The notes below the pieces were generated by a model. It ran no database searches. It saw only the letters and a list, made by a program, of their open reading frames with translations, and had not been told where the DNA came from. Below, in pieces: positions 1-64,000 of a stretch of 64,000 nt of DNA (the stretch's first letter is position 1; each line of letters opens with the position of its first letter). A program made the position numbers and the translations under genes. Source of the DNA: Nitrospirota bacterium (lineage in GTDB: Bacteria; Nitrospirota; UBA9217); contig OY760142.1 of assembly GCA_963663225.1 (NCBI GenBank), positions 2,976,001 through 3,040,000 of the forward strand. Reading direction: 5' to 3'.

Positions 1-91
1 CCAAAAAGATTCTCCCTGTCCGCTCCGCCATAACAGCGTCATTCTTCGCAAAAAACCTGCTGGACAGCAAAGAACCGCAAAAACAGGCAAA

Positions 92-1525
92 CTATTTTTT
101 CACATAAGGCTCATACTCCAGATAGAGTTTTCTCAGAGCAAATACGTATTTAAAACCCCTGCTGATAATGGTAAACATTTCCTTGAAGGGGTACCGTACC
201 CTCTTGAGCCGGAGAGGATTGGCCCGGAAGGCAATGCCGTACAGCTCTGAGAACCGCTGATAAAACTTCCGGATGGGAAGCCGTGTCGGAAGAATCGTGT
301 GCATGCAGTCGTAATAAACGTAGGGATCTTTGATGTAGTCATTTTTATGCTTTTCCCACAGTTCTGTGCCCGGTGACGGGGAAAACACGGTGAACGTCAC
401 TTCAGCGGGGCACACTTTTTTGACTTCTTCTTTCAGATTTGCAAATTCTTCCTCGCCGAAATCCGGATCGAGCATAAAGCTCGCGTGCAGCGTCAAATCC
501 AGCTCCCGGAGAATTTCGACCGCTCTCCTGTTTTTATCGACCGTCGTGCGTTTGTTCAACTTCTGCAATCGCTCTCCGGTCATGGCTTCAAGCCCGACAT
601 ACACCATGCTGAGGCCTGCCTGCTTCCAAATTTTGAAAACCTCCGGGTTCCGTACAATGCTGTCGCTTCGTGCCCAGCTGATGAATTTCTTTTTTATTCC
701 CCGGTCGATGAGCAGCTGGGCTATCTTGGTCATGCGGTCGGCGTTGATAAAGTTTTCGTCGTCCACAAAATAGATATGATCTTCCTGCAACCTTGCTATT
801 TCATCGACGACGTCTTCCGGGGTCCTTTGGAGATACTGGCCCCGCATGATGTGATGGACCACACAAAACGAACAGTTAAACGGGCAGCCGTTCGACGTGC
901 GGATCGTTGCCGTTCGGGGGAAAATAGTTTCCACCTTTTTTTCGTCGCTCGCCGTCCAGACGCAAAAATATTTGGACCGGTCGACAAGCTCCCGCCTCGG
1001 CAGTGGAATGTCCTCTATCTGAGGATATTTGGGCGGCAGTGCTTTCGCCTTTTCGGGGAAATCAGGGTCTTTGGGAGATAATATCGCATCCCCGGTGCTG
1101 AGAGGAAGCCCTTGTGTAAACCGATTTACAATCTCTTTGAAAGCGGTGCCGCCTTCTCCCCGCACAATGATATCGATGGCATCAATTCCGTAATCCCCCG
1201 GGAGGACGGTCGCGTGTATGCCGCCCACGACGTTGATGACGGCAGGTGCATGTTTCTTTGCAAATTCGGCAAGCTCCCGTACAAGCGCGGCCTGGCTGCT
1301 GAACCCGGTATATCCCACAATATCGGGTTTCATGGCCAGCAGTCTTTTTTTGAATGCATCGAAAGGGTCCTGCTCAAAGCTCAGGTCCATGATGACAACT
1401 TCATGCTCGCGGGGAATGCCGCCAGCCACAATTTCCAGCTCAAGGGGTTCCAGGTGCATGAAATAGTCCATCAAAAATTTGGACAAGGCCAGGGGCGGAT
1501 ACGGTTTAATCAGTAGAATACGCAT
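92..1525 (-). CDS. Cobalamin-binding radical SAM protein (class B / BchE-like), last visible gene of the lipid cluster
   Basis: N-terminal B12-binding Rossmann segment (EPLELEIVAG...PDIVG...VVGGIHAT...RGEG), CX3CX2C motif SNGCPFNCSFC, FVDDENF and VGLEA. Start moved to ATG 1525 (MRILLIKP), which has GGAGGT 5 nt upstream. Confidence 0.88.
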   Translation of the reverse strand: MRILLIKPYPPLALSKFLMDYFMHLEPLELEIVAGGIPREHEVVIMDLSFEQDPFDAFKKRLLAMKPDIVGYTGFSSQAALVRELAEFAKKHAPAVINVVGGIHATVLPGDYGIDAIDIIVRGEGGTAFKEIVNRFTQGLPLSTGDAILSPKDPDFPEKAKALPPKYPQIEDIPLPRRELVDRSKYFCVWTASDEKKVETIFPRTATIRTSNGCPFNCSFCVVHHIMRGQYLQRTPEDVVDEIARLQEDHIYFVDDENFINADRMTKIAQLLIDRGIKKKFISWARSDSIVRNPEVFKIWKQAGLSMVYVGLEAMTGERLQKLNKRTTVDKNRRAVEILRELDLTLHASFMLDPDFGEEEFANLKEEVKKVCPAEVTFTVFSPSPGTELWEKHKNDYIKDPYVYYDCMHTILPTRLPIRKFYQRFSELYGIAFRANPLRLKRVRYPFKEMFTIISRGFKYVFALRKLYLEYEPYVKK

Positions 1526-1616
1526 TGAATACCTCCAAAATTCTCTTTCATTCATTATTCTAAGGCGGCCGATGCCTGTCAAGCCGCCTGGTGTTCAGCC
1601 GGTTGGCCCACCGTTA

Positions 1617-3053
1617 TCAGCGGGAGCGTTTTATTTTTCCGCTCGGTGTTTTTTCCAGACAGTCTACGAAAGAAAAATCTTTCGGCACCTTATACGGTGC
1701 CAGGTGATGGTAACAGAAACGCTTCAGATCGTCAACTAAAGCATCAGAACGGACCATATCTTTTGCAACAACATCAGCAGCCGGAAGTTGCCCATAATGG
1801 GGATGTGGCACGCCATAGACAAAAGACTCCTTTACCTGCGGATGTTGATTGATGACCGCTTCCACTTCCTGTGCAAAAATTTTCATCCCGGCAAAATTAA
1901 TTATATCTTTCTGTCTCCCGACAATGAAGAGAAAACCGTCCGGATCCATTCGGCCGAGATCTCCTGTTTTAAACCAGCCGTCGGCAAGAATGTCTTCTCT
2001 GGGCTGCCAGGGAGAATAGTAGGCGTCAAGCATCCCCTTGCCTTTGATGCGAATTTCGCCGATACCGTTTGCATCTTTGTTATCAAGGGCGATCTGGTAA
2101 TCCGGCAATGGTTTGCCCACTGAACCGCGTTTGTTTTTTCCGCCGCCCAGGCGAATAAACGGCAAACCGACTTCTATGATGCCGTAGGCTTCGGACAACT
2201 CCAGGCCGAATTTCGCCGTAAAGTCCTCGGCAACCGCGTCGGGCAGCTTCATGGTCGTGGATATTGCCAGGCGGATACGGCTCAGGGTTTCCGGTGCAAG
2301 CTGGTCTGTTTTTGACAAGAGGCTGTAGTGAACAGGCGATGCATAGATCAGGGTGCCCTGGTGACTGGTTATCCCTTCGATAAATGGTTCCGGGAAAAGA
2401 TGGCCGCAGAGCACCAGCGTTGCACCGCGCCGCAGGAACAAAAGGATCGTAACGACAAAATGATAACTCATGGAAAGGACCCAGAGAATGACGTCCGCTG
2501 AAGATATGCACAATCCCTTGTCTGCGGCATCGGTCCTCTCGATGATCGCCTCATGTGACAGCACGACACCCTTGCTTATTCCCGTGGTACCGGAGGTAAA
2601 GCGGATGAACGCGGGATTGAGCCTGAAATATTCCGGCTTCGGGCGTTCTCGTATGGACCTTTTTACAATAATAAGCTGTTTTTTTCTAAGGCCGGGTGAG
2701 GCAAGGACATCGCGATATCCCCCGGTCCGCAATTTCGGCTCCGCGATAAGAAAATCCACGTCGATTCTGTCGACGACCGTTTCAATCTCTTCCGGAGTTT
2801 GCTCCGGAGAAACGGGTACCAGGACAGCTGAGAGCGACAAAACAGCAAGACTGGTGATGATATAATCAATGCTGTCTTCACACAGAAAACCGACTCGGTG
2901 AAGACGGGCAATTCCTTTTCGCCGCATGGCTTCCGCAGTCTGCTCCACGGCAGTGATAAGTTGCCCGTAGGTTACCCGGTCCTCACCCTCGATGACCGCG
3001 GTCTTGTCAAGCTGTGATTCCGCTTCTGTTTTTATGCTCTCGAAAATATTCAT
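1617..3053 (-). CDS. AMP-binding acyl-CoA/acyl-ACP ligase (ANL superfamily)
   Basis: Adenylation motifs FTSGTTGISKG, YGIIE, WFKTGDLG, GRQKD and the C-terminal TPSGKI. Confidence 0.9.
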   Translation of the reverse strand: MNIFESIKTEAESQLDKTAVIEGEDRVTYGQLITAVEQTAEAMRRKGIARLHRVGFLCEDSIDYIITSLAVLSLSAVLVPVSPEQTPEEIETVVDRIDVDFLIAEPKLRTGGYRDVLASPGLRKKQLIIVKRSIRERPKPEYFRLNPAFIRFTSGTTGISKGVVLSHEAIIERTDAADKGLCISSADVILWVLSMSYHFVVTILLFLRRGATLVLCGHLFPEPFIEGITSHQGTLIYASPVHYSLLSKTDQLAPETLSRIRLAISTTMKLPDAVAEDFTAKFGLELSEAYGIIEVGLPFIRLGGGKNKRGSVGKPLPDYQIALDNKDANGIGEIRIKGKGMLDAYYSPWQPREDILADGWFKTGDLGRMDPDGFLFIVGRQKDIINFAGMKIFAQEVEAVINQHPQVKESFVYGVPHPHYGQLPAADVVAKDMVRSDALVDDLKRFCYHHLAPYKVPKDFSFVDCLEKTPSGKIKRSR

Positions 3054-3092
3054 AAACGTTTTCTGTATTGCCGAAGCAACGATGTCAATGGT

Positions 3093-4298
3093 TCAGCGTG
3101 TAGACATCGGATACCTGCCGTTTTTGCTGAAATACGCCGCCGCCGTTCCAGCCTGTTCACCGAGCGCAATACAGGTGCCCATGACCCGGGTGGAGCCGAG
3201 CGCTGCATGCGAAACGGATATACAGCGTCCGGCGCACAGCAGATTTTTGAACCCTTTGACCGTCATGCAGCGAAATGGAATCTCATAATAATCGCCCTGC
3301 GGCACATACCGGTATGTTGTGCCGTGCTCGCTGGTCCATTCTTCGATGGGCCAGGAATTCTTGACGACGCCGTCAGTAAATTTTTTTGCCGTCAGCACGT
3401 CCTCTTCGGTAAGGATATAGTCTCCCTGAACCCGCCTTCCTTCCCGTTCTAAAATTTTGGGCGCTGTTTCAGCAATGCCGGCATTTTTGAATGGCGGAAG
3501 GACGCCCGCCAGATAAGCAATCATTGCGGACGCTTCTTTTTTCGCCCATTCGGTCCGATCCGAGTCTCCTCCGCTCTCCAGGCTCAGTTTGCAATAGCCT
3601 TCCTCGGGAGTCATTCCAAGGGTAAAGGTCGTGAACCGTGACAATGGCGACAGTTCTTTTTGCTGAACGGCTCGTGCAAGATAGTACGGCACTTTTACCG
3701 ACAGTGCTTCGTCCGCGTTTTTCAGCCCTTTAATATGGATCGTAAAACCGGCCAGCTGCCGCTCGTGAGGAGGAGCCAGTTCAAAATCCGCGCCGGCGGC
3801 GGCAGCAATGGTTCCGTCGCCGGTACAATCAATAACGGCCTGCGCGCTCACAACCATCGTCCGGTCAATGCCGCGCACGGTCACTGCCTTGACTCTTTGA
3901 TCGTCGGCATTCACCCCGACAGCGGCATGCTGCAACAAGAGAATGATTTTTTTCTCCGCCGCGCAAAGCCATGCAAGAGTGTTTGAAAGTGTTTTTCTCG
4001 AATACGGCAGAACAAACACCTGGCCGATTTTCCGCACGGAAGATCCCGGCGCGTTTTTTTTTAAAAGCATTTCCAGTTCACGAACGAACCCTGCGTTTAA
4101 CGTTTCCAGCGGGAAATCTTTTCCATTCAAATACAGCCCGCAGATATATTGAAACATGCCTGCGCACCCGATGCCGCCAAGATATGATTCAGACTCGACA
4201 AGCATCGTATCCGCACCTGACCGGGCTGCGGCTATTGCAGCGGCGGTTCCCGCGACGCCACCGCCGACCACCAGCACGTCACAGGACAGGTCGTTCAT
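3093..4298 (-). CDS. FAD-dependent oxidoreductase
   Basis: DVLVVGGGVAGTAAAIAAAR FAD motif, IDCTGDG, and C-terminal YEIPFRCM...NLLCAGRCIS...RVMGTC...GEQAG typical of this family. Confidence 0.85.
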   Translation of the reverse strand: MNDLSCDVLVVGGGVAGTAAAIAAARSGADTMLVESESYLGGIGCAGMFQYICGLYLNGKDFPLETLNAGFVRELEMLLKKNAPGSSVRKIGQVFVLPYSRKTLSNTLAWLCAAEKKIILLLQHAAVGVNADDQRVKAVTVRGIDRTMVVSAQAVIDCTGDGTIAAAAGADFELAPPHERQLAGFTIHIKGLKNADEALSVKVPYYLARAVQQKELSPLSRFTTFTLGMTPEEGYCKLSLESGGDSDRTEWAKKEASAMIAYLAGVLPPFKNAGIAETAPKILEREGRRVQGDYILTEEDVLTAKKFTDGVVKNSWPIEEWTSEHGTTYRYVPQGDYYEIPFRCMTVKGFKNLLCAGRCISVSHAALGSTRVMGTCIALGEQAGTAAAYFSKNGRYPMSTR

Positions 4299-5614
4299 GA
4301 CGGGGACGCTCCAAGTTCCAATCGTATGCCTGTTTCCAGCGCAGAAATTTCCTCGTCGGTCAGCAGACCATCGAGATACGAAATCGTCAGATTCAGCCGG
4401 CCATTGTAGTAATTACTGAAAAACCCGATGCCGGGGGGTACCGGAACACGCGGCATGTGAAAAAAATTACTGATGTGTCTGCCCATAAATTCATCCGACA
4501 GATAAGCGCTTTTTCCCAGATGCGAGAAGGCAAACGTTGCCATTCTGCCTTTCATCGGAAGATACAGCAGTTTCGCGAGCACCGGCAGCGGTGCTATGCG
4601 GGTCAGCAAACTGGCTTCGGATAAATCTTTCGGAAAACCGGATTTCACCTGATCGTACATTTGCCGTTTGAATGCCGTCAGAAGGACATTTCTGTCTGCG
4701 GCATCCGCAAGCGAAATCTGAAAAAACAGAAAGGAAATATGGTTGAAAAAGATTTCCTGCAACGGTTCTTTGCCCGGCCTCAAGTCCGTCGACACCGGGA
4801 TCACATAACTGGTTCCATCATTGGACGTCGCCGAGAAAAGCCCATGGATGGTGCGGGTTATGGCCGCCAGAAAAAACGGGGATTCCATGAGGTATCCGGC
4901 CTCATGGTACGCCCTGGCATATATTTCCGACGTTTCCTGTTCGGTGAACGCGAGCAGACGGTATGTAAAACCGCGTCCTCGCCCTTCTGGAAACGGAAAA
5001 GCCTTCGGAGTGGATTCCGACAACGCAATAATCCTGCGGTTCACGCTTCTGCCGGCCAGAAACTTATTCTTCCATTGTGTCAATGCCATTGAAGAAGTAA
5101 AGCGTATATCACCGGACAGATCGTGATTGTCCCTGTTTTGCTGAAGCAGATTAAGGAATGCTTCGGCGCCACGGGCGTCAAACAGCCGATGATCGAAAGT
5201 CATAGCAAGGGCGCTTTGTGTGGTCCCATTAGTAAACAGGTGGAACGCGATATGCTCCTTGTCGTCCCTGAATTTGCTGTTGGCGTTTTCCTGCAGACGG
5301 GAGAATACGGCATCCAGAGAAAAACCGCCATCGATCCGGGTCACTTTTAACGTTACATCACGATTTGCCGAAGAGGGTATTTTCCAGTAAGGGGTAAGTT
5401 TGAAGTCCCGGGCAACAGTCCCCTCCAGCACGGGGAACCGTTTTAAAAAACGGTTCACACGGCCGTGCAGGTCGGCTTCGTCGAGATGTCCGTCTAGGAC
5501 AAGAACGATCTGGGACATGTTCCCCGAACTGGTCAGGGACTTCATCATATAGTCGAGCGTGTTGATTGCCCAGTCATGACCGGATAAATAGCGCTTGCGA
5601 TTAGATACCAGCAT
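4295..5614 (-). CDS. Condensation-domain-like / CoA-dependent acyltransferase
   Basis: HxxxD(x)G-type motif FDHRLFDARG, N-terminal LVLDGHLD...RFPVL and C-terminal GRLNLTISY segments typical of the CAT-like two-lobe acyltransferase fold; 439 aa. Confidence 0.65.
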   Translation of the reverse strand: MLVSNRKRYLSGHDWAINTLDYMMKSLTSSGNMSQIVLVLDGHLDEADLHGRVNRFLKRFPVLEGTVARDFKLTPYWKIPSSANRDVTLKVTRIDGGFSLDAVFSRLQENANSKFRDDKEHIAFHLFTNGTTQSALAMTFDHRLFDARGAEAFLNLLQQNRDNHDLSGDIRFTSSMALTQWKNKFLAGRSVNRRIIALSESTPKAFPFPEGRGRGFTYRLLAFTEQETSEIYARAYHEAGYLMESPFFLAAITRTIHGLFSATSNDGTSYVIPVSTDLRPGKEPLQEIFFNHISFLFFQISLADAADRNVLLTAFKRQMYDQVKSGFPKDLSEASLLTRIAPLPVLAKLLYLPMKGRMATFAFSHLGKSAYLSDEFMGRHISNFFHMPRVPVPPGIGFFSNYYNGRLNLTISYLDGLLTDEEISALETGIRLELGASPS

Positions 5615-5626
5615 AATAAACCAGCG

Positions 5627-5869
5627 TTACAGCATTCTCTTGATGAAGGATGCCAGGCTGTGAATGGTTTCGAAGTCCTTTTTTGTCAGATCGGAAGTGA
5701 TTAATTGAAGTTTGAATGTTTTTTCCACAAGCACAAGAATCTCGACAAACCCCAAAGAATCAATTCCCAATTCATGAAACGGCTTGTCCGGCCTGATCGC
5801 AGACTCTTCCCTGCCGGTAATCAGCGAAATGCCTTTGATTAATTTGTCTTCAATTTCCTGTATTGTCAT
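5627..5869 (-). CDS. Acyl/peptidyl carrier protein
   Basis: 80 aa; phosphopantetheine site LGIDSLG; C-terminal DFETIHSLASFI. Confidence 0.88.
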   Translation of the reverse strand: MTIQEIEDKLIKGISLITGREESAIRPDKPFHELGIDSLGFVEILVLVEKTFKLQLITSDLTKKDFETIHSLASFIKRML

Positions 5870-5935
5870 ATGACTTGCCCTCTTGGTTATGATACAGTCC
5901 GACTGCGCCGCACCCGTGAATCAGTACAAGACGAA

Positions 5936-7003
5936 TCATAGTTTTTTCAAGTACACTGTTGCTTTATCACCCGAGCAGTTGCATCCTATGCACCGGATCG
6001 ATTCAATCAGGGCGGTGCCGGATTCGGTCAAAAGATTGAGCTCTAAAGGGTTATCCAGAACCGGTGCCGGATAATAAACTTGTTTTTTTAGCATCAGAGC
6101 GCCGGCCGCAATATTGAAGGCGCTGCCAGTCATGACGCTGCCGAAAAGCGGAGCGTATGCCGCAGCCGGAGTGTCTGGTGACAGTAAGGGACGATACGCC
6201 GATTCATCCTGCATCATGCCGTCGGCATCTATGATAATAAGGTCATCAGGGTCCTGCCGTCCGTAGTCGTCGTGAAGCCGCAGTGCATCGACAGAACAAT
6301 ACCTGTTCTGCGTTTGTAGTTCGCTTGCCAGCAGAAAAACAGCCCCTTCCCCCGGGACCTGGCAGGTCGGATTGAAAACAAATGGTTTTATTTTGCCGTC
6401 CGGCGCATTATGCAGTTTTTGTTCTGACACATATCCCAGAACATCTCCGTACTGGTCCACACCGCCCACAAGGACGTAATCGCAACGTTTTTGAAGAAGC
6501 CACGTCTGGGCAAGCTGAAGGGCCGACTGAAATGAAAAGCGGAATTGCGTTACGGTCAGGGTCGGCCCCTGAATGTCCAGGGATGATGCTATATAGGAAG
6601 CTGCGGCATTATGCACGGAGTTTGAAAACGTGGTCGGCGACACCGCTGCATCGCCGAAGTCCAGGATGCCGTCAAGAAAATCGAACGTCGTTACATGAGC
6701 GCCAAAAGCCGTCGCCAGGATAATGCCCAGTTTTTTTCCGGTACAGTCAATTCCGCTGTCGGATATCGCGTCTGCCGCTGCAAGGACAGCCATCTTGCTC
6801 AGCTTGTCGGCCCGCCTGATTTTCTTCAACAGGGTCTTGTCCGGGACATCATCGAAGCTGACCAGATAGGCAAATCGTTTCCGGTCGGCATGTGAAGGCA
6901 CGGGTATTTCAAGAGGAGGCAGCCAGCCTGTTTGCAGGGCATTATCAAACCGGGCAATACCCAAACCCCGGGAAAAAATCATGCCTATTCCCGCTATGTT
7001 CAT
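5936..7003 (-). CDS. Ketosynthase-like chain-length factor (no catalytic Cys)
   Basis: KS N-terminal motifs IRRADKLSKMA and SPTTFSNSVHNAAA...GPTLTV, but TQFRFS replaces the ACSS active site; 4-nt overlap with the adjacent KS. Confidence 0.8.
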   Translation of the reverse strand: MNIAGIGMIFSRGLGIARFDNALQTGWLPPLEIPVPSHADRKRFAYLVSFDDVPDKTLLKKIRRADKLSKMAVLAAADAISDSGIDCTGKKLGIILATAFGAHVTTFDFLDGILDFGDAAVSPTTFSNSVHNAAASYIASSLDIQGPTLTVTQFRFSFQSALQLAQTWLLQKRCDYVLVGGVDQYGDVLGYVSEQKLHNAPDGKIKPFVFNPTCQVPGEGAVFLLASELQTQNRYCSVDALRLHDDYGRQDPDDLIIIDADGMMQDESAYRPLLSPDTPAAAYAPLFGSVMTGSAFNIAAGALMLKKQVYYPAPVLDNPLELNLLTESGTALIESIRCIGCNCSGDKATVYLKKL

Positions 7004-8178
7004 GCGCCCCCCTTTCTGCCGATTACAATGGCTGCATTGTTGCCGCCGAACGCAAGAGAGGTCGATACAGCATAGGTCCCGCTGATTTGTGTTTTTTCTT
7101 TGATGGGAGCGATCGGAATTGCCTCGTCACGGTTCTGGAAACCCACGCTGGCAGGCAACCATCCATCCCTGAGGCCGGCAGCAGTAAACACCGCTTCTAC
7201 TCCCCCTGCCGCACCGAGGGTGTGTCCGGTGAACCCTTTTGTTGAAAGCATTGCGAGGTCCGCACCGAAAATGTTTGCGAGGACTTTTCCTTCAACAAGG
7301 TCATTGTCCTGCGTCCCGGTGCCGTGCGCATTTACAAAAGCAACTTCAGCCGGTGTTATGCCGGCCTCCTCCAATGCCATGCGGATTGATGCTCTCAGAC
7401 CTGTCCCTTCAGGACTCGGCGCCGTAAGATGATATGCGTCTCCAAAAGATCCATATCCCGCAAGAAAAAGTTCTGATGTGTTCCTTCTTTTTTCCCTTAT
7501 GGATTTTTTTTCGAGGACCATGACTCCCGCGCCTTCGCCCAGATTAAGCCCTTTTCGATCTCGGTCAAAAGGGGCGCATAAATTCATATTGAGAATCCCG
7601 AGAGAGCCGAAGCCGCAGTATGGAATGTGGCTCAACTCGTCCGCTCCTCCGGCAATGGCAATGTCACACAGATCGTTTTTGATCCACGACAATGCCACGC
7701 CGATGGCATCCGTTCCTGATGAACACGCATTTACAACCGTAAGGTTCGGGCCTTTTGCCCCTAATTTTCTTGCAATGGAATCCGACAGGTTTCCTTTCAG
7801 GAAGCGGTCCACTGCCATGAGAGGCGCAGTGCCTTTCGAGCGGTATGTGGTATAGAACCGCAGATCGTTTAGCTGACTTGCAACGGTCGTGCCCATGCAG
7901 ACCCCGACCCGATACGGTGTAAGATCGGCCAAATTTGCTTCACGAAGCGCCTGATCCACGGCAATCAACGCCAAGCTGAGGGTCCTTTGGCCTTCACGAG
8001 AATACGCTTGCGGAATGTCCGGAACTTCAAACACAGGATATTGTAGTACGGACGGAAAAAGAGTTACCGGTCCTGCGTTTCTTCGTCCTGACTCAAAAGA
8101 ATCAAGCGTATCGCGGATATCCTTCCCTGCTGCCGATATCACTCCGAGTCCGGTTATGCGTATGTCAGACTTGGTCAT
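7000..8178 (-). CDS. Beta-ketoacyl-ACP synthase (type II KS)
   Basis: Cys-His-His triad NACSSG, NAHGTGT, GHTLGAAG; C-terminal SLAFGGNN. Confidence 0.92.
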   Translation of the reverse strand: MTKSDIRITGLGVISAAGKDIRDTLDSFESGRRNAGPVTLFPSVLQYPVFEVPDIPQAYSREGQRTLSLALIAVDQALREANLADLTPYRVGVCMGTTVASQLNDLRFYTTYRSKGTAPLMAVDRFLKGNLSDSIARKLGAKGPNLTVVNACSSGTDAIGVALSWIKNDLCDIAIAGGADELSHIPYCGFGSLGILNMNLCAPFDRDRKGLNLGEGAGVMVLEKKSIREKRRNTSELFLAGYGSFGDAYHLTAPSPEGTGLRASIRMALEEAGITPAEVAFVNAHGTGTQDNDLVEGKVLANIFGADLAMLSTKGFTGHTLGAAGGVEAVFTAAGLRDGWLPASVGFQNRDEAIPIAPIKEKTQISGTYAVSTSLAFGGNNAAIVIGRKGGA

Positions 8179-8215
8179 AATTCACTTTTCCTGATAAAAC
8201 CTGATAGGAAAGCCT

Positions 8216-9235
8216 CTAATTACCCACAGACGCCTTTTTCATATAGGACGCTTGATCAGGAACACCTAATAAATCCAGTCCCTGATCGATGGTCACGATT
8301 CGCATCGATGGATAGTTCATGTGTATATACCGTATCATTTCGGCAAGCTGGGTCAATTCATTGTACATCACATAATCGACCCGGGCAGTGGCCCCGCTCA
8401 CCTCGCCGCGGATCAGGTCACCCGGCTGCGGCGTTCCTGAAAAGGGAACAAGATACAGTGAGAAACCGTACACGGGAAACCAGTGCACGGTCACATATCG
8501 GGCGACGGTGCCGGAAGGACTAAGCCTGAGCGTCTCTCCTTTGATAAAGCTGCCCTGTTTGTCCTCCAGTTTTACCTGCGCGTCTATTTCATGCTGATAG
8601 AAAATAAGCCAGTTCTTGTTTGTAAATGCGGCGTCGATGTGTTCTTTCATGCGGGCGACATCATGTTTCATGGAAAACGACTTCAGAAAATATGGATCTG
8701 ACACGTCCGCATTCAGTGAATTCGCGCCTCCCCGTGCCGACCGGTAATACTTTCTTGCGATTGATCTGACCATCTCATTGTTTTTGTTGAATGGATAAAC
8801 AAGGTTCTTCACCGGCAATCCCAGACGATCCAGTTCCGCTTTGGATGCCGACAACTCGGCTTCAATTTCTTCCGGAGACAGAGAATTTAAGTTCGGATGG
8901 GAAACCGTATGGCTCAGAATTTCCCAGCCCGCATCACGAAGGTCGCGAATTTGTGCCGGAGTCATATGGTCCTGCGTATTGACCCATCCGGTAGTAATCG
9001 CCGAGCACGCAACGGCACCGTGGTCGGAAAAAATTTTTTTCCCTACAAGATGGTCGGTGTCGTCTCCGTCGTCGAAAACAAATGTCACCAAAGGGAGCCC
9101 ATTTCCGGCAAAAGACTTCACGCCGGAAGAAACGGTTTTCCCGCACGAGCACAACAGGAAAAAGACCGACGCAAGCAAAAAAAACCGTTTTATGACCGTG
9201 GCGTTGCGATCAGGATGTCTTTTTCCTGTTTTCAT
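8216..9235 (-). CDS. Polysaccharide deacetylase (NodB/CE4)-like lipoprotein
   Basis: Lipobox-like LLCSC after a hydrophobic stretch; CE4 motifs FVFDDG, EILSHTVSHP, YPFN and FYQH. Start uncertain (9235 or 9250). Confidence 0.75.
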   Translation of the reverse strand: MKTGKRHPDRNATVIKRFFLLASVFFLLCSCGKTVSSGVKSFAGNGLPLVTFVFDDGDDTDHLVGKKIFSDHGAVACSAITTGWVNTQDHMTPAQIRDLRDAGWEILSHTVSHPNLNSLSPEEIEAELSASKAELDRLGLPVKNLVYPFNKNNEMVRSIARKYYRSARGGANSLNADVSDPYFLKSFSMKHDVARMKEHIDAAFTNKNWLIFYQHEIDAQVKLEDKQGSFIKGETLRLSPSGTVARYVTVHWFPVYGFSLYLVPFSGTPQPGDLIRGEVSGATARVDYVMYNELTQLAEMIRYIHMNYPSMRIVTIDQGLDLLGVPDQASYMKKASVGN

Positions 9236-9494
9236 AAACGTAATTTGCAATGGTATTGATGGAATAAAAAATCTCTTTGCCCTGGTCCATATTTTTTACT
9301 TCCAGACCGAAATTGCGCTGCAGCAAAACGACGATTTCCACGGCATCGAGCGAGTCCAGGCCGAGTCCTTCTCCAAAAAGCACCTCATCATCCTTAATGT
9401 CTTCAGGCTTGACGTCCTCGAGAGACAGATCCTTCACGATCATCTCCTTCAGATTTTTTCGGATTGCTGCAAGCTCTTGTTCTTTATTTTCCAT
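9210..9494 (-). CDS. Acyl carrier protein (aryl-polyene/ladderane type)
   Basis: 94 aa, acidic; LFGEGLGLDSLDAVEI motif. Confidence 0.92.
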   Translation of the reverse strand: MENKEQELAAIRKNLKEMIVKDLSLEDVKPEDIKDDEVLFGEGLGLDSLDAVEIVVLLQRNFGLEVKNMDQGKEIFYSINTIANYVYENRKKTS

Positions 9495-9524
9495 ACTATG
9501 CTCCTTTAGGATAGCAATGATATA

Positions 9525-10430
9525 TCAGGTATTGGATTTCCAGATGTCGCGAAAAACAAACCATTGAAACGGATATTGCCTTACATACTCCTCAAGAACT
9601 CGGCTGTATTCACGGACTGCCGCTTGTATCGCATTTTTTTTTGCTTCGCCTCTGCCCGTGGGAGGCAAAATCACGTGAGAGACGTCGACGATATATTTTT
9701 TCGGTCCTGTTTTAGCAGACAACAGGACTACGACAGGGCATTCAGCTGCGGCGGCAATGCTGAATGCCCCATAGGGAAACTGCACGCTTTCACCCAGAAA
9801 TGACGCATCAACGGCACTGTATCCGTACGTCCTGTCTCCCATGATTGAAACCAGATTGCCCTGATGAATGGCCTGGATCGCTTCAACCACCCCACCGAGG
9901 GCAGTATCGGTAAAAATAATTTTAACAAGCTCTCGTTCGTTGTCGATATGAAGGGCATTCTTGACTGCGTCATTGTCCTCCGGCCTCATCATCAGATAGA
10001 CGGTTCGTTCGAACTTCTTCAGCGCCGTCATGGTGACCTGCCAGTTCCCGACATGCGCAGTCAGAACAATAAAACCTTTGTTCTGCCTGGCCAATAGGTC
10101 GCGAATTTTGTCATGTCCCAGCAGCTCCATTTCGATATCGCCGCATCCCAGCGACAAGGCATATCGGTCAATCAGATTTTTTCCCTGACTGACAAACAAC
10201 CGGTACACCGAAAGCAGCTGCCTCCCTGCCCCATAATCCGGAAATCGCCTCTCAGCATACGCACGGGCGGCTAAAACCACAGGACGATCTACAATAAGAT
10301 AATACAGGGCGACGAAGTAGAGGAAACCGTACGCCCCCCGCAGTCCGAATATTCTTACTGCCAGATGAAAAAACCAAAAACCCAGACGGTTGCCGCGCTT
10401 CCGCTCAACAGTGCTCTTTTGTAGAGACAT
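9525..10430 (-). CDS. Lipid A acyltransferase-like (LpxL/HtrB family) acyltransferase
   Basis: LTAHVGNW, MGDR, FLG...FPYGAF and YPFQWFVF motifs. Confidence 0.85.
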   Translation of the reverse strand: MSLQKSTVERKRGNRLGFWFFHLAVRIFGLRGAYGFLYFVALYYLIVDRPVVLAARAYAERRFPDYGAGRQLLSVYRLFVSQGKNLIDRYALSLGCGDIEMELLGHDKIRDLLARQNKGFIVLTAHVGNWQVTMTALKKFERTVYLMMRPEDNDAVKNALHIDNERELVKIIFTDTALGGVVEAIQAIHQGNLVSIMGDRTYGYSAVDASFLGESVQFPYGAFSIAAAAECPVVVLLSAKTGPKKYIVDVSHVILPPTGRGEAKKNAIQAAVREYSRVLEEYVRQYPFQWFVFRDIWKSNT

Positions 10431-11607
10431 GAGAATACCTTATTTTTTTGATCGCCGCGGCAGTCAGGTATACGATGGCGCCCATCAACACCGCGGCCAG
10501 CGGCGCAACAAACAGGGAACCGAGAAACCATTCAAAGATGCGGGACGAAAACTCCCTGAAGACCGTTTCGTATGACAAATCCGTCAGCCAGCTGCCATGC
10601 CGCAAATAATACCCCACTTCGATGCATAACGCCGGCATAAAGGGCGGTACGGCCAGATGCTGGACATTCAACGCCACGATTTTGTTCAGATTGAACCGCA
10701 GGGAGACGTAAAAAATGACGATCGAATGCATGAACAAAATCGGGAGCACCGCAATAAACAACCCCACCGCCGCGGACAGCGCCAGGCCTTCCGGGGTCGC
10801 GCTTTCCTGCAGGAGCATTTTCAACACTTTTGCAGGATGTCGCAGGAGCGAAACATCAAAAGCCGACGTATTCTGAACGAGCTTTTTGTGCCTAACCGGC
10901 AGAAGACGCCTTCCGACAAGCATCGTATGAATACGAGCAAGGCGCAAATTATCCAGAATCGGTTTGAAGCTTGAAACCCGTTCTTCCGGCTTCGGGTACA
11001 CAACGTCGATGTCAACCGTTTTAATCGGTATTCCCGCCCATGCAGCCTTTGCCAGCACTTCTGCTTCAAAATCGTATCGAACCCCTTTGAACGGCAACTG
11101 ATTGAGATAGGGAAGCGGATATGCCCGGAAACCGCTCTGACAATCCGGGACAACCTGTCCGGTCTCAACCAGAAGCCAGAAGTTCGCAAACGATCTTCCG
11201 AACCGGCTTGAAAAAGGGACATTTTCCGCAGCAAAATTTCTGTTTCCAACAAGAAGACACGGGTCATCCGTGCGTAAATACGGAAAAAACTTCTTCATGT
11301 CCTGGGGGCAGTGCTGTCCGTCGGCATCGATGGTAATCATAGAGAGAGCGCCTTGTTTCTCGCAGTAATGAGATGCCGTCAATATGGCCTGACCTTTGCC
11401 CAGGTTTTTTTCATGCTTCAGCACAACCACATCAAGATCCGATACCAGCGCTGCGACATCCGCGTCAGTGCTGCCGTCATCCACTACGACCACATGGGGA
11501 AGAACAGCGCGGCATTCCTGCACGATCCGTCGGAGGGTGCTCCCATTATTAAAAACCGGAACGGCACACCAGATGACGTCCAAAGTGAGCGGCTCATGCT
11601 GCTCCAT
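10405..11607 (-). CDS. Glycosyltransferase family 2 fused to a DUF2062-like membrane domain
   Basis: VPVFNN, VVDDGSTD, NLGKG, DADGQH and DCQSGFRAY GT2 motifs, then ATPEGLALSAAVGLFIAVLP...LN membrane domain. Start moved to ATG 11607 (MEQHEPL). Confidence 0.85.
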   Translation of the reverse strand: MEQHEPLTLDVIWCAVPVFNNGSTLRRIVQECRAVLPHVVVVDDGSTDADVAALVSDLDVVVLKHEKNLGKGQAILTASHYCEKQGALSMITIDADGQHCPQDMKKFFPYLRTDDPCLLVGNRNFAAENVPFSSRFGRSFANFWLLVETGQVVPDCQSGFRAYPLPYLNQLPFKGVRYDFEAEVLAKAAWAGIPIKTVDIDVVYPKPEERVSSFKPILDNLRLARIHTMLVGRRLLPVRHKKLVQNTSAFDVSLLRHPAKVLKMLLQESATPEGLALSAAVGLFIAVLPILFMHSIVIFYVSLRFNLNKIVALNVQHLAVPPFMPALCIEVGYYLRHGSWLTDLSYETVFREFSSRIFEWFLGSLFVAPLAAVLMGAIVYLTAAAIKKIRYSHVSTKEHC

Positions 11608-12964
11608 GCGTCTTTCTCTCCCTCTTTTTTTTACCGGGAAGCAGCAGGTCCCACATGGGCCCCGTATATCCAAGCTTATGCAGCACCTGAAGGCTGCTGT
11701 CATAGCTGTCAGGAGGAAACACACAGTGACGTACGCCTTCAAAAGCCTTTGTCAATGTTTCCTCAAGCCACGTTCTGTCTACAGCCGGAGAAAGATAATA
11801 CACGGGATGCAGCATTCCCGTCTCCGGTGAAATCACCTTTTCCTTGAGGGCTATGCGTTCCAGCGGAGTATTCGGCAAAATACGGATGCCCATGAAAATG
11901 AAAATCACGCTTTTTTTGAGGCCGAGAATATTCCGGATGCCTTCGCGCACCGTGTCTTGTGTTTCTCCCGGGCCTCCGAACATGACGAAATGCGATATTG
12001 CGATATCATGCCGCGCAAACATATCACTGGTCTCTGCGACATCAGCAAACGTAAAACTTTTGCCCATCGCTTTGAGCGTGGCATCGGAAGTTGCATCGGC
12101 CCCGATTTCGGCGGCAACGAACCCCGTTTTTTTCATCCGTTCCACAATCTCGTCGGTCATGCCTTTCGGCTTGAAATATCCGGTCCACGGAAGAACAACA
12201 TTGCGCCGCAGCATTTCGTCAACTATTTCGAGATAAGCGCCTTCGTCGTCATTAAACACCGAATCGACGAAAAAAATATACTTCGCCTTGAATTTGTCCC
12301 GGAGAAGTTCGATATCGTCAACTACCGCGCCGGGCTCCCGCCTGCGAATCTGCGAGCCCTCGAGCAGGGGATAGGTACAGTACACGCATTTATAGGCGCA
12401 CCCGCGCTTCGTCTGGACGGAAGCAATATTGCCGTTATGCAGATAAAACTCGATCAGTTTCTCATCATACCGTGCGGAACAAATCTGATTGCCGGAAAGT
12501 TTCGGCGCGGACGTCAGGATGGATTCCGGAGGATACACTCCGCGCGCGGCATTATTTGCGAATTCAACGATCAGCTCTTCCCCTTCCCCGACGATGCCGT
12601 AATCAGCACCGGTTTTCTGTAAAATCCCTTCGGGAATGAGTGAAAAACCGGCCCCCCCGAGCAGTATTCTGGCATCCGTTGCCGTTCTGACGCTGTCTAC
12701 AATGTCTTTGACATTTTGGATGTAATATCGCTCATTCATGAAGTTCACATTGTCGATATTTCGCACGGATATCCCGACAAGATCAGGTTGTAACCGGAGC
12801 ACTTCATTGCGGACGGCATCAAGCGAATTGCCCTGGTGAAGAAAATCGACCTGGTGGACCTCATGACCGGCTTTGGCAAGAGCAGCGGCAATCATGCTCA
12901 AACCGAGCGGATACACGGGATACGGAGAAATGGTCGTATTTGCGGAAATAAGCATGATTTTCAT
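11594..12964 (-). CDS. Lipid-biosynthesis B12-binding radical SAM protein (ladderane-island type)
   Basis: N-terminus MKIMLISANTTISPYPVYPLGL and GISVRNIDN, characteristic of the lipid-cluster B12/rSAM family; KRGCAYKCVYC. Confidence 0.88.
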   Translation of the reverse strand: MKIMLISANTTISPYPVYPLGLSMIAAALAKAGHEVHQVDFLHQGNSLDAVRNEVLRLQPDLVGISVRNIDNVNFMNERYYIQNVKDIVDSVRTATDARILLGGAGFSLIPEGILQKTGADYGIVGEGEELIVEFANNAARGVYPPESILTSAPKLSGNQICSARYDEKLIEFYLHNGNIASVQTKRGCAYKCVYCTYPLLEGSQIRRREPGAVVDDIELLRDKFKAKYIFFVDSVFNDDEGAYLEIVDEMLRRNVVLPWTGYFKPKGMTDEIVERMKKTGFVAAEIGADATSDATLKAMGKSFTFADVAETSDMFARHDIAISHFVMFGGPGETQDTVREGIRNILGLKKSVIFIFMGIRILPNTPLERIALKEKVISPETGMLHPVYYLSPAVDRTWLEETLTKAFEGVRHCVFPPDSYDSSLQVLHKLGYTGPMWDLLLPGKKKRERKTHGAA

Positions 12965-14223
12965 CGTGTCATCTCCGTTTTTTTCTGCGTTCTGCGCCTG
13001 AGGCCGGCATGGCGGTACGTTCCATCAAGCTTTTCTTTCTCAATTACCTTCAGGAACAGCTTCGCCATTTTCAGGTTCTGGCTGCTGTCGCTGTAAAAAC
13101 GGTCCCAGGCATAGTAGTAAAGCTCCTGGAGCCTTTCAGTCGTCATTTTTGCCGGTTGATACACTACTTCCCCGCCGGTATACCGTCTCCAGTCGTTCGT
13201 CAGCACGCGTCCTTCCTTGAGCAAGCGTTCACGGATGGGCGTATGTGGAAACGGGGTCAGGATGGTAAACTCCGCGAGTTCCAGATTGATTTCGAGCAAA
13301 AAATCGACCAGCCGTTTGATATAGTCTTCATCCTGCTCGTCCGTGCCCAGGATAATGGTCCCTTCGACGCCGATGCCGCGTTCATGCAGACGCCGGATCC
13401 TGTTTCTGATATGGTCGGATGTATCAAAAATCGCCTGGTATACATACCAGCAGCCTGCTTCAGCGGCCAGATCCAGAATTTCATCGTCATCCTTGATAGG
13501 ATGACATACCCATTTCTTTTTTAAGGGAATCAGCGCCTTGAAAAGGTCCTTTTCCCATTGGTCGTTCTGGGCCAATGAATTATCCACAAAGAACAAACGG
13601 TTGTTGTCGATGTTTTCGATTTCACGGATCACGTCATCGATAGGACGCGGCCTGAACTCGCGTCCGCCGAGATACGGCGTGCAGCAGGGAAAGCAGTTAA
13701 ATTTGCAGCCTCGTGACGCATGTATCAAATCCACCATCTGCACACCGCGATAATTATAAAGTCTGCGTTTCAGGATGTCCCGTCTCGCGGGGCCTACCAG
13801 CGCTATGTCCGGAAGATTTTTCCGATAGTCATAGACTTTTTTGAGCTGGCCGTTCCTGAAATCGGCAATGACGCGGTCAAAGCGTCCTTCCGTCTCTCCC
13901 AGAAAAACTGAATCAGCATGCAAGGTGGTCTCTTCCGCATGAAGCATGGTCCCGATGCCGCCGAAGAGTACGGGAATTTTCCGTGCACGGTACCTATCCG
14001 CGATTTCCCATCCCCGGGGAATCTGGCACGTCAGCATGCAGGAAATCGCCACGAGATCGACCTGTTCATCAAAATCGATTTCTTCGACATTTTCGTCGGT
14101 AAAAGCCAGCGCAATATCTGGGGGCACTGTTGCTGCAAAACACACGGGACCGTGCGGCGGCAGATGAAACTCCGTCTGACGGTCCAGCTTCGGCCACTTT
14201 GGGTAAAGGAGCTTTATTTTCAC
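12961..14223 (-). CDS. B12-binding radical SAM protein
   Basis: DENVE...DLVAIS...FGGI...GETEG B12-domain features; SRGCKFNCFPC; FFVDNS; TPFPHTP. Confidence 0.85.
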   Translation of the reverse strand: MKIKLLYPKWPKLDRQTEFHLPPHGPVCFAATVPPDIALAFTDENVEEIDFDEQVDLVAISCMLTCQIPRGWEIADRYRARKIPVLFGGIGTMLHAEETTLHADSVFLGETEGRFDRVIADFRNGQLKKVYDYRKNLPDIALVGPARRDILKRRLYNYRGVQMVDLIHASRGCKFNCFPCCTPYLGGREFRPRPIDDVIREIENIDNNRLFFVDNSLAQNDQWEKDLFKALIPLKKKWVCHPIKDDDEILDLAAEAGCWYVYQAIFDTSDHIRNRIRRLHERGIGVEGTIILGTDEQDEDYIKRLVDFLLEINLELAEFTILTPFPHTPIRERLLKEGRVLTNDWRRYTGGEVVYQPAKMTTERLQELYYYAWDRFYSDSSQNLKMAKLFLKVIEKEKLDGTYRHAGLRRRTQKKTEMTR

Positions 14224-14894
14224 GCTGCACCTTTCTTATTGTTCAAAAGTAATAATGCCTGCACCATGTGGGAAAGGTCCGGTTTGTGTTCCAGAAGAGA
14301 TTTGATCGTGTCCGCTTCACAGAAATCTTCATCGGTTTTAACGGGGCTGAATATAAAATATACGGCCTCGTTTTCTTCCGCCTGCCCTCCCAGCATCATC
14401 GAAGCTTCCCGGGCCGCAAACATATCTCCGACCATGTCCATTATCATTGCAAGCGCACTGCCTGCTGCCGAAGCATAGAGAAGCGGGCCGGTAAAACCAA
14501 AATGGATGGCGGCTTCACCCAAAGGGCTTGAAGGAAGTGTATAGATAAACAAATTTGCACGGGATAAAGTCCGTCCGCCTTGGATATAATCCTTGAAATA
14601 TGCCATGTCCGACCGGAGCGAACCCTCGCTGTTTGTTCCGATAATACCGATATCCAGTTTTTTTGAAGGCGCGTATTCGATGCCCGCATCCCGAAGCGCG
14701 AGTGAGGCGGCACATGCGGTCATCCGGGAGATCCGGTCCAGACGCCCGAAATTTTTGAACGGGTAAGCAAATATGTCCTCTTTACCAAGGGACCTGCCCC
14801 CTTGATCATCGGAAAGCGGATGCTGTATCTTTCTTTTTATGCAACCATAACCTGACTTTGTGATCCAGCCTATGCCGTGCACATACATTGTCAT
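14220..14894 (-). CDS. Truncated ketosynthase-like chain-length factor
   Basis: 224 aa, KS N-terminal domain only: FGRLDRISR and FIYTLPSSPLGEAAIHFGFTGP; no catalytic Cys/His. Confidence 0.78.
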   Translation of the reverse strand: MTMYVHGIGWITKSGYGCIKRKIQHPLSDDQGGRSLGKEDIFAYPFKNFGRLDRISRMTACAASLALRDAGIEYAPSKKLDIGIIGTNSEGSLRSDMAYFKDYIQGGRTLSRANLFIYTLPSSPLGEAAIHFGFTGPLLYASAAGSALAMIMDMVGDMFAAREASMMLGGQAEENEAVYFIFSPVKTDEDFCEADTIKSLLEHKPDLSHMVQALLLLNNKKGAA

Positions 14895-15047
14895 AAGATT
14901 TTCTCACCCGTGCAAAAAAGGTGACCCGTTGAAAACGGATTACAGCAGTCAAAATAACCCTTTGCGGCAGGGTTGACATTCGTCGTGCAGGCAGCGGCGT
15001 TTTTTGGGAGGCGGACCCGCTTTCAGTGCACGAAAAAAAATGGAAAT

Positions 15048-16166
15048 TCAGGCCAGAACCAGCGCGGTATTCACGCCGCTGAATCCGGCATTCGTTATGA
15101 GTGCCCTGGTGCCCTGGACCGGTTGTTGTTCACCGGATACCCATCCTGCGGCATCGTCGTCAGGATGCTGCAAATTGACCGTGGGCGGTGCAAGTTTCTG
15201 CTGCAGCGCCCGTTGAGCGATGATCATTTCTACCAGACCTGCCGCTCCCATCGTATGGCCGATTCCGCCTTTCAGAGAGTAGACCGGCAGCTTGCGGCCT
15301 TGAAATACCGACCGAAAAGCCCGCATCTCCATGGCATCGTTATATTGGGTGCCGGTACCATGTGCCGCAATAAACCCCACCTCTTCCGGCGAAATTTTTG
15401 CGGCGTGAAGGGCTTTGTTTATGGCCGCGATCAATCCTTCGCTTTCGCGGGAAGGCCCGGTCATATGGTTGGCATCATCGCTCAGTCCCCATCCGGCAAG
15501 CTCACCCAGTACGGTTCTGGCCTCTTTTCTGGCGCGTTCTTCACTCATGACGAGCGCAAATGCCGCAGCTTCACCGACATTCAACCCCGCCCTGTTCTTG
15601 TCGAAAGGACGCGCCGGAACAGCGTCCAGCGCCATAAGCGAAGAAAAACCAGAAAAAATAAACTCCGTCACGCTGTCGCACGCAACGACAAGCACGCAAT
15701 CAGCACGACCGCTCCGGATCATGGCCGCAGCGCGCGCGGCAGCAGCGGATGAGGATGTGCAGGCTGCCGAAATGATCGCGCCTTCCCCTTGTAGCCCTGC
15801 AAGAACGGCAATTTTTTCAAAAAGACGCTCCAGCCTGCTCTCCGCAGGATCGCCGGTCTTTTCCAGAATACTTTTTTCCAGAAAGTCCACTTCGCCTTTG
15901 GTCGTCGCTAGCAGCAGCCGGGAATCATTCGGAATGGATGCATGCCGCTGTTTAAAAAGCAGCGTAAGCATCTGCATTACCAAGGAGGTGTTTCCATGAT
16001 AAACCAGTCCTGGTATTGTACCCGCATACGGGGATTGAAATGCAGTAGCCCTGAACCTGGTCACCGGGGTCACCGCTGTCCGGCCGGTCATGATGCCGTT
16101 CCAGCAGGCATCAATACCCCTCCCGTACGGTGTTATCATATCTGATTCGACAATGACAGCTTTCAT
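15048..16166 (-). CDS. Beta-ketoacyl-ACP synthase (type II KS)
   Basis: SAACTSS, AAHGTGT, GHTMGAAG. Start set at ATG 16166 (ATGA overlap with the thioesterase stop). Confidence 0.9.
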   Translation of the reverse strand: MKAVIVESDMITPYGRGIDACWNGIMTGRTAVTPVTRFRATAFQSPYAGTIPGLVYHGNTSLVMQMLTLLFKQRHASIPNDSRLLLATTKGEVDFLEKSILEKTGDPAESRLERLFEKIAVLAGLQGEGAIISAACTSSSAAAARAAAMIRSGRADCVLVVACDSVTEFIFSGFSSLMALDAVPARPFDKNRAGLNVGEAAAFALVMSEERARKEARTVLGELAGWGLSDDANHMTGPSRESEGLIAAINKALHAAKISPEEVGFIAAHGTGTQYNDAMEMRAFRSVFQGRKLPVYSLKGGIGHTMGAAGLVEMIIAQRALQQKLAPPTVNLQHPDDDAAGWVSGEQQPVQGTRALITNAGFSGVNTALVLA

Positions 16167-16645
16167 GAACGACGAAGGAACTCTCCTGTCCTCCACCTGT
16201 CTCTGCACCGTTCAAGCATTGCCGGTGAGAGAATCGCGGGTTTACCGGTTTTATGGTCCGTAAAAAGCTGGACGGTATATCCGCTTGTGGCCAGTGTTCC
16301 GTCTTGCTTTATTACCTGGAATTCCGTATTCAGTCTTGCGCCCTCGTGCCAGATGAGGGATGCCCTTACAGTAAACTCTTCATCAAGGAAAAGCGGCTGA
16401 AAATAATCAATATGGAGTTCTACAATGGGGGCGCGCAGCCCGGCTTCAAAAAAATCCTTATACGACATGCCGCATCGCCTGCCGAGTTCTTCCGAGGCTT
16501 CCTCGAACAAGAGCGGATATCTTCCATGCCACATGATCGCCATGGGATCCGCCTCATTAAAATGAACGCGGTGCCTGACCTCAACACGAACGGGTTCAGG
16601 GGAGCCCGGCATCCGCTCAAAATATTGTTTTTGTCTTCTTCTCAT
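16163..16645 (-). CDS. Acyl-CoA/ACP thioesterase (4HBT-like hot-dog fold)
   Basis: RVHFNEADPMAIMWHGRY...FEEA motif. Confidence 0.85.
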   Translation of the reverse strand: MRRRQKQYFERMPGSPEPVRVEVRHRVHFNEADPMAIMWHGRYPLLFEEASEELGRRCGMSYKDFFEAGLRAPIVELHIDYFQPLFLDEEFTVRASLIWHEGARLNTEFQVIKQDGTLATSGYTVQLFTDHKTGKPAILSPAMLERCRDRWRTGEFLRRS

Positions 16646-17040
16646 GGGAGTCGTTGTTTTTTCTTTCCGCTTTTGAAAACAACCCGCAGCTTCAGTTCGG
16701 CAACTTTTGCATCGGCTTTCGTAATAGCCGCTTTGAAAGTGGACTCACCGCCGTCCTCACCGATACTGATGAGCTGGCAGGTTATTTCCTCCTCGGGAAA
16801 CACGGGGGTCAGGTATTTTGCAAGAATAATCTCTTTGAGGCCGACTGTTTTCCCGAATGCTTTTTCGAGCGTTGTGACGGCACATTGAATCTGGCAGGCG
16901 CCCGGCAAAACTTTTTTTGCAGGGAAATGACCCTGGAAGCCTATGAACTCCTGCGGGAAAATAAACCGTGAAGCAACCGACCGGTCGTCTTTTGTCAAAC
17001 CGATCATATGCCGCTCGACCTCGGCTTTGATCTTACTCAC
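16642..17040 (-). CDS. 3-hydroxyacyl-ACP dehydratase subunit (FabA/FabZ, ApeI-like)
   Basis: FQGHFP...LPGACQIQ motif; 132 aa hot-dog size. Confidence 0.82.
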   Translation of the reverse strand: MSKIKAEVERHMIGLTKDDRSVASRFIFPQEFIGFQGHFPAKKVLPGACQIQCAVTTLEKAFGKTVGLKEIILAKYLTPVFPEEEITCQLISIGEDGGESTFKAAITKADAKVAELKLRVVFKSGKKKQRLP

Positions 17041-17705
17041 TAATTGAGCTCCTTATGATGTACGGTCAACGTATAGCCGTGTTGGTAGTTGACCAGAATG
17101 ATGTCCTGCGGAAAACGCTTTCCCTTAAAATCCCGATACCCGTTGTAAGAGATTTGCCAGGCAATTATATGGTTTTCATCGTAGTAGCGTTTTTCAACAA
17201 GATCACCCTGCTGTCTTGAAAAAATATATTCTATGAATCCGGCGTCCCAAACCTGTCTGTAGTGAAACCGATATTTTCTTTTCCATACCGATGCTTCGGA
17301 AGAGGGAAGAAGATTAAAATAGATGCGCCTGATATCAGTGCTTACAGCTGCAGCAATGTCTCCGTATTGGAGAAGAACCCCTATGGCGTACTGGGTTGTT
17401 ACCATGCGTTCATCCCCGGACAGTTCGAACAGCTTCACGCCCATTGGATTCAGGCACGCAACCCTAAAAAGATGCTTGTTTGTATCGATTTCCAGGGTGC
17501 CGAGACCGAGAAATTTTTGACCATTATACTCAAAAACAACTGTGTTAAGCAATTGAAAAATTTCCGGAATTGATAAACGGAACCTTTCCACAACGGCTTG
17601 CGGATCAGCAGATTCCGCAGAACTGGAGGTTGTCCCTTGGATCGGAGCATGAGTACACCCGTAAAAAAAAGCTAACAGTATGAATAGTAAATGAAATCGC
17701 TTCAT
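17040..17705 (-). CDS. Lipoprotein, DUF3261/ApeN-like
   Basis: Signal peptide with FYGC lipobox; NPMGVKLFEL...DIRRIYF; position directly after the MMPL gene as in aryl-polyene clusters. Start ATG 17705 overlaps the MMPL stop. Confidence 0.6.
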   Translation of the reverse strand: MKRFHLLFILLAFFYGCTHAPIQGTTSSSAESADPQAVVERFRLSIPEIFQLLNTVVFEYNGQKFLGLGTLEIDTNKHLFRVACLNPMGVKLFELSGDERMVTTQYAIGVLLQYGDIAAAVSTDIRRIYFNLLPSSEASVWKRKYRFHYRQVWDAGFIEYIFSRQQGDLVEKRYYDENHIIAWQISYNGYRDFKGKRFPQDIILVNYQHGYTLTVHHKELN

Positions 17706-27376: not shown

Positions 27377-28111
27377 CTACATCGCCAGTCCGCCATTGAC
27401 GCCGATAACCTGACCATGGATATACATATTCTCCTCGGTACAGAGAAAATGAACAACAGATGCGATATCGTCGACCTTGCCAACGCGGTTAAGGGGAATC
27501 AACGGGAGGACCTGCTCTTTCGGAATGTCTTTAGTCATTTCCGTTTCGATAAAACCGGGAGCAACTACGTTTACAAAGATGTTTTTCCTGCCGACTTCGC
27601 GGGCCAGCGCTTTTGCCGCCCCGATTAACCCGGCCTTAGAAGCGGAATAGTTTACCTGTCCTGCCTGGCCGACCTGGCCTGATACGGAAGAAATCACTAC
27701 GATTCTTCCTCGTTTTGCCTTGAGCATGGAAAACACCACGGCACGGGTGGTGTTAAAAAAACCGTTGAGGTTAGTTGTGACCACTGAATCCCATTCTTCT
27801 TTTGACATCCACATCAGGAGATTGTCACGGGAAATGCCCGAATTGTAGACAAAAACATCAGGTGACGTGGTTTCCAACCGGGCGCCTAACGCAGCCTCAG
27901 TTTCTTCAAAACTGGACACATCAAAAGAAAAAAGCTCACAGGCGGCACCTGTCGATTCTATCTCCGCTTTAACAGAACGGGCCGCTTCATGATTGCTTTT
28001 ATACGTAAGCCAAATGGAAAAACCGGCTTTAGCCAGCTTCACCGCAATGGCCCGCCCTATCCCGCGGCTGCCGCCTATTATCAATGCAATTTTCTTTGAC
28101 TGGGTTTTCAT
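27377..28111 (-). CDS. fabG: 3-oxoacyl-ACP reductase
   Basis: GGSRGIG, NSGISRD, NYSASKAG, VAPGFIET, GQVIGVNGG. Start set at ATG 28111. Confidence 0.93.
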   Translation of the reverse strand: MKTQSKKIALIIGGSRGIGRAIAVKLAKAGFSIWLTYKSNHEAARSVKAEIESTGAACELFSFDVSSFEETEAALGARLETTSPDVFVYNSGISRDNLLMWMSKEEWDSVVTTNLNGFFNTTRAVVFSMLKAKRGRIVVISSVSGQVGQAGQVNYSASKAGLIGAAKALAREVGRKNIFVNVVAPGFIETEMTKDIPKEQVLPLIPLNRVGKVDDIASVVHFLCTEENMYIHGQVIGVNGGLAM

Positions 28112-28224
28112 ATCGAAAGAAGAAAAGCCGCCTTTCTGCGCAGGTGTTGCAAAATGCTGCAAAATACTCGTGCATTTAACCTTTTAATTTTTCAAGGTAT
28201 TTTTGCTAATCCTGTAAATTTTGC

Positions 28225-28253
28225 ATACTACACTAACATTTTTTGGCTGTCAA
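28225..28253 (-). promoter_or_regulatory. Putative sigma70 promoter of the lipid cluster
   Basis: Minus strand TTGACA-17 nt-TAGTAT, about 110 nt upstream of fabG. Confidence 0.65.
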
Positions 28254-28378
28254 GAGTTTTCCTTTCCGGCAAGCCATAGCGTCATGATACGGGAATAGTA
28301 TGAGAGAAAGAAGAGCTGACGCCTTGTGACCGCAAAAAAAGATTGTCTGGTTTTACAGGAAAGAAGGAGCGCGCACGA

Positions 28379-30076
28379 TTACAATTTATCAAGTACGCTG
28401 AGAAGAACGTTCAGGCTGATTTCAAAGGCAGCGCACGGCATGGTGATTTGAGTACGGTCTAATACTGCCGGATTCAACTCGCCAAGGAACCCAATAGCAA
28501 CTCCGTTTGTAATAATTCTACCGCACCGTCCCTGAATAAAAAGTGGATGTTCTGCAGGTTGCAGCGTGTATTCTATTCCCAGGTAGAACAACAGGACATC
28601 AAGAGAAGCATGCAATTCTGAGAAATTAGCTGCCGGATGAGAGATAACGGCACTAAGATTCAATTCAGTTCTTGATCCCATATTTTCATGTTGATCGTAT
28701 ACCGCAACATCGCCGACCTCAAATATCTTATGCGGATAGAATGCCTTGGAACTTGCAGCCTCAACAGTCAAAAGAGATGGAATAATGCGGTTTCTGAGGA
28801 CCGAGTAGGCCTGGGACATTACATTATCTACTTCTATGAGCCGTTCTTCACGAAACATGGCATATTCGACATCTTCACGCGAGCAAAGAATGTTCGATAT
28901 AATCTCCTGGAAACCGGCCCCGATCATGTATCCCCTGATTGTATCAGCAAGCAGTTCGATCTTTGACAAGGAACCAACGGTCGATTCCTGAGGCATGACC
29001 GGTTTGAACGTATCATATCCCTTGCTGATGGCATAATCTTCAACCAAATCAACGGAATGCATAATATCATCCCGATACGGCGGTACGACGACAGATACGG
29101 TTCCACGGACACCTGAAACAATATGTCCGTACGCATTCAGGTATCTTTTGACATCAGCCGGGGTAACCTCTTCTCCAAGTCCTGCAGAAAAACGTTCAAG
29201 CGGCAGCGTAAACGTTGTGGAAGAGTCATGGGGGAAAACAACGCGTTTTCCCAGCTCTGTCATATAGGGATATGTCACCAGTATCGGCTCAATATCTGCG
29301 CCACGATCCGAAAAACTTGCGGCAAGAATATTGAGGGCGAGGTTCGTCATCCTGAGATCTGTCCCTGTCACTTCTATCAGTACATTACGGGTGTTTGTCT
29401 TCACTTCGCCGATCTCACGGCTGTTGATTATCGGCGGGAACGAGAGCACGCGCCCCATGCTGTCGATCAGAACCGGATACTGCGGAAAAGGTTTCACGAT
29501 GTTCCCGTATTCGATTCCCTTGGGATGGCGCACAAGAATTTCAGCGAGAGTAAGTTTTTCCTCCATGCCGAGCGGAGTAAATGAAATCGATTCCGGATCG
29601 GCAAGTCTGTAGTGTACAGGGAAAACAATTCTGTCGAGTTCATAAATGCCGATGGAAAGCGTGGTCCGTTTTCTGCCGAATATTTCTGCCAGCTTTTCCT
29701 GACTCTGGATCATCTGTGCAAGTACGTCATTATTCATGGGCACGCCGCTCGCGGTGCATGCCGCAAGATAGGGCCGGACAGATCTCATGGATTTCGAAGC
29801 GCGGATTTCGCGTGTTGCTTTTTTGGCGTGTTTGAAAAAAGAGTACGGAGCGGCTTTGCCGGAAAGATAAAGGCGGATTTGACGGGCAACCCCTTCTGCT
29901 GACCAGAGGTCAGGCCTGTTGCTGTCAGACAACTCAATCTTCAGATCATCGGTCTCCGCGTTATAATCCTTGAGCTCCGCTTTCGCGAGCATGAGGTGCT
30001 TTTCAAACGTACGGAGTGACAACGTTCTGCCGATAAGAGAATCAATATCTTTCTTTTTTACATCTATCGTAGGCAT
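28379..30076 (-). CDS. pheT: Phenylalanine-tRNA ligase beta subunit, short archaeal/eukaryotic type
   Basis: 565 aa; MPTIDV, NRPDLWSAEG, QEKL..IFGRKR, SFPPIINS, PPYRDDIMHSVDLVED; lacks the bacterial OB-fold and C-terminal anticodon-binding domains. Confidence 0.92.
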   Translation of the reverse strand: MPTIDVKKKDIDSLIGRTLSLRTFEKHLMLAKAELKDYNAETDDLKIELSDSNRPDLWSAEGVARQIRLYLSGKAAPYSFFKHAKKATREIRASKSMRSVRPYLAACTASGVPMNNDVLAQMIQSQEKLAEIFGRKRTTLSIGIYELDRIVFPVHYRLADPESISFTPLGMEEKLTLAEILVRHPKGIEYGNIVKPFPQYPVLIDSMGRVLSFPPIINSREIGEVKTNTRNVLIEVTGTDLRMTNLALNILAASFSDRGADIEPILVTYPYMTELGKRVVFPHDSSTTFTLPLERFSAGLGEEVTPADVKRYLNAYGHIVSGVRGTVSVVVPPYRDDIMHSVDLVEDYAISKGYDTFKPVMPQESTVGSLSKIELLADTIRGYMIGAGFQEIISNILCSREDVEYAMFREERLIEVDNVMSQAYSVLRNRIIPSLLTVEAASSKAFYPHKIFEVGDVAVYDQHENMGSRTELNLSAVISHPAANFSELHASLDVLLFYLGIEYTLQPAEHPLFIQGRCGRIITNGVAIGFLGELNPAVLDRTQITMPCAAFEISLNVLLSVLDKL

Positions 30077-30173
30077 AGAAAAATCCCAAATTCATAATCG
30101 GTGAAAACTGGTCAAAGCCGGAGACACCGTGGTTCAAAAAACAGCAATTGAAGGTCTCATTATGGTACAATTT

Positions 30174-31739
30174 TTATTTATCCAGACGGATTTTTTTTGT
30201 CCTTATGAAATCCAAATCGCGGGAGAATAAATCGCGTATGTCCTGAATTTCCAGCGCGATCATGGCCATGCGGTCAAGTCCAAGACCCCATGCAATCACC
30301 GGCACGTCAACGCCAAGCGGCAGCGTGACTTCCGGACGGAAAATTCCAGCCCCCCCAAGTTCCATCCAGCCGAGTTTCGGATGTTTTACGTGCAGTTCCA
30401 CCGAGGGCTCGGTAAATGGGAAATAAGCAGGCCGGAACTGGAACTCTGCCGCTTTTGCGATCTCCTGTCCAAACAGTTTTAACAGTCCAAGGAGAGTTTT
30501 GAAATTGATATCCCTGCCGAGAACAATACCCTCAACCTGATAAAAATCAGGGGCATGCGTTGCATCAACAGCATCGTAGCGGAAACAACGGGCAATAGAA
30601 AAATATTTGCCGGGAATTTTGGGACCTGATGCCAGGGTGCGGGCAGAAACCGCCGTTCCCTGGCTTCTGAGTATGAGCCGTTTTGCACGTTCAAGATCAA
30701 AAGAATACTTCCAGCCTGTTGAGCCGGTTTTGCCGCCGTTCTTGTGGGCAGCAGCGACCTGTCTGCCAAAGGGCGCTTCAATCTGCATGGCTGCAGCGGG
30801 ATCTTTTACAAAATAAACATCATGGATGTTGCGGGCCGGATGGAATTGCGGCATGAACAATGCGTCCATGTCCCAGAATTCGTTTTCCACGAGCGGCCCG
30901 CGCATTTCTTCAAATCCCATGCCGATAAACTTATATTTAACAAAATCGAGAAATTCTTTATAAGGATGTTTCCTGCCGATGCTTTGCCGGGGCGGATTCA
31001 GGGCAATGTTATACGCACGAAACTTTTTGTCTTTCCACGTGCCCTGTCTCAGCATTTCCTGAGTGAGGATTGAAGCCTCTTCCACGGCTACTCCGCGATT
31101 TTTCATCAGCCCGAGTAATTCTCTGCCGTCAGGAGTAAGTGTGTAAGCGCGATTCTTTTTTTCTGTTATACGGAAAATACCTTTTGACTTTCCCCGCTTA
31201 TGAAAGTTATCGCGGATGATGGACTGTTCCTGTTCAGGGAAATCGGACAATAACAGCGAATCGTCCCCTGTTTTCTGAATTATTGATTGGAGCAGTTCAT
31301 GCTGGCTGGATTTTTCCGGCTGGTCGAATTCAAGGACACCGCCCTGAACAATGCGAATAATGCTGTTTGATTTCAGAAGGCCGGTGGCAGAACTGATCTC
31401 GGAAGGGTCCATGTTCCAGGATTGGATCATATCCTTGACGGTGAATTGTTTCCCTTCGCGAAGCGCCGTAATAATGCGCATTTCCGGAGTGCCTTTTTGG
31501 CAGTAGTCCCTGCCTGCTTCTGTAAGGGAGACAAGAGACGTGACCGATTCGTCTTTTACATCCAAAAAACCTTTGGATTGAAGCCATCCTGACGCCATAT
31601 CCAGACGGGATTCATCGAGTCCTGATATCTGCAGAATTTCAGAGGCAGGAAGGGAATCTTTGTCAATGAAACAAAACAGTACTTTGTTTTCGAGTGGATG
31701 GAGGCTTTCTATTAATTTTTCTCTATCTATCGGTGCCAT
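30174..31739 (-). CDS. pheS: Phenylalanine-tRNA ligase alpha subunit, long archaeal/eukaryotic type
   Basis: 521 aa with an N-terminal extension of about 250 aa; DALFMPQFHPAR, FRYDAVDATH, YFPFTEPS, AWGLGLDR. Confidence 0.93.
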   Translation of the reverse strand: MAPIDREKLIESLHPLENKVLFCFIDKDSLPASEILQISGLDESRLDMASGWLQSKGFLDVKDESVTSLVSLTEAGRDYCQKGTPEMRIITALREGKQFTVKDMIQSWNMDPSEISSATGLLKSNSIIRIVQGGVLEFDQPEKSSQHELLQSIIQKTGDDSLLLSDFPEQEQSIIRDNFHKRGKSKGIFRITEKKNRAYTLTPDGRELLGLMKNRGVAVEEASILTQEMLRQGTWKDKKFRAYNIALNPPRQSIGRKHPYKEFLDFVKYKFIGMGFEEMRGPLVENEFWDMDALFMPQFHPARNIHDVYFVKDPAAAMQIEAPFGRQVAAAHKNGGKTGSTGWKYSFDLERAKRLILRSQGTAVSARTLASGPKIPGKYFSIARCFRYDAVDATHAPDFYQVEGIVLGRDINFKTLLGLLKLFGQEIAKAAEFQFRPAYFPFTEPSVELHVKHPKLGWMELGGAGIFRPEVTLPLGVDVPVIAWGLGLDRMAMIALEIQDIRDLFSRDLDFIRTKKIRLDK

Positions 31740-31754
31740 AATACGATGCGGCCT

Positions 31755-31783
31755 AGATTACGTCGATTGGATGAAATTGTCAA
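31755..31783 (-). promoter_or_regulatory. Putative sigma70 promoter of pheST
   Basis: Minus strand TTGACA-17 nt-TAATCT, ending 15 nt before the pheS ATG. Confidence 0.55.
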
Positions 31784-31815
31784 GAAAAAACAGACTCATG
31801 CAGAAAACCATCCGC

Positions 31816-32442
31816 CTACTCCATCACAACGATGACCGTAAATCCTTCCTTTGCCTTGATTTCTTTCTGAAGTTTTTCTGCAGCTGCTTTGTTGGAAAAA
31901 CTACCGATTCTTACACGGTGCCACGTACCCTTTCCGGGAACATCTGCGGACACGATGAATGCAGCATAGCCGCGTTGCTTCAGTTTTTTCACATCGGCAT
32001 CCGCAAGTTCTTTTTCCTGATATGATGCAAGCTGAAGCGTATATTTGATTCTTACGGATGAAGACGACGGTTGAACTGCTTCTTTTTTAACCTGGACCTG
32101 GGAGGGCTTGTTCGTCGCCTGATTCTGTTGTTTTGCCGTTGGTTCGACAACTGGTTGTTTTTTTTCAGTTTTAGTTTCGTCGTGTGCAGGGGCAGGCTTT
32201 AGATTAATTGAAACGGTTTTGTCATTTTTGTCGGTCAACGTTTTATAAAAGGTGAATTCTTCCTTTGCGGGTAGATTTTTTGAAACGATGTCCGGGAGAG
32301 GCGGAAGAATTTCATTTTGTGCACCGGTTTTACTCTGGTATTTGCCGACATAATATCCCAGAAAAAAGAAGCCAGCCATTAATGCCACAATAATCGGCAG
32401 CATAAAAAGCTTGAATATGATTCCCCCTCGTTCATTACCCAT
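31816..32442 (-). CDS. SPOR-domain (FtsN/DedD-like) membrane-anchored protein
   Basis: N-terminal TM, FTFYKTL, Pro/Lys-rich linker, C-terminal YTLQLASY...WHRVRIGSF SPOR domain. Confidence 0.85.
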   Translation of the reverse strand: MGNERGGIIFKLFMLPIIVALMAGFFFLGYYVGKYQSKTGAQNEILPPLPDIVSKNLPAKEEFTFYKTLTDKNDKTVSINLKPAPAHDETKTEKKQPVVEPTAKQQNQATNKPSQVQVKKEAVQPSSSSVRIKYTLQLASYQEKELADADVKKLKQRGYAAFIVSADVPGKGTWHRVRIGSFSNKAAAEKLQKEIKAKEGFTVIVVME

Positions 32443-32476
32443 TACAATTTTCCTTTCATAAGACGGTATGGCTTCA

Positions 32477-33508
32477 TCAGAAAATAAACATCGCATCGCC
32501 ATAGCTGTAAAAACGATATTGTTCTTTCACAGCGGTCCTGTATGCGGAGAGAATCTTCTCCCTGCCGGCAAACGCTGAAACAAGCATAAGAAGCGTTGAT
32601 TTCGGCAAATGAAAGTTGGTAATTAACCCATTGATTATTTGAAAACGATAACCTGGATAAATAAAAAGCACTGATTGCCCCTCTCCATGACAGACCATTC
32701 CATTTTCCAAGGCGGCAGTTTCCAGGGTCCGGACACAGGTAGTGCCTACCGCAATCACGCGTCTTCCTTCCCGACGCGCATTGTTTATGCGATCCGCAGC
32801 ATTCTCTGAAATAGTATAATATTCGGGAAGCATCTGGTGCTTCGATATTTCTTCAACCCGAACTGGTTGAAACGTACCGGGGCCGACATGAAGGGTAATG
32901 GTAATAATCTCAACGCCGCGCAGACTGAGTTGACTGAGCAGTTCCTGAGTAAAATGCAACCCCGCAGTGGGGGCCGCCACAGCACCCTCTTGAGAAGCAT
33001 AGACAGTCTGATAGCGGTCACGGTCTTCTTCAGTTGGATTGCGCTTTATATAGGGAGGCAGAGGAACTTTGCCGATAGCGTGCAGTTTTTCATTGATATT
33101 ATCAACACCGGAAAAGCGAACAACCCACGTATCATCAGTTCCCTTTTCTACAACGTCTGCTTCTATTCCTGCGTCAAGGTGCAGTCTTCTTCCAATCCTT
33201 ACTCCGCCTTTTACGAGTGCGCTCCAAAGATTCCGTTCCTGCTCAGCAATCAGAAAGATTTCAGCCTTGCCGCCGCCTGTTTTTTTTGCCGGTAATCTGC
33301 ACGGGAACACCTTTGTATCGTTCAATACCAGTACATCGCCCGGAGCAAGATGATCTTTAATATCCGAGAAGAACGTATGTCTTATTTCATCCGTCTTGTG
33401 ATTAAAGAGCATAAGACGGGAACGATCACGGCATAAAGAAGGTTTCTGCGCAATCAATGATTCGGGAAGGTGAAAAACAAAATCCGACAATCTCAACTGT
33501 TCTGTCAT
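32477..33508 (-). CDS. queA: S-adenosylmethionine:tRNA ribosyltransferase-isomerase
   Basis: LPESLIAQ, VPLPPYI, RYQTVYA, AAPTAGLHFT, TLHVGPGTF, TNFHLPKSTL, YRFYSYGDAM. Confidence 0.97.
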   Translation of the reverse strand: MTEQLRLSDFVFHLPESLIAQKPSLCRDRSRLMLFNHKTDEIRHTFFSDIKDHLAPGDVLVLNDTKVFPCRLPAKKTGGGKAEIFLIAEQERNLWSALVKGGVRIGRRLHLDAGIEADVVEKGTDDTWVVRFSGVDNINEKLHAIGKVPLPPYIKRNPTEEDRDRYQTVYASQEGAVAAPTAGLHFTQELLSQLSLRGVEIITITLHVGPGTFQPVRVEEISKHQMLPEYYTISENAADRINNARREGRRVIAVGTTCVRTLETAALENGMVCHGEGQSVLFIYPGYRFQIINGLITNFHLPKSTLLMLVSAFAGREKILSAYRTAVKEQYRFYSYGDAMFIF

Positions 33509-33620
33509 CGGTACGGTCACGGCTGGATATTACCACATCGGAGTGTTGCGATAAAGAAAAAAGAGGCCTGCGAGTGAAGAGTCCCGCAACTATCGATTCA
33601 ATGAGCAAGAAACAGAGGCA

Positions 33621-34748
33621 TCATTCGAGAGATAGTTTCCAGCCTTTTTGGAATTCATCATAGGAACGCATGGTGGCCGTGTTTATGGCAGACCCGATAT
33701 CGGCACCACGGCCAAGTTCTTCCAGCACCGTTTTCACGCGATAAAGCCCACATGCGTCAACCATATAACTGACCGCTGAAAGGCTGTATAAATAGGCAAA
33801 TTTTGCCTGATTGGTTTCCATCCCTATAAAGGACCCTTCAAGATAAAAAAGAGGGGGAAGTTTCCCCATTTGGGCGATCCTTTTCAGGAGCGCCTTCTGT
33901 TGTGCGCTAATCTCTCTTCCTTCAAAATATTGAGCTAAACCTTCGTTCAACCATGTTGGCACCCGGGTTGTAATGGTCCGTATGACTGCGTGCGTGTATT
34001 CATGATACAGAATCTTCCTGAGTCCAGGCGTTTCCTGATCTATGCCACCGATCGGAATCCGGATTTTACCGTCGAATAAGGCACCCGCCCAGCCGGGTGC
34101 ATCTGTTACTTCCTGAAACTGTTCGTTGGAGTACAGAATCACCTGGACGTCTTTATTCGGATAATAAGAAAGGCCCCTGCCCACCTCACCGTAAGCATCC
34201 TCGAGAATTCTGACGACGATTTTTCCGGCTTCAATTTTCTCCCTGCCTTCGTACTTTACCAGAAAATGGCTCGTGACATCACGGTTGAAATCCTTTTCTG
34301 TTTTATGTTCTTTCTGAATGCGTTCCAGTCTCGCGCGCAAGGCAGTAGCGGCAGGATTCAATTCGACGGCTTTTCCCCAGTATTCTATGGCTTTTTCGAA
34401 GTCGTCTTTCCGGTAATATATTTCTCCAAGAAGTGAGTATGCGTCCGAGGATTTTGGATTCAGTTCGATGACATTTTTCAACTCCCGTTCTGCGTTTTCA
34501 TCTTCCCGCAGAAAAAAGAAGGCTGTTCCAAAACCGAGATGGGCCTCAAAAGATGAATTATTTTGTCGGACCGCTTGTTCGAAGACATCCCGTGCGGTCT
34601 GATAGTCCCCTGTTTTTAGTCTGTCCTTTCCTGTTTTCAAGAGCTGCGCATATGCATTTTGATCAGGGGCCTGTGCAAAAGCCGTCATGCCCAACACGGT
34701 AAAAATCAGTGCCACAAGAAAAGTCAGCCTTCGTCTTCGGGAGCGCAT
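33621..34748 (-). CDS. Exported TPR protein with a C-terminal zinc metallopeptidase (peptidase MA-like) domain
   Basis: Signal peptide, about 3 TPR repeats, HEYTH and WLNEGLAQYFE gluzincin motifs. Confidence 0.82.
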   Translation of the reverse strand: MRSRRRRLTFLVALIFTVLGMTAFAQAPDQNAYAQLLKTGKDRLKTGDYQTARDVFEQAVRQNNSSFEAHLGFGTAFFFLREDENAERELKNVIELNPKSSDAYSLLGEIYYRKDDFEKAIEYWGKAVELNPAATALRARLERIQKEHKTEKDFNRDVTSHFLVKYEGREKIEAGKIVVRILEDAYGEVGRGLSYYPNKDVQVILYSNEQFQEVTDAPGWAGALFDGKIRIPIGGIDQETPGLRKILYHEYTHAVIRTITTRVPTWLNEGLAQYFEGREISAQQKALLKRIAQMGKLPPLFYLEGSFIGMETNQAKFAYLYSLSAVSYMVDACGLYRVKTVLEELGRGADIGSAINTATMRSYDEFQKGWKLSLE

Positions 34749-34751
34749 GGA

Positions 34752-34949
34752 TTATCTCCTGTTATACCAAGATATAAAGCGGTCGAATGACCGATCGAAC
34801 GTTCTTTCTATCTCCGGAGGAAAAGCGCACGCTGGAAGTCCCTGGGACTGAAGGTGGTATTGAAGGCACGCGCAACAATTCCCTTTGCGAGAGCATGGTT
34901 CGTATGTACAAGTACATTTCTTTTTGTTTTCATCCGTTTTACACTGCAT
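34752..34949 (-). CDS. Small Cys-rich protein (DUF6485-like)
   Basis: 65 aa; CTCTYEPCSRKGNCCACLQYH...LPACAF; GGAGG RBS. Confidence 0.72.
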   Translation of the reverse strand: MQCKTDENKKKCTCTYEPCSRKGNCCACLQYHLQSQGLPACAFPPEIERTFDRSFDRFISWYNRR

Positions 34950-34970
34950 AAAACCTCCAGGAAAAATCGG

Positions 34971-35369
34971 TTAATCTCCGACTACTTTGACGAGGATGCT
35001 GCGGTCACGGGGTCCGTCGAATTCACAAAAAAAGACGGCTTGCCATGTACCGAGAACAAGTTTGGCGTCTGCAACCATAAGCGTCATGGATGCGCCAATG
35101 ATGCTTGATTTTATGTGAGCTGCGGAGTTTCCTTCAAAATGAGCATACTTGTCATCAAAAGGAATAACTTTATTCAATTCCTTAACAATGTCATGCGGCA
35201 CATTTCTGTCGGAGTTCTCATTGATGGTGACAGCAGCTGTTGTATGAGGAACAAACAGGGAGCAGAGCCCAGAGCGAACACCGGTTTCTAAGACTACCTT
35301 TTCAACCATCTGCGTGATATCAATGAATTCAGTTCTTGAATTCGTCTTCACCCGCAACTGCACAATCAT
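34971..35369 (-). CDS. yjbQ: YjbQ/UPF0047 family protein
   Basis: HTTAAVTINEN, HFEGNSAAHIKS, LGTWQAVFFCEFDGPR. Confidence 0.92.
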   Translation of the reverse strand: MIVQLRVKTNSRTEFIDITQMVEKVVLETGVRSGLCSLFVPHTTAAVTINENSDRNVPHDIVKELNKVIPFDDKYAHFEGNSAAHIKSSIIGASMTLMVADAKLVLGTWQAVFFCEFDGPRDRSILVKVVGD

Positions 35370-37036
35370 TGCTGACGCCCTCCGGCCACATATTCATCTT
35401 GTGCGTCAATTCCCATGTCCTCCCTTCCCCGAGCTCTCTTTTCTTCAGTGATCGGGTAAATGATGTGTGTAATAAGGGAATTAACGCGTCCAAGATGCCC
35501 AATAAGGTCAAGGTGAATGTGGCTTGTTTCGATTGACTCCCGAAAGCCCTTCCTGAGCCGGTCAAGATGCGCCTGGACCAGCTCCCGTCCCATATCACCC
35601 AAATCTTCCTTATTTCTGAGAACACGGTCCGCAAGATCTCGATCGTTGGTGGCAAATGCCGAAATGGCAGTGTCGAAGTTTTCCAAAATTTTGGTATGAA
35701 ACCGGATAATCTCCTCCATGCCTTCTTTCGAGAAAACAAGTCCCTTGTCAATGCGTTTAAGCGCCAGGTGCATAATATTTCTGTCGATAATATCGCCAAT
35801 AATTTCAAGATTACGAGAAATCTCCAGAACGACAACAGTCCGTCTCGACTGTGAATCGGTAAGGTTTGAAGAAGAAAGCCGTGTCAGATAAAGCCGGATA
35901 TGACGGTCGAGAATATCAACAAGATTGTCCTTATTTTTTATTCCGGTTATGAGGGATTGATCGTCGTTTTGAAAAACCTTCACTGAATCAACGAGCATCT
36001 CCCGCACGATATCCGATGCACGGAGAGCTTCGCGCGTGGCTTGTCCCAAGGCGAGTGAAGGCGTTCCGAGTACGTGATCATCCAGATAAAGAGGGCCGAA
36101 CTTTTTTTCTTCAGCATTTTCAGGAACAAGTTTTATGATAAGCTGTGCAAAAAAACCGGTAAACGGCAGAAAAATCACCGCCATGATGGCGTTGAACAAA
36201 GTGTGAACGTTCGCGATCTGGCGGGAAACATCCGGCGTAGTGGCAAGAACCATGTCCTGAAAGATGCCCAGAAAGGGAAGAAACAGCAGCATTGCGGTGA
36301 TTTTAAAAGCAACATGCACCCAGGCGACGCGACGGGCCTCTACGGGCGAGCGCAGGCTCGCAAGCAGTGCGGTTGCGCAGGTGCCTATGTTGGCGCCGAG
36401 CACAATATAGACCGCGGTATGAAACGGTATCAGACCGCTTTCTGCAAGCACCAGCGCGAGACCGATGGTGGCAGCACTGCTGTGAATCAGGGCGGTTAAC
36501 ACAACAGAAAGCGCAATAGCGAGAAACGGAGTGGCTGTGAGGACGATAAACACCTGCTGAAATAACATATTGTTATTCAGCGGTGTCATCGCATCAATCA
36601 TTATTTTGAGGGAAAGGAAAACGAAACCGAAACCGAGGATGCTTTGTCCGATGTTTTTAAAAAGAATTCTTTTGGCAAACAAAAAAAGCGTTAAACCGAT
36701 TCCGATAAAAAGCACGGCATAGTCATACACATGAAAAGCGATGAGCTGAACCGTGAGGGTGGCGCCGATATCTGCTCCGAGAATGACCGCCAGCGTTTGG
36801 CGAAACGTCATAAGACCGGCGCTCACAAAACCGATGAGCATGACTGATGTTGCACTGCTTGACTGGACGAGTCCGGTGATAAAAGCACCGCCGCCGACAG
36901 CGAGAAGTTTGCTGCTGGTAAGAGAACGAAGAAGAGAGCGGATTTTCGAACCGGCCACATACTGGAGACCGTCGTTGAGAAGCTTGATGCCGTAAAGCAG
37001 AAGAAGCAGGCCGCCAAAGAGGCTGATAAGTATCAT
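35366..37036 (-). CDS. Na+/phosphate cotransporter family protein with PhoU-like C-terminus
   Basis: Repeated QSSSAT...GADIG and HSSAAT...GANIGT motifs; helical C-terminal domain. Confidence 0.9.
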   Translation of the reverse strand: MILISLFGGLLLLLYGIKLLNDGLQYVAGSKIRSLLRSLTSSKLLAVGGGAFITGLVQSSSATSVMLIGFVSAGLMTFRQTLAVILGADIGATLTVQLIAFHVYDYAVLFIGIGLTLFLFAKRILFKNIGQSILGFGFVFLSLKIMIDAMTPLNNNMLFQQVFIVLTATPFLAIALSVVLTALIHSSAATIGLALVLAESGLIPFHTAVYIVLGANIGTCATALLASLRSPVEARRVAWVHVAFKITAMLLFLPFLGIFQDMVLATTPDVSRQIANVHTLFNAIMAVIFLPFTGFFAQLIIKLVPENAEEKKFGPLYLDDHVLGTPSLALGQATREALRASDIVREMLVDSVKVFQNDDQSLITGIKNKDNLVDILDRHIRLYLTRLSSSNLTDSQSRRTVVVLEISRNLEIIGDIIDRNIMHLALKRIDKGLVFSKEGMEEIIRFHTKILENFDTAISAFATNDRDLADRVLRNKEDLGDMGRELVQAHLDRLRKGFRESIETSHIHLDLIGHLGRVNSLITHIIYPITEEKRARGREDMGIDAQDEYVAGGRQQ

Positions 37037-37097
37037 GCACTACTATGCCTATTTTTGAGGCATTCGTCAACGAAAAATTTCATACGCCGACGAAGAC

Positions 37098-37132
37098 AAA
37101 AAAAAGGACCGGCTTTTCAACCGACGGCCCTT
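37098..37132 (-). terminator. Intrinsic terminator after hypB
   Basis: Minus strand AAGGGCCG-TCGGTTGAAAAGC-CGGTCC followed by T8. Confidence 0.65.
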
Positions 37133-37158
37133 GCAGTGCAGCAACCAGGAAAGAAAAA

Positions 37159-37812
37159 TTACATATTCGTGACCGTTCTTTCCTGTATCCAGTGTACGAA
37201 TGCCTGTACGCCGTCTCCCGTTCTGCAGGACAATTCAAAAACTGGAGCTTTTTGATTCACTGCCCTGACCCCTTTATAGAAGCTGTCCTTATCAAAATCT
37301 ATATAAGGCATTAAATCTGATTTATTCAGGACTATAACATCCGCTACCATAAACATCGTGGTGTATTTATAAGGTTTATCATGCCCCTCGGGAACACTTG
37401 CAATCACCAGCTTAAGCGACTCTCCTAGGTCAAATGTGGAAGGACACACAAGGTTTCCGACATTCTCAATAAGCAAAATTGAGTTCCTTTTCAAATCGAG
37501 ATTTTTAACGACCGTCTTGATCATATTCGCATCAAGATGGCATCCGCCGCTTGTATTAATCTGTTGCACCGGGATTCCCAGTTTATCGATTGTTTCTGCG
37601 TCTATACTGGACGCAATGTCTCCTTCGATAACGCCAAAACCGATTTTCGATCCTAACGCCTTAATCAGCTGGAGAATAACGCTGGTTTTTCCTGAGCCGG
37701 GCGAGGCCATTACGTTAATCGCTGTAATCCCGTGTTTCTTGAAATACGTTCTGTTTTCATCAGCAAGCTTATCGTTTGCCTGCATGATGTTTTTCATGAC
37801 TTTAATTTCCAT
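37159..37812 (-). CDS. hypB: Hydrogenase nickel-incorporation GTPase
   Basis: SPGSGKT, GGCHLDA, IENVGNLVCP, PEGHDKPYKY, NKSD. Confidence 0.96.
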   Translation of the reverse strand: MEIKVMKNIMQANDKLADENRTYFKKHGITAINVMASPGSGKTSVILQLIKALGSKIGFGVIEGDIASSIDAETIDKLGIPVQQINTSGGCHLDANMIKTVVKNLDLKRNSILLIENVGNLVCPSTFDLGESLKLVIASVPEGHDKPYKYTTMFMVADVIVLNKSDLMPYIDFDKDSFYKGVRAVNQKAPVFELSCRTGDGVQAFVHWIQERTVTNM

Positions 37813-37897
37813 AATTGATCATGCCCCTTGGAGTTCATATCTACAAATCACAGTGCCGCAGCCTGAAACAGCTAAAACTAGCGACGAACAGAACGAT

Positions 37898-38239
37898 TTA
37901 TTCAACATCAATGCTTTCAATATAAAACTCTTTTCCTACACCCGTAGGAAGGCCGAACCCTCCGCACAGCGGACAGTCAAAGCCACGCGGCGGCTTCTCG
38001 AATTCATGCCCGCAGTTCTTGCACAAAAATCTGGAGGCGATTCTTTTAAACGTGAGTTTGGCACCTTGTGTAATTGTGCCTTCACTCATGATATCGAAGT
38101 ACATCTGAACCGATTCATCAAGAATCGTGGATAAATCCCCGATCACCAGTCTGATCTCAGTCACCTTTTTCGCGCCGGCCTTATTTGCCTCCTGCAAAAC
38201 CAGTTCAATCAAACCTTGTGTAACTGCGTACTCATGCAT
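37898..38239 (-). CDS. hypA: Hydrogenase nickel metallochaperone
   Basis: N-terminal MHE and two CXXC motifs (CKNC, CPLC). Confidence 0.96.
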   Translation of the reverse strand: MHEYAVTQGLIELVLQEANKAGAKKVTEIRLVIGDLSTILDESVQMYFDIMSEGTITQGAKLTFKRIASRFLCKNCGHEFEKPPRGFDCPLCGGFGLPTGVGKEFYIESIDVE

Positions 38240-38348
38240 AATAAACGATCCTTTAAAGCCTTGCCGGCAGCGTTGTTTCCGAAAAAGTCTTGCAAAGTAA
38301 CAGGACAGTAGACGGTGTGAAATTTAAAGCGTTGGTGAATAGCTCCCT

Positions 38349-38386
38349 AAAACATACAGGCGAGGATAAATGTCCTCGCCTGTATG
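38349..38386 (-). terminator. Intrinsic terminator / stem-loop after echF
   Basis: Perfect 14-bp inverted repeat CATACAGGCGAGGA-N6-TCCTCGCCTGTATG followed by TTTT on the minus strand. Confidence 0.75.
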
Positions 38387-38413
38387 CAAGTTGGAACAGT
38401 ATTGCCGGAACAG

Positions 38414-38782
38414 CTATTCTGCAGGTTTTGCAGGTGCCGCCGGTTTGGGAGGACCGATGCGTTTTACTTTCTCCCGGGTAAAGACTCCCGGCAAGTGAGC
38501 TTCATCCATCTTCAAGCAATCTTTCGGACAAACCTCAACGCACACATTACAGACAATGCATTTCAGACGGTTGAGCTCCCATGAACGCTCCACCTTATTG
38601 ACCGTAATCGCATTTGCAGGACATCTTTTTTCGCATATACTGCAGAAAATGCAGGTATTGATATTGATCTCGCCGAGCGCTCCCCGTGTATCTTTCATGG
38701 GGGGCCTTTTTTCATACGGATACATCCTTGTCGCCGGCTTTGAGGCAACATTTTTTAATACGTTTCCCAAGAAATCAAACAT
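38414..38782 (-). CDS. echF: Ech hydrogenase 2x[4Fe-4S] subunit
   Basis: KPATRMYP, CIFCSICEKRCP and CIVCNVCVEVCP. Confidence 0.92.
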   Translation of the reverse strand: MFDFLGNVLKNVASKPATRMYPYEKRPPMKDTRGALGEININTCIFCSICEKRCPANAITVNKVERSWELNRLKCIVCNVCVEVCPKDCLKMDEAHLPGVFTREKVKRIGPPKPAAPAKPAE

Positions 38783-38791
38783 GTTATTCTC

Positions 38792-39871
38792 CTACCTTTC
38801 CGTGCAGCTTATGCAAGGATCAATCGTTAATAGCAGCACCGGGACATCTGCGAGATAACTGCCAGGAATCATTTTTAAAAGCGTCGGGATGTTAGCGAAT
38901 GTCGGAGTTCTTACCCGCAGCCTGTCAAGATTCTTCGTGCCGTTGCCTTTAATGTAGTAGAGAACTTCTCCACGGGGCTGTTCGACGCGGGATATGACCT
39001 CTCCCGTCGGATTTCCCTTCACCGGAACCGCAAAGTCACCTGAAGGGATTTTTTGAATGGCAACCTTGATGAGGCGGATGCACTCAAAGACTTCTTTAAA
39101 GCGTACGGCAGTCCTGGCCCAGCTGTCGCCGTCTTTCTCAACGACCATCTGGAAATCAAGGTCGCCGTAGGCTGCGTAGCCCAGCGTCCTGAGGTCCTGT
39201 GCAATTCCGCTTGCGCGGCCCATCGGACCAACTGCGCCGAAGGCGTATGCCTCTGCGGTAGTTAAAGTTCCTACACCGCACAGTCTGTGCTTGACAGTGT
39301 AATCGTTCAGGAAGGCGCCTTCCATGACTTTCATGTCGGCATACACATCGTCAACGACCTTGACGATTTTAGCCATCTGCTCGGCCGTCAAGTCTCTCCG
39401 CGTTCCGCCGACGGTATTAATGGAGATAACGACACGCGCTCCGGCAGTCTCCTCCATGATATCCATGACCTTCTCGCGGTCGCGCCAGCACTGCATGAAC
39501 AGGCTTTCAAAACCAAACGCATCAGCAAGAAGACCAAGCCATAAAAGGTGGCTGTGGATGCGATGAAGCTCCGCCCAGATGACTCTGAGATACTTCGCCC
39601 GTTTGGGAATTTCGACATTCATCAGGGTTTCTATGCCCTGAACATAGGCCTGTGCATGCATGACGCTGCAAATACCGCAGATTCTTTCAACGAGAAACGT
39701 GTTCTGTGTAAAATCCTTTACTTCTGCAAGTTTTTCCAGTCCGCGGTGAACGTATCCGAGGGCCGGAATTGCCTCTACCACCTTTTCGTCCTCCATCACA
39801 AGCTTGAGATGAAGGGGTTCCGGCAAAACTGGATGCTGCGGTCCGAATGGTATAGTAGTTTTGTTGTTCAT
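38792..39871 (-). CDS. echE: Ech hydrogenase [NiFe] large subunit (group 4)
   Basis: PFGPQHP, ERICGICS and terminal DPCISCTER with no C-terminal extension. Start set at ATG 39871. Confidence 0.95.
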   Translation of the reverse strand: MNNKTTIPFGPQHPVLPEPLHLKLVMEDEKVVEAIPALGYVHRGLEKLAEVKDFTQNTFLVERICGICSVMHAQAYVQGIETLMNVEIPKRAKYLRVIWAELHRIHSHLLWLGLLADAFGFESLFMQCWRDREKVMDIMEETAGARVVISINTVGGTRRDLTAEQMAKIVKVVDDVYADMKVMEGAFLNDYTVKHRLCGVGTLTTAEAYAFGAVGPMGRASGIAQDLRTLGYAAYGDLDFQMVVEKDGDSWARTAVRFKEVFECIRLIKVAIQKIPSGDFAVPVKGNPTGEVISRVEQPRGEVLYYIKGNGTKNLDRLRVRTPTFANIPTLLKMIPGSYLADVPVLLLTIDPCISCTER

Positions 39872-39872
39872 T

Positions 39873-40244
39873 TTATTTTTCACCCTTCTGTACAATGGAG
39901 ATCTTGGACTGAGGATTCTTCAGTTCCTCCGGCGTCAGAAGAAAATGTCCGCCGTAATCAATGGCCATACCGGTAACGTTCAGGCCAAATAATTCTTTCA
40001 TTTCATTTTCGATAAGCACCGCACACAAATATACCGATGAGATGCTGGGGATATCCTCTCCCCGTTGTGCCTTGATGCGGAGATTCTTGAGTTGCGTATC
40101 CTTGTCAAAATGATACAGTACGTCGAGATTCCCCTCTCCCAGGTCGACACAGGTCGCCGTTACAAGCCGATAATTCTGGCTGAGCATTTTTTGTGTCTCG
40201 CTGAGAAGCTGGGCTTTGGAAATTTCCGTTACATTGTCTATCAT
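39873..40244 (-). CDS. echD: Ech hydrogenase subunit D (NuoC-like)
   Basis: YHFD...IPSIS...ENEMKELFG...IDY; position in the operon. Confidence 0.88.
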   Translation of the reverse strand: MIDNVTEISKAQLLSETQKMLSQNYRLVTATCVDLGEGNLDVLYHFDKDTQLKNLRIKAQRGEDIPSISSVYLCAVLIENEMKELFGLNVTGMAIDYGGHFLLTPEELKNPQSKISIVQKGEK

Positions 40245-40279
40245 ACCGCCTCCTTAAATTACGCGCTGGCCTTTGCTTC

Positions 40280-40750
40280 TCAAGCGATAGCTGCTTTGCG
40301 TTCTTTAATTTTTTTCTTCATTTGCTGAGCTTTTTCTTCCATTTTTCCCAGTGCTGCAACCACTCCGTCGATAAGAGCTTCCGGTCTCGGAGGGCAGCCC
40401 GGAACATAAGCATCAACCGGCACGACCTTATCTACGCCGCCTACCACATTATAACATTCTGCAAAAATACCGCCCGTACCGCCGCAAGCGCCGATGGCAA
40501 CAACAGCCTTCGGCTCCGGCATCTGATCATACAGGTTTTTTATGATTCTCGCAGTTCTATTGTTTACCGATCCCGTCACCAGCATCACGTCTGCATGCTT
40601 GGGATTTCCTACGTTCACAATTCCAAAACGCTCCAGGTCGTATACAGGAGTCAAAGCGGCTACCACCTCAATGTCGCATCCGTTGCACGCGGTGCAATTG
40701 ACATGTATGACCCAGGGAGATTTAATTCTTGATTTGCTTATAATTCCCAT
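40280..40750 (-). CDS. echC: Ech hydrogenase small subunit
   Basis: KSPW, CNGCDIE, NPKHAD, GAC, VPGCPPRPEA. Confidence 0.94.
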   Translation of the reverse strand: MGIISKSRIKSPWVIHVNCTACNGCDIEVVAALTPVYDLERFGIVNVGNPKHADVMLVTGSVNNRTARIIKNLYDQMPEPKAVVAIGACGGTGGIFAECYNVVGGVDKVVPVDAYVPGCPPRPEALIDGVVAALGKMEEKAQQMKKKIKERKAAIA

Positions 40751-40765
40751 TTTTCGTCACCGTCC

Positions 40766-41620
40766 TTATGCTTTCAGATAGAGCCAAATGATATTAACTC
40801 CGGCAGACCCGATGCCCACCAAATAGGTTGCCTTCACCATCCACTGCCATGTCATGCGGGCGCAGATATTGTCGATGATAAGCTCGATGAAATACGCACC
40901 CAGCGCGATCAGGATTCCCACCCACAGCGGATTTGCGAAAAACAATGCAATGATACCCAGCAGAATGACCAGATCATACCAGTGTGTCAACTCGATGAGG
41001 GCCAGCTGGGGTCCTGAAAATTCGGTGGTCAGTCCCTTGATCAATTCCTGATGTCCGTGATGCGAAGTCGAAAAATCGAACGGAGACTTGCGCAACTTGA
41101 TGGTCAGGACATACAGGAAGGCGAAAAATACCAGCGGCAGGCTGAACAACAATGGCGTATTGAGCGTGAATACACTCTCAATCATGAAGCTCTTCGTGAT
41201 CATATAGATGCCGATGACCATAAGAAGAAGAACCGGTTCATATGCCAGCATCTGTATGATCTCTCTCTGGGCGCCGACTTTGCTATAAGGCGAGCGTACG
41301 CTCATGGCGCCGATAATAAGTGACACAGTGGAAAAAGCGAGCACGAAAATCAGCACCAGCAGATCCTGTTTCAGCACCAGCAGTACGAGGCTGGCAATGG
41401 CAAACAGGAGATGCGCCCATACGTAAACAATCTGTGTCTGGTTTACCGCAATGTTCTCCTTGCCCAACAGTTTGAAAAAGTCATAAAACGGCTGCAGGAT
41501 CGGTGGTCCGAACCGGTTTTGGAACCGGGCAGTCAATCTCCGGTCGATACCGGACAGCAAACCACCAATAATCGGTGCAGCAACGATAGCTATAACGGCA
41601 ATAAGTATATTGTTTGTCAT
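40766..41620 (-). CDS. echB: Ech hydrogenase membrane subunit B (NuoH-like)
   Basis: RFGPPILQPFYDFFKL, KSPFDFSTSHHGHQEL, EFSGP. Confidence 0.93.
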   Translation of the reverse strand: MTNNILIAVIAIVAAPIIGGLLSGIDRRLTARFQNRFGPPILQPFYDFFKLLGKENIAVNQTQIVYVWAHLLFAIASLVLLVLKQDLLVLIFVLAFSTVSLIIGAMSVRSPYSKVGAQREIIQMLAYEPVLLLMVIGIYMITKSFMIESVFTLNTPLLFSLPLVFFAFLYVLTIKLRKSPFDFSTSHHGHQELIKGLTTEFSGPQLALIELTHWYDLVILLGIIALFFANPLWVGILIALGAYFIELIIDNICARMTWQWMVKATYLVGIGSAGVNIIWLYLKA

Positions 41621-43596
41621 CTCAGCACCACCCCGAACATTAACAGAATTATTGCAAGTGCAGTCAGGTTCATTACGAGGGTAAGCTTGTCTTCCCCGAA
41701 ATATCCCTGGAAATAGTAGTTGCGGACGATCACATCAGCGGGTTTTTCACCAGGGCCGGTAAATTGAAGGCCCCGGATGTCCGCATCGACATTTTCACCG
41801 CACAAATACGGTGTTCTCACTTCATCCAGGCGTGTTCTCCTCAGGTAGAACAGTATTGCGACAAGAAGCACACCAAGAATAACAAAGACCGACAGAACGG
41901 CAAAACCGCCGACGATATTGCCATTCCAGGCCTGGAGCCAAATGCCGCCGTCTTGGCCGCCAAGGAGGATGACTTTATCGGCAAGATGAAATGCCTTCAA
42001 CTGCGGGTCGATCAGCATGTTGTACATGGGGGCAATGCCTATACAAACGACGAAGACTCCGATCAAAAGCAGTGCCAAGGAAATAGAAATTGATTTCGCA
42101 ATCTTCTCCATTTTGTAGCTGGGCTTATAAGACATGGTAAGCACGATCCCGATCCACTTGACCCAGAACACGACGGTAAATGCAGCCCCGAGGACGATCA
42201 GGAACAGAACGAGGGGAAGATTAACTGCCGCCTCAATTGCAAGCCATTTGGTGATCATGACGCCGAACGGCGGAAGCAGCATGGAGACCGCACCGATGAC
42301 CATGATGATGGTCGTGTACGGCATTTTCTTCATGACGCCCTGCATGTCTTCAATGTTCCGGCTCCCGATCCCCTGCTCAACAGTACCGACGCAGAGGAAC
42401 AGCAGACCTTTGGATACGCCGTGGAAGATTATCAAAAGGATTGCGGCACCAAGAGCAATATAGTTGCCGATCCCGGCACAGCAAATGATCAGACCGAGGT
42501 TCGCGATGGTCGAATACGCAAGGACCCGCTTGGCGTTGCTCTGGCTGATGGCGATTGCCGAGCCGGCCATGAAGGTGAAGGCCCCTGCTATTGCCACGAT
42601 GTTGCCGAGCATGGTTCCGATATATGCCGGAGCAAAGCGAACGACGAGATAGACGCCGGCTTTAACCATGGTGCTGGAGTGGAGCAACGCGGAGACCGGC
42701 GTGGGAGCGACCATTGCGCCGAGCAGCCAGCTCTGGAACGGGAACTGAGCCGACTTCGTAAAGCCAGCAAAGCACAACAGGCCGATTGCCACCGGGAACA
42801 GACCTACGAACTCACCCGCGACAGGCGCCTTGGCAAGGTCCTCCACGGACAGGGTCCCCTTGGTATAGTAGATGATGATAATGGCAGCAATGAAAGCCAC
42901 ACCGCCCGTCAAGTTCATCCAAACTGCCCGGATGGCGTTCTTGATGGAAATTTCATTTTCATCATGCATGATCAGGAGGAACGAACACAGGGTGGTTATT
43001 TCCCAGAAGAAGTACATCCAGGAAAGATTGTTCGTCATGACAAGAGCGTTCATCGCTCCGAGGAAGCCGACAAGAACCATGAAGAACCTCGGCTGCTTTG
43101 TCTTTTCCAAATGGAGATGATGTTCGTGCTCTTTCATGTAGCCAATGGCAAACACGCTGATGATTGGTCCGACGATTGAAATGAGCAGGATCAAAACGAG
43201 AGATAAGTAGTCGATCAAAAATGCGGTTGCCGGTTCTGCTGGATGCATAAAGAACTCAAAAATAATAACCGGAATCAACTGCAGCGTCGTAAGCGTTATG
43301 ATAAGCGGTTTTTTCAGCTTAAAGCCGTAATAACCGATAACGCCCAAGAGCAACACATCCAAATACTTGATGATTTCGCCGACATTAAAAGGCAAGGCAT
43401 GTTCATCAATTCTGATGCTTCCATTGGAAGCCATCAAGAGCCTCGTAAATTCCCAGGCGACATAAAACAGCACCAGGGTATTTACTACGACGACAAAATT
43501 GCGCACGGCACTATTACGTATCACGTAACAGATCGCAGCGCTGAAAGCCGGCAACAGCGTGGCTAATGCCAATAGAACCAATACATAACTGTCCAC
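41617..43596 (-). CDS. echA: Ech hydrogenase antiporter-like subunit A (NuoL/MrpA-like)
   Basis: FFWEITT, KSAQFPFQSWLLGAMVAPTPVSALLHSSTMVKAGVY, LAYST; GTG start preceded by AAGGAG. Confidence 0.94.
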   Translation of the reverse strand: MDSYVLVLLALATLLPAFSAAICYVIRNSAVRNFVVVVNTLVLFYVAWEFTRLLMASNGSIRIDEHALPFNVGEIIKYLDVLLLGVIGYYGFKLKKPLIITLTTLQLIPVIIFEFFMHPAEPATAFLIDYLSLVLILLISIVGPIISVFAIGYMKEHEHHLHLEKTKQPRFFMVLVGFLGAMNALVMTNNLSWMYFFWEITTLCSFLLIMHDENEISIKNAIRAVWMNLTGGVAFIAAIIIIYYTKGTLSVEDLAKAPVAGEFVGLFPVAIGLLCFAGFTKSAQFPFQSWLLGAMVAPTPVSALLHSSTMVKAGVYLVVRFAPAYIGTMLGNIVAIAGAFTFMAGSAIAISQSNAKRVLAYSTIANLGLIICCAGIGNYIALGAAILLIIFHGVSKGLLFLCVGTVEQGIGSRNIEDMQGVMKKMPYTTIIMVIGAVSMLLPPFGVMITKWLAIEAAVNLPLVLFLIVLGAAFTVVFWVKWIGIVLTMSYKPSYKMEKIAKSISISLALLLIGVFVVCIGIAPMYNMLIDPQLKAFHLADKVILLGGQDGGIWLQAWNGNIVGGFAVLSVFVILGVLLVAILFYLRRTRLDEVRTPYLCGENVDADIRGLQFTGPGEKPADVIVRNYYFQGYFGEDKLTLVMNLTALAIILLMFGVVLR

Positions 43597-43764
43597 TTTC
43601 TGCTCCTTTCAAACAACCGTATTCTAAATTTCTGAAAAAAATTTAGGTAATTTAATAATGCGGATAACGCCAAGTCATGGTACCGCCCTGCTCAAAACTC
43701 GATAACATCACCTCCCCCTCGGTGAAACCCGCAAGACTCTCTTTTTATTTGAACAAATCGACGT

Positions 43765-43793
43765 ATAATATGAAATTCCACAAAGGTTGTCAA
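43765..43793 (-). promoter_or_regulatory. Putative sigma70 promoter of the ech operon
   Basis: Minus strand TTGACA-17 nt-TATTAT. Confidence 0.68.
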
Positions 43794-43945
43794 GAATAAA
43801 AACCCCTTCCAGACCGCGCCGTTGAACATTCGGAATGCTTCGAGCGTTTCTCCAGATAAAATAGACTCTTGCCCCGCATTATCGTCTTTGCAATGTAATG
43901 TGTAATGAATGAAAGCAAAAAAGTATTTATCGAAAATTCTAGGCC

Positions 43946-43962
43946 AGCAAGGAGTGTGCCAG
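43946..43962 (-). promoter_or_regulatory. Putative sigma54 (-24/-12) promoter of the ech operon
   Basis: Minus strand CTGGCAC-ACTCC-TTGCT, matching TGGCAC-N5-TTGCW with exact GG-N10-GC spacing; AT-rich tract upstream. Confidence 0.75.
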
Positions 43963-44192
43963 TGTAGAAAAAATTTATAGTATTTGATTTACAAGATATT
44001 TATGCAAGGAGTGCGACAAATGCGTATATAACAAAAATTATAACTATAACTTTTCAGTATAAATTTTGTCCGCTTCATAGTGGCGTGCATTTGTGAAGAG
44101 AATACCAGCAGGTCTGCGGCCAAATCATAATAGTAAAGTTACAGGCAGGCAAGCTAAGAGTGTCTGGATAGATCGTATATAATAAAAAAAAT

Positions 44193-46817
44193 TTAATTCT
44201 CGTGCCCTGTCTTTCTTTTTACAAAATCCACTTCCTCTTCCCGGTTTTTAATAAGCCCGTCCAATTTTGCATCCAGCAGTTCTGAAAGTAATTTTTTATA
44301 ATGAGGCCCGGGGGGAATTCCCATTGCTTTCAGACTGTCTCCGGTAAGTTCAATGCTGACACTGCGAAGGCGCGTAAGATACAGAGAAATATACTTCTTG
44401 GCCTGCTCCTGGGTCGCCTTGGCCATCATCAGAAGAATTGTTTCAGGGTCCAGAGGCAATAGAAGGTCGTAGACCCGGCTCGGAGGAATATCCGGATTTT
44501 TATAAAAAAGGTAGAGCACTTCACGATAGAGTTTTTTCGATCTTTTTGCTCTAGCCCGTATTTTTGCAGGAATGGAGAGCCGTTCGAGGACTTCTTCCGC
44601 CATCGGGTCCTTCATGGGGTCAAGAAAACCGAGAAAATATACGAACCACGCCTCAACCTTCACGTCGAGATAGAGAAGCTTGAACCAGGTAAGAGTGTCT
44701 TTGATATTCGCAAAAAGCTGCTCAGTCCCTGTAATTGTTTTCAGGTTCGCGTGAATGAACTTCAGGAGATCGAGGTCTTTCATGCGCTTTAACATTTTCG
44801 ACGGATCCGCTTCTGAAAGCATGAGGACCAGTTCCGTGTAGAACCGTTCACCGGTCAGCCGATTAAAGAGCTTCATATTCACTGCGGTTTTGATCAGGTT
44901 CAGTGTATGCTTGCTGATCCGAAAATCAAACCGCTGCTCGAAACGAATCGCGCGAAGCACGCGAGTCGGGTCCTCCACAAAGGAGAGATTGTGCAACACC
45001 CGGATCGTCCGTTCTTTAATGTCGCGCAGGCCGCCGAAGAAATCGATAAGTTCACCATAGTTTTTGCGGTTTAATCTTACTGCGAGCGTGTTGACCGTGA
45101 AATCACGCCGGTAGAGGTCTTTCTTGATCGATGAAAGCTCTACGGTTGGAAGGGCCGCGGGCGCTTCATAATATTCAAGCCGCGCTGTCGCAATGTCGAG
45201 CTTGAGTCCGTCCGGTAAAACGACAATTGCTGTGCCGAACTTCTGGTGGCTCTTCATGCGGCCCCCGATTTTTTTTACCAGCATTCCCGCGAACGTGATG
45301 CCGTCTCCTTCCACGACGATATCAATATCCAGATTCTGCACACGCAGGATCAAGTCCCGTACGATTCCTCCCACCAGATAGACGGGAAAACCGACCTCGT
45401 CAGCTACATCCGCAACCGACGCAAGAGCATTATTCACTGCAGGCGGCAGGCGTTCTTCAATAAGCGCTTTAATATGCCTGACAGACTTGAGGGCGGCGTC
45501 CTCCGCATCGGGAACATATTCCAGTCTCTGCTCATGAAGAGACCGCAGAAGATCGGTCCGTGTTATAGCGCCCACGAGAGTGCCGGTATGATCAAGCACC
45601 GGTATAAATCGCTGGTGTTCCTCGATCATGATTCGTTCAACCTGCCCCATCGGCATTTCAGGCGATGCAACCGGACCTCCGCTGGTCATGAATTCGCCGA
45701 CTTTTTTCTTTCCCAAACCATGAAACAACGCCTTTTGAACTACTTCCCGCGTTATAATTCCTTCAAATTTATCTCCGTTCAAAACCGGCAATACGTTCAC
45801 GCTGAAGCGAGTCATTTCTTCACCGGCTTCAATAATCGTACTGATGAAAGGAACGGTCTTGACCGGCGACGTCATGATTTCTTTTGCGAGTTTGCCCGGT
45901 TTGACATGGTGCTTGAGAACATCAATAAGCCGTTCTTTTGCCTGCAGATAGGTCATGTCTTTGACTACTGCTGATGCCGCCATGGCATGCCCTCCGCCGC
46001 CGAATTCTGCAAGGATTTTCCCTGCGTTCACCTGCGGCGTCCTGCAGCGGCCGATCAGATACGTCTTGTCCGTCATCTGAACCACGAGAAAGAGCACATC
46101 CAGGTTTTCGATATCCATCATTTTTTGCGCCAAGTTCGCCAAATCCGGGACAAAATACTGGGTATCTGCCGCCGCCAGTACGACGCGCACACCGCCGATA
46201 TCGTAACTCGTCGCGGAGGCGACCAGATTGTTCAGAATTGAAATCTGCTCCGGCGTGAGTTCACGAGAGACAAAATCCGAAACGATATTCAGCATGGCGC
46301 CTTGCGCAATGAGGGATGCCGCGGCACGGGCGTCGCGCTCCGTCGTTGACAAATAGGTAAGAGAACCCGTTTCTTCATAGATACCGAGAGCGAAGATCGT
46401 GGCTTCCAGCGGACTGATCGGAATATTTTTTTCCTGCAAGAGCTCAACCATGATGGTGGTAGTCGCGCCGACCTCGCGCACAACTTCAAAATCTCCCGTG
46501 ATGTCCCCTGCAGCAGCGGGATGATGGTCATAAATGTGCACCGAAACACCCGGCCGATCCAGAACATCGATGAGTTTTCCCAGTCTCGCAGGAGTGCGGT
46601 TATCGACGATAATAAGACGGGAGACGCTGTTTACGTCGACATTTCTGAGGCGTTCAATTTCCATTGCATAAAAGGCCGATTCGAGAAAGAAATCCCGCAT
46701 GCTTTTTTCTTGGGACCCGGGGAACACCAGTTTGGCGTCAGGATAAAGTTTCTTTGCCGCAACCATGGAGGCAAGGGCGTCAAAATCGGCATTTGTATGG
46801 CTGGTGATAATTTCCAT
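44193..46817 (-). CDS. tRNA nucleotidyltransferase with DHH and CBS domains (probable A-adding enzyme)
   Basis: HTNADFDA and YDHH (DHH), GGGGH (DHHA1), a CBS pair, then VGGIVRD...DIDIV, RRDFTVN, EDPTRVLRAIRF. Confidence 0.9.
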   Translation of the reverse strand: MEIITSHTNADFDALASMVAAKKLYPDAKLVFPGSQEKSMRDFFLESAFYAMEIERLRNVDVNSVSRLIIVDNRTPARLGKLIDVLDRPGVSVHIYDHHPAAAGDITGDFEVVREVGATTTIMVELLQEKNIPISPLEATIFALGIYEETGSLTYLSTTERDARAAASLIAQGAMLNIVSDFVSRELTPEQISILNNLVASATSYDIGGVRVVLAAADTQYFVPDLANLAQKMMDIENLDVLFLVVQMTDKTYLIGRCRTPQVNAGKILAEFGGGGHAMAASAVVKDMTYLQAKERLIDVLKHHVKPGKLAKEIMTSPVKTVPFISTIIEAGEEMTRFSVNVLPVLNGDKFEGIITREVVQKALFHGLGKKKVGEFMTSGGPVASPEMPMGQVERIMIEEHQRFIPVLDHTGTLVGAITRTDLLRSLHEQRLEYVPDAEDAALKSVRHIKALIEERLPPAVNNALASVADVADEVGFPVYLVGGIVRDLILRVQNLDIDIVVEGDGITFAGMLVKKIGGRMKSHQKFGTAIVVLPDGLKLDIATARLEYYEAPAALPTVELSSIKKDLYRRDFTVNTLAVRLNRKNYGELIDFFGGLRDIKERTIRVLHNLSFVEDPTRVLRAIRFEQRFDFRISKHTLNLIKTAVNMKLFNRLTGERFYTELVLMLSEADPSKMLKRMKDLDLLKFIHANLKTITGTEQLFANIKDTLTWFKLLYLDVKVEAWFVYFLGFLDPMKDPMAEEVLERLSIPAKIRARAKRSKKLYREVLYLFYKNPDIPPSRVYDLLLPLDPETILLMMAKATQEQAKKYISLYLTRLRSVSIELTGDSLKAMGIPPGPHYKKLLSELLDAKLDGLIKNREEEVDFVKRKTGHEN

Positions 46818-46862
46818 GATTTCTTTCGACCGCGCTTTTACGATCCGGCGCGAACAGCAGTG

Positions 46863-47744
46863 CTATCTCCGCGGGTGATATTTTTCATGTATCTGTTTTA
46901 ACCGCTCCCGTGAAACATGGGTGTATATCTGTGTTGTGGAAATATCAGCGTGTCCAAGCATGGCTTGCACTGCGCGCAAATCCGCCCCATTGTCAAGCAA
47001 ATGCGTCGCGAACGAATGACGAAGAGTATGGGGGGTAATGCGCTTCCCGATTCCTGCTTTGTCCGCATAGAATCGTATCCGTTCCCAAAACATCTGTCTG
47101 GTTATTCCCCGTCGCATGGAACTGATGAAGATATGTTCGGAAATTTTTCCCCGCAGCAGCGCCGGACGTCCCTGCGCCAAATACTGTTTGACCGCTGCAG
47201 CAGCGGTTTCCCCCAAAGGCACGCCCCGCTCCTTCGCCCCTTTGCCCAGAACAATGAGATATCCTCGTTCAAGGTTAATGTCCTTGATGGTGAGCCCTAC
47301 CAGTTCGCTTACCCGGAGGCCGGTGGCATACAAAAGTTCGAGCATTGCCTTATCTCGCAAGCCGATAGGAGTTGCCGAATCAGGCTGATCCAGAAGCACA
47401 TCCACGTCCGCGGAGGAAAGTGATTTCGGCAGACGGACCCAACCACGCGGTGCTTCTATATTCACGGTAGGATCCGTGTCCGCCAGTTTATCCAGCAGCA
47501 GAAACCTGTGAAAGCCCCTGACCGCCGAGAGGCAACGCGCTGCAGACGGCGTGGCAAGTCCTTCCGAGGACAAGTGAGCCAGAAAAGAACCTATATCGCG
47601 GGGCGTGATATCGTCCGGTTTTTTTGTTTTCATAAATACAAAGTATCTCTGCAAATCGCGTTTATATGAATCCACGCTGTTACGCGCAAGTCCCTTTTCA
47701 ACGGACAGGTATTCAAGATATTTTTTAAACAGAGTTTCTTCCAT
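46863..47744 (-). CDS. xerD: Site-specific tyrosine recombinase XerD
   Basis: LYATGLRVSEL, GKGAKER, HTLRHSFATHLL, LGHADISTTQIYTHV, HPR. Confidence 0.93.
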   Translation of the reverse strand: MEETLFKKYLEYLSVEKGLARNSVDSYKRDLQRYFVFMKTKKPDDITPRDIGSFLAHLSSEGLATPSAARCLSAVRGFHRFLLLDKLADTDPTVNIEAPRGWVRLPKSLSSADVDVLLDQPDSATPIGLRDKAMLELLYATGLRVSELVGLTIKDINLERGYLIVLGKGAKERGVPLGETAAAAVKQYLAQGRPALLRGKISEHIFISSMRRGITRQMFWERIRFYADKAGIGKRITPHTLRHSFATHLLDNGADLRAVQAMLGHADISTTQIYTHVSRERLKQIHEKYHPRR

Positions 47745-48083
47745 AACAGAGGCACGGCTGTCAATACCGCCTGAATTGCACAGTTGAATTTATTGTATGT
47801 TATTATTAAAAAAAAAGCAAGAAAATCAAGGAGAAAGAGGGGCCGAGGGTTTAATGAAAAAATCTTCAGAAATTATAAAACTTTATTACCAATACCAGTT
47901 CACATCATCACTGAAACAAAACTGTATTATAAAAATACATCCTGACCTGGTAAATAAGAGAAAATTTTGTATACTTATAAACAGATTACAAATACATTCA
48001 GAATTTAAGGGTGCGCTTCTGTTCAACAACAAGGTGATTGGTTTACCCGTGGACTCATAAATCGTTATTTAGAGGAGAACCTC

Positions 48084-48605
48084 ATGCGAAAAACCATCAC
48101 CATACAAATACTGATGATTGCCATTTGCATCCTGGCACTTGTGGAATGTGGAAAGACACCAAAAAATGTCGAAGAGTTGTCAAATAAAATCCGGGTAGTC
48201 AGCTATTTTTCCACGGGCGAATCAACAATTGCCAAAATAGAGCTCGATGGAGTTTTTGGCTATAACGAGGCCGTATATTTTTTCAGGGCGTCGCAGGAAA
48301 TGTCAAAGATATTAAAAAAAATGGCTGTGTATTTTCCGCACGACCAGGAGCAGGTGCTTTTTGTACTGAAGGCACAATTTGAAAATCAATCCGGAAAACC
48401 GGGGGAAAAAGTCGTGTTGGAAATCCCCTTCTCCATGTCCGAGGTTAAAAAAGTGAAGTTTTACCAGAGCAGCAGCTGGGATTTCCTGAACATATCCGAC
48501 CAGATTAAATATACTCACCCGGTTGGCCGGAACATCATTCGTTCTTTTTGCAATGAAGAAAAAAATGGAAAATACGCGCAACATTTTTGTCTGTCATCCC
48601 TGTAA
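48084..48605 (+). CDS. Hypothetical exported protein / probable lipoprotein
   Basis: AGAGGAG RBS; hydrophobic N-terminus ending ALVECG; no recognised family. Confidence 0.65.
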   Translation: MRKTITIQILMIAICILALVECGKTPKNVEELSNKIRVVSYFSTGESTIAKIELDGVFGYNEAVYFFRASQEMSKILKKMAVYFPHDQEQVLFVLKAQFENQSGKPGEKVVLEIPFSMSEVKKVKFYQSSSWDFLNISDQIKYTHPVGRNIIRSFCNEEKNGKYAQHFCLSSL

Positions 48606-48778
48606 AGCTGACCGCCGCCTGCACAAGAAACTCGGGACGATCGGATTGAACGATTACAAGAGATGATTGTTGCGCATGCCGTACTCGTTTTTCCCCTCAT
48701 GCTTCTCTCTTCGTATAATATACTCTTGCTATCTGTAATGCCCTGTTGTATCATCAGCGACATACGAAAGGGATTTTT

Positions 48779-50233
48779 TTGCCGCCGAAAAAGAAAATAC
48801 TGCTCGTCCATCCTCTGGGAGAAAACGCGACACCGGGCTCACAAAACATCACCCGTGTCGTAAACATCATGCCTCCTCTGGGTCTGCTGTCGCTTGCAGC
48901 CTGGCTGGATCAGTACGGACATCAGGCCCATATTCATGACTGCTATGCATTTCCCGGCCTGGATGAGAAAATCTTTTCCTACCTGAAAGAACAGCAGCCC
49001 GAGTTTGCCGGATTTTCCACAACCACGTCCAGTTTTCTGGACGGCATCCGCCTGGCAAAAAGAATCAAAGAAGTTCTCCCCGGGATAAAAATTATCTTCG
49101 GCGGCGTTCATATGTCCGCACTGCGCGAACGGCTGCTTCGCGATTTTCCCGTCATTGATTATGGAGTGGTCGGCGAAGGAGAAGAGACCCTTCGGGAACT
49201 CGTAGAAGCAAATTCCGAAAAGCTGGGCACAATTGAAGGACTCATTTATCGTAAAAACAGTGATGTCATCTTTACCGGATATCGTAAAAAGCTCCTCGTC
49301 ATGGACACCTTGCCGTTTCCGGCGTATGAAAAGCTGCACGGTTTTCCAAGCAACTATCTTCTGCCCATATTCAGCTATCCCAAGTCGCCGAATACGACGG
49401 TCATCACGAGTCGCGGCTGTCCCTATACCTGTTCGTATTGCGACCGTTCGGTATTTCGTCGCACCTACCGGTACAATTCGCCGGAATACATGGTGAAGTA
49501 TCTGTTGCATCTGCAGGAGCGTTTCAACATAAAACATGTCAATATTTATGATGATACCTTCACTTTAAATCGAGACCGCGTAATGAAGTTCTGCGAACTA
49601 AAAATCAAATCCGGGCTTAAAAAAATGACCTTCAATTGCGCCGCCCGAACAGAGCAGCTTGATTTCGAGATGCTCACCATAATGAAAAAGGCAGGTTGCT
49701 GGATGATCAGCCTCGGCATTGAGACCGGGGACCCTGAGCTGCTCAACAAACACCGTTCGTACCTGCCCTCCAGCAGGATGGAACATCCGCTCGAAAATAT
49801 CCGGGAGATGGTCTCGCTCATTAAAAATGCGGGCATCCGTGTCAAAGGATTGTTCATGCTGGGTCTGCCGGGAGAGACCGAAGAGAGCGTCAAAAAGAGC
49901 ATGGAATATGTCTTCAGTCTTCCTCTGGATGACTTCAATCTCTCGAAACTGACACCCTTTCCCGGCGCGCCTATGTATTGTGACATCCGAGAATACGGAA
50001 CTTTTGACGAGGACTGGGAGCAGATGAACGCCTTGAATTTTATGTTTGTGCCGAAGGGATTTACCAGAGAACGCATGGAAGTTCTGCACCGGGAGTTCTA
50101 TCGCCGATATTTCTGCAGACCGGAAACGCTGTTGAATTATATAAAGATGGCATGGACATCTCCGGACAGCTGGAAGCGTTTTTGGCTGAATTTGCCGACC
50201 TTCGTGCGTTTCGCGCAGGGGCGGGGGAAATAG
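48779..50233 (+). CDS. Cobalamin-binding radical SAM protein (BchE-like)
   Basis: PPLGLLSLAA, FGGVH, GEGEE, SRGCPYTCSYC, YDDTF, GIETG, PFPGA. Probable TTG start at 48779 after AAAGGGA. Confidence 0.88.
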   Translation: MPPKKKILLVHPLGENATPGSQNITRVVNIMPPLGLLSLAAWLDQYGHQAHIHDCYAFPGLDEKIFSYLKEQQPEFAGFSTTTSSFLDGIRLAKRIKEVLPGIKIIFGGVHMSALRERLLRDFPVIDYGVVGEGEETLRELVEANSEKLGTIEGLIYRKNSDVIFTGYRKKLLVMDTLPFPAYEKLHGFPSNYLLPIFSYPKSPNTTVITSRGCPYTCSYCDRSVFRRTYRYNSPEYMVKYLLHLQERFNIKHVNIYDDTFTLNRDRVMKFCELKIKSGLKKMTFNCAARTEQLDFEMLTIMKKAGCWMISLGIETGDPELLNKHRSYLPSSRMEHPLENIREMVSLIKNAGIRVKGLFMLGLPGETEESVKKSMEYVFSLPLDDFNLSKLTPFPGAPMYCDIREYGTFDEDWEQMNALNFMFVPKGFTRERMEVLHREFYRRYFCRPETLLNYIKMAWTSPDSWKRFWLNLPTFVRFAQGRGK

Positions 50234-50327
50234 CTTCATGCCGTTTAACAGCTCGGCACATCAAAATTTCGGTTCAATTCTGAAAGAAAACGCCCCCAGC
50301 CCTTCACGAGAAGCGCCGAGCAGAACC

Positions 50328-50507
50328 TTACCTTCCGCGAATTTCGGCTATTTTATCACTCGTCAATCCTAACCAGTCTAAAAAACTTTGGTGCCTTTCC
50401 GGGTTTTCCTTCTCGAACAGATTATGCCATTTCAGCATCGCCGCATCATCAAGGCCGATCGTTCGGAACCGATTAATCCATTCTTCTACCGTTACCCTAT
50501 TTTTCAT
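50328..50507 (-). CDS. 59-aa protein absent from the ORF track; resembles a stand-alone C-terminal domain of some MerR-family regulators
   Basis: Hand translation MKNRVTVEEWINRFRTIGLDDAAMLKWHNLFEKENPERHQSFLDWLGLTSDKIAEIRGR; AAGAGGG just upstream of the ATG; fills an otherwise empty 500-nt gap. Family assignment is from recall. Confidence 0.7.
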   Translation of the reverse strand: MKNRVTVEEWINRFRTIGLDDAAMLKWHNLFEKENPERHQSFLDWLGLTSDKIAEIRGR

Positions 50508-50735
50508 TTTCCCTCTTTTTCTTCTTCTCTTTTATTTTCGTCATGACCATGACAACAATACAACAACGTATGAAGGAGTAGATGAGTCAAGAGAAAATTG
50601 AAAATCACCAGAAAAAAATCTTGGCTTTTTTGCGTTCTGTATTACATTTTTTTTATTATTTGAAAGAAGAATTTAAGGGCATATACGTCGGTTAACAATT
50701 TTTAAAGTTGCTTGTTATTGTATGAAGGTATGAAA

Positions 50736-53700
50736 TCACTTCTGTTCCATGGCTTCATGCACCTTGACGGCAAGATCATGCTTTGAAAATGGTTTTTGAA
50801 GAAATATAACATCCGCATCCAATACTCCGTGGTGCGCAATGACATTGGCCGTATACCCGGAAGTAAACAGGCATCGTAAGTCCGGAATGATTTCGATCAG
50901 TTTCCTTGCCAAATCTCGTCCGTTCATCTCCGGCATGATTACATCTGTTATCAGCAACCGTATCTCGTCGGCGTGAGCTCTCGTGTGAAGGATCGCTTCT
51001 CCCGGAGTCTTGGCACTCAACACCCTGTATCCCAGCTCTTCCAGCATCAAACGATTTACATTCAGAATCAATGTCTCATCTTCCACCAACAAAACCATCT
51101 CTCCACTGCCTTTTGGTATATCTGTCATAGCTGCATCTATCGGCTCAGGGACGCCCTCAAGGACTCTAGGCAAATAAATCTTAAATATGGAACCCTTTCC
51201 GGGCTCACTATAAACGTTTATGAATCCTTTGTTTTGCCGGACAATACCATACACTGTTGCCAATCCAAGTCCGGAACCCTTTCCACTCTCCTTTGTGGTA
51301 AAAAACGGTTCAAAGATATGATCTATGATCTTCTTGTCTATTCCACGGCCGTCATCGCTCACGGCCAGCATGACATAACCTCCCGACAGGTAACCCGAAT
51401 GAAGGGAGCAATACGTTTCATCGAAGAGAACATTCCTGGTTTCTATGGTAATTTTTCCGACTCCGGTGATGGCATCCCGGGCATTCACACAAAGATTCGC
51501 TAGTATCTGGTCAATTTGGGAGGGATCTATTTTAACCAGCCAGAGCCCCTCGCTCGGACGCCACACAAAATCAATATCCTCACCTATCAATCGTTGCAAC
51601 ATTTTAAACATGCCGGCCACTGTGTCGTTTAAATCTAACGTCTTAGGCGCTACGGTTTGCTTGCGAGCGAACGCCAAAAGTTGTCGGGTGAGTTCAGCAG
51701 AACGACGGGCAGCCTGCTCAATTGCCGCGAGGTCATTATGTATCGGATCTGAAGGCGGACATCGCATCATCGCCATTTCCGCATGCCCCAGAATTGCGGT
51801 CAACATGTTATTGAAATCATGGGCCACACCACCTGCCAGCAGGCCCACCGATTCCATTTTCTGGGCCTGGCTAAGCTGCCGCTGCAACGCTCCCCGTTCC
51901 TCCTCCGCCTGTTTGTGCAGAGTGATGTCCTCCGATATCCCCAGGAGATATTTAGGATTGCCGTCCTTGTCCATGATAGGGATTTTTTTTGTATGAAGAA
52001 TTCGCCTGCCGGTCTTCGTGTCTACAGTTTCCTCGGGCATATCAAAGAGCCGTCCTGTTTCTAATACCTTCCTGTCCTGTCTCGTAAATAAATCTGCCTG
52101 CTCCTTCGGGAAAAAATCGTAGTCATTCCTGCCAATGAGGTCATCTCGGTTATATCCCAGCAACTCTTCTCCGGCTTTATTGAATCGAACAAAATTTAAA
52201 TTTACAGCATCTTTTAAGAAAATCATGTTCGGCAGGTTTTCAATGATCGACTCCAGAAACTCTTCGCTCTCTCTCAGTGTTTCCTCGGCCCGTTTACGTT
52301 CAGTGATATCTATTCCAACCCCCAATAAATACGAAGCTTCCTGAAAAACCAGTTTATTTCCCGTCAAGAGGAATGGAATAAGCCTGCCTTCTTTCGTCAG
52401 GAGTGGCGATTCAATGATATTTTCACCTTTTTCCATCACCAACTCTACAGCTTGCCGGACAAGATCTTTCCTTTCCGGTGGATGCCAGTCGAAAATATTC
52501 CGGTTATTAATTTCTCCGGGTTCAAAATGCAAAAGTGTCTCATGGTTTTTGTTCCACCGCACCAGACGAAGTTCTGGATACGTATAAAGATAGAATATGC
52601 CCGGCAGGCTGCGCAGCAATGTCTCAGTGAGAAGCCGTTCTTCACGCACTGCGTCCAAGGCTTGTTTGTTTTCGGTTATATCGCGTGATACACCAACCAT
52701 GGAAACATACCGGCCTTTTTGATCAAGGACCGGCGTTGCGTTCGCTGCGTGCCAGTGCCATGAACCGTCAGCATGCCGGACGCGATATTCGGGGCCGGGC
52801 AACGGTACTTTCGATTGAATTATTTTCTCTATGTACCCCCAACAAACAGCGATATCATCAGGATGGACCAATGGTTGAAACGACGTGCCTATAATGGAAT
52901 CAGGTGCATATCCCGTCACGCGTTCCCATGACGGTGAAGCATAGGTGAATATACCTTCCTCGCTTAAATTCCAGATGAGATCCGAAGAGTGATTGATGAC
53001 CAATCGCAACTCAGCCTCGTTTTTTCGCAACTCATTTTCGGCCCGTTTGCGATCTGTCATATCATAGAAAAAAGCGGTAATTTGGCCGCTTCCATAGACG
53101 TTGCATTGCGCGCTTACTTCCAGATCGTACTCGGTGCCGTCTTTCCGGCGATGTCTGGTCTCGAACCGGTCACGCCCTGCGGCCATCAATCTTTGAAGGT
53201 GTTCAGTCGTCTGCGTGGAGCTTTCTATAGCTTCAACGTCAGAAATATTCATGGAGAGCAGCTCCAACGAAGTGTAGCCGCTCATTTCGCAATATGCTTC
53301 GTTGACCTGGAGAAATCGTCCTGTGAGATCGAACAAACCGATCCCATCTCTCGCAGTTTGCACAATGCTCTTATACTGCTCTTCGCTCTCCTGGATTTTT
53401 TTTCTCGATTCAATTGTCTGCAGCTGTTTAAGCCCCATCGTGCTTATTACTTCAAGAAAGCTCTTCATAAACAACAGATAACGGTTTAACTGTTCATTTG
53501 TTAATATCGGTACTTTTCGGACAGCAGTTAAATATTCTGTTTCATCATAGCCGTACTTTCTGGCCTGTTCTCTGAAAAGATCCAGATCTGGATTCTCGAG
53601 AAAAAATTGTCCTGTAAAGAAGTTACCGTAGTGCACACCGTCAATAATGATCGGCATGGCACTATCCATCAGACCATGCCGGCAGCGGTAATTCACGGCA

Positions 53701-53933
53701 GGATTGGCATCGTTGATATGCTCCAATATATATTGATCGCTTTTGGTGCACTCTTTTCTACTTTCCTCGTTCCGTCTATGAAACTTCAGGCAAATGTCCT
53801 GCCAGGCCGTAGCAGTCAATATATTGCCTTCATTGTCGACAATCGCAGTTGTGAATGAATAAATTTCACTGAGGCGATCCAGCAGAGACTGGATGTGGCT
53901 AATATCTATTAAATCCTGAAGTTTGTATGTCAT
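50736..53933 (-). CDS. Cytoplasmic hybrid sensor histidine kinase: PocR sensor + 4 PAS + HisKA/HATPase + receiver
   Basis: PocR-type WQDICLKFHR...C...YRCRHGL...PII...GNFFTGQF; four PAS/PAC repeats ending DITERK-like; GGVAHDFNN, NLCVNARDA, FEPFFTTK, GSGLGL; LLVEDE...TDVIMP...KPF. Confidence 0.9.
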   Translation of the reverse strand: MTYKLQDLIDISHIQSLLDRLSEIYSFTTAIVDNEGNILTATAWQDICLKFHRRNEESRKECTKSDQYILEHINDANPAVNYRCRHGLMDSAMPIIIDGVHYGNFFTGQFFLENPDLDLFREQARKYGYDETEYLTAVRKVPILTNEQLNRYLLFMKSFLEVISTMGLKQLQTIESRKKIQESEEQYKSIVQTARDGIGLFDLTGRFLQVNEAYCEMSGYTSLELLSMNISDVEAIESSTQTTEHLQRLMAAGRDRFETRHRRKDGTEYDLEVSAQCNVYGSGQITAFFYDMTDRKRAENELRKNEAELRLVINHSSDLIWNLSEEGIFTYASPSWERVTGYAPDSIIGTSFQPLVHPDDIAVCWGYIEKIIQSKVPLPGPEYRVRHADGSWHWHAANATPVLDQKGRYVSMVGVSRDITENKQALDAVREERLLTETLLRSLPGIFYLYTYPELRLVRWNKNHETLLHFEPGEINNRNIFDWHPPERKDLVRQAVELVMEKGENIIESPLLTKEGRLIPFLLTGNKLVFQEASYLLGVGIDITERKRAEETLRESEEFLESIIENLPNMIFLKDAVNLNFVRFNKAGEELLGYNRDDLIGRNDYDFFPKEQADLFTRQDRKVLETGRLFDMPEETVDTKTGRRILHTKKIPIMDKDGNPKYLLGISEDITLHKQAEEERGALQRQLSQAQKMESVGLLAGGVAHDFNNMLTAILGHAEMAMMRCPPSDPIHNDLAAIEQAARRSAELTRQLLAFARKQTVAPKTLDLNDTVAGMFKMLQRLIGEDIDFVWRPSEGLWLVKIDPSQIDQILANLCVNARDAITGVGKITIETRNVLFDETYCSLHSGYLSGGYVMLAVSDDGRGIDKKIIDHIFEPFFTTKESGKGSGLGLATVYGIVRQNKGFINVYSEPGKGSIFKIYLPRVLEGVPEPIDAAMTDIPKGSGEMVLLVEDETLILNVNRLMLEELGYRVLSAKTPGEAILHTRAHADEIRLLITDVIMPEMNGRDLARKLIEIIPDLRCLFTSGYTANVIAHHGVLDADVIFLQKPFSKHDLAVKVHEAMEQK

Positions 53934-54135
53934 TATTCAGTCGCCTCCGCGTTTTCAGAACAGCAGTACCAATTTCATCCTGGCAAACCGGCAAAATATC
54001 CCATCGGTAAAATTATTATTTATCATTATTTTTCAATGATTTATGAGCACAAGCATGACCTAATTACCTTGCTGTATAAATAAAATTTATTAAATTAACA
54101 TTAATAACTATGATAGCAAAAAAACCGTTTTTTAT

Positions 54136-54163
54136 TTGCGGGAACCTTACGATCTGATATAGT
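54136..54163 (+). promoter_or_regulatory. Putative extended -10 promoter of the 138-aa hypothetical gene
   Basis: TTGCGG-16 nt-TATAGT with TG at the extended -10 position (TGaTATAGT). Confidence 0.4.
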
Positions 54164-54185
54164 AAAAGGAACAAAAAGGCGTGCA

Positions 54186-54602
54186 ATGAAGATATCTGTT
54201 CCGTTTGCATCATATGATGAACAAAGATACGGCAAACCGTGGGTCGCGGTGATTACCGCCTGGCCGCATGACAGTGATGCCGCGCTCAGATGGGGCGTTT
54301 ATTCCGGCAGTAACAAAGGTGGAGAGGCAGTCGTTGAGGCCTCAGCAGGCGATATAATCCGCTGGGGACAAAAAATCCTTATCGGCAAGCGTATGCAAAC
54401 GCAATCCCATTGGGGCATCGTGGAAGAGGACGGCAGCATAACCGAGTGCACTGCCGGGGATGCAAAGCAGGTATGGGAAAAGCAGTCTGCAACACGGGCA
54501 AAAGACAGCCCGATTGCAGCTGTTCTAGCGGCTATCAGCGATGAGGATTTGATCCTGGAGATTCGGAGACGGGGTCTTCGGACTTACATTAAAAATGAAT
54601 GA
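54186..54602 (+). CDS. Hypothetical protein (possibly phage-derived)
   Basis: 138-aa ORF filling the gap and converging on pyrD with stops 1 nt apart; no recognised catalytic motif. Confidence 0.7.
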   Translation: MKISVPFASYDEQRYGKPWVAVITAWPHDSDAALRWGVYSGSNKGGEAVVEASAGDIIRWGQKILIGKRMQTQSHWGIVEEDGSITECTAGDAKQVWEKQSATRAKDSPIAAVLAAISDEDLILEIRRRGLRTYIKNE

Positions 54603-54603
54603 A

Positions 54604-55566
54604 TTAATTCCTGGCCACTTTCCCGATGATGTCCTTGATGTCCCTGATGCCTTGTTCGATCATCAAGGACTCCATGCCTGAGAGCACATCAAGCGTTGCA
54701 CGGGGATTTACAAAATTGGCCGTCCCGACAGCCACGGCTGACGCTCCCGCAAGAATGAATTCAAGGGCGTCCTCACCCGTTGCAATCCCTCCCATGCCGA
54801 GAATCGGCAGGTGAACAGACTTCGCCACCTGCCACACCATGCGCACGGCCACGGGCTTTATCGCCGGTCCGGACAGACCTCCGGTGCAGTTTGCAAGTCG
54901 GGGCCTCATGCAGCGCACATCAATCGCCATGCCGATGAGCGTATTGATAAGAGACAGGCCGTCACAGCCCGCGTCGCGAGCGGTTCTCGCGAATTCAGTA
55001 ATATCGGTCACGTTCGGCGAGAGCTTCGCGATTATCGGCAGTTTTGTCGCCTTGCGCACCGCCGCCAGCAGTTCGAAGGCCGCTTTCTGGTTCGTGCCGA
55101 ACACAATCCCGCCGGCTTTCACGTTCGGGCAGGAAATATTCACTTCAAGCCCTGCAACACCGGGAACGCCGTCAAGTTTCTCAGCGACCTGCACATACTC
55201 TTCGCAACTGTATCCGAAGATATTGACGATCACCGCAGTGTCGAACTGCCGAAGGTACGGCAATTTCTCGTTCAGAAAAACATCAACGCCCGGATTTTCG
55301 AGCCCGATGGCATTCAGCATGCCTGAGGGGGTTTCCCATATACGCGGCGGAGGATTTCCTTTGATGGGGTTGATTGATATACCCTTGACGATAACTCCAC
55401 CCAGCTTATTCAGGTCGACGAATTCCGCATACTCTTCACCGTAGCCGAATGTCCCGGATGCTGTCAGAATGGGGTTTTTCAGCTTGATTCCGGCAATACT
55501 GACGGAAAGGTCCGGGGTGTGGTTTTTTGATTTCGGACCGCAGGTCCTGTCTTTTTCAGTCTTCAT
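54604..55566 (-). CDS. pyrD: Dihydroorotate dehydrogenase B catalytic subunit
   Basis: ASGTFGYG, GNPPPR, MLNAIGLENPG, NISCPNV, KLSPNV, GGLSGPAIKP. Confidence 0.95.
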   Translation of the reverse strand: MKTEKDRTCGPKSKNHTPDLSVSIAGIKLKNPILTASGTFGYGEEYAEFVDLNKLGGVIVKGISINPIKGNPPPRIWETPSGMLNAIGLENPGVDVFLNEKLPYLRQFDTAVIVNIFGYSCEEYVQVAEKLDGVPGVAGLEVNISCPNVKAGGIVFGTNQKAAFELLAAVRKATKLPIIAKLSPNVTDITEFARTARDAGCDGLSLINTLIGMAIDVRCMRPRLANCTGGLSGPAIKPVAVRMVWQVAKSVHLPILGMGGIATGEDALEFILAGASAVAVGTANFVNPRATLDVLSGMESLMIEQGIRDIKDIIGKVARN

Positions 55567-56443
55567 TCCGCGCTCCGGTCTTGGGGCAGCATTCCAAATC
55601 GGCTGAACAGCATGACTCCTGACTGTCGCCGGCAATGGGAAATCTTGCCTGTCCTCCCCATTCTACATCCCGCGAGTCGAATACCGGCCCCTCTTTGCAC
55701 GCCCGCTTGTATCCGCCCGTCTTCATCGGAATAGAACATCCCATGCACGCGCCGAGGCCGCACCCCATGCGCTCTTCCATCGAAACATAGCATGAGAGAG
55801 AATGTTCCGCGGCCATTTTGCTTACAGCAGCAAGCATGGCATGCGGACCGCAGGCATAAATCACCAGGTGAGCTTTCTTCTCGGTTCTCGTCAAAAATCT
55901 GTTCAGAATATCGGTGGTCATCCCCTTTACGCCCATGCTGCCGTCTTCCGTGGCTATGTGCACCGTGGAGCAGCATTCGCGGAAACGGTTCAAGACTCTT
56001 GAGGGGGGCAGACAGTCCTTGTATCGGGAGCCGACAAACAAATGCACAGCGCCCTTTACCCGCTGAGACAGAAACTGGAGCGGAGGAAAACCGCTGCCGC
56101 CCGCCACCAGCACCGCGGTTTCCTCTTTTTTCGGCAGAGCAAAACCATTGCCGAGCGGCCCGAGAAACTGGAGCGTGCGCCCCGCCTCCATTCGCGTAAG
56201 AAGCGCGGTCCCCCTGCCCGCGATCCGGTACAGGATTTCAATGGTCGAGCGGGACGGAACGGATGCGATGCCGAACGGGCGTGCCAGCAGCGGGTCCAGA
56301 TTTTCCGACACTCTGAGCATAACAAAGTGTCCGGGGCGCGCCGTTGCTGCCGCCGCAGGGGCTTTCAGGATCAGCCGGTAATAACCTCTGCCAGCGGATT
56401 CGTGTGTAAGGACAATCCCCGTGTGCAGTCTAGAGGGCCTCAA
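55556..56443 (-). CDS. pyrK: Dihydroorotate dehydrogenase electron-transfer subunit
   Basis: RPFG, GPLGNGF, AGGSG, YACGP, EERMGCGLGACMGC...CKEGPVF [2Fe-2S] motif. Confidence 0.92.
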   Translation of the reverse strand: MRPSRLHTGIVLTHESAGRGYYRLILKAPAAAATARPGHFVMLRVSENLDPLLARPFGIASVPSRSTIEILYRIAGRGTALLTRMEAGRTLQFLGPLGNGFALPKKEETAVLVAGGSGFPPLQFLSQRVKGAVHLFVGSRYKDCLPPSRVLNRFRECCSTVHIATEDGSMGVKGMTTDILNRFLTRTEKKAHLVIYACGPHAMLAAVSKMAAEHSLSCYVSMEERMGCGLGACMGCSIPMKTGGYKRACKEGPVFDSRDVEWGGQARFPIAGDSQESCCSADLECCPKTGARNED

Positions 56444-56912
56444 TCTGGATCTCCTGGATTTCGTATTCGACGGTTTTGACGGGTGTTTTGATGGTCACAA
56501 CATCGCCGACCTTGTGACTGATCAAGGCCTTTCCCACAGGCGACTGCACTGAAATTCTCCCTTTTTTAAGGTCTGCCTCTTCCTGTCCCACGAGAGTATA
56601 CTTTCTGATATCGCCTGACTCCGTGTCGGCCAGGACTACCGTGGAACCGAACACTACTTTTTCATTTGAGAGCTTGGACACGTCGATAATCTGCGCATGG
56701 GCCAGTTTATGTTCCAGCTCGCGTTTTTTTGCGTCGAGGTGCCCCTGACGTTCTTTTGCGGCATGATATTCCGCGTTCTCCGATAAATCGCCGTGGGCAC
56801 GCGCTTCTTCGATGTCCCGAATATTTTTGGGACGCTCCACCTTGATAATGTGGTCGAGCTCCGCCTTCAGCTTTGCATAACCTTCTTTGGTCATAGGTAT
56901 TTTCTGCGTCAT
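56430..56912 (-). CDS. greA: Transcription elongation factor GreA
   Basis: [29 protein letters not shown]. Confidence 0.97.
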
Positions 56913-59900
56913 GATGTATGATACTCCTGAATGGACTTTACCTGCAGGTGGTTCTTTTTGATTGCCGCAATGCCGCGCACCGCAGCCTTGGCCGCTGAAA
57001 GCGTTGTAAAATAGGGAATCCCTTTCATAAGCGTCGTGCGCCGGATCGAGTAGGAATCCTTTTGCGATTGGGCTCCATACACGGTATTGATCACAAAATC
57101 CACCTGCATGTCCGTGATCTGGTCCACGATGTGCGGCCTGCCTTCGGTCACCTTGTTGACGGTTTCCACGGTGATTCCCTGCCGTTTCAAAAAATCCGCG
57201 GTGCCCCTTGTCGCAACCAGTGAAAATCCCATTTGTTCGAGCCCCTTCGCCACCTCAAGCAGGCCGGATTTGTCTTTGTCCTTAACGCTCAGAAACACGC
57301 GGCCAGACTCCGGCATGGGATTGCCCGCTGCAATCTGTGATTTTGCAAACGACATTCCGAAATCCGTGTCGATTCCCATCACTTCACCGGTGGATTTCAT
57401 TTCCGGTCCGAGGAGTGTGTCCACGCCGGGAAATTTGGCGAAGGGGAAAACCGCTTCCTTCACCGCAATATGCTTGATCTCTTTTTCCTTCGTAAACCCG
57501 AGTTCCGCGAGTGTTCTTCCGCCCATCACTTTGGCGGCAAGTTTGGCAAGCGGCACGCCGATGGCCTTGCTTACGAAGGGAACTGTTCGGGAAGCGCGGG
57601 GATTGACCTCAAGAATATAGATCCGTCCTTCTTTCACGGCGAACTGGATGTTCATTAAACCGACCACTCCCAGCTCAAGCGCGAGCGCCTTTGCCTGCCG
57701 GCTGATTTCTTTCACAATATCCTGGGGAAGCGAAAAAGGAGGCAGTGAACACGCGGAATCTCCGGAGTGGACTCCCGCCTCTTCAATGTGCTCCATGATT
57801 CCCGCGACCACCACCGTTTTCCCGTCGGAGATAGCATCGACGTCGATTTCCACTGCGTCTTCCAGATACTTGTCAACGAGCACCGGCCGCTCCGGAGAGG
57901 CCTTCACGGCGCGGGACATGTAATCACGCACGCTTTCCTCGTCATAAACGATTTCCATGGCCCTGCCGCCGAGCACGTACGACGGACGGACCATTACCGG
58001 ATATCCGATGCGGTTCGCTATCGCCACGGCTTCATCCCGGGAAACCGCCGTGCCGCTCTCCGGCTGAAGAAGGTTTAATTTGTCCAGAAGCTCTTTAAAG
58101 CGCTTCCTGTCTTCAGCGCGGTCTATGCTGTCAGGCGAGGTACCGAGGATGCGGACCCCTTCTTTTTCGAGAGGTACGGCGAGTTTGAGCGGGGTCTGGC
58201 CTCCAAACTGCACGATCACGCCTTCCGGTTTCTCCCGATGTATGATATGCAAAACATCTTCGAGTGTCAAGGGTTCGAAATACAACCGGTCGGACGTATC
58301 ATAGTCCGTACTCACGGTCTCCGGATTGCAATTTACCATGATGGCCTCGTAGCCGTCGTCTTTAAGCGCGAAGGCTGCATGAACGCAGCAATAATCGAAT
58401 TCAATGCCCTGACCAATCCTGTTCGGCCCGCCGCCGAGGATCACGATCTTTTTGCGGTCCGTGGGTTTCGCTTCACTTTCCGCTTGTGCGTCCGCAGCGC
58501 CCGGCTCCTGATTGCCGAGTCTATAAAAAGGTTTTTCGTAGGTGGAATATAAATATGGTGTGTGCGCCTCAAACTCCGCTGCGCAGGTGTCTACGGTTTT
58601 AAATACCGGGATGATGCCGAGTTCCACGCGCTTTTTGCGAATTGTTTCTTCTGTCGTCCCGAGTAAAGCGGCAAGCCTGCGGTCTGAGAACCCGAATTCT
58701 TTTGCCTGCCTGAGCGGATGGTTGAAAACAGAAGCAATGCTGCTCAGAAGGGACGTTCCCTGATCGCGGATTTCTTTTTCCCGGTCGACAATCTGTTTGA
58801 TCTGGTGCAGGAACCAGAGGTCTATTTTGGAAAGCTCGAACACTTCGTCCACACCCATCCCGATCCGAAACGCATCCGCGATATACCATATTCGCTCCCA
58901 GTTCGGAACGCTTATCTTCTGCCGGACATCCGCCACCCCATGCTCTTTTTCTCCATGGCGTTCTCGGTGGGACTCCAACCCATAGCGGTCAATTTCCATG
59001 GATCGGAGCGCTTTCTGAAGCGCCTCCTTGAATGTCCTGCCGATGGACATGGCCTCACCCACGGATTTCATCTGGGTGTTGAGTGTGGCGTCCGCCTGCG
59101 GGAATTTTTCGAAGGCAAAACGGGGGAATTTGACGACCACGTAATCGATAGTCGGTTCAAAAGACGCCGGTGTGGCCTTGGTGATGTCGTTTGTAATCTC
59201 ATCGAGGGAGTATCCGACGGCAAGTTTTGCCGCTATTTTTGCGATGGCAAAACCTGTCGCCTTGGAGGCGAGCGCCGAACTTCGCGACACCCGCGGGTTC
59301 ATTTCAATAATGACCAGCCTGCCGTTATCCGGATTGATGCCAAATTGAATGTTCGACCCCCCGGTGTCCACGCCGATTTCCCGTATGATGCGCAGCGAAG
59401 CGTCGCGCATGATCTGATATTCCTTGTCGGTCAGCGTCTGGGCAGGAGCCACGGTGATGCTGTCGCCCGTGTGGACACCCATGGGGTCCAGGTTTTCGAT
59501 GGAACAGACGATGACCACGTTGTCATGCATGTCCCGCATCACTTCGAGCTCGAATTCCTTCCACCCGACAACGGACTCTTCGATCAGCACCTGGTGCACC
59601 GGGCTGGCTTCAAGGCCCCGGGTAATCAGATCGTTGAATTCTTCCCGGTTGTACGCGATACCGCCGCCCGTTCCTCCAAGCGTGAAAGCAGGACGAAGAA
59701 TCGCCGGAAAACCGATCTGTTCGAGAATCTCATTGGCTTGTTTCATGTTCGTTGCGAAACCGCTCTTGGGCACCTCAAGACCTATCTTCTGCATCGCGTT
59801 CTTGAACAGCTCGCGGTCTTCCGCTTTTTTTATCGCGGGAAGCTTGGCGCCGATCAGTTCGACATTGAACTCCTCCAGCACTCCCATTTCAGCAAGCTTT

Positions 59901-60199
59901 ACCGCCGTATTAAGCGCGGTCTGGCCTCCCATGGTCGGAAGCAGCGCGTCCGGGCGTTCCCGTTCAATGATTGTGGCCACCACGTCAGGCGTAATCGGCT
60001 CAATATAGGTCCGGTGCGCCATCTCCGGGTCGGTCATGATCGTGGCGGGGTTCGAGTTGATCAGCACGATTTCATACCCTTCCTCGCGAAGCGCCTTGCA
60101 CGCCTGCACGCCCGAATAGTCGAATTCGCAGGCTTGCCCGATCACAATCGGGCCCGATCCGATGATCAGTATTTTCTTTATGTCTGTTCGTTTCGGCAT
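56909..60199 (-). CDS. carB: Carbamoyl-phosphate synthase large subunit
   Basis: [30 protein letters not shown], duplicated ATP-grasp domains, [18 protein letters not shown] domain. Confidence 0.98.
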
Positions 60200-60228
60200 T
60201 TATCGTTTCCCTACCTTACATTTTTCAT

Positions 60229-61158
60229 TCACGCATCATGTTCCTGCACCCATCCGTTTTCCAAACCATACCGCTGCATGATCTCATAGGCTTCATCATG
60301 CTCCGCCGCTGTAATTCTGCGCGACAACTCTTGCATTGTATGCGCCTTGTACGCCGGGAAATACTGGGACATGAGGCTGATATATACATCCTTCGATATT
60401 TCCTCGGCAAGAAATTTCATGACCGGTTCCGTCCCGGACCCCCCATCGGGAAGAACAAGATGCCGGACAATGAGGCCCCGTTTTGCGATTCCCTGCTCAT
60501 CCACCACCAGGTTGCCGACCTGGCGAAACATCTCCCTGATTGCCGCCCGGTTTATCTCCGGATAATCCGCCACACCGGAATACCGCGCTGAAACGGCACC
60601 ATCCGAGTACCGCATGTCCGGAAGATAGATGTCCACGATGCCGTCAAGCAGATGAAGCGCCTCCAGCGACTCATAGCCGTTCGTATTATAGACTATCGGC
60701 AAGTCAAACCCCTGACTTCGGGCAATGCCGAGCGATTTCAGAATCTGCGGCATATAATGCGACGGCGTTACCAGGTTTACGTTATGGCAGCCTTTTTCCT
60801 GCAACCAGAGCATCTGGCCGGCGAGCTCTTCCGGATTTTTTTCTACACCATTGCCCATCTGGCTGATTGGATAATTCTGGCAATACACGCAGCGGAGATT
60901 ACAGTTCGCTAGAAAAATCGTGCCGGAACCCCGGAAACCGGAAATCGGCGGCTCCTCGCCGTGGTGTGCGTTCACACTCGACACCAGCGGATTCAGGCCC
61001 GACCTGCAGAAGCCCGACTTGTCGTTCTTCAGTCGGTCGACTCCGCATGTGCGCGGACAGACTCGACAACCCTGTAGCAGACTATAAGCGGCTTCAATCC
61101 GCTTTTGTAATTCGGCATCGGAAATCATCACAAGAAACTGGTTTGCAGTCCTTTTCAA
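60229..61158 (-). CDS. Radical SAM protein, PflX-like
   Basis: CRVCPRTC...C, HHGEEPPISG..GSGTIF, CNLRCVYCQN, NLVTP, VRHLVLP, MSQYFP. Confidence 0.87.
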   Translation of the reverse strand: MKRTANQFLVMISDAELQKRIEAAYSLLQGCRVCPRTCGVDRLKNDKSGFCRSGLNPLVSSVNAHHGEEPPISGFRGSGTIFLANCNLRCVYCQNYPISQMGNGVEKNPEELAGQMLWLQEKGCHNVNLVTPSHYMPQILKSLGIARSQGFDLPIVYNTNGYESLEALHLLDGIVDIYLPDMRYSDGAVSARYSGVADYPEINRAAIREMFRQVGNLVVDEQGIAKRGLIVRHLVLPDGGSGTEPVMKFLAEEISKDVYISLMSQYFPAYKAHTMQELSRRITAAEHDEAYEIMQRYGLENGWVQEHDA

Positions 61159-61190
61159 CCTTGCTCTATCGAATTCTGAAACAGTGTACT

Positions 61191-62318
61191 TCAGCGTTTC
61201 TCTCTATGCTTTTCCATCATATCGGTAAATCGCTTGAACAGATATCTGCTGTCGTGCGGTCCCGGTGACGCTTCGGGATGATACTGGACCGAAAAGGCGG
61301 GCAGCGTCTTGTGCTGAAAACCTTCGCAGGTTTTGTCATTGAGGTTCATATGCGTCATCACAACCTGGTCTTTCACCGTGTCCATGTCCACGGCAAAACC
61401 GTGGTTCTCCGCGGCAATCTCTACTTTACGCGTCGTCAGATCCATAATCGGCTGGTTGCCACCGTGGTGGCCGAATTTGAGCTTGTACGTTTTGCCGCCG
61501 AGTGCAAGACCCAGCAGTTGCTGGCCCAGACAAATGCCGAAAATGGGTTTTTTGCCGAGCAGTTTTCTGATATTTTCGATTGCATAGGTCACCGGTTCCG
61601 GGTCACCGGGTCCGTTGGAAAGAAAAATTCCGTCCGGTCTCATGGCAAGCACGTCCTCAGCTGACATCGTAGCCGGAACAATGGTCACATCGCACCCTGC
61701 GCCGGTGAGCAACCGGAGAATATTGCGTTTGATGCCGTAGTCATAGGCAACAACCTTATATCGGGCAGCAGGTTTTTTCGCATATCCCTTGCCCAGGTTC
61801 CAATCCCCTTCCTCCCAGGTGTATGGCTCTTTGCAGGTAACGTCCTTGGCCAGATCAAGTCCGCTCATTTTGGGAAGCGCTTTTGCTTTTGCCACAAGGC
61901 TTTCAGGGTTCAGATCGCGCGTGGAAATCACCCCCGGCTGCGCCCCGAAGTCGCGAAGATGGCGGGTGAGCGCCCGCGTGTCAATGCCTTGAATGCCGAC
62001 GATGCCGTTTTCCTCAAGATAGGCCTGAAGGGACTTGTTCATCCGCCAGCTGCTCGGAAAATCAAGGTGTTCCTTCGCGATAAAACCCTCCACGTACGGC
62101 TTGATTGACTCAACATCTTCACTGTTCACGCCGTAGTTTCCCATCTGCGTATACGTCATCGTGACGATCTGACCTTTATACGAGGGATCGGTCAGAATTT
62201 CCTGATACCCGATCATGCTCGTGTTGAAGACCACTTCCCCGGATGTTTCGCCTTCAGCACCGAACGAACATCCTTCAAATATCAAACCATCAGCCAATGC
62301 AAGGAGAGCTCTTTTCAT
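61191..62318 (-). CDS. carA: Carbamoyl-phosphate synthase small subunit
   Basis: [32 protein letters not shown]. Confidence 0.97.
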
Positions 62319-62368
62319 ATTTTATTTTCCTTTAATCCGCATTTCAAAATCAGAAAACCGAACTTCGA

Positions 62369-63655
62369 TCATGATTCCCGCCCTGCCGATAGAGTACCGC
62401 CCACAATCGTCTGTACGATTCTGCCCTTGAGTTTCCATCCATGAAAAGGTGAGTTTTTTGCTTTTGATTTGGACTGTGCTATGTCCACGACCCACTCCTC
62501 GCACGGGTCGACAATCGTGATATCAGCGTCAGCGCCGGCCGAAAGGGTCCCCTTGCTGAGTTTCAGCACAGTCGCCGGGTTGCAACTGAGTTTGCGAATC
62601 GCCTCGGACATAGAGAGGACTCCTTCGTCCACCAGTTTATACGTAAGCCCAAACGCCGTTTCCAGTCCGATTATTCCGAAGGGGGCGGCATCAAGCGGTT
62701 TTTGCTTTTCCTCATCGCTATGCGGTGCGTGGTCTGTGGCGATCACGTCTATCGTGCCGTCCCGCAGGCCTTGTTTAACCGCCGTAACGTCGCGTGCCGT
62801 GCGGAGCGGAGGGTTCATTTTTGCGAGCGTGCCGTAGTCCCTCACCGCTTCATCGGTCAGGGTGAAATAGTGGGGGCCGGTCTCGGCAGTAACGTTCACG
62901 CCGCGAGCTTTCGCATCACGAACAAGTCGGATGGAACCGGCCGTGCTGACATGCGCGATATGCAGACGACAACCCGTCAATTCCGCCAGTGCAATGTCCC
63001 TCGCTACCATGATATCTTCTGCTACGTCGGGAATACCCCGCAGACCGAGCGCTGTGGAAACGGTGCCTTCGTTCAGGACGCCACGATCTGCAAGACTGCT
63101 GTCTTCACAGTGTGAGATGACAAGAAGATCCAGACCGGCCGCGAGGTCCATGGCGCGGCGCATGACAGCCGAATTCATGACCGGCCTGCCGTCATCGGAC
63201 ACGGCAACGCAACCTGCCGCCTGAAGCCCGGCCAGATCAGCGAGTTCTTCGCCTTTTGAATTTCTGGTGATCGCGCCGATGGGGAAAACTCTCGTGGAGG
63301 CACGCCTAGCCTGGGTCAGGATGAATTTCGTGACTGACGGATCATCATTCACCGGGTTCGTGTTCGGCATGCAGCAGACCGAAGTAAAGCCTCCGGCCTT
63401 TGCCGCGGCTGTGCCGGTCTCGATTGTTTCCTTGTATTCGAATCCGGGTTCGCGGAGATGCACATGCATGTCTATAAGGCCCGGCACAATGATCTTATTC
63501 TGGGCATCAATGACCTGCGCTCTTTCCACCGGAAAAGAGCCTGGTTTCTTGATCCCGGCAATCCGGCAGTCGGATATTAAAAGGTCAAGTCTTGCTTCAA
63601 TATTATTCGCTGGATCGATTATCAGTCCGTTTTTAACAAGAATATTCATGGACAA
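62369..63655 (-). CDS. pyrC: Dihydroorotase (long type I form)
   Basis: DMHVHLREPG, MPNTNP, KMNPPLR, ATDHAPH, SKAKNSPF. Confidence 0.95.
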   Translation of the reverse strand: MSMNILVKNGLIIDPANNIEARLDLLISDCRIAGIKKPGSFPVERAQVIDAQNKIIVPGLIDMHVHLREPGFEYKETIETGTAAAKAGGFTSVCCMPNTNPVNDDPSVTKFILTQARRASTRVFPIGAITRNSKGEELADLAGLQAAGCVAVSDDGRPVMNSAVMRRAMDLAAGLDLLVISHCEDSSLADRGVLNEGTVSTALGLRGIPDVAEDIMVARDIALAELTGCRLHIAHVSTAGSIRLVRDAKARGVNVTAETGPHYFTLTDEAVRDYGTLAKMNPPLRTARDVTAVKQGLRDGTIDVIATDHAPHSDEEKQKPLDAAPFGIIGLETAFGLTYKLVDEGVLSMSEAIRKLSCNPATVLKLSKGTLSAGADADITIVDPCEEWVVDIAQSKSKAKNSPFHGWKLKGRIVQTIVGGTLSAGRES

Positions 63656-63658
63656 TCG

Positions 63659-64000
<342 letters not shown>

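What the first reader, a model, noticed from the sequence alone, without database searches (positions are those of the whole stretch)
28379..31739. Archaeal/eukaryote-type phenylalanyl-tRNA synthetase in a bacterial chromosome
Seen: alpha is 521 aa with a long N-terminal extension and beta is only 565 aa with MPTI, GRKR and SFPPIINS signatures. Known: typical bacterial PheRS is about 330-350 aa (alpha) plus about 800 aa (beta with OB-fold and anticodon-binding domains); the long-alpha/short-beta form is archaeal/eukaryotic and in bacteria is best known from spirochaetes. The genes are also outside the usual thrS-infC-rpmI-rplT-pheST-ihfA context. Inference: horizontal replacement of a core translation enzyme in this lineage, next to the lipid cluster.
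Basis: partly seen in the sequence, partly recalled or inferred. Interest (0 to 1): 0.7.

Follow-up and report, generated by a model that had tools for sequence, protein, structure and literature searches.

The report
Archaeal-type PheRS in a Nitrospirota bacterium
This bacterium charges tRNA-Phe with an archaeal/eukaryote-style two-gene enzyme that long ago displaced the normal bacterial one, a swap shared by more than half of its phylum and by several other bacterial phyla, so it is real and evolutionarily instructive but not unique to this organism.

Summary
The ORFs at 30174..31739(-) and 28379..30076(-) are archaeal/eukaryal-type PheRS alpha (521 aa) and beta (565 aa), and they are the only PheRS in a closed 3.26 Mb Nitrospirota genome. 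It is not a mis-assembly. The swap is not specific to this lineage: 234 of 401 sampled Nitrospirota genomes have the archaeal type and 156 the bacterial type, and none was seen with both. The nearest relatives outside the phylum are bacteria (Planctomycetota, then Spirochaetota; also Eremiobacterota and WOR-3 by submitter labels), not the named archaea sampled. In most archaeal-type Nitrospirota the pair sits in the ancestral pheST slot beside thrS-infC-rpmI-rplT. In this family that slot is empty (rplT then amiC), and the pair lies 2.87 Mb away between queA-SPOR and a lipid-type cluster. tRNA-Phe keeps the bacterial identity set (U20) and is 76/76 identical to that of a relative with bacterial PheRS. 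Three organismal markers place this family among bacterial-type lineages (AU p=0.0097). So either a second, within-phylum transfer occurred, or both types coexisted for a long time and were lost differentially; the PheRS tree cannot decide (AU p=0.41). This is a new member of a known kind, of moderate interest.

The parts
30174..31739 (-). pheS, archaeal/eukaryal-type PheRS alpha subunit, 521 aa: an N-terminal extension of about 220 aa plus the class II catalytic core
   Evidence: ORF. NF003210 at 572.3 bits over residues 12-518. PF01409 at 243-513. Best PDB matches are cytosolic-type alpha chains 8s8b_A and 3l4g_A at about 233-236 bits, against about 122 bits for bacterial alpha. The HPAR, FPFTEPS, motif-2 and motif-3 stretches align.
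30077..30173 (-). 97-nt spacer between pheS and pheT; the two genes form one co-directional pair
   Evidence: Coordinates. pheS lies directly upstream of pheT in all loci that hold both genes and in 65 of 80 spirochaete-type metagenome loci.
28379..30076 (-). pheT, archaeal/eukaryal-type PheRS beta subunit, 565 aa (B1, B3/4 editing-type domain, B5, catalytic-like module)
   Evidence: ORF. TIGR00471 at 491.8 bits over residues 1-559. Pfam B1 1-71, B3_4 139-273, B5 290-354, CLM 360-555. PDB 2cxi_A 251 bits, 8s8b_C 247 and 3l4g_B 237.5, against about 47 bits for bacterial beta.

Best explanation
The two genes encode the cell's only phenylalanyl-tRNA synthetase, an (alpha-beta)2 enzyme of the archaeal/eukaryal type. 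It entered bacteria horizontally as a two-gene pheS-pheT cassette and now forms a bacterial super-clade (Nitrospirota, Planctomycetota, Spirochaetota and others). Within Nitrospirota the cassette displaced the bacterial pheST at its ancestral position next to thrS-infC-rpmI-rplT. In the window's family (GTDB-coded f1, a class of its own) the bacterial pair is gone from that slot, and the archaeal-type pair sits at a different, family-conserved site between queA-SPOR and a lipid-type cluster. The enzyme works on an unchanged bacterial-type tRNA-Phe (U20, U45, U59, A26:G44, A73, GAA), so no co-transfer or remodelling of the tRNA was needed. Shown: the type, uniqueness, distribution, gene order, tRNA sequence and tree positions. 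Inferred: activity (because it is the sole copy and its motifs are intact) and the order of events. I lean (about 55:35) to the view that f1 and f37 received their copies through a second, within-phylum transfer rather than through long coexistence and differential loss. The stated confidence is for the main statement, not for that lean.
For: Type.

Sole copy: 1 PF01409 hit, 1 PF17759 hit and no bacterial pheT over cut-off in a 1-contig, 98.99%-complete genome.

Distribution: archaeal pheT in 234 of 401 genomes and bacterial pheT in 156 of 401. None of the 30 families listed by name in the tallies has both types, and the 16 genomes of the 13 further families split 12 archaeal and 4 bacterial.

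Trees: beta, 81 rows, core Nitrospirota clade at 99, with Planctomycetota-holding and named-spirochaete clades as the next neighbours. Concatenated alpha+beta, 43 rows: Nitrospirota at 97, plus Planctomycetota and unnamed bacteria at 98, spirochaete type at 100.

Names: 17 of 17 organism-named hits to the neighbouring clade are spirochaetes. 14 of 14 organism-named hits to the deep unnamed representatives are bacterial.

Slot: in clade A the order is thrS>infC>rpmI>rplT> <pheT_a<pheS_a in G094, G073, G032 and G352. In f37 it is rplT>pheS_a>pheT_a. In bacterial-type f7 and f11 it is rplT>pheS_b>pheT_b; f6 shows rplT>pheS_b up to a contig end, with pheT_b on another contig. In G000 it is rplT>amiC.

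tRNA: a single tRNA-Phe, 76/76 identical to that of G026, which has bacterial PheRS. Position 20 is never G in 13 of 13 genomes. Identity rules come from PMC9976931.

Not an artefact: the queA-SPOR flank is present in 24 of 27 family loci, and an independent 62 kb contig spans the region at about 97.6% identity.

Old event: GC/GC3 is 0.48/0.50 and 0.475/0.49, against a genome ORF mean of 0.513±0.038 / 0.572±0.075.

Second transfer: the RpoB+RpoC+SecA tree puts f1 with bacterial-type f6 (98) and f37 with six bacterial-type families (100). ARCH monophyly is rejected (dlnL 83.6, p-AU 0.0097). In f37's GTDB class, 3 of 151 genomes have the archaeal type and all 3 are f37. The f1-f37 PheRS/marker distance ratio of 1.60 is lower than all 152 other within-phylum pairs.
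Against: Activity, oligomeric state and tRNA recognition were not measured. Named archaeal sampling is thin: only 4-5 Aenigmatarchaeota-type loci carry names, and the 100-row 'other half' of the FastTree is unnamed. An archaeal lineage inside the 'bacterial' super-clade therefore cannot be excluded.

Support values are SH-aLRT from quick searches. The mixture-model species tree did not finish. The RpoB-only mixture tree left f1 in an unresolved base.

The PheRS data do not reject f1+f37 as sister to all clade-A families (dlnL 3.7, p-AU 0.41). The f1-to-clade-A and f37-to-clade-A distance ratios (medians 2.35 and 2.47) fall inside the clade-A range of 1.77-3.99. Both results fit vertical descent from a very early acquisition just as well. 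The alpha tree alone does not resolve Nitrospirota as one clade.
Confidence: 0.85

Rival explanations
1. There was one acquisition at or before the root of Nitrospirota, followed by long coexistence of both PheRS types beside rplT (rplT>pheS_b>pheT_b> <pheT_a<pheS_a). Reciprocal loss then followed: clade A, f1 and f37 lost the bacterial pair, and the other lineages lost the archaeal pair. No second transfer occurred. This rival concerns only the order of events; it shares the main statement about what the genes are.
For: The convergent arrangement in clade A is what deleting a bacterial pair from such a tandem would leave. The PheRS data accept f1+f37 as sister to clade A (p-AU 0.41), which mirrors the marker tree. 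Divergence ratios of f1 and f37 to clade A are ordinary.
Against: No genome was seen with both types among 401. It needs about six independent losses and coexistence across several deep nodes, including the f1/f6 split. In f37's class, 0 of 148 genomes outside f37 retain the archaeal type. The f1-f37 PheRS pair is closer than any other pair relative to the markers. f37's co-directional arrangement needs an extra inversion.
Confidence: 0.3
2. There was a direct, lineage-specific transfer from an archaeon into this family.
For: The enzyme is of the archaeal/eukaryal type, and Aenigmatarchaeota loci were found at 36-37% identity with the same pheS-pheT adjacency.
Against: The closest sequences outside the family are other Nitrospirota (48-60% identity in beta). 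All 22 Nitrospirota rows form one clade (97). The next relatives are bacteria at 39-49% identity, with named archaea further away.
Confidence: 0.02
3. It is an assembly chimera or a contaminating contig.
For: None found. Raw reads of run X24 laid 0 reads, so they gave no test.
Against: The genome is a single 3.26 Mb contig with 0.95% contamination. The same flanks appear in 24 of 27 independent family loci. A 62,020-base contig from an independent metagenome run (X1) spans 27000-33000 with 140 substitutions and 3 indels, and a 61,417-base contig of X19 spans it with none. No other PheRS exists in the genome. GC is ordinary.
Confidence: 0.01
4. The long-alpha/short-beta form is ancestral in these bacteria, inherited vertically from before the bacterial/archaeal split, and the 'bacterial' form is the later arrival.
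For: The type occurs in several bacterial phyla that together form one group in the trees.
Against: It is absent from 10 of 10 bacterial control genomes. It is patchy inside each phylum: for Nitrospirota, and PMC3191353 for spirochaetes (Leptospira and Brachyspira are bacterial-type). The bacterial type sits in the conserved rplT slot in Nitrospirota families f6, f7 and f11.
Confidence: 0.03

Closest known systems
Archaeal-type PheRS of Spirochaeta/Borrelia/Treponema (Andam & Gogarten 2011, PMC3191353; passages read)
   Same: The same enzyme type and subunit sizes (alpha 513-528 aa, beta 514-573 aa in spirochaetes). Both subunits were transferred together. It is the sole PheRS, and its distribution is patchy within the phylum. 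In my trees the named spirochaete sequences are the next-but-one neighbours of the Nitrospirota clade.
   Different: A different phylum, with no occurrence of 'Nitrospir', 'Leptospirillum' or 'Planctomyc' in that paper. Here the pair occupies, or has left, the rplT slot, whereas rplT is near the pair in 0 of 72 spirochaete-type loci. That paper infers a Thermococcales-like donor; I could not test this because I had no named Thermococcales sequences.
Archaeal/eukaryal cytosolic PheRS (PheRS-A; human FARSA/FARSB, PDB 3L4G as listed in PMC11580382; PDB 2cxi beta fragment)
   Same: The domain order and length of both subunits and the conserved catalytic signatures. These are the best PDB matches.
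   Different: The host is a bacterium, and the cognate tRNA-Phe has U20 rather than the G20 determinant reported for archaea and eukarya (PMC9976931).
Canonical bacterial PheRS (pheST after thrS-infC-rpmI-rplT; TIGR00472)
   Same: The same cellular job. In clade A and f37 the foreign pair even occupies the same chromosomal slot.
   Different: Beta scores 138 bits against a cut-off of 402.65 and lacks the OB-fold and the C-terminal anticodon-binding domain. Alpha carries a 220-aa N-terminal extension.
Archaeal-type TyrRS/TrpRS in CPR bacteria (PMC5370408; search listing and abstract only)
   Same: An archaeal-type synthetase replacing the bacterial one in uncultured bacteria.
   Different: According to that abstract the tRNAs there carry archaeal identity. 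Here tRNA-Phe keeps the bacterial identity set and is identical to that of a relative with bacterial PheRS.
Xenologous gene displacement in situ within conserved operons (concept recalled from Omelchenko and colleagues, 2003; not read here)
   Same: A foreign isofunctional gene takes the place of the native one in a conserved gene string. This holds for clade A and f37.
   Different: In the window's own family the slot is empty and the foreign pair is elsewhere, so the window itself does not show displacement in situ.

Membership tests
Archaeal/eukaryal-type PheRS alpha (NCBIfam NF003210 / PRK04172) | Whole-protein score above the curated cut-off, with full-length profile coverage including the N-terminal extension | tested here: met
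   572.3 bits against a cut-off of 350; residues 12-518 match profile positions 3-494 of 496.
Archaeal/eukaryal-type PheRS alpha (NCBIfam NF003210 / PRK04172) | Class II catalytic core with intact signature stretches (HPAR, motif 2 FR.., FPFTEPS, motif 3 G.G..R) | tested here: met
   PF01409 at 243-513. The alignment to 8s8b_A shows these stretches conserved. Which residues count as catalytic is from recall.
Archaeal/eukaryal-type PheRS beta (TIGR00471 pheT_arch) | Score above the curated cut-off over the full length | tested here: met
   491.8 bits against a cut-off of 282.65; residues 1-559 match profile positions 1-551.
Archaeal/eukaryal-type PheRS beta (TIGR00471 pheT_arch) | Domain order B1, B3/4, B5, catalytic-like module, with no B2 OB-fold and no C-terminal anticodon-binding domain | tested here: met
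   Pfam B1 1-71, B3_4 139-273, B5 290-354 and CLM 360-555 in 565 aa. B3_4 (25.3 bits, cut-off 29.3) and B1 (25.2, cut-off 26.8) fall just below Pfam's gathering scores.
Archaeal/eukaryal-type PheRS beta (TIGR00471 pheT_arch) | Functional editing site in B3/4 (hydrolysis of Tyr-tRNA-Phe) | not tested
   The domain is present and aligns to 2cxi_A over residues 1-354, but individual editing residues were not checked.
Bacterial PheRS beta (TIGR00472 pheT_bact) | Score above the curated cut-off; about 800 aa with OB-fold and anticodon-binding domains | tested here: not met
   138.4 bits against a cut-off of 402.65; only profile positions 402-695 are matched.
Active PheRS | Charges tRNA-Phe with phenylalanine as an (alpha-beta)2 heterotetramer | not testable with these tools
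   Inferred from its being the only PheRS in a near-complete genome and from conservation across 234 genomes.
Gene displacement in situ at the rplT-pheST slot | The foreign pair lies directly next to thrS-infC-rpmI-rplT in place of the native pair | tested here: not met
   In G000, rplT is followed by an AmiC-like amidase, and the pair lies 2.87 Mb away. The feature is met in relatives: clade A genomes G094, G073, G032 and G352, and f37 genome G311.

The most novel reading that the evidence does not exclude
The archaeal-type pheS-pheT pair behaves as a mobile two-gene cassette that has been passed between bacterial phyla (Spirochaetota, Planctomycetota, Nitrospirota, Eremiobacterota, WOR-3). 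Inside Nitrospirota it has repeatedly displaced the bacterial PheRS, at least three times (clade A, f37, f1), usually landing in or beside the rplT slot. It needs no change in tRNA-Phe. PheRS type would then be a serially sweeping replacement rather than a single synapomorphy.
Probability: 0.4. Interest if true: 0.6.

Novelty: new member of a known kind. Interest (0 to 1): 0.45.

Why it matters
First, it widens a textbook example of inter-domain transfer of a core translation enzyme, previously known from spirochaetes. It now reaches a phylum that contains the main nitrite oxidisers, and several further phyla. One beta hit labelled 'Nitrospira sp.' is 82% identical to family f9.

Second, pheS and pheT are widely used as phylogenetic and typing markers. 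In Nitrospirota they are two non-orthologous gene pairs, so trees or completeness estimates that use them need care.

Third, an archaeal-type PheRS here works with a tRNA-Phe that carries the bacterial determinant set and lacks G20. This gives a natural system for asking how much position 20 matters to this enzyme class.

Fourth, the three gene arrangements (convergent in the slot, co-directional in the slot, relocated) give an unusually readable record of how an essential gene pair is exchanged without a lethal intermediate.

Fifth, inhibitors aimed at bacterial PheRS would probably not act on these organisms. That last point is an inference.

Tried and rejected
- **Alpha homolog search.** The named search with alpha returned only close Nitrospirota relatives: the 120 listed are all 76% identical or more, so it gave no outgroups.
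- **ESM Atlas on P0122.** Too coarse to name a clade ('commonest Spirochaetota'). I did not use the second call.
- **Archaeal tRNA-Phe.** BLAST with the bacterial tRNA found none in the two Aenigmatarchaeota genomes: G405 gave no hit, and the G406 hits were tRNA-Thr. I therefore could not check G20 in the nearest named archaea myself and rely on PMC9976931.
- **Mixture-model tree of the three concatenated markers.** It did not finish. The careful LG+G4 search did not finish either, so I used the quick LG+G4 tree.
- **Raw reads of X24.** 0 reads laid, so this was no test. X23 held only short pieces and one odd joint in a 502-base contig at low depth, which I do not interpret.
- **Recent transfer from clade A.** I considered that f1's copy came recently from a clade-A member and rejected it: divergence ratios are ordinary and GC is ameliorated.
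- **Functional link to the lipid cluster.** Rejected, because the adjacency holds in only 9 of 24 family loci.
- **Structure and complex prediction.** I ran neither. The alpha-beta pair is a textbook complex, and a pass would not change the reading.
- **Literature.** Searches found no report of archaeal-type PheRS in Nitrospirota, nor did passages of PMC3191353, PMC4427996, PMC5388404, PMC11580382 and PMC3636077. Supplements were closed, so the supplementary trees and tables of PMC3191353 and PMC5388404 may list such cases. Subscription journals are not in the library.
Full report
**What is there.** The window holds two co-directional ORFs on the minus strand, 30174..31739 (521 aa) and 28379..30076 (565 aa), separated by 97 nt.
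- The first ORF matches the archaeal-type PheRS alpha equivalog NF003210 at 572.3 bits (cut-off 350) over residues 12-518.
- The second matches TIGR00471 pheT_arch at 491.8 bits (cut-off 282.65) over residues 1-559. It reaches only 138.4 bits against the bacterial model TIGR00472 (cut-off 402.65).
- Pfam gives alpha the class II core at 243-513. It gives beta the order B1, B3_4, B5, catalytic-like module, with no OB-fold or anticodon-binding domain.
- Against solved structures, alpha is closest to cytosolic-type alpha chains (8s8b_A 236.5 bits, 3l4g_A 232.7) and scores about 122 bits against bacterial alpha. Beta is closest to 2cxi_A (251 bits), 8s8b_C and 3l4g_B, and scores about 47 bits against bacterial beta.
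- The HPAR, FPFTEPS, motif-2 and motif-3 stretches align.

**It is the only PheRS and not an artefact.** The window lies at 2,976,001-3,040,000 of a single 3,255,001-base contig rated 98.99% complete and 0.95% contaminated.
- The whole genome has one PF01409 hit, one PF17759 hit and no bacterial pheT over cut-off. The only other TIGR00472 hit is a 27-bit OB-fold match in a 678-aa frame.
- GC and GC3 of the two genes (0.480/0.496 and 0.475/0.489) lie about one standard deviation from the mean of 861 long ORFs (0.513±0.038 and 0.572±0.075).
- The upstream flank queA-SPOR-pheS-pheT recurs in 24 of 27 independent family loci with at least 3 kb of upstream sequence (tblastn, at least 40% coverage).
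- A 62,020-base contig from an independent metagenome run (X1) spans 27000-33000 with 140 substitutions and 3 indels. A 61,417-base contig of run X19, which may be the source, spans it with no difference.

**Who the organism is and how far the trait spreads.** Named relatives of beta are Nitrospirota MAGs (54-98% identity). Next come Phycisphaerales (48-49%), unclassified bacteria (42-45%), a Planctomycetota MAG (39%) and Aenigmatarchaeota (36-37%).
- Across 401 Nitrospirota species genomes at least 80% complete, 234 have an archaeal-type pheT at E<=1e-60 and 156 have a bacterial pheT at E<=1e-100.
- The per-family tallies are complementary. Archaeal-type examples: f1 54/56, f9 86/87, f16 41/41, f10 17/20. 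Bacterial-type examples: f3 10/10, f11 36/36, f15 14/14, f23 15/15.
- No listed family has both types, I saw no handle in both lists, and 11 genomes have neither.
- A hit labelled 'Nitrospira sp.' is 82% identical to the f9 sequence.
- The window's GTDB class consists of family f1 alone (57 genomes, 55 with the archaeal type).

**Phylogeny of the enzyme.** An exhaustive search with beta gave 6,788 hits at E<=0.001, and I used the best 150 representatives.
- *FastTree, 215 rows.* Every archaeal-type Nitrospirota family falls in one 70-row clade (support 93).
- *Site-heterogeneous quick tree, 81 rows.* It gives a core Nitrospirota clade (23 rows, SH-aLRT 99). Its sister is a small clade with family f10 and unnamed bacteria. 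Next come a Planctomycetota-holding clade and then a clade that contains named spirochaetes. All of these, together with some unnamed deep representatives (61 rows, support 90), stand against a 20-row side that holds the Aenigmatarchaeota.
17 of 17 organism-named hits to the neighbouring clade are spirochaetes, including Spirochaeta thermophila DSM 6578. 14 of 14 organism-named hits to the deep unnamed representatives are bacterial: 9 Nitrospirota, Candidatus Eremiobacteraeota, WOR-3, NPL-UPA2 and 2 labelled 'bacterium'.
- *Alpha alone, 43 rows.* It gives the spirochaete type at 99 and Nitrospirota+Planctomycetota+unnamed bacteria at 88, but it does not resolve Nitrospirota as one clade.
- *Both subunits concatenated, 1,089 columns.* Nitrospirota, 22 rows, 97. 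Planctomycetota and unnamed bacteria as sister, 98. Spirochaete type, 100. The tree is rooted on four Aenigmatarchaeota.
- *Gene adjacency.* pheS lies directly upstream of pheT in all loci with both genes and in 65 of 80 spirochaete-type metagenome loci. This fits transfer as a pair.

A caveat applies: few archaeal sequences in my set carry names, so the donor remains unidentified.

**Gene order tells how the swap happened.** In this genome thrS-infC-rpmI-rplT is intact, but an AmiC-like amidase follows it rather than pheST.
- *Clade-A genomes G094 (f16), G073 and G032 (f9), G352 (f41):* thrS>infC>rpmI>rplT> <pheT_a<pheS_a. The foreign pair lies convergently in the old slot.
- *G311 (f37):* rplT>pheS_a>pheT_a, co-directional in the slot.
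- *Bacterial-type G030 (f7) and G036 (f11):* the classical rplT>pheS_b>pheT_b. G029 (f6) shows rplT>pheS_b up to a contig end, with pheT_b on another contig.
- *G026 (f3):* it keeps a bacterial pair, but on a different contig from rplT.
- *Short loci:* rplT was also seen beside pheT_a in f35, f38 and the f2-like L052. The other short loci had only about 250 nt of flank, so absence there means nothing.
- *Outside the phylum and in f1:* rplT is not near the pair in 0 of 3 Planctomycetota loci, 0 of 3 unnamed-bacterium loci, 0 of 72 spirochaete-type loci, and none of the f1 loci with 6 kb flanks.

**The tRNA did not change.** The genome has 47 tRNA genes and one tRNA-Phe(GAA), with U20, A26, G44, U45, U59, U60, A73 and an encoded CCA.
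- The review by Giegé and Eriani (PMC9976931; Table 1 and the phenylalanine section read as passages) lists U20, U45, U59, A26:G44, A73 and G34-A36 for bacteria. For archaea and eukarya it lists G20 in place of U20.
- In an alignment of 13 tRNA-Phe genes, position 20 is U in 10 of 11 Nitrospirota, whichever PheRS type they have. It is C in G094 and G404 and A in a Planctomycetota genome. It is never G.
- The tRNA-Phe of G026, which has a bacterial PheRS, is 76/76 identical to that of this genome.

**Was there more than one replacement inside the phylum?** The evidence for a second replacement is as follows.
- An RpoB tree and a concatenated RpoB+RpoC+SecA tree (3,526 columns, LG+G4, quick search) place 16 archaeal-type families in one clade (95 and 99).
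- The concatenated tree puts f1 next to bacterial-type f6 (98). It puts f37 next to a clade of six bacterial-type families (100).
- The marker data reject a single clade of all 18 archaeal-type rows (dlnL 83.55, p-AU 0.0097).
- Independently of my markers, GTDB places f37 in a class where 3 of 151 sampled genomes have the archaeal type. All three are f37, and the 20 other families score 0 of 148.
- In the PheRS tree f1 and f37 are sisters (100). Their PheRS-to-marker distance ratio (1.60) is lower than that of all 152 other within-phylum pairs.

The evidence against it is this.
- The PheRS data do not reject a tree in which the clade-A families exclude f1+f37 (dlnL 3.72, p-AU 0.41).
- The distance ratios of f1 and f37 to clade A (medians 2.35 and 2.47) lie within the clade-A range (median 2.62, range 1.77-3.99).

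Two histories therefore remain open. One is an early gain in clade A followed by old within-phylum transfer into f37 and f1. The other is a very early gain with long coexistence of both types and reciprocal loss. I favour the first, for three reasons: no genome with both types was seen among 401, coexistence needs about six losses, and f37 is a lone archaeal-type family inside a bacterial-type class. The margin is modest.

**Comparison with what is known, and novelty.** The closest known case is the spirochaete PheRS (PMC3191353). This is the same kind of event in another phylum. The Nitrospirota, Planctomycetota and spirochaete enzymes appear to be each other's closest relatives. Public annotation already names these proteins correctly. 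My searches of the paper library found no description of the Nitrospirota case (passages). Supplements and subscription journals were not visible. I rate it a new member of a known kind. The in-slot displacement, the unchanged tRNA and the possible serial replacement are the parts worth following up.

**Limits.** Support values come from quick searches. The mixture-model species tree did not finish. Enzyme activity is inferred, not measured.

Noticed in passing
window 23550-28162 (-): A five-gene lipid-type cluster lies directly downstream of pheT: PF01553 acyltransferase, a PP-binding carrier protein, KAS (PF00109/PF02801), an amine-oxidase/NAD_binding_8 flavoprotein, and an SDR/KR reductase. 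All five genes follow pheT in 8 family loci, and partly in a ninth, out of 24 with enough downstream sequence. Its product is unknown.
   Followed up: partly
relatives: e.g. G036:C1:1778795-1780951, G027:C9:89689-91740, G030:C262:1406-3469: In many Nitrospirota families (f4, f7, f11-f15 and others) the bacterial-type PheT is only about 690-725 aa. It matches TIGR00472 at positions 1-39 and 156-798, so it seems to lack the B2 OB-fold domain. f3 and f6 have full-length PheT of about 800-827 aa. The bacterial-type PheRS of this phylum is itself heterogeneous.
   Followed up: no
L303 (G026:C22) and L304 (G026:C5): Family f3 keeps a bacterial pheS-pheT pair, but it is not found after rplT: the two lie on different contigs, and no pheS follows rplT within 7 kb. 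The rplT slot has therefore been vacated more than once in the phylum.
   Followed up: partly
P0457 and P0146 (proteins): A beta subunit labelled 'Nitrospirae bacterium' by its submitter is 70% identical to representative P0146 and only 39% identical to the window's beta. P0146 branches far from the Nitrospirota clade, near an NPL-UPA2 sequence. This is either a mislabelled bin or a further independent acquisition.
   Followed up: no
G000:C1 genome-wide: The genome encodes a tRNA-SeC(TCA) among its 47 tRNA genes, so the organism probably uses selenocysteine.
   Followed up: no
window 54001-64000: GC rises to 0.52-0.55 in the last 10 kb of the window, compared with 0.45-0.49 over 18-54 kb.
   Followed up: no
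window 31816-33520 (-): queA (PF02547, 435.9 bits) and a SPOR-domain protein lie immediately upstream of pheS. The queA stop overlaps the SPOR ORF start by 26 nt. queA is another tRNA-related gene, but its adjacency to pheS is specific to this family.
   Followed up: partly
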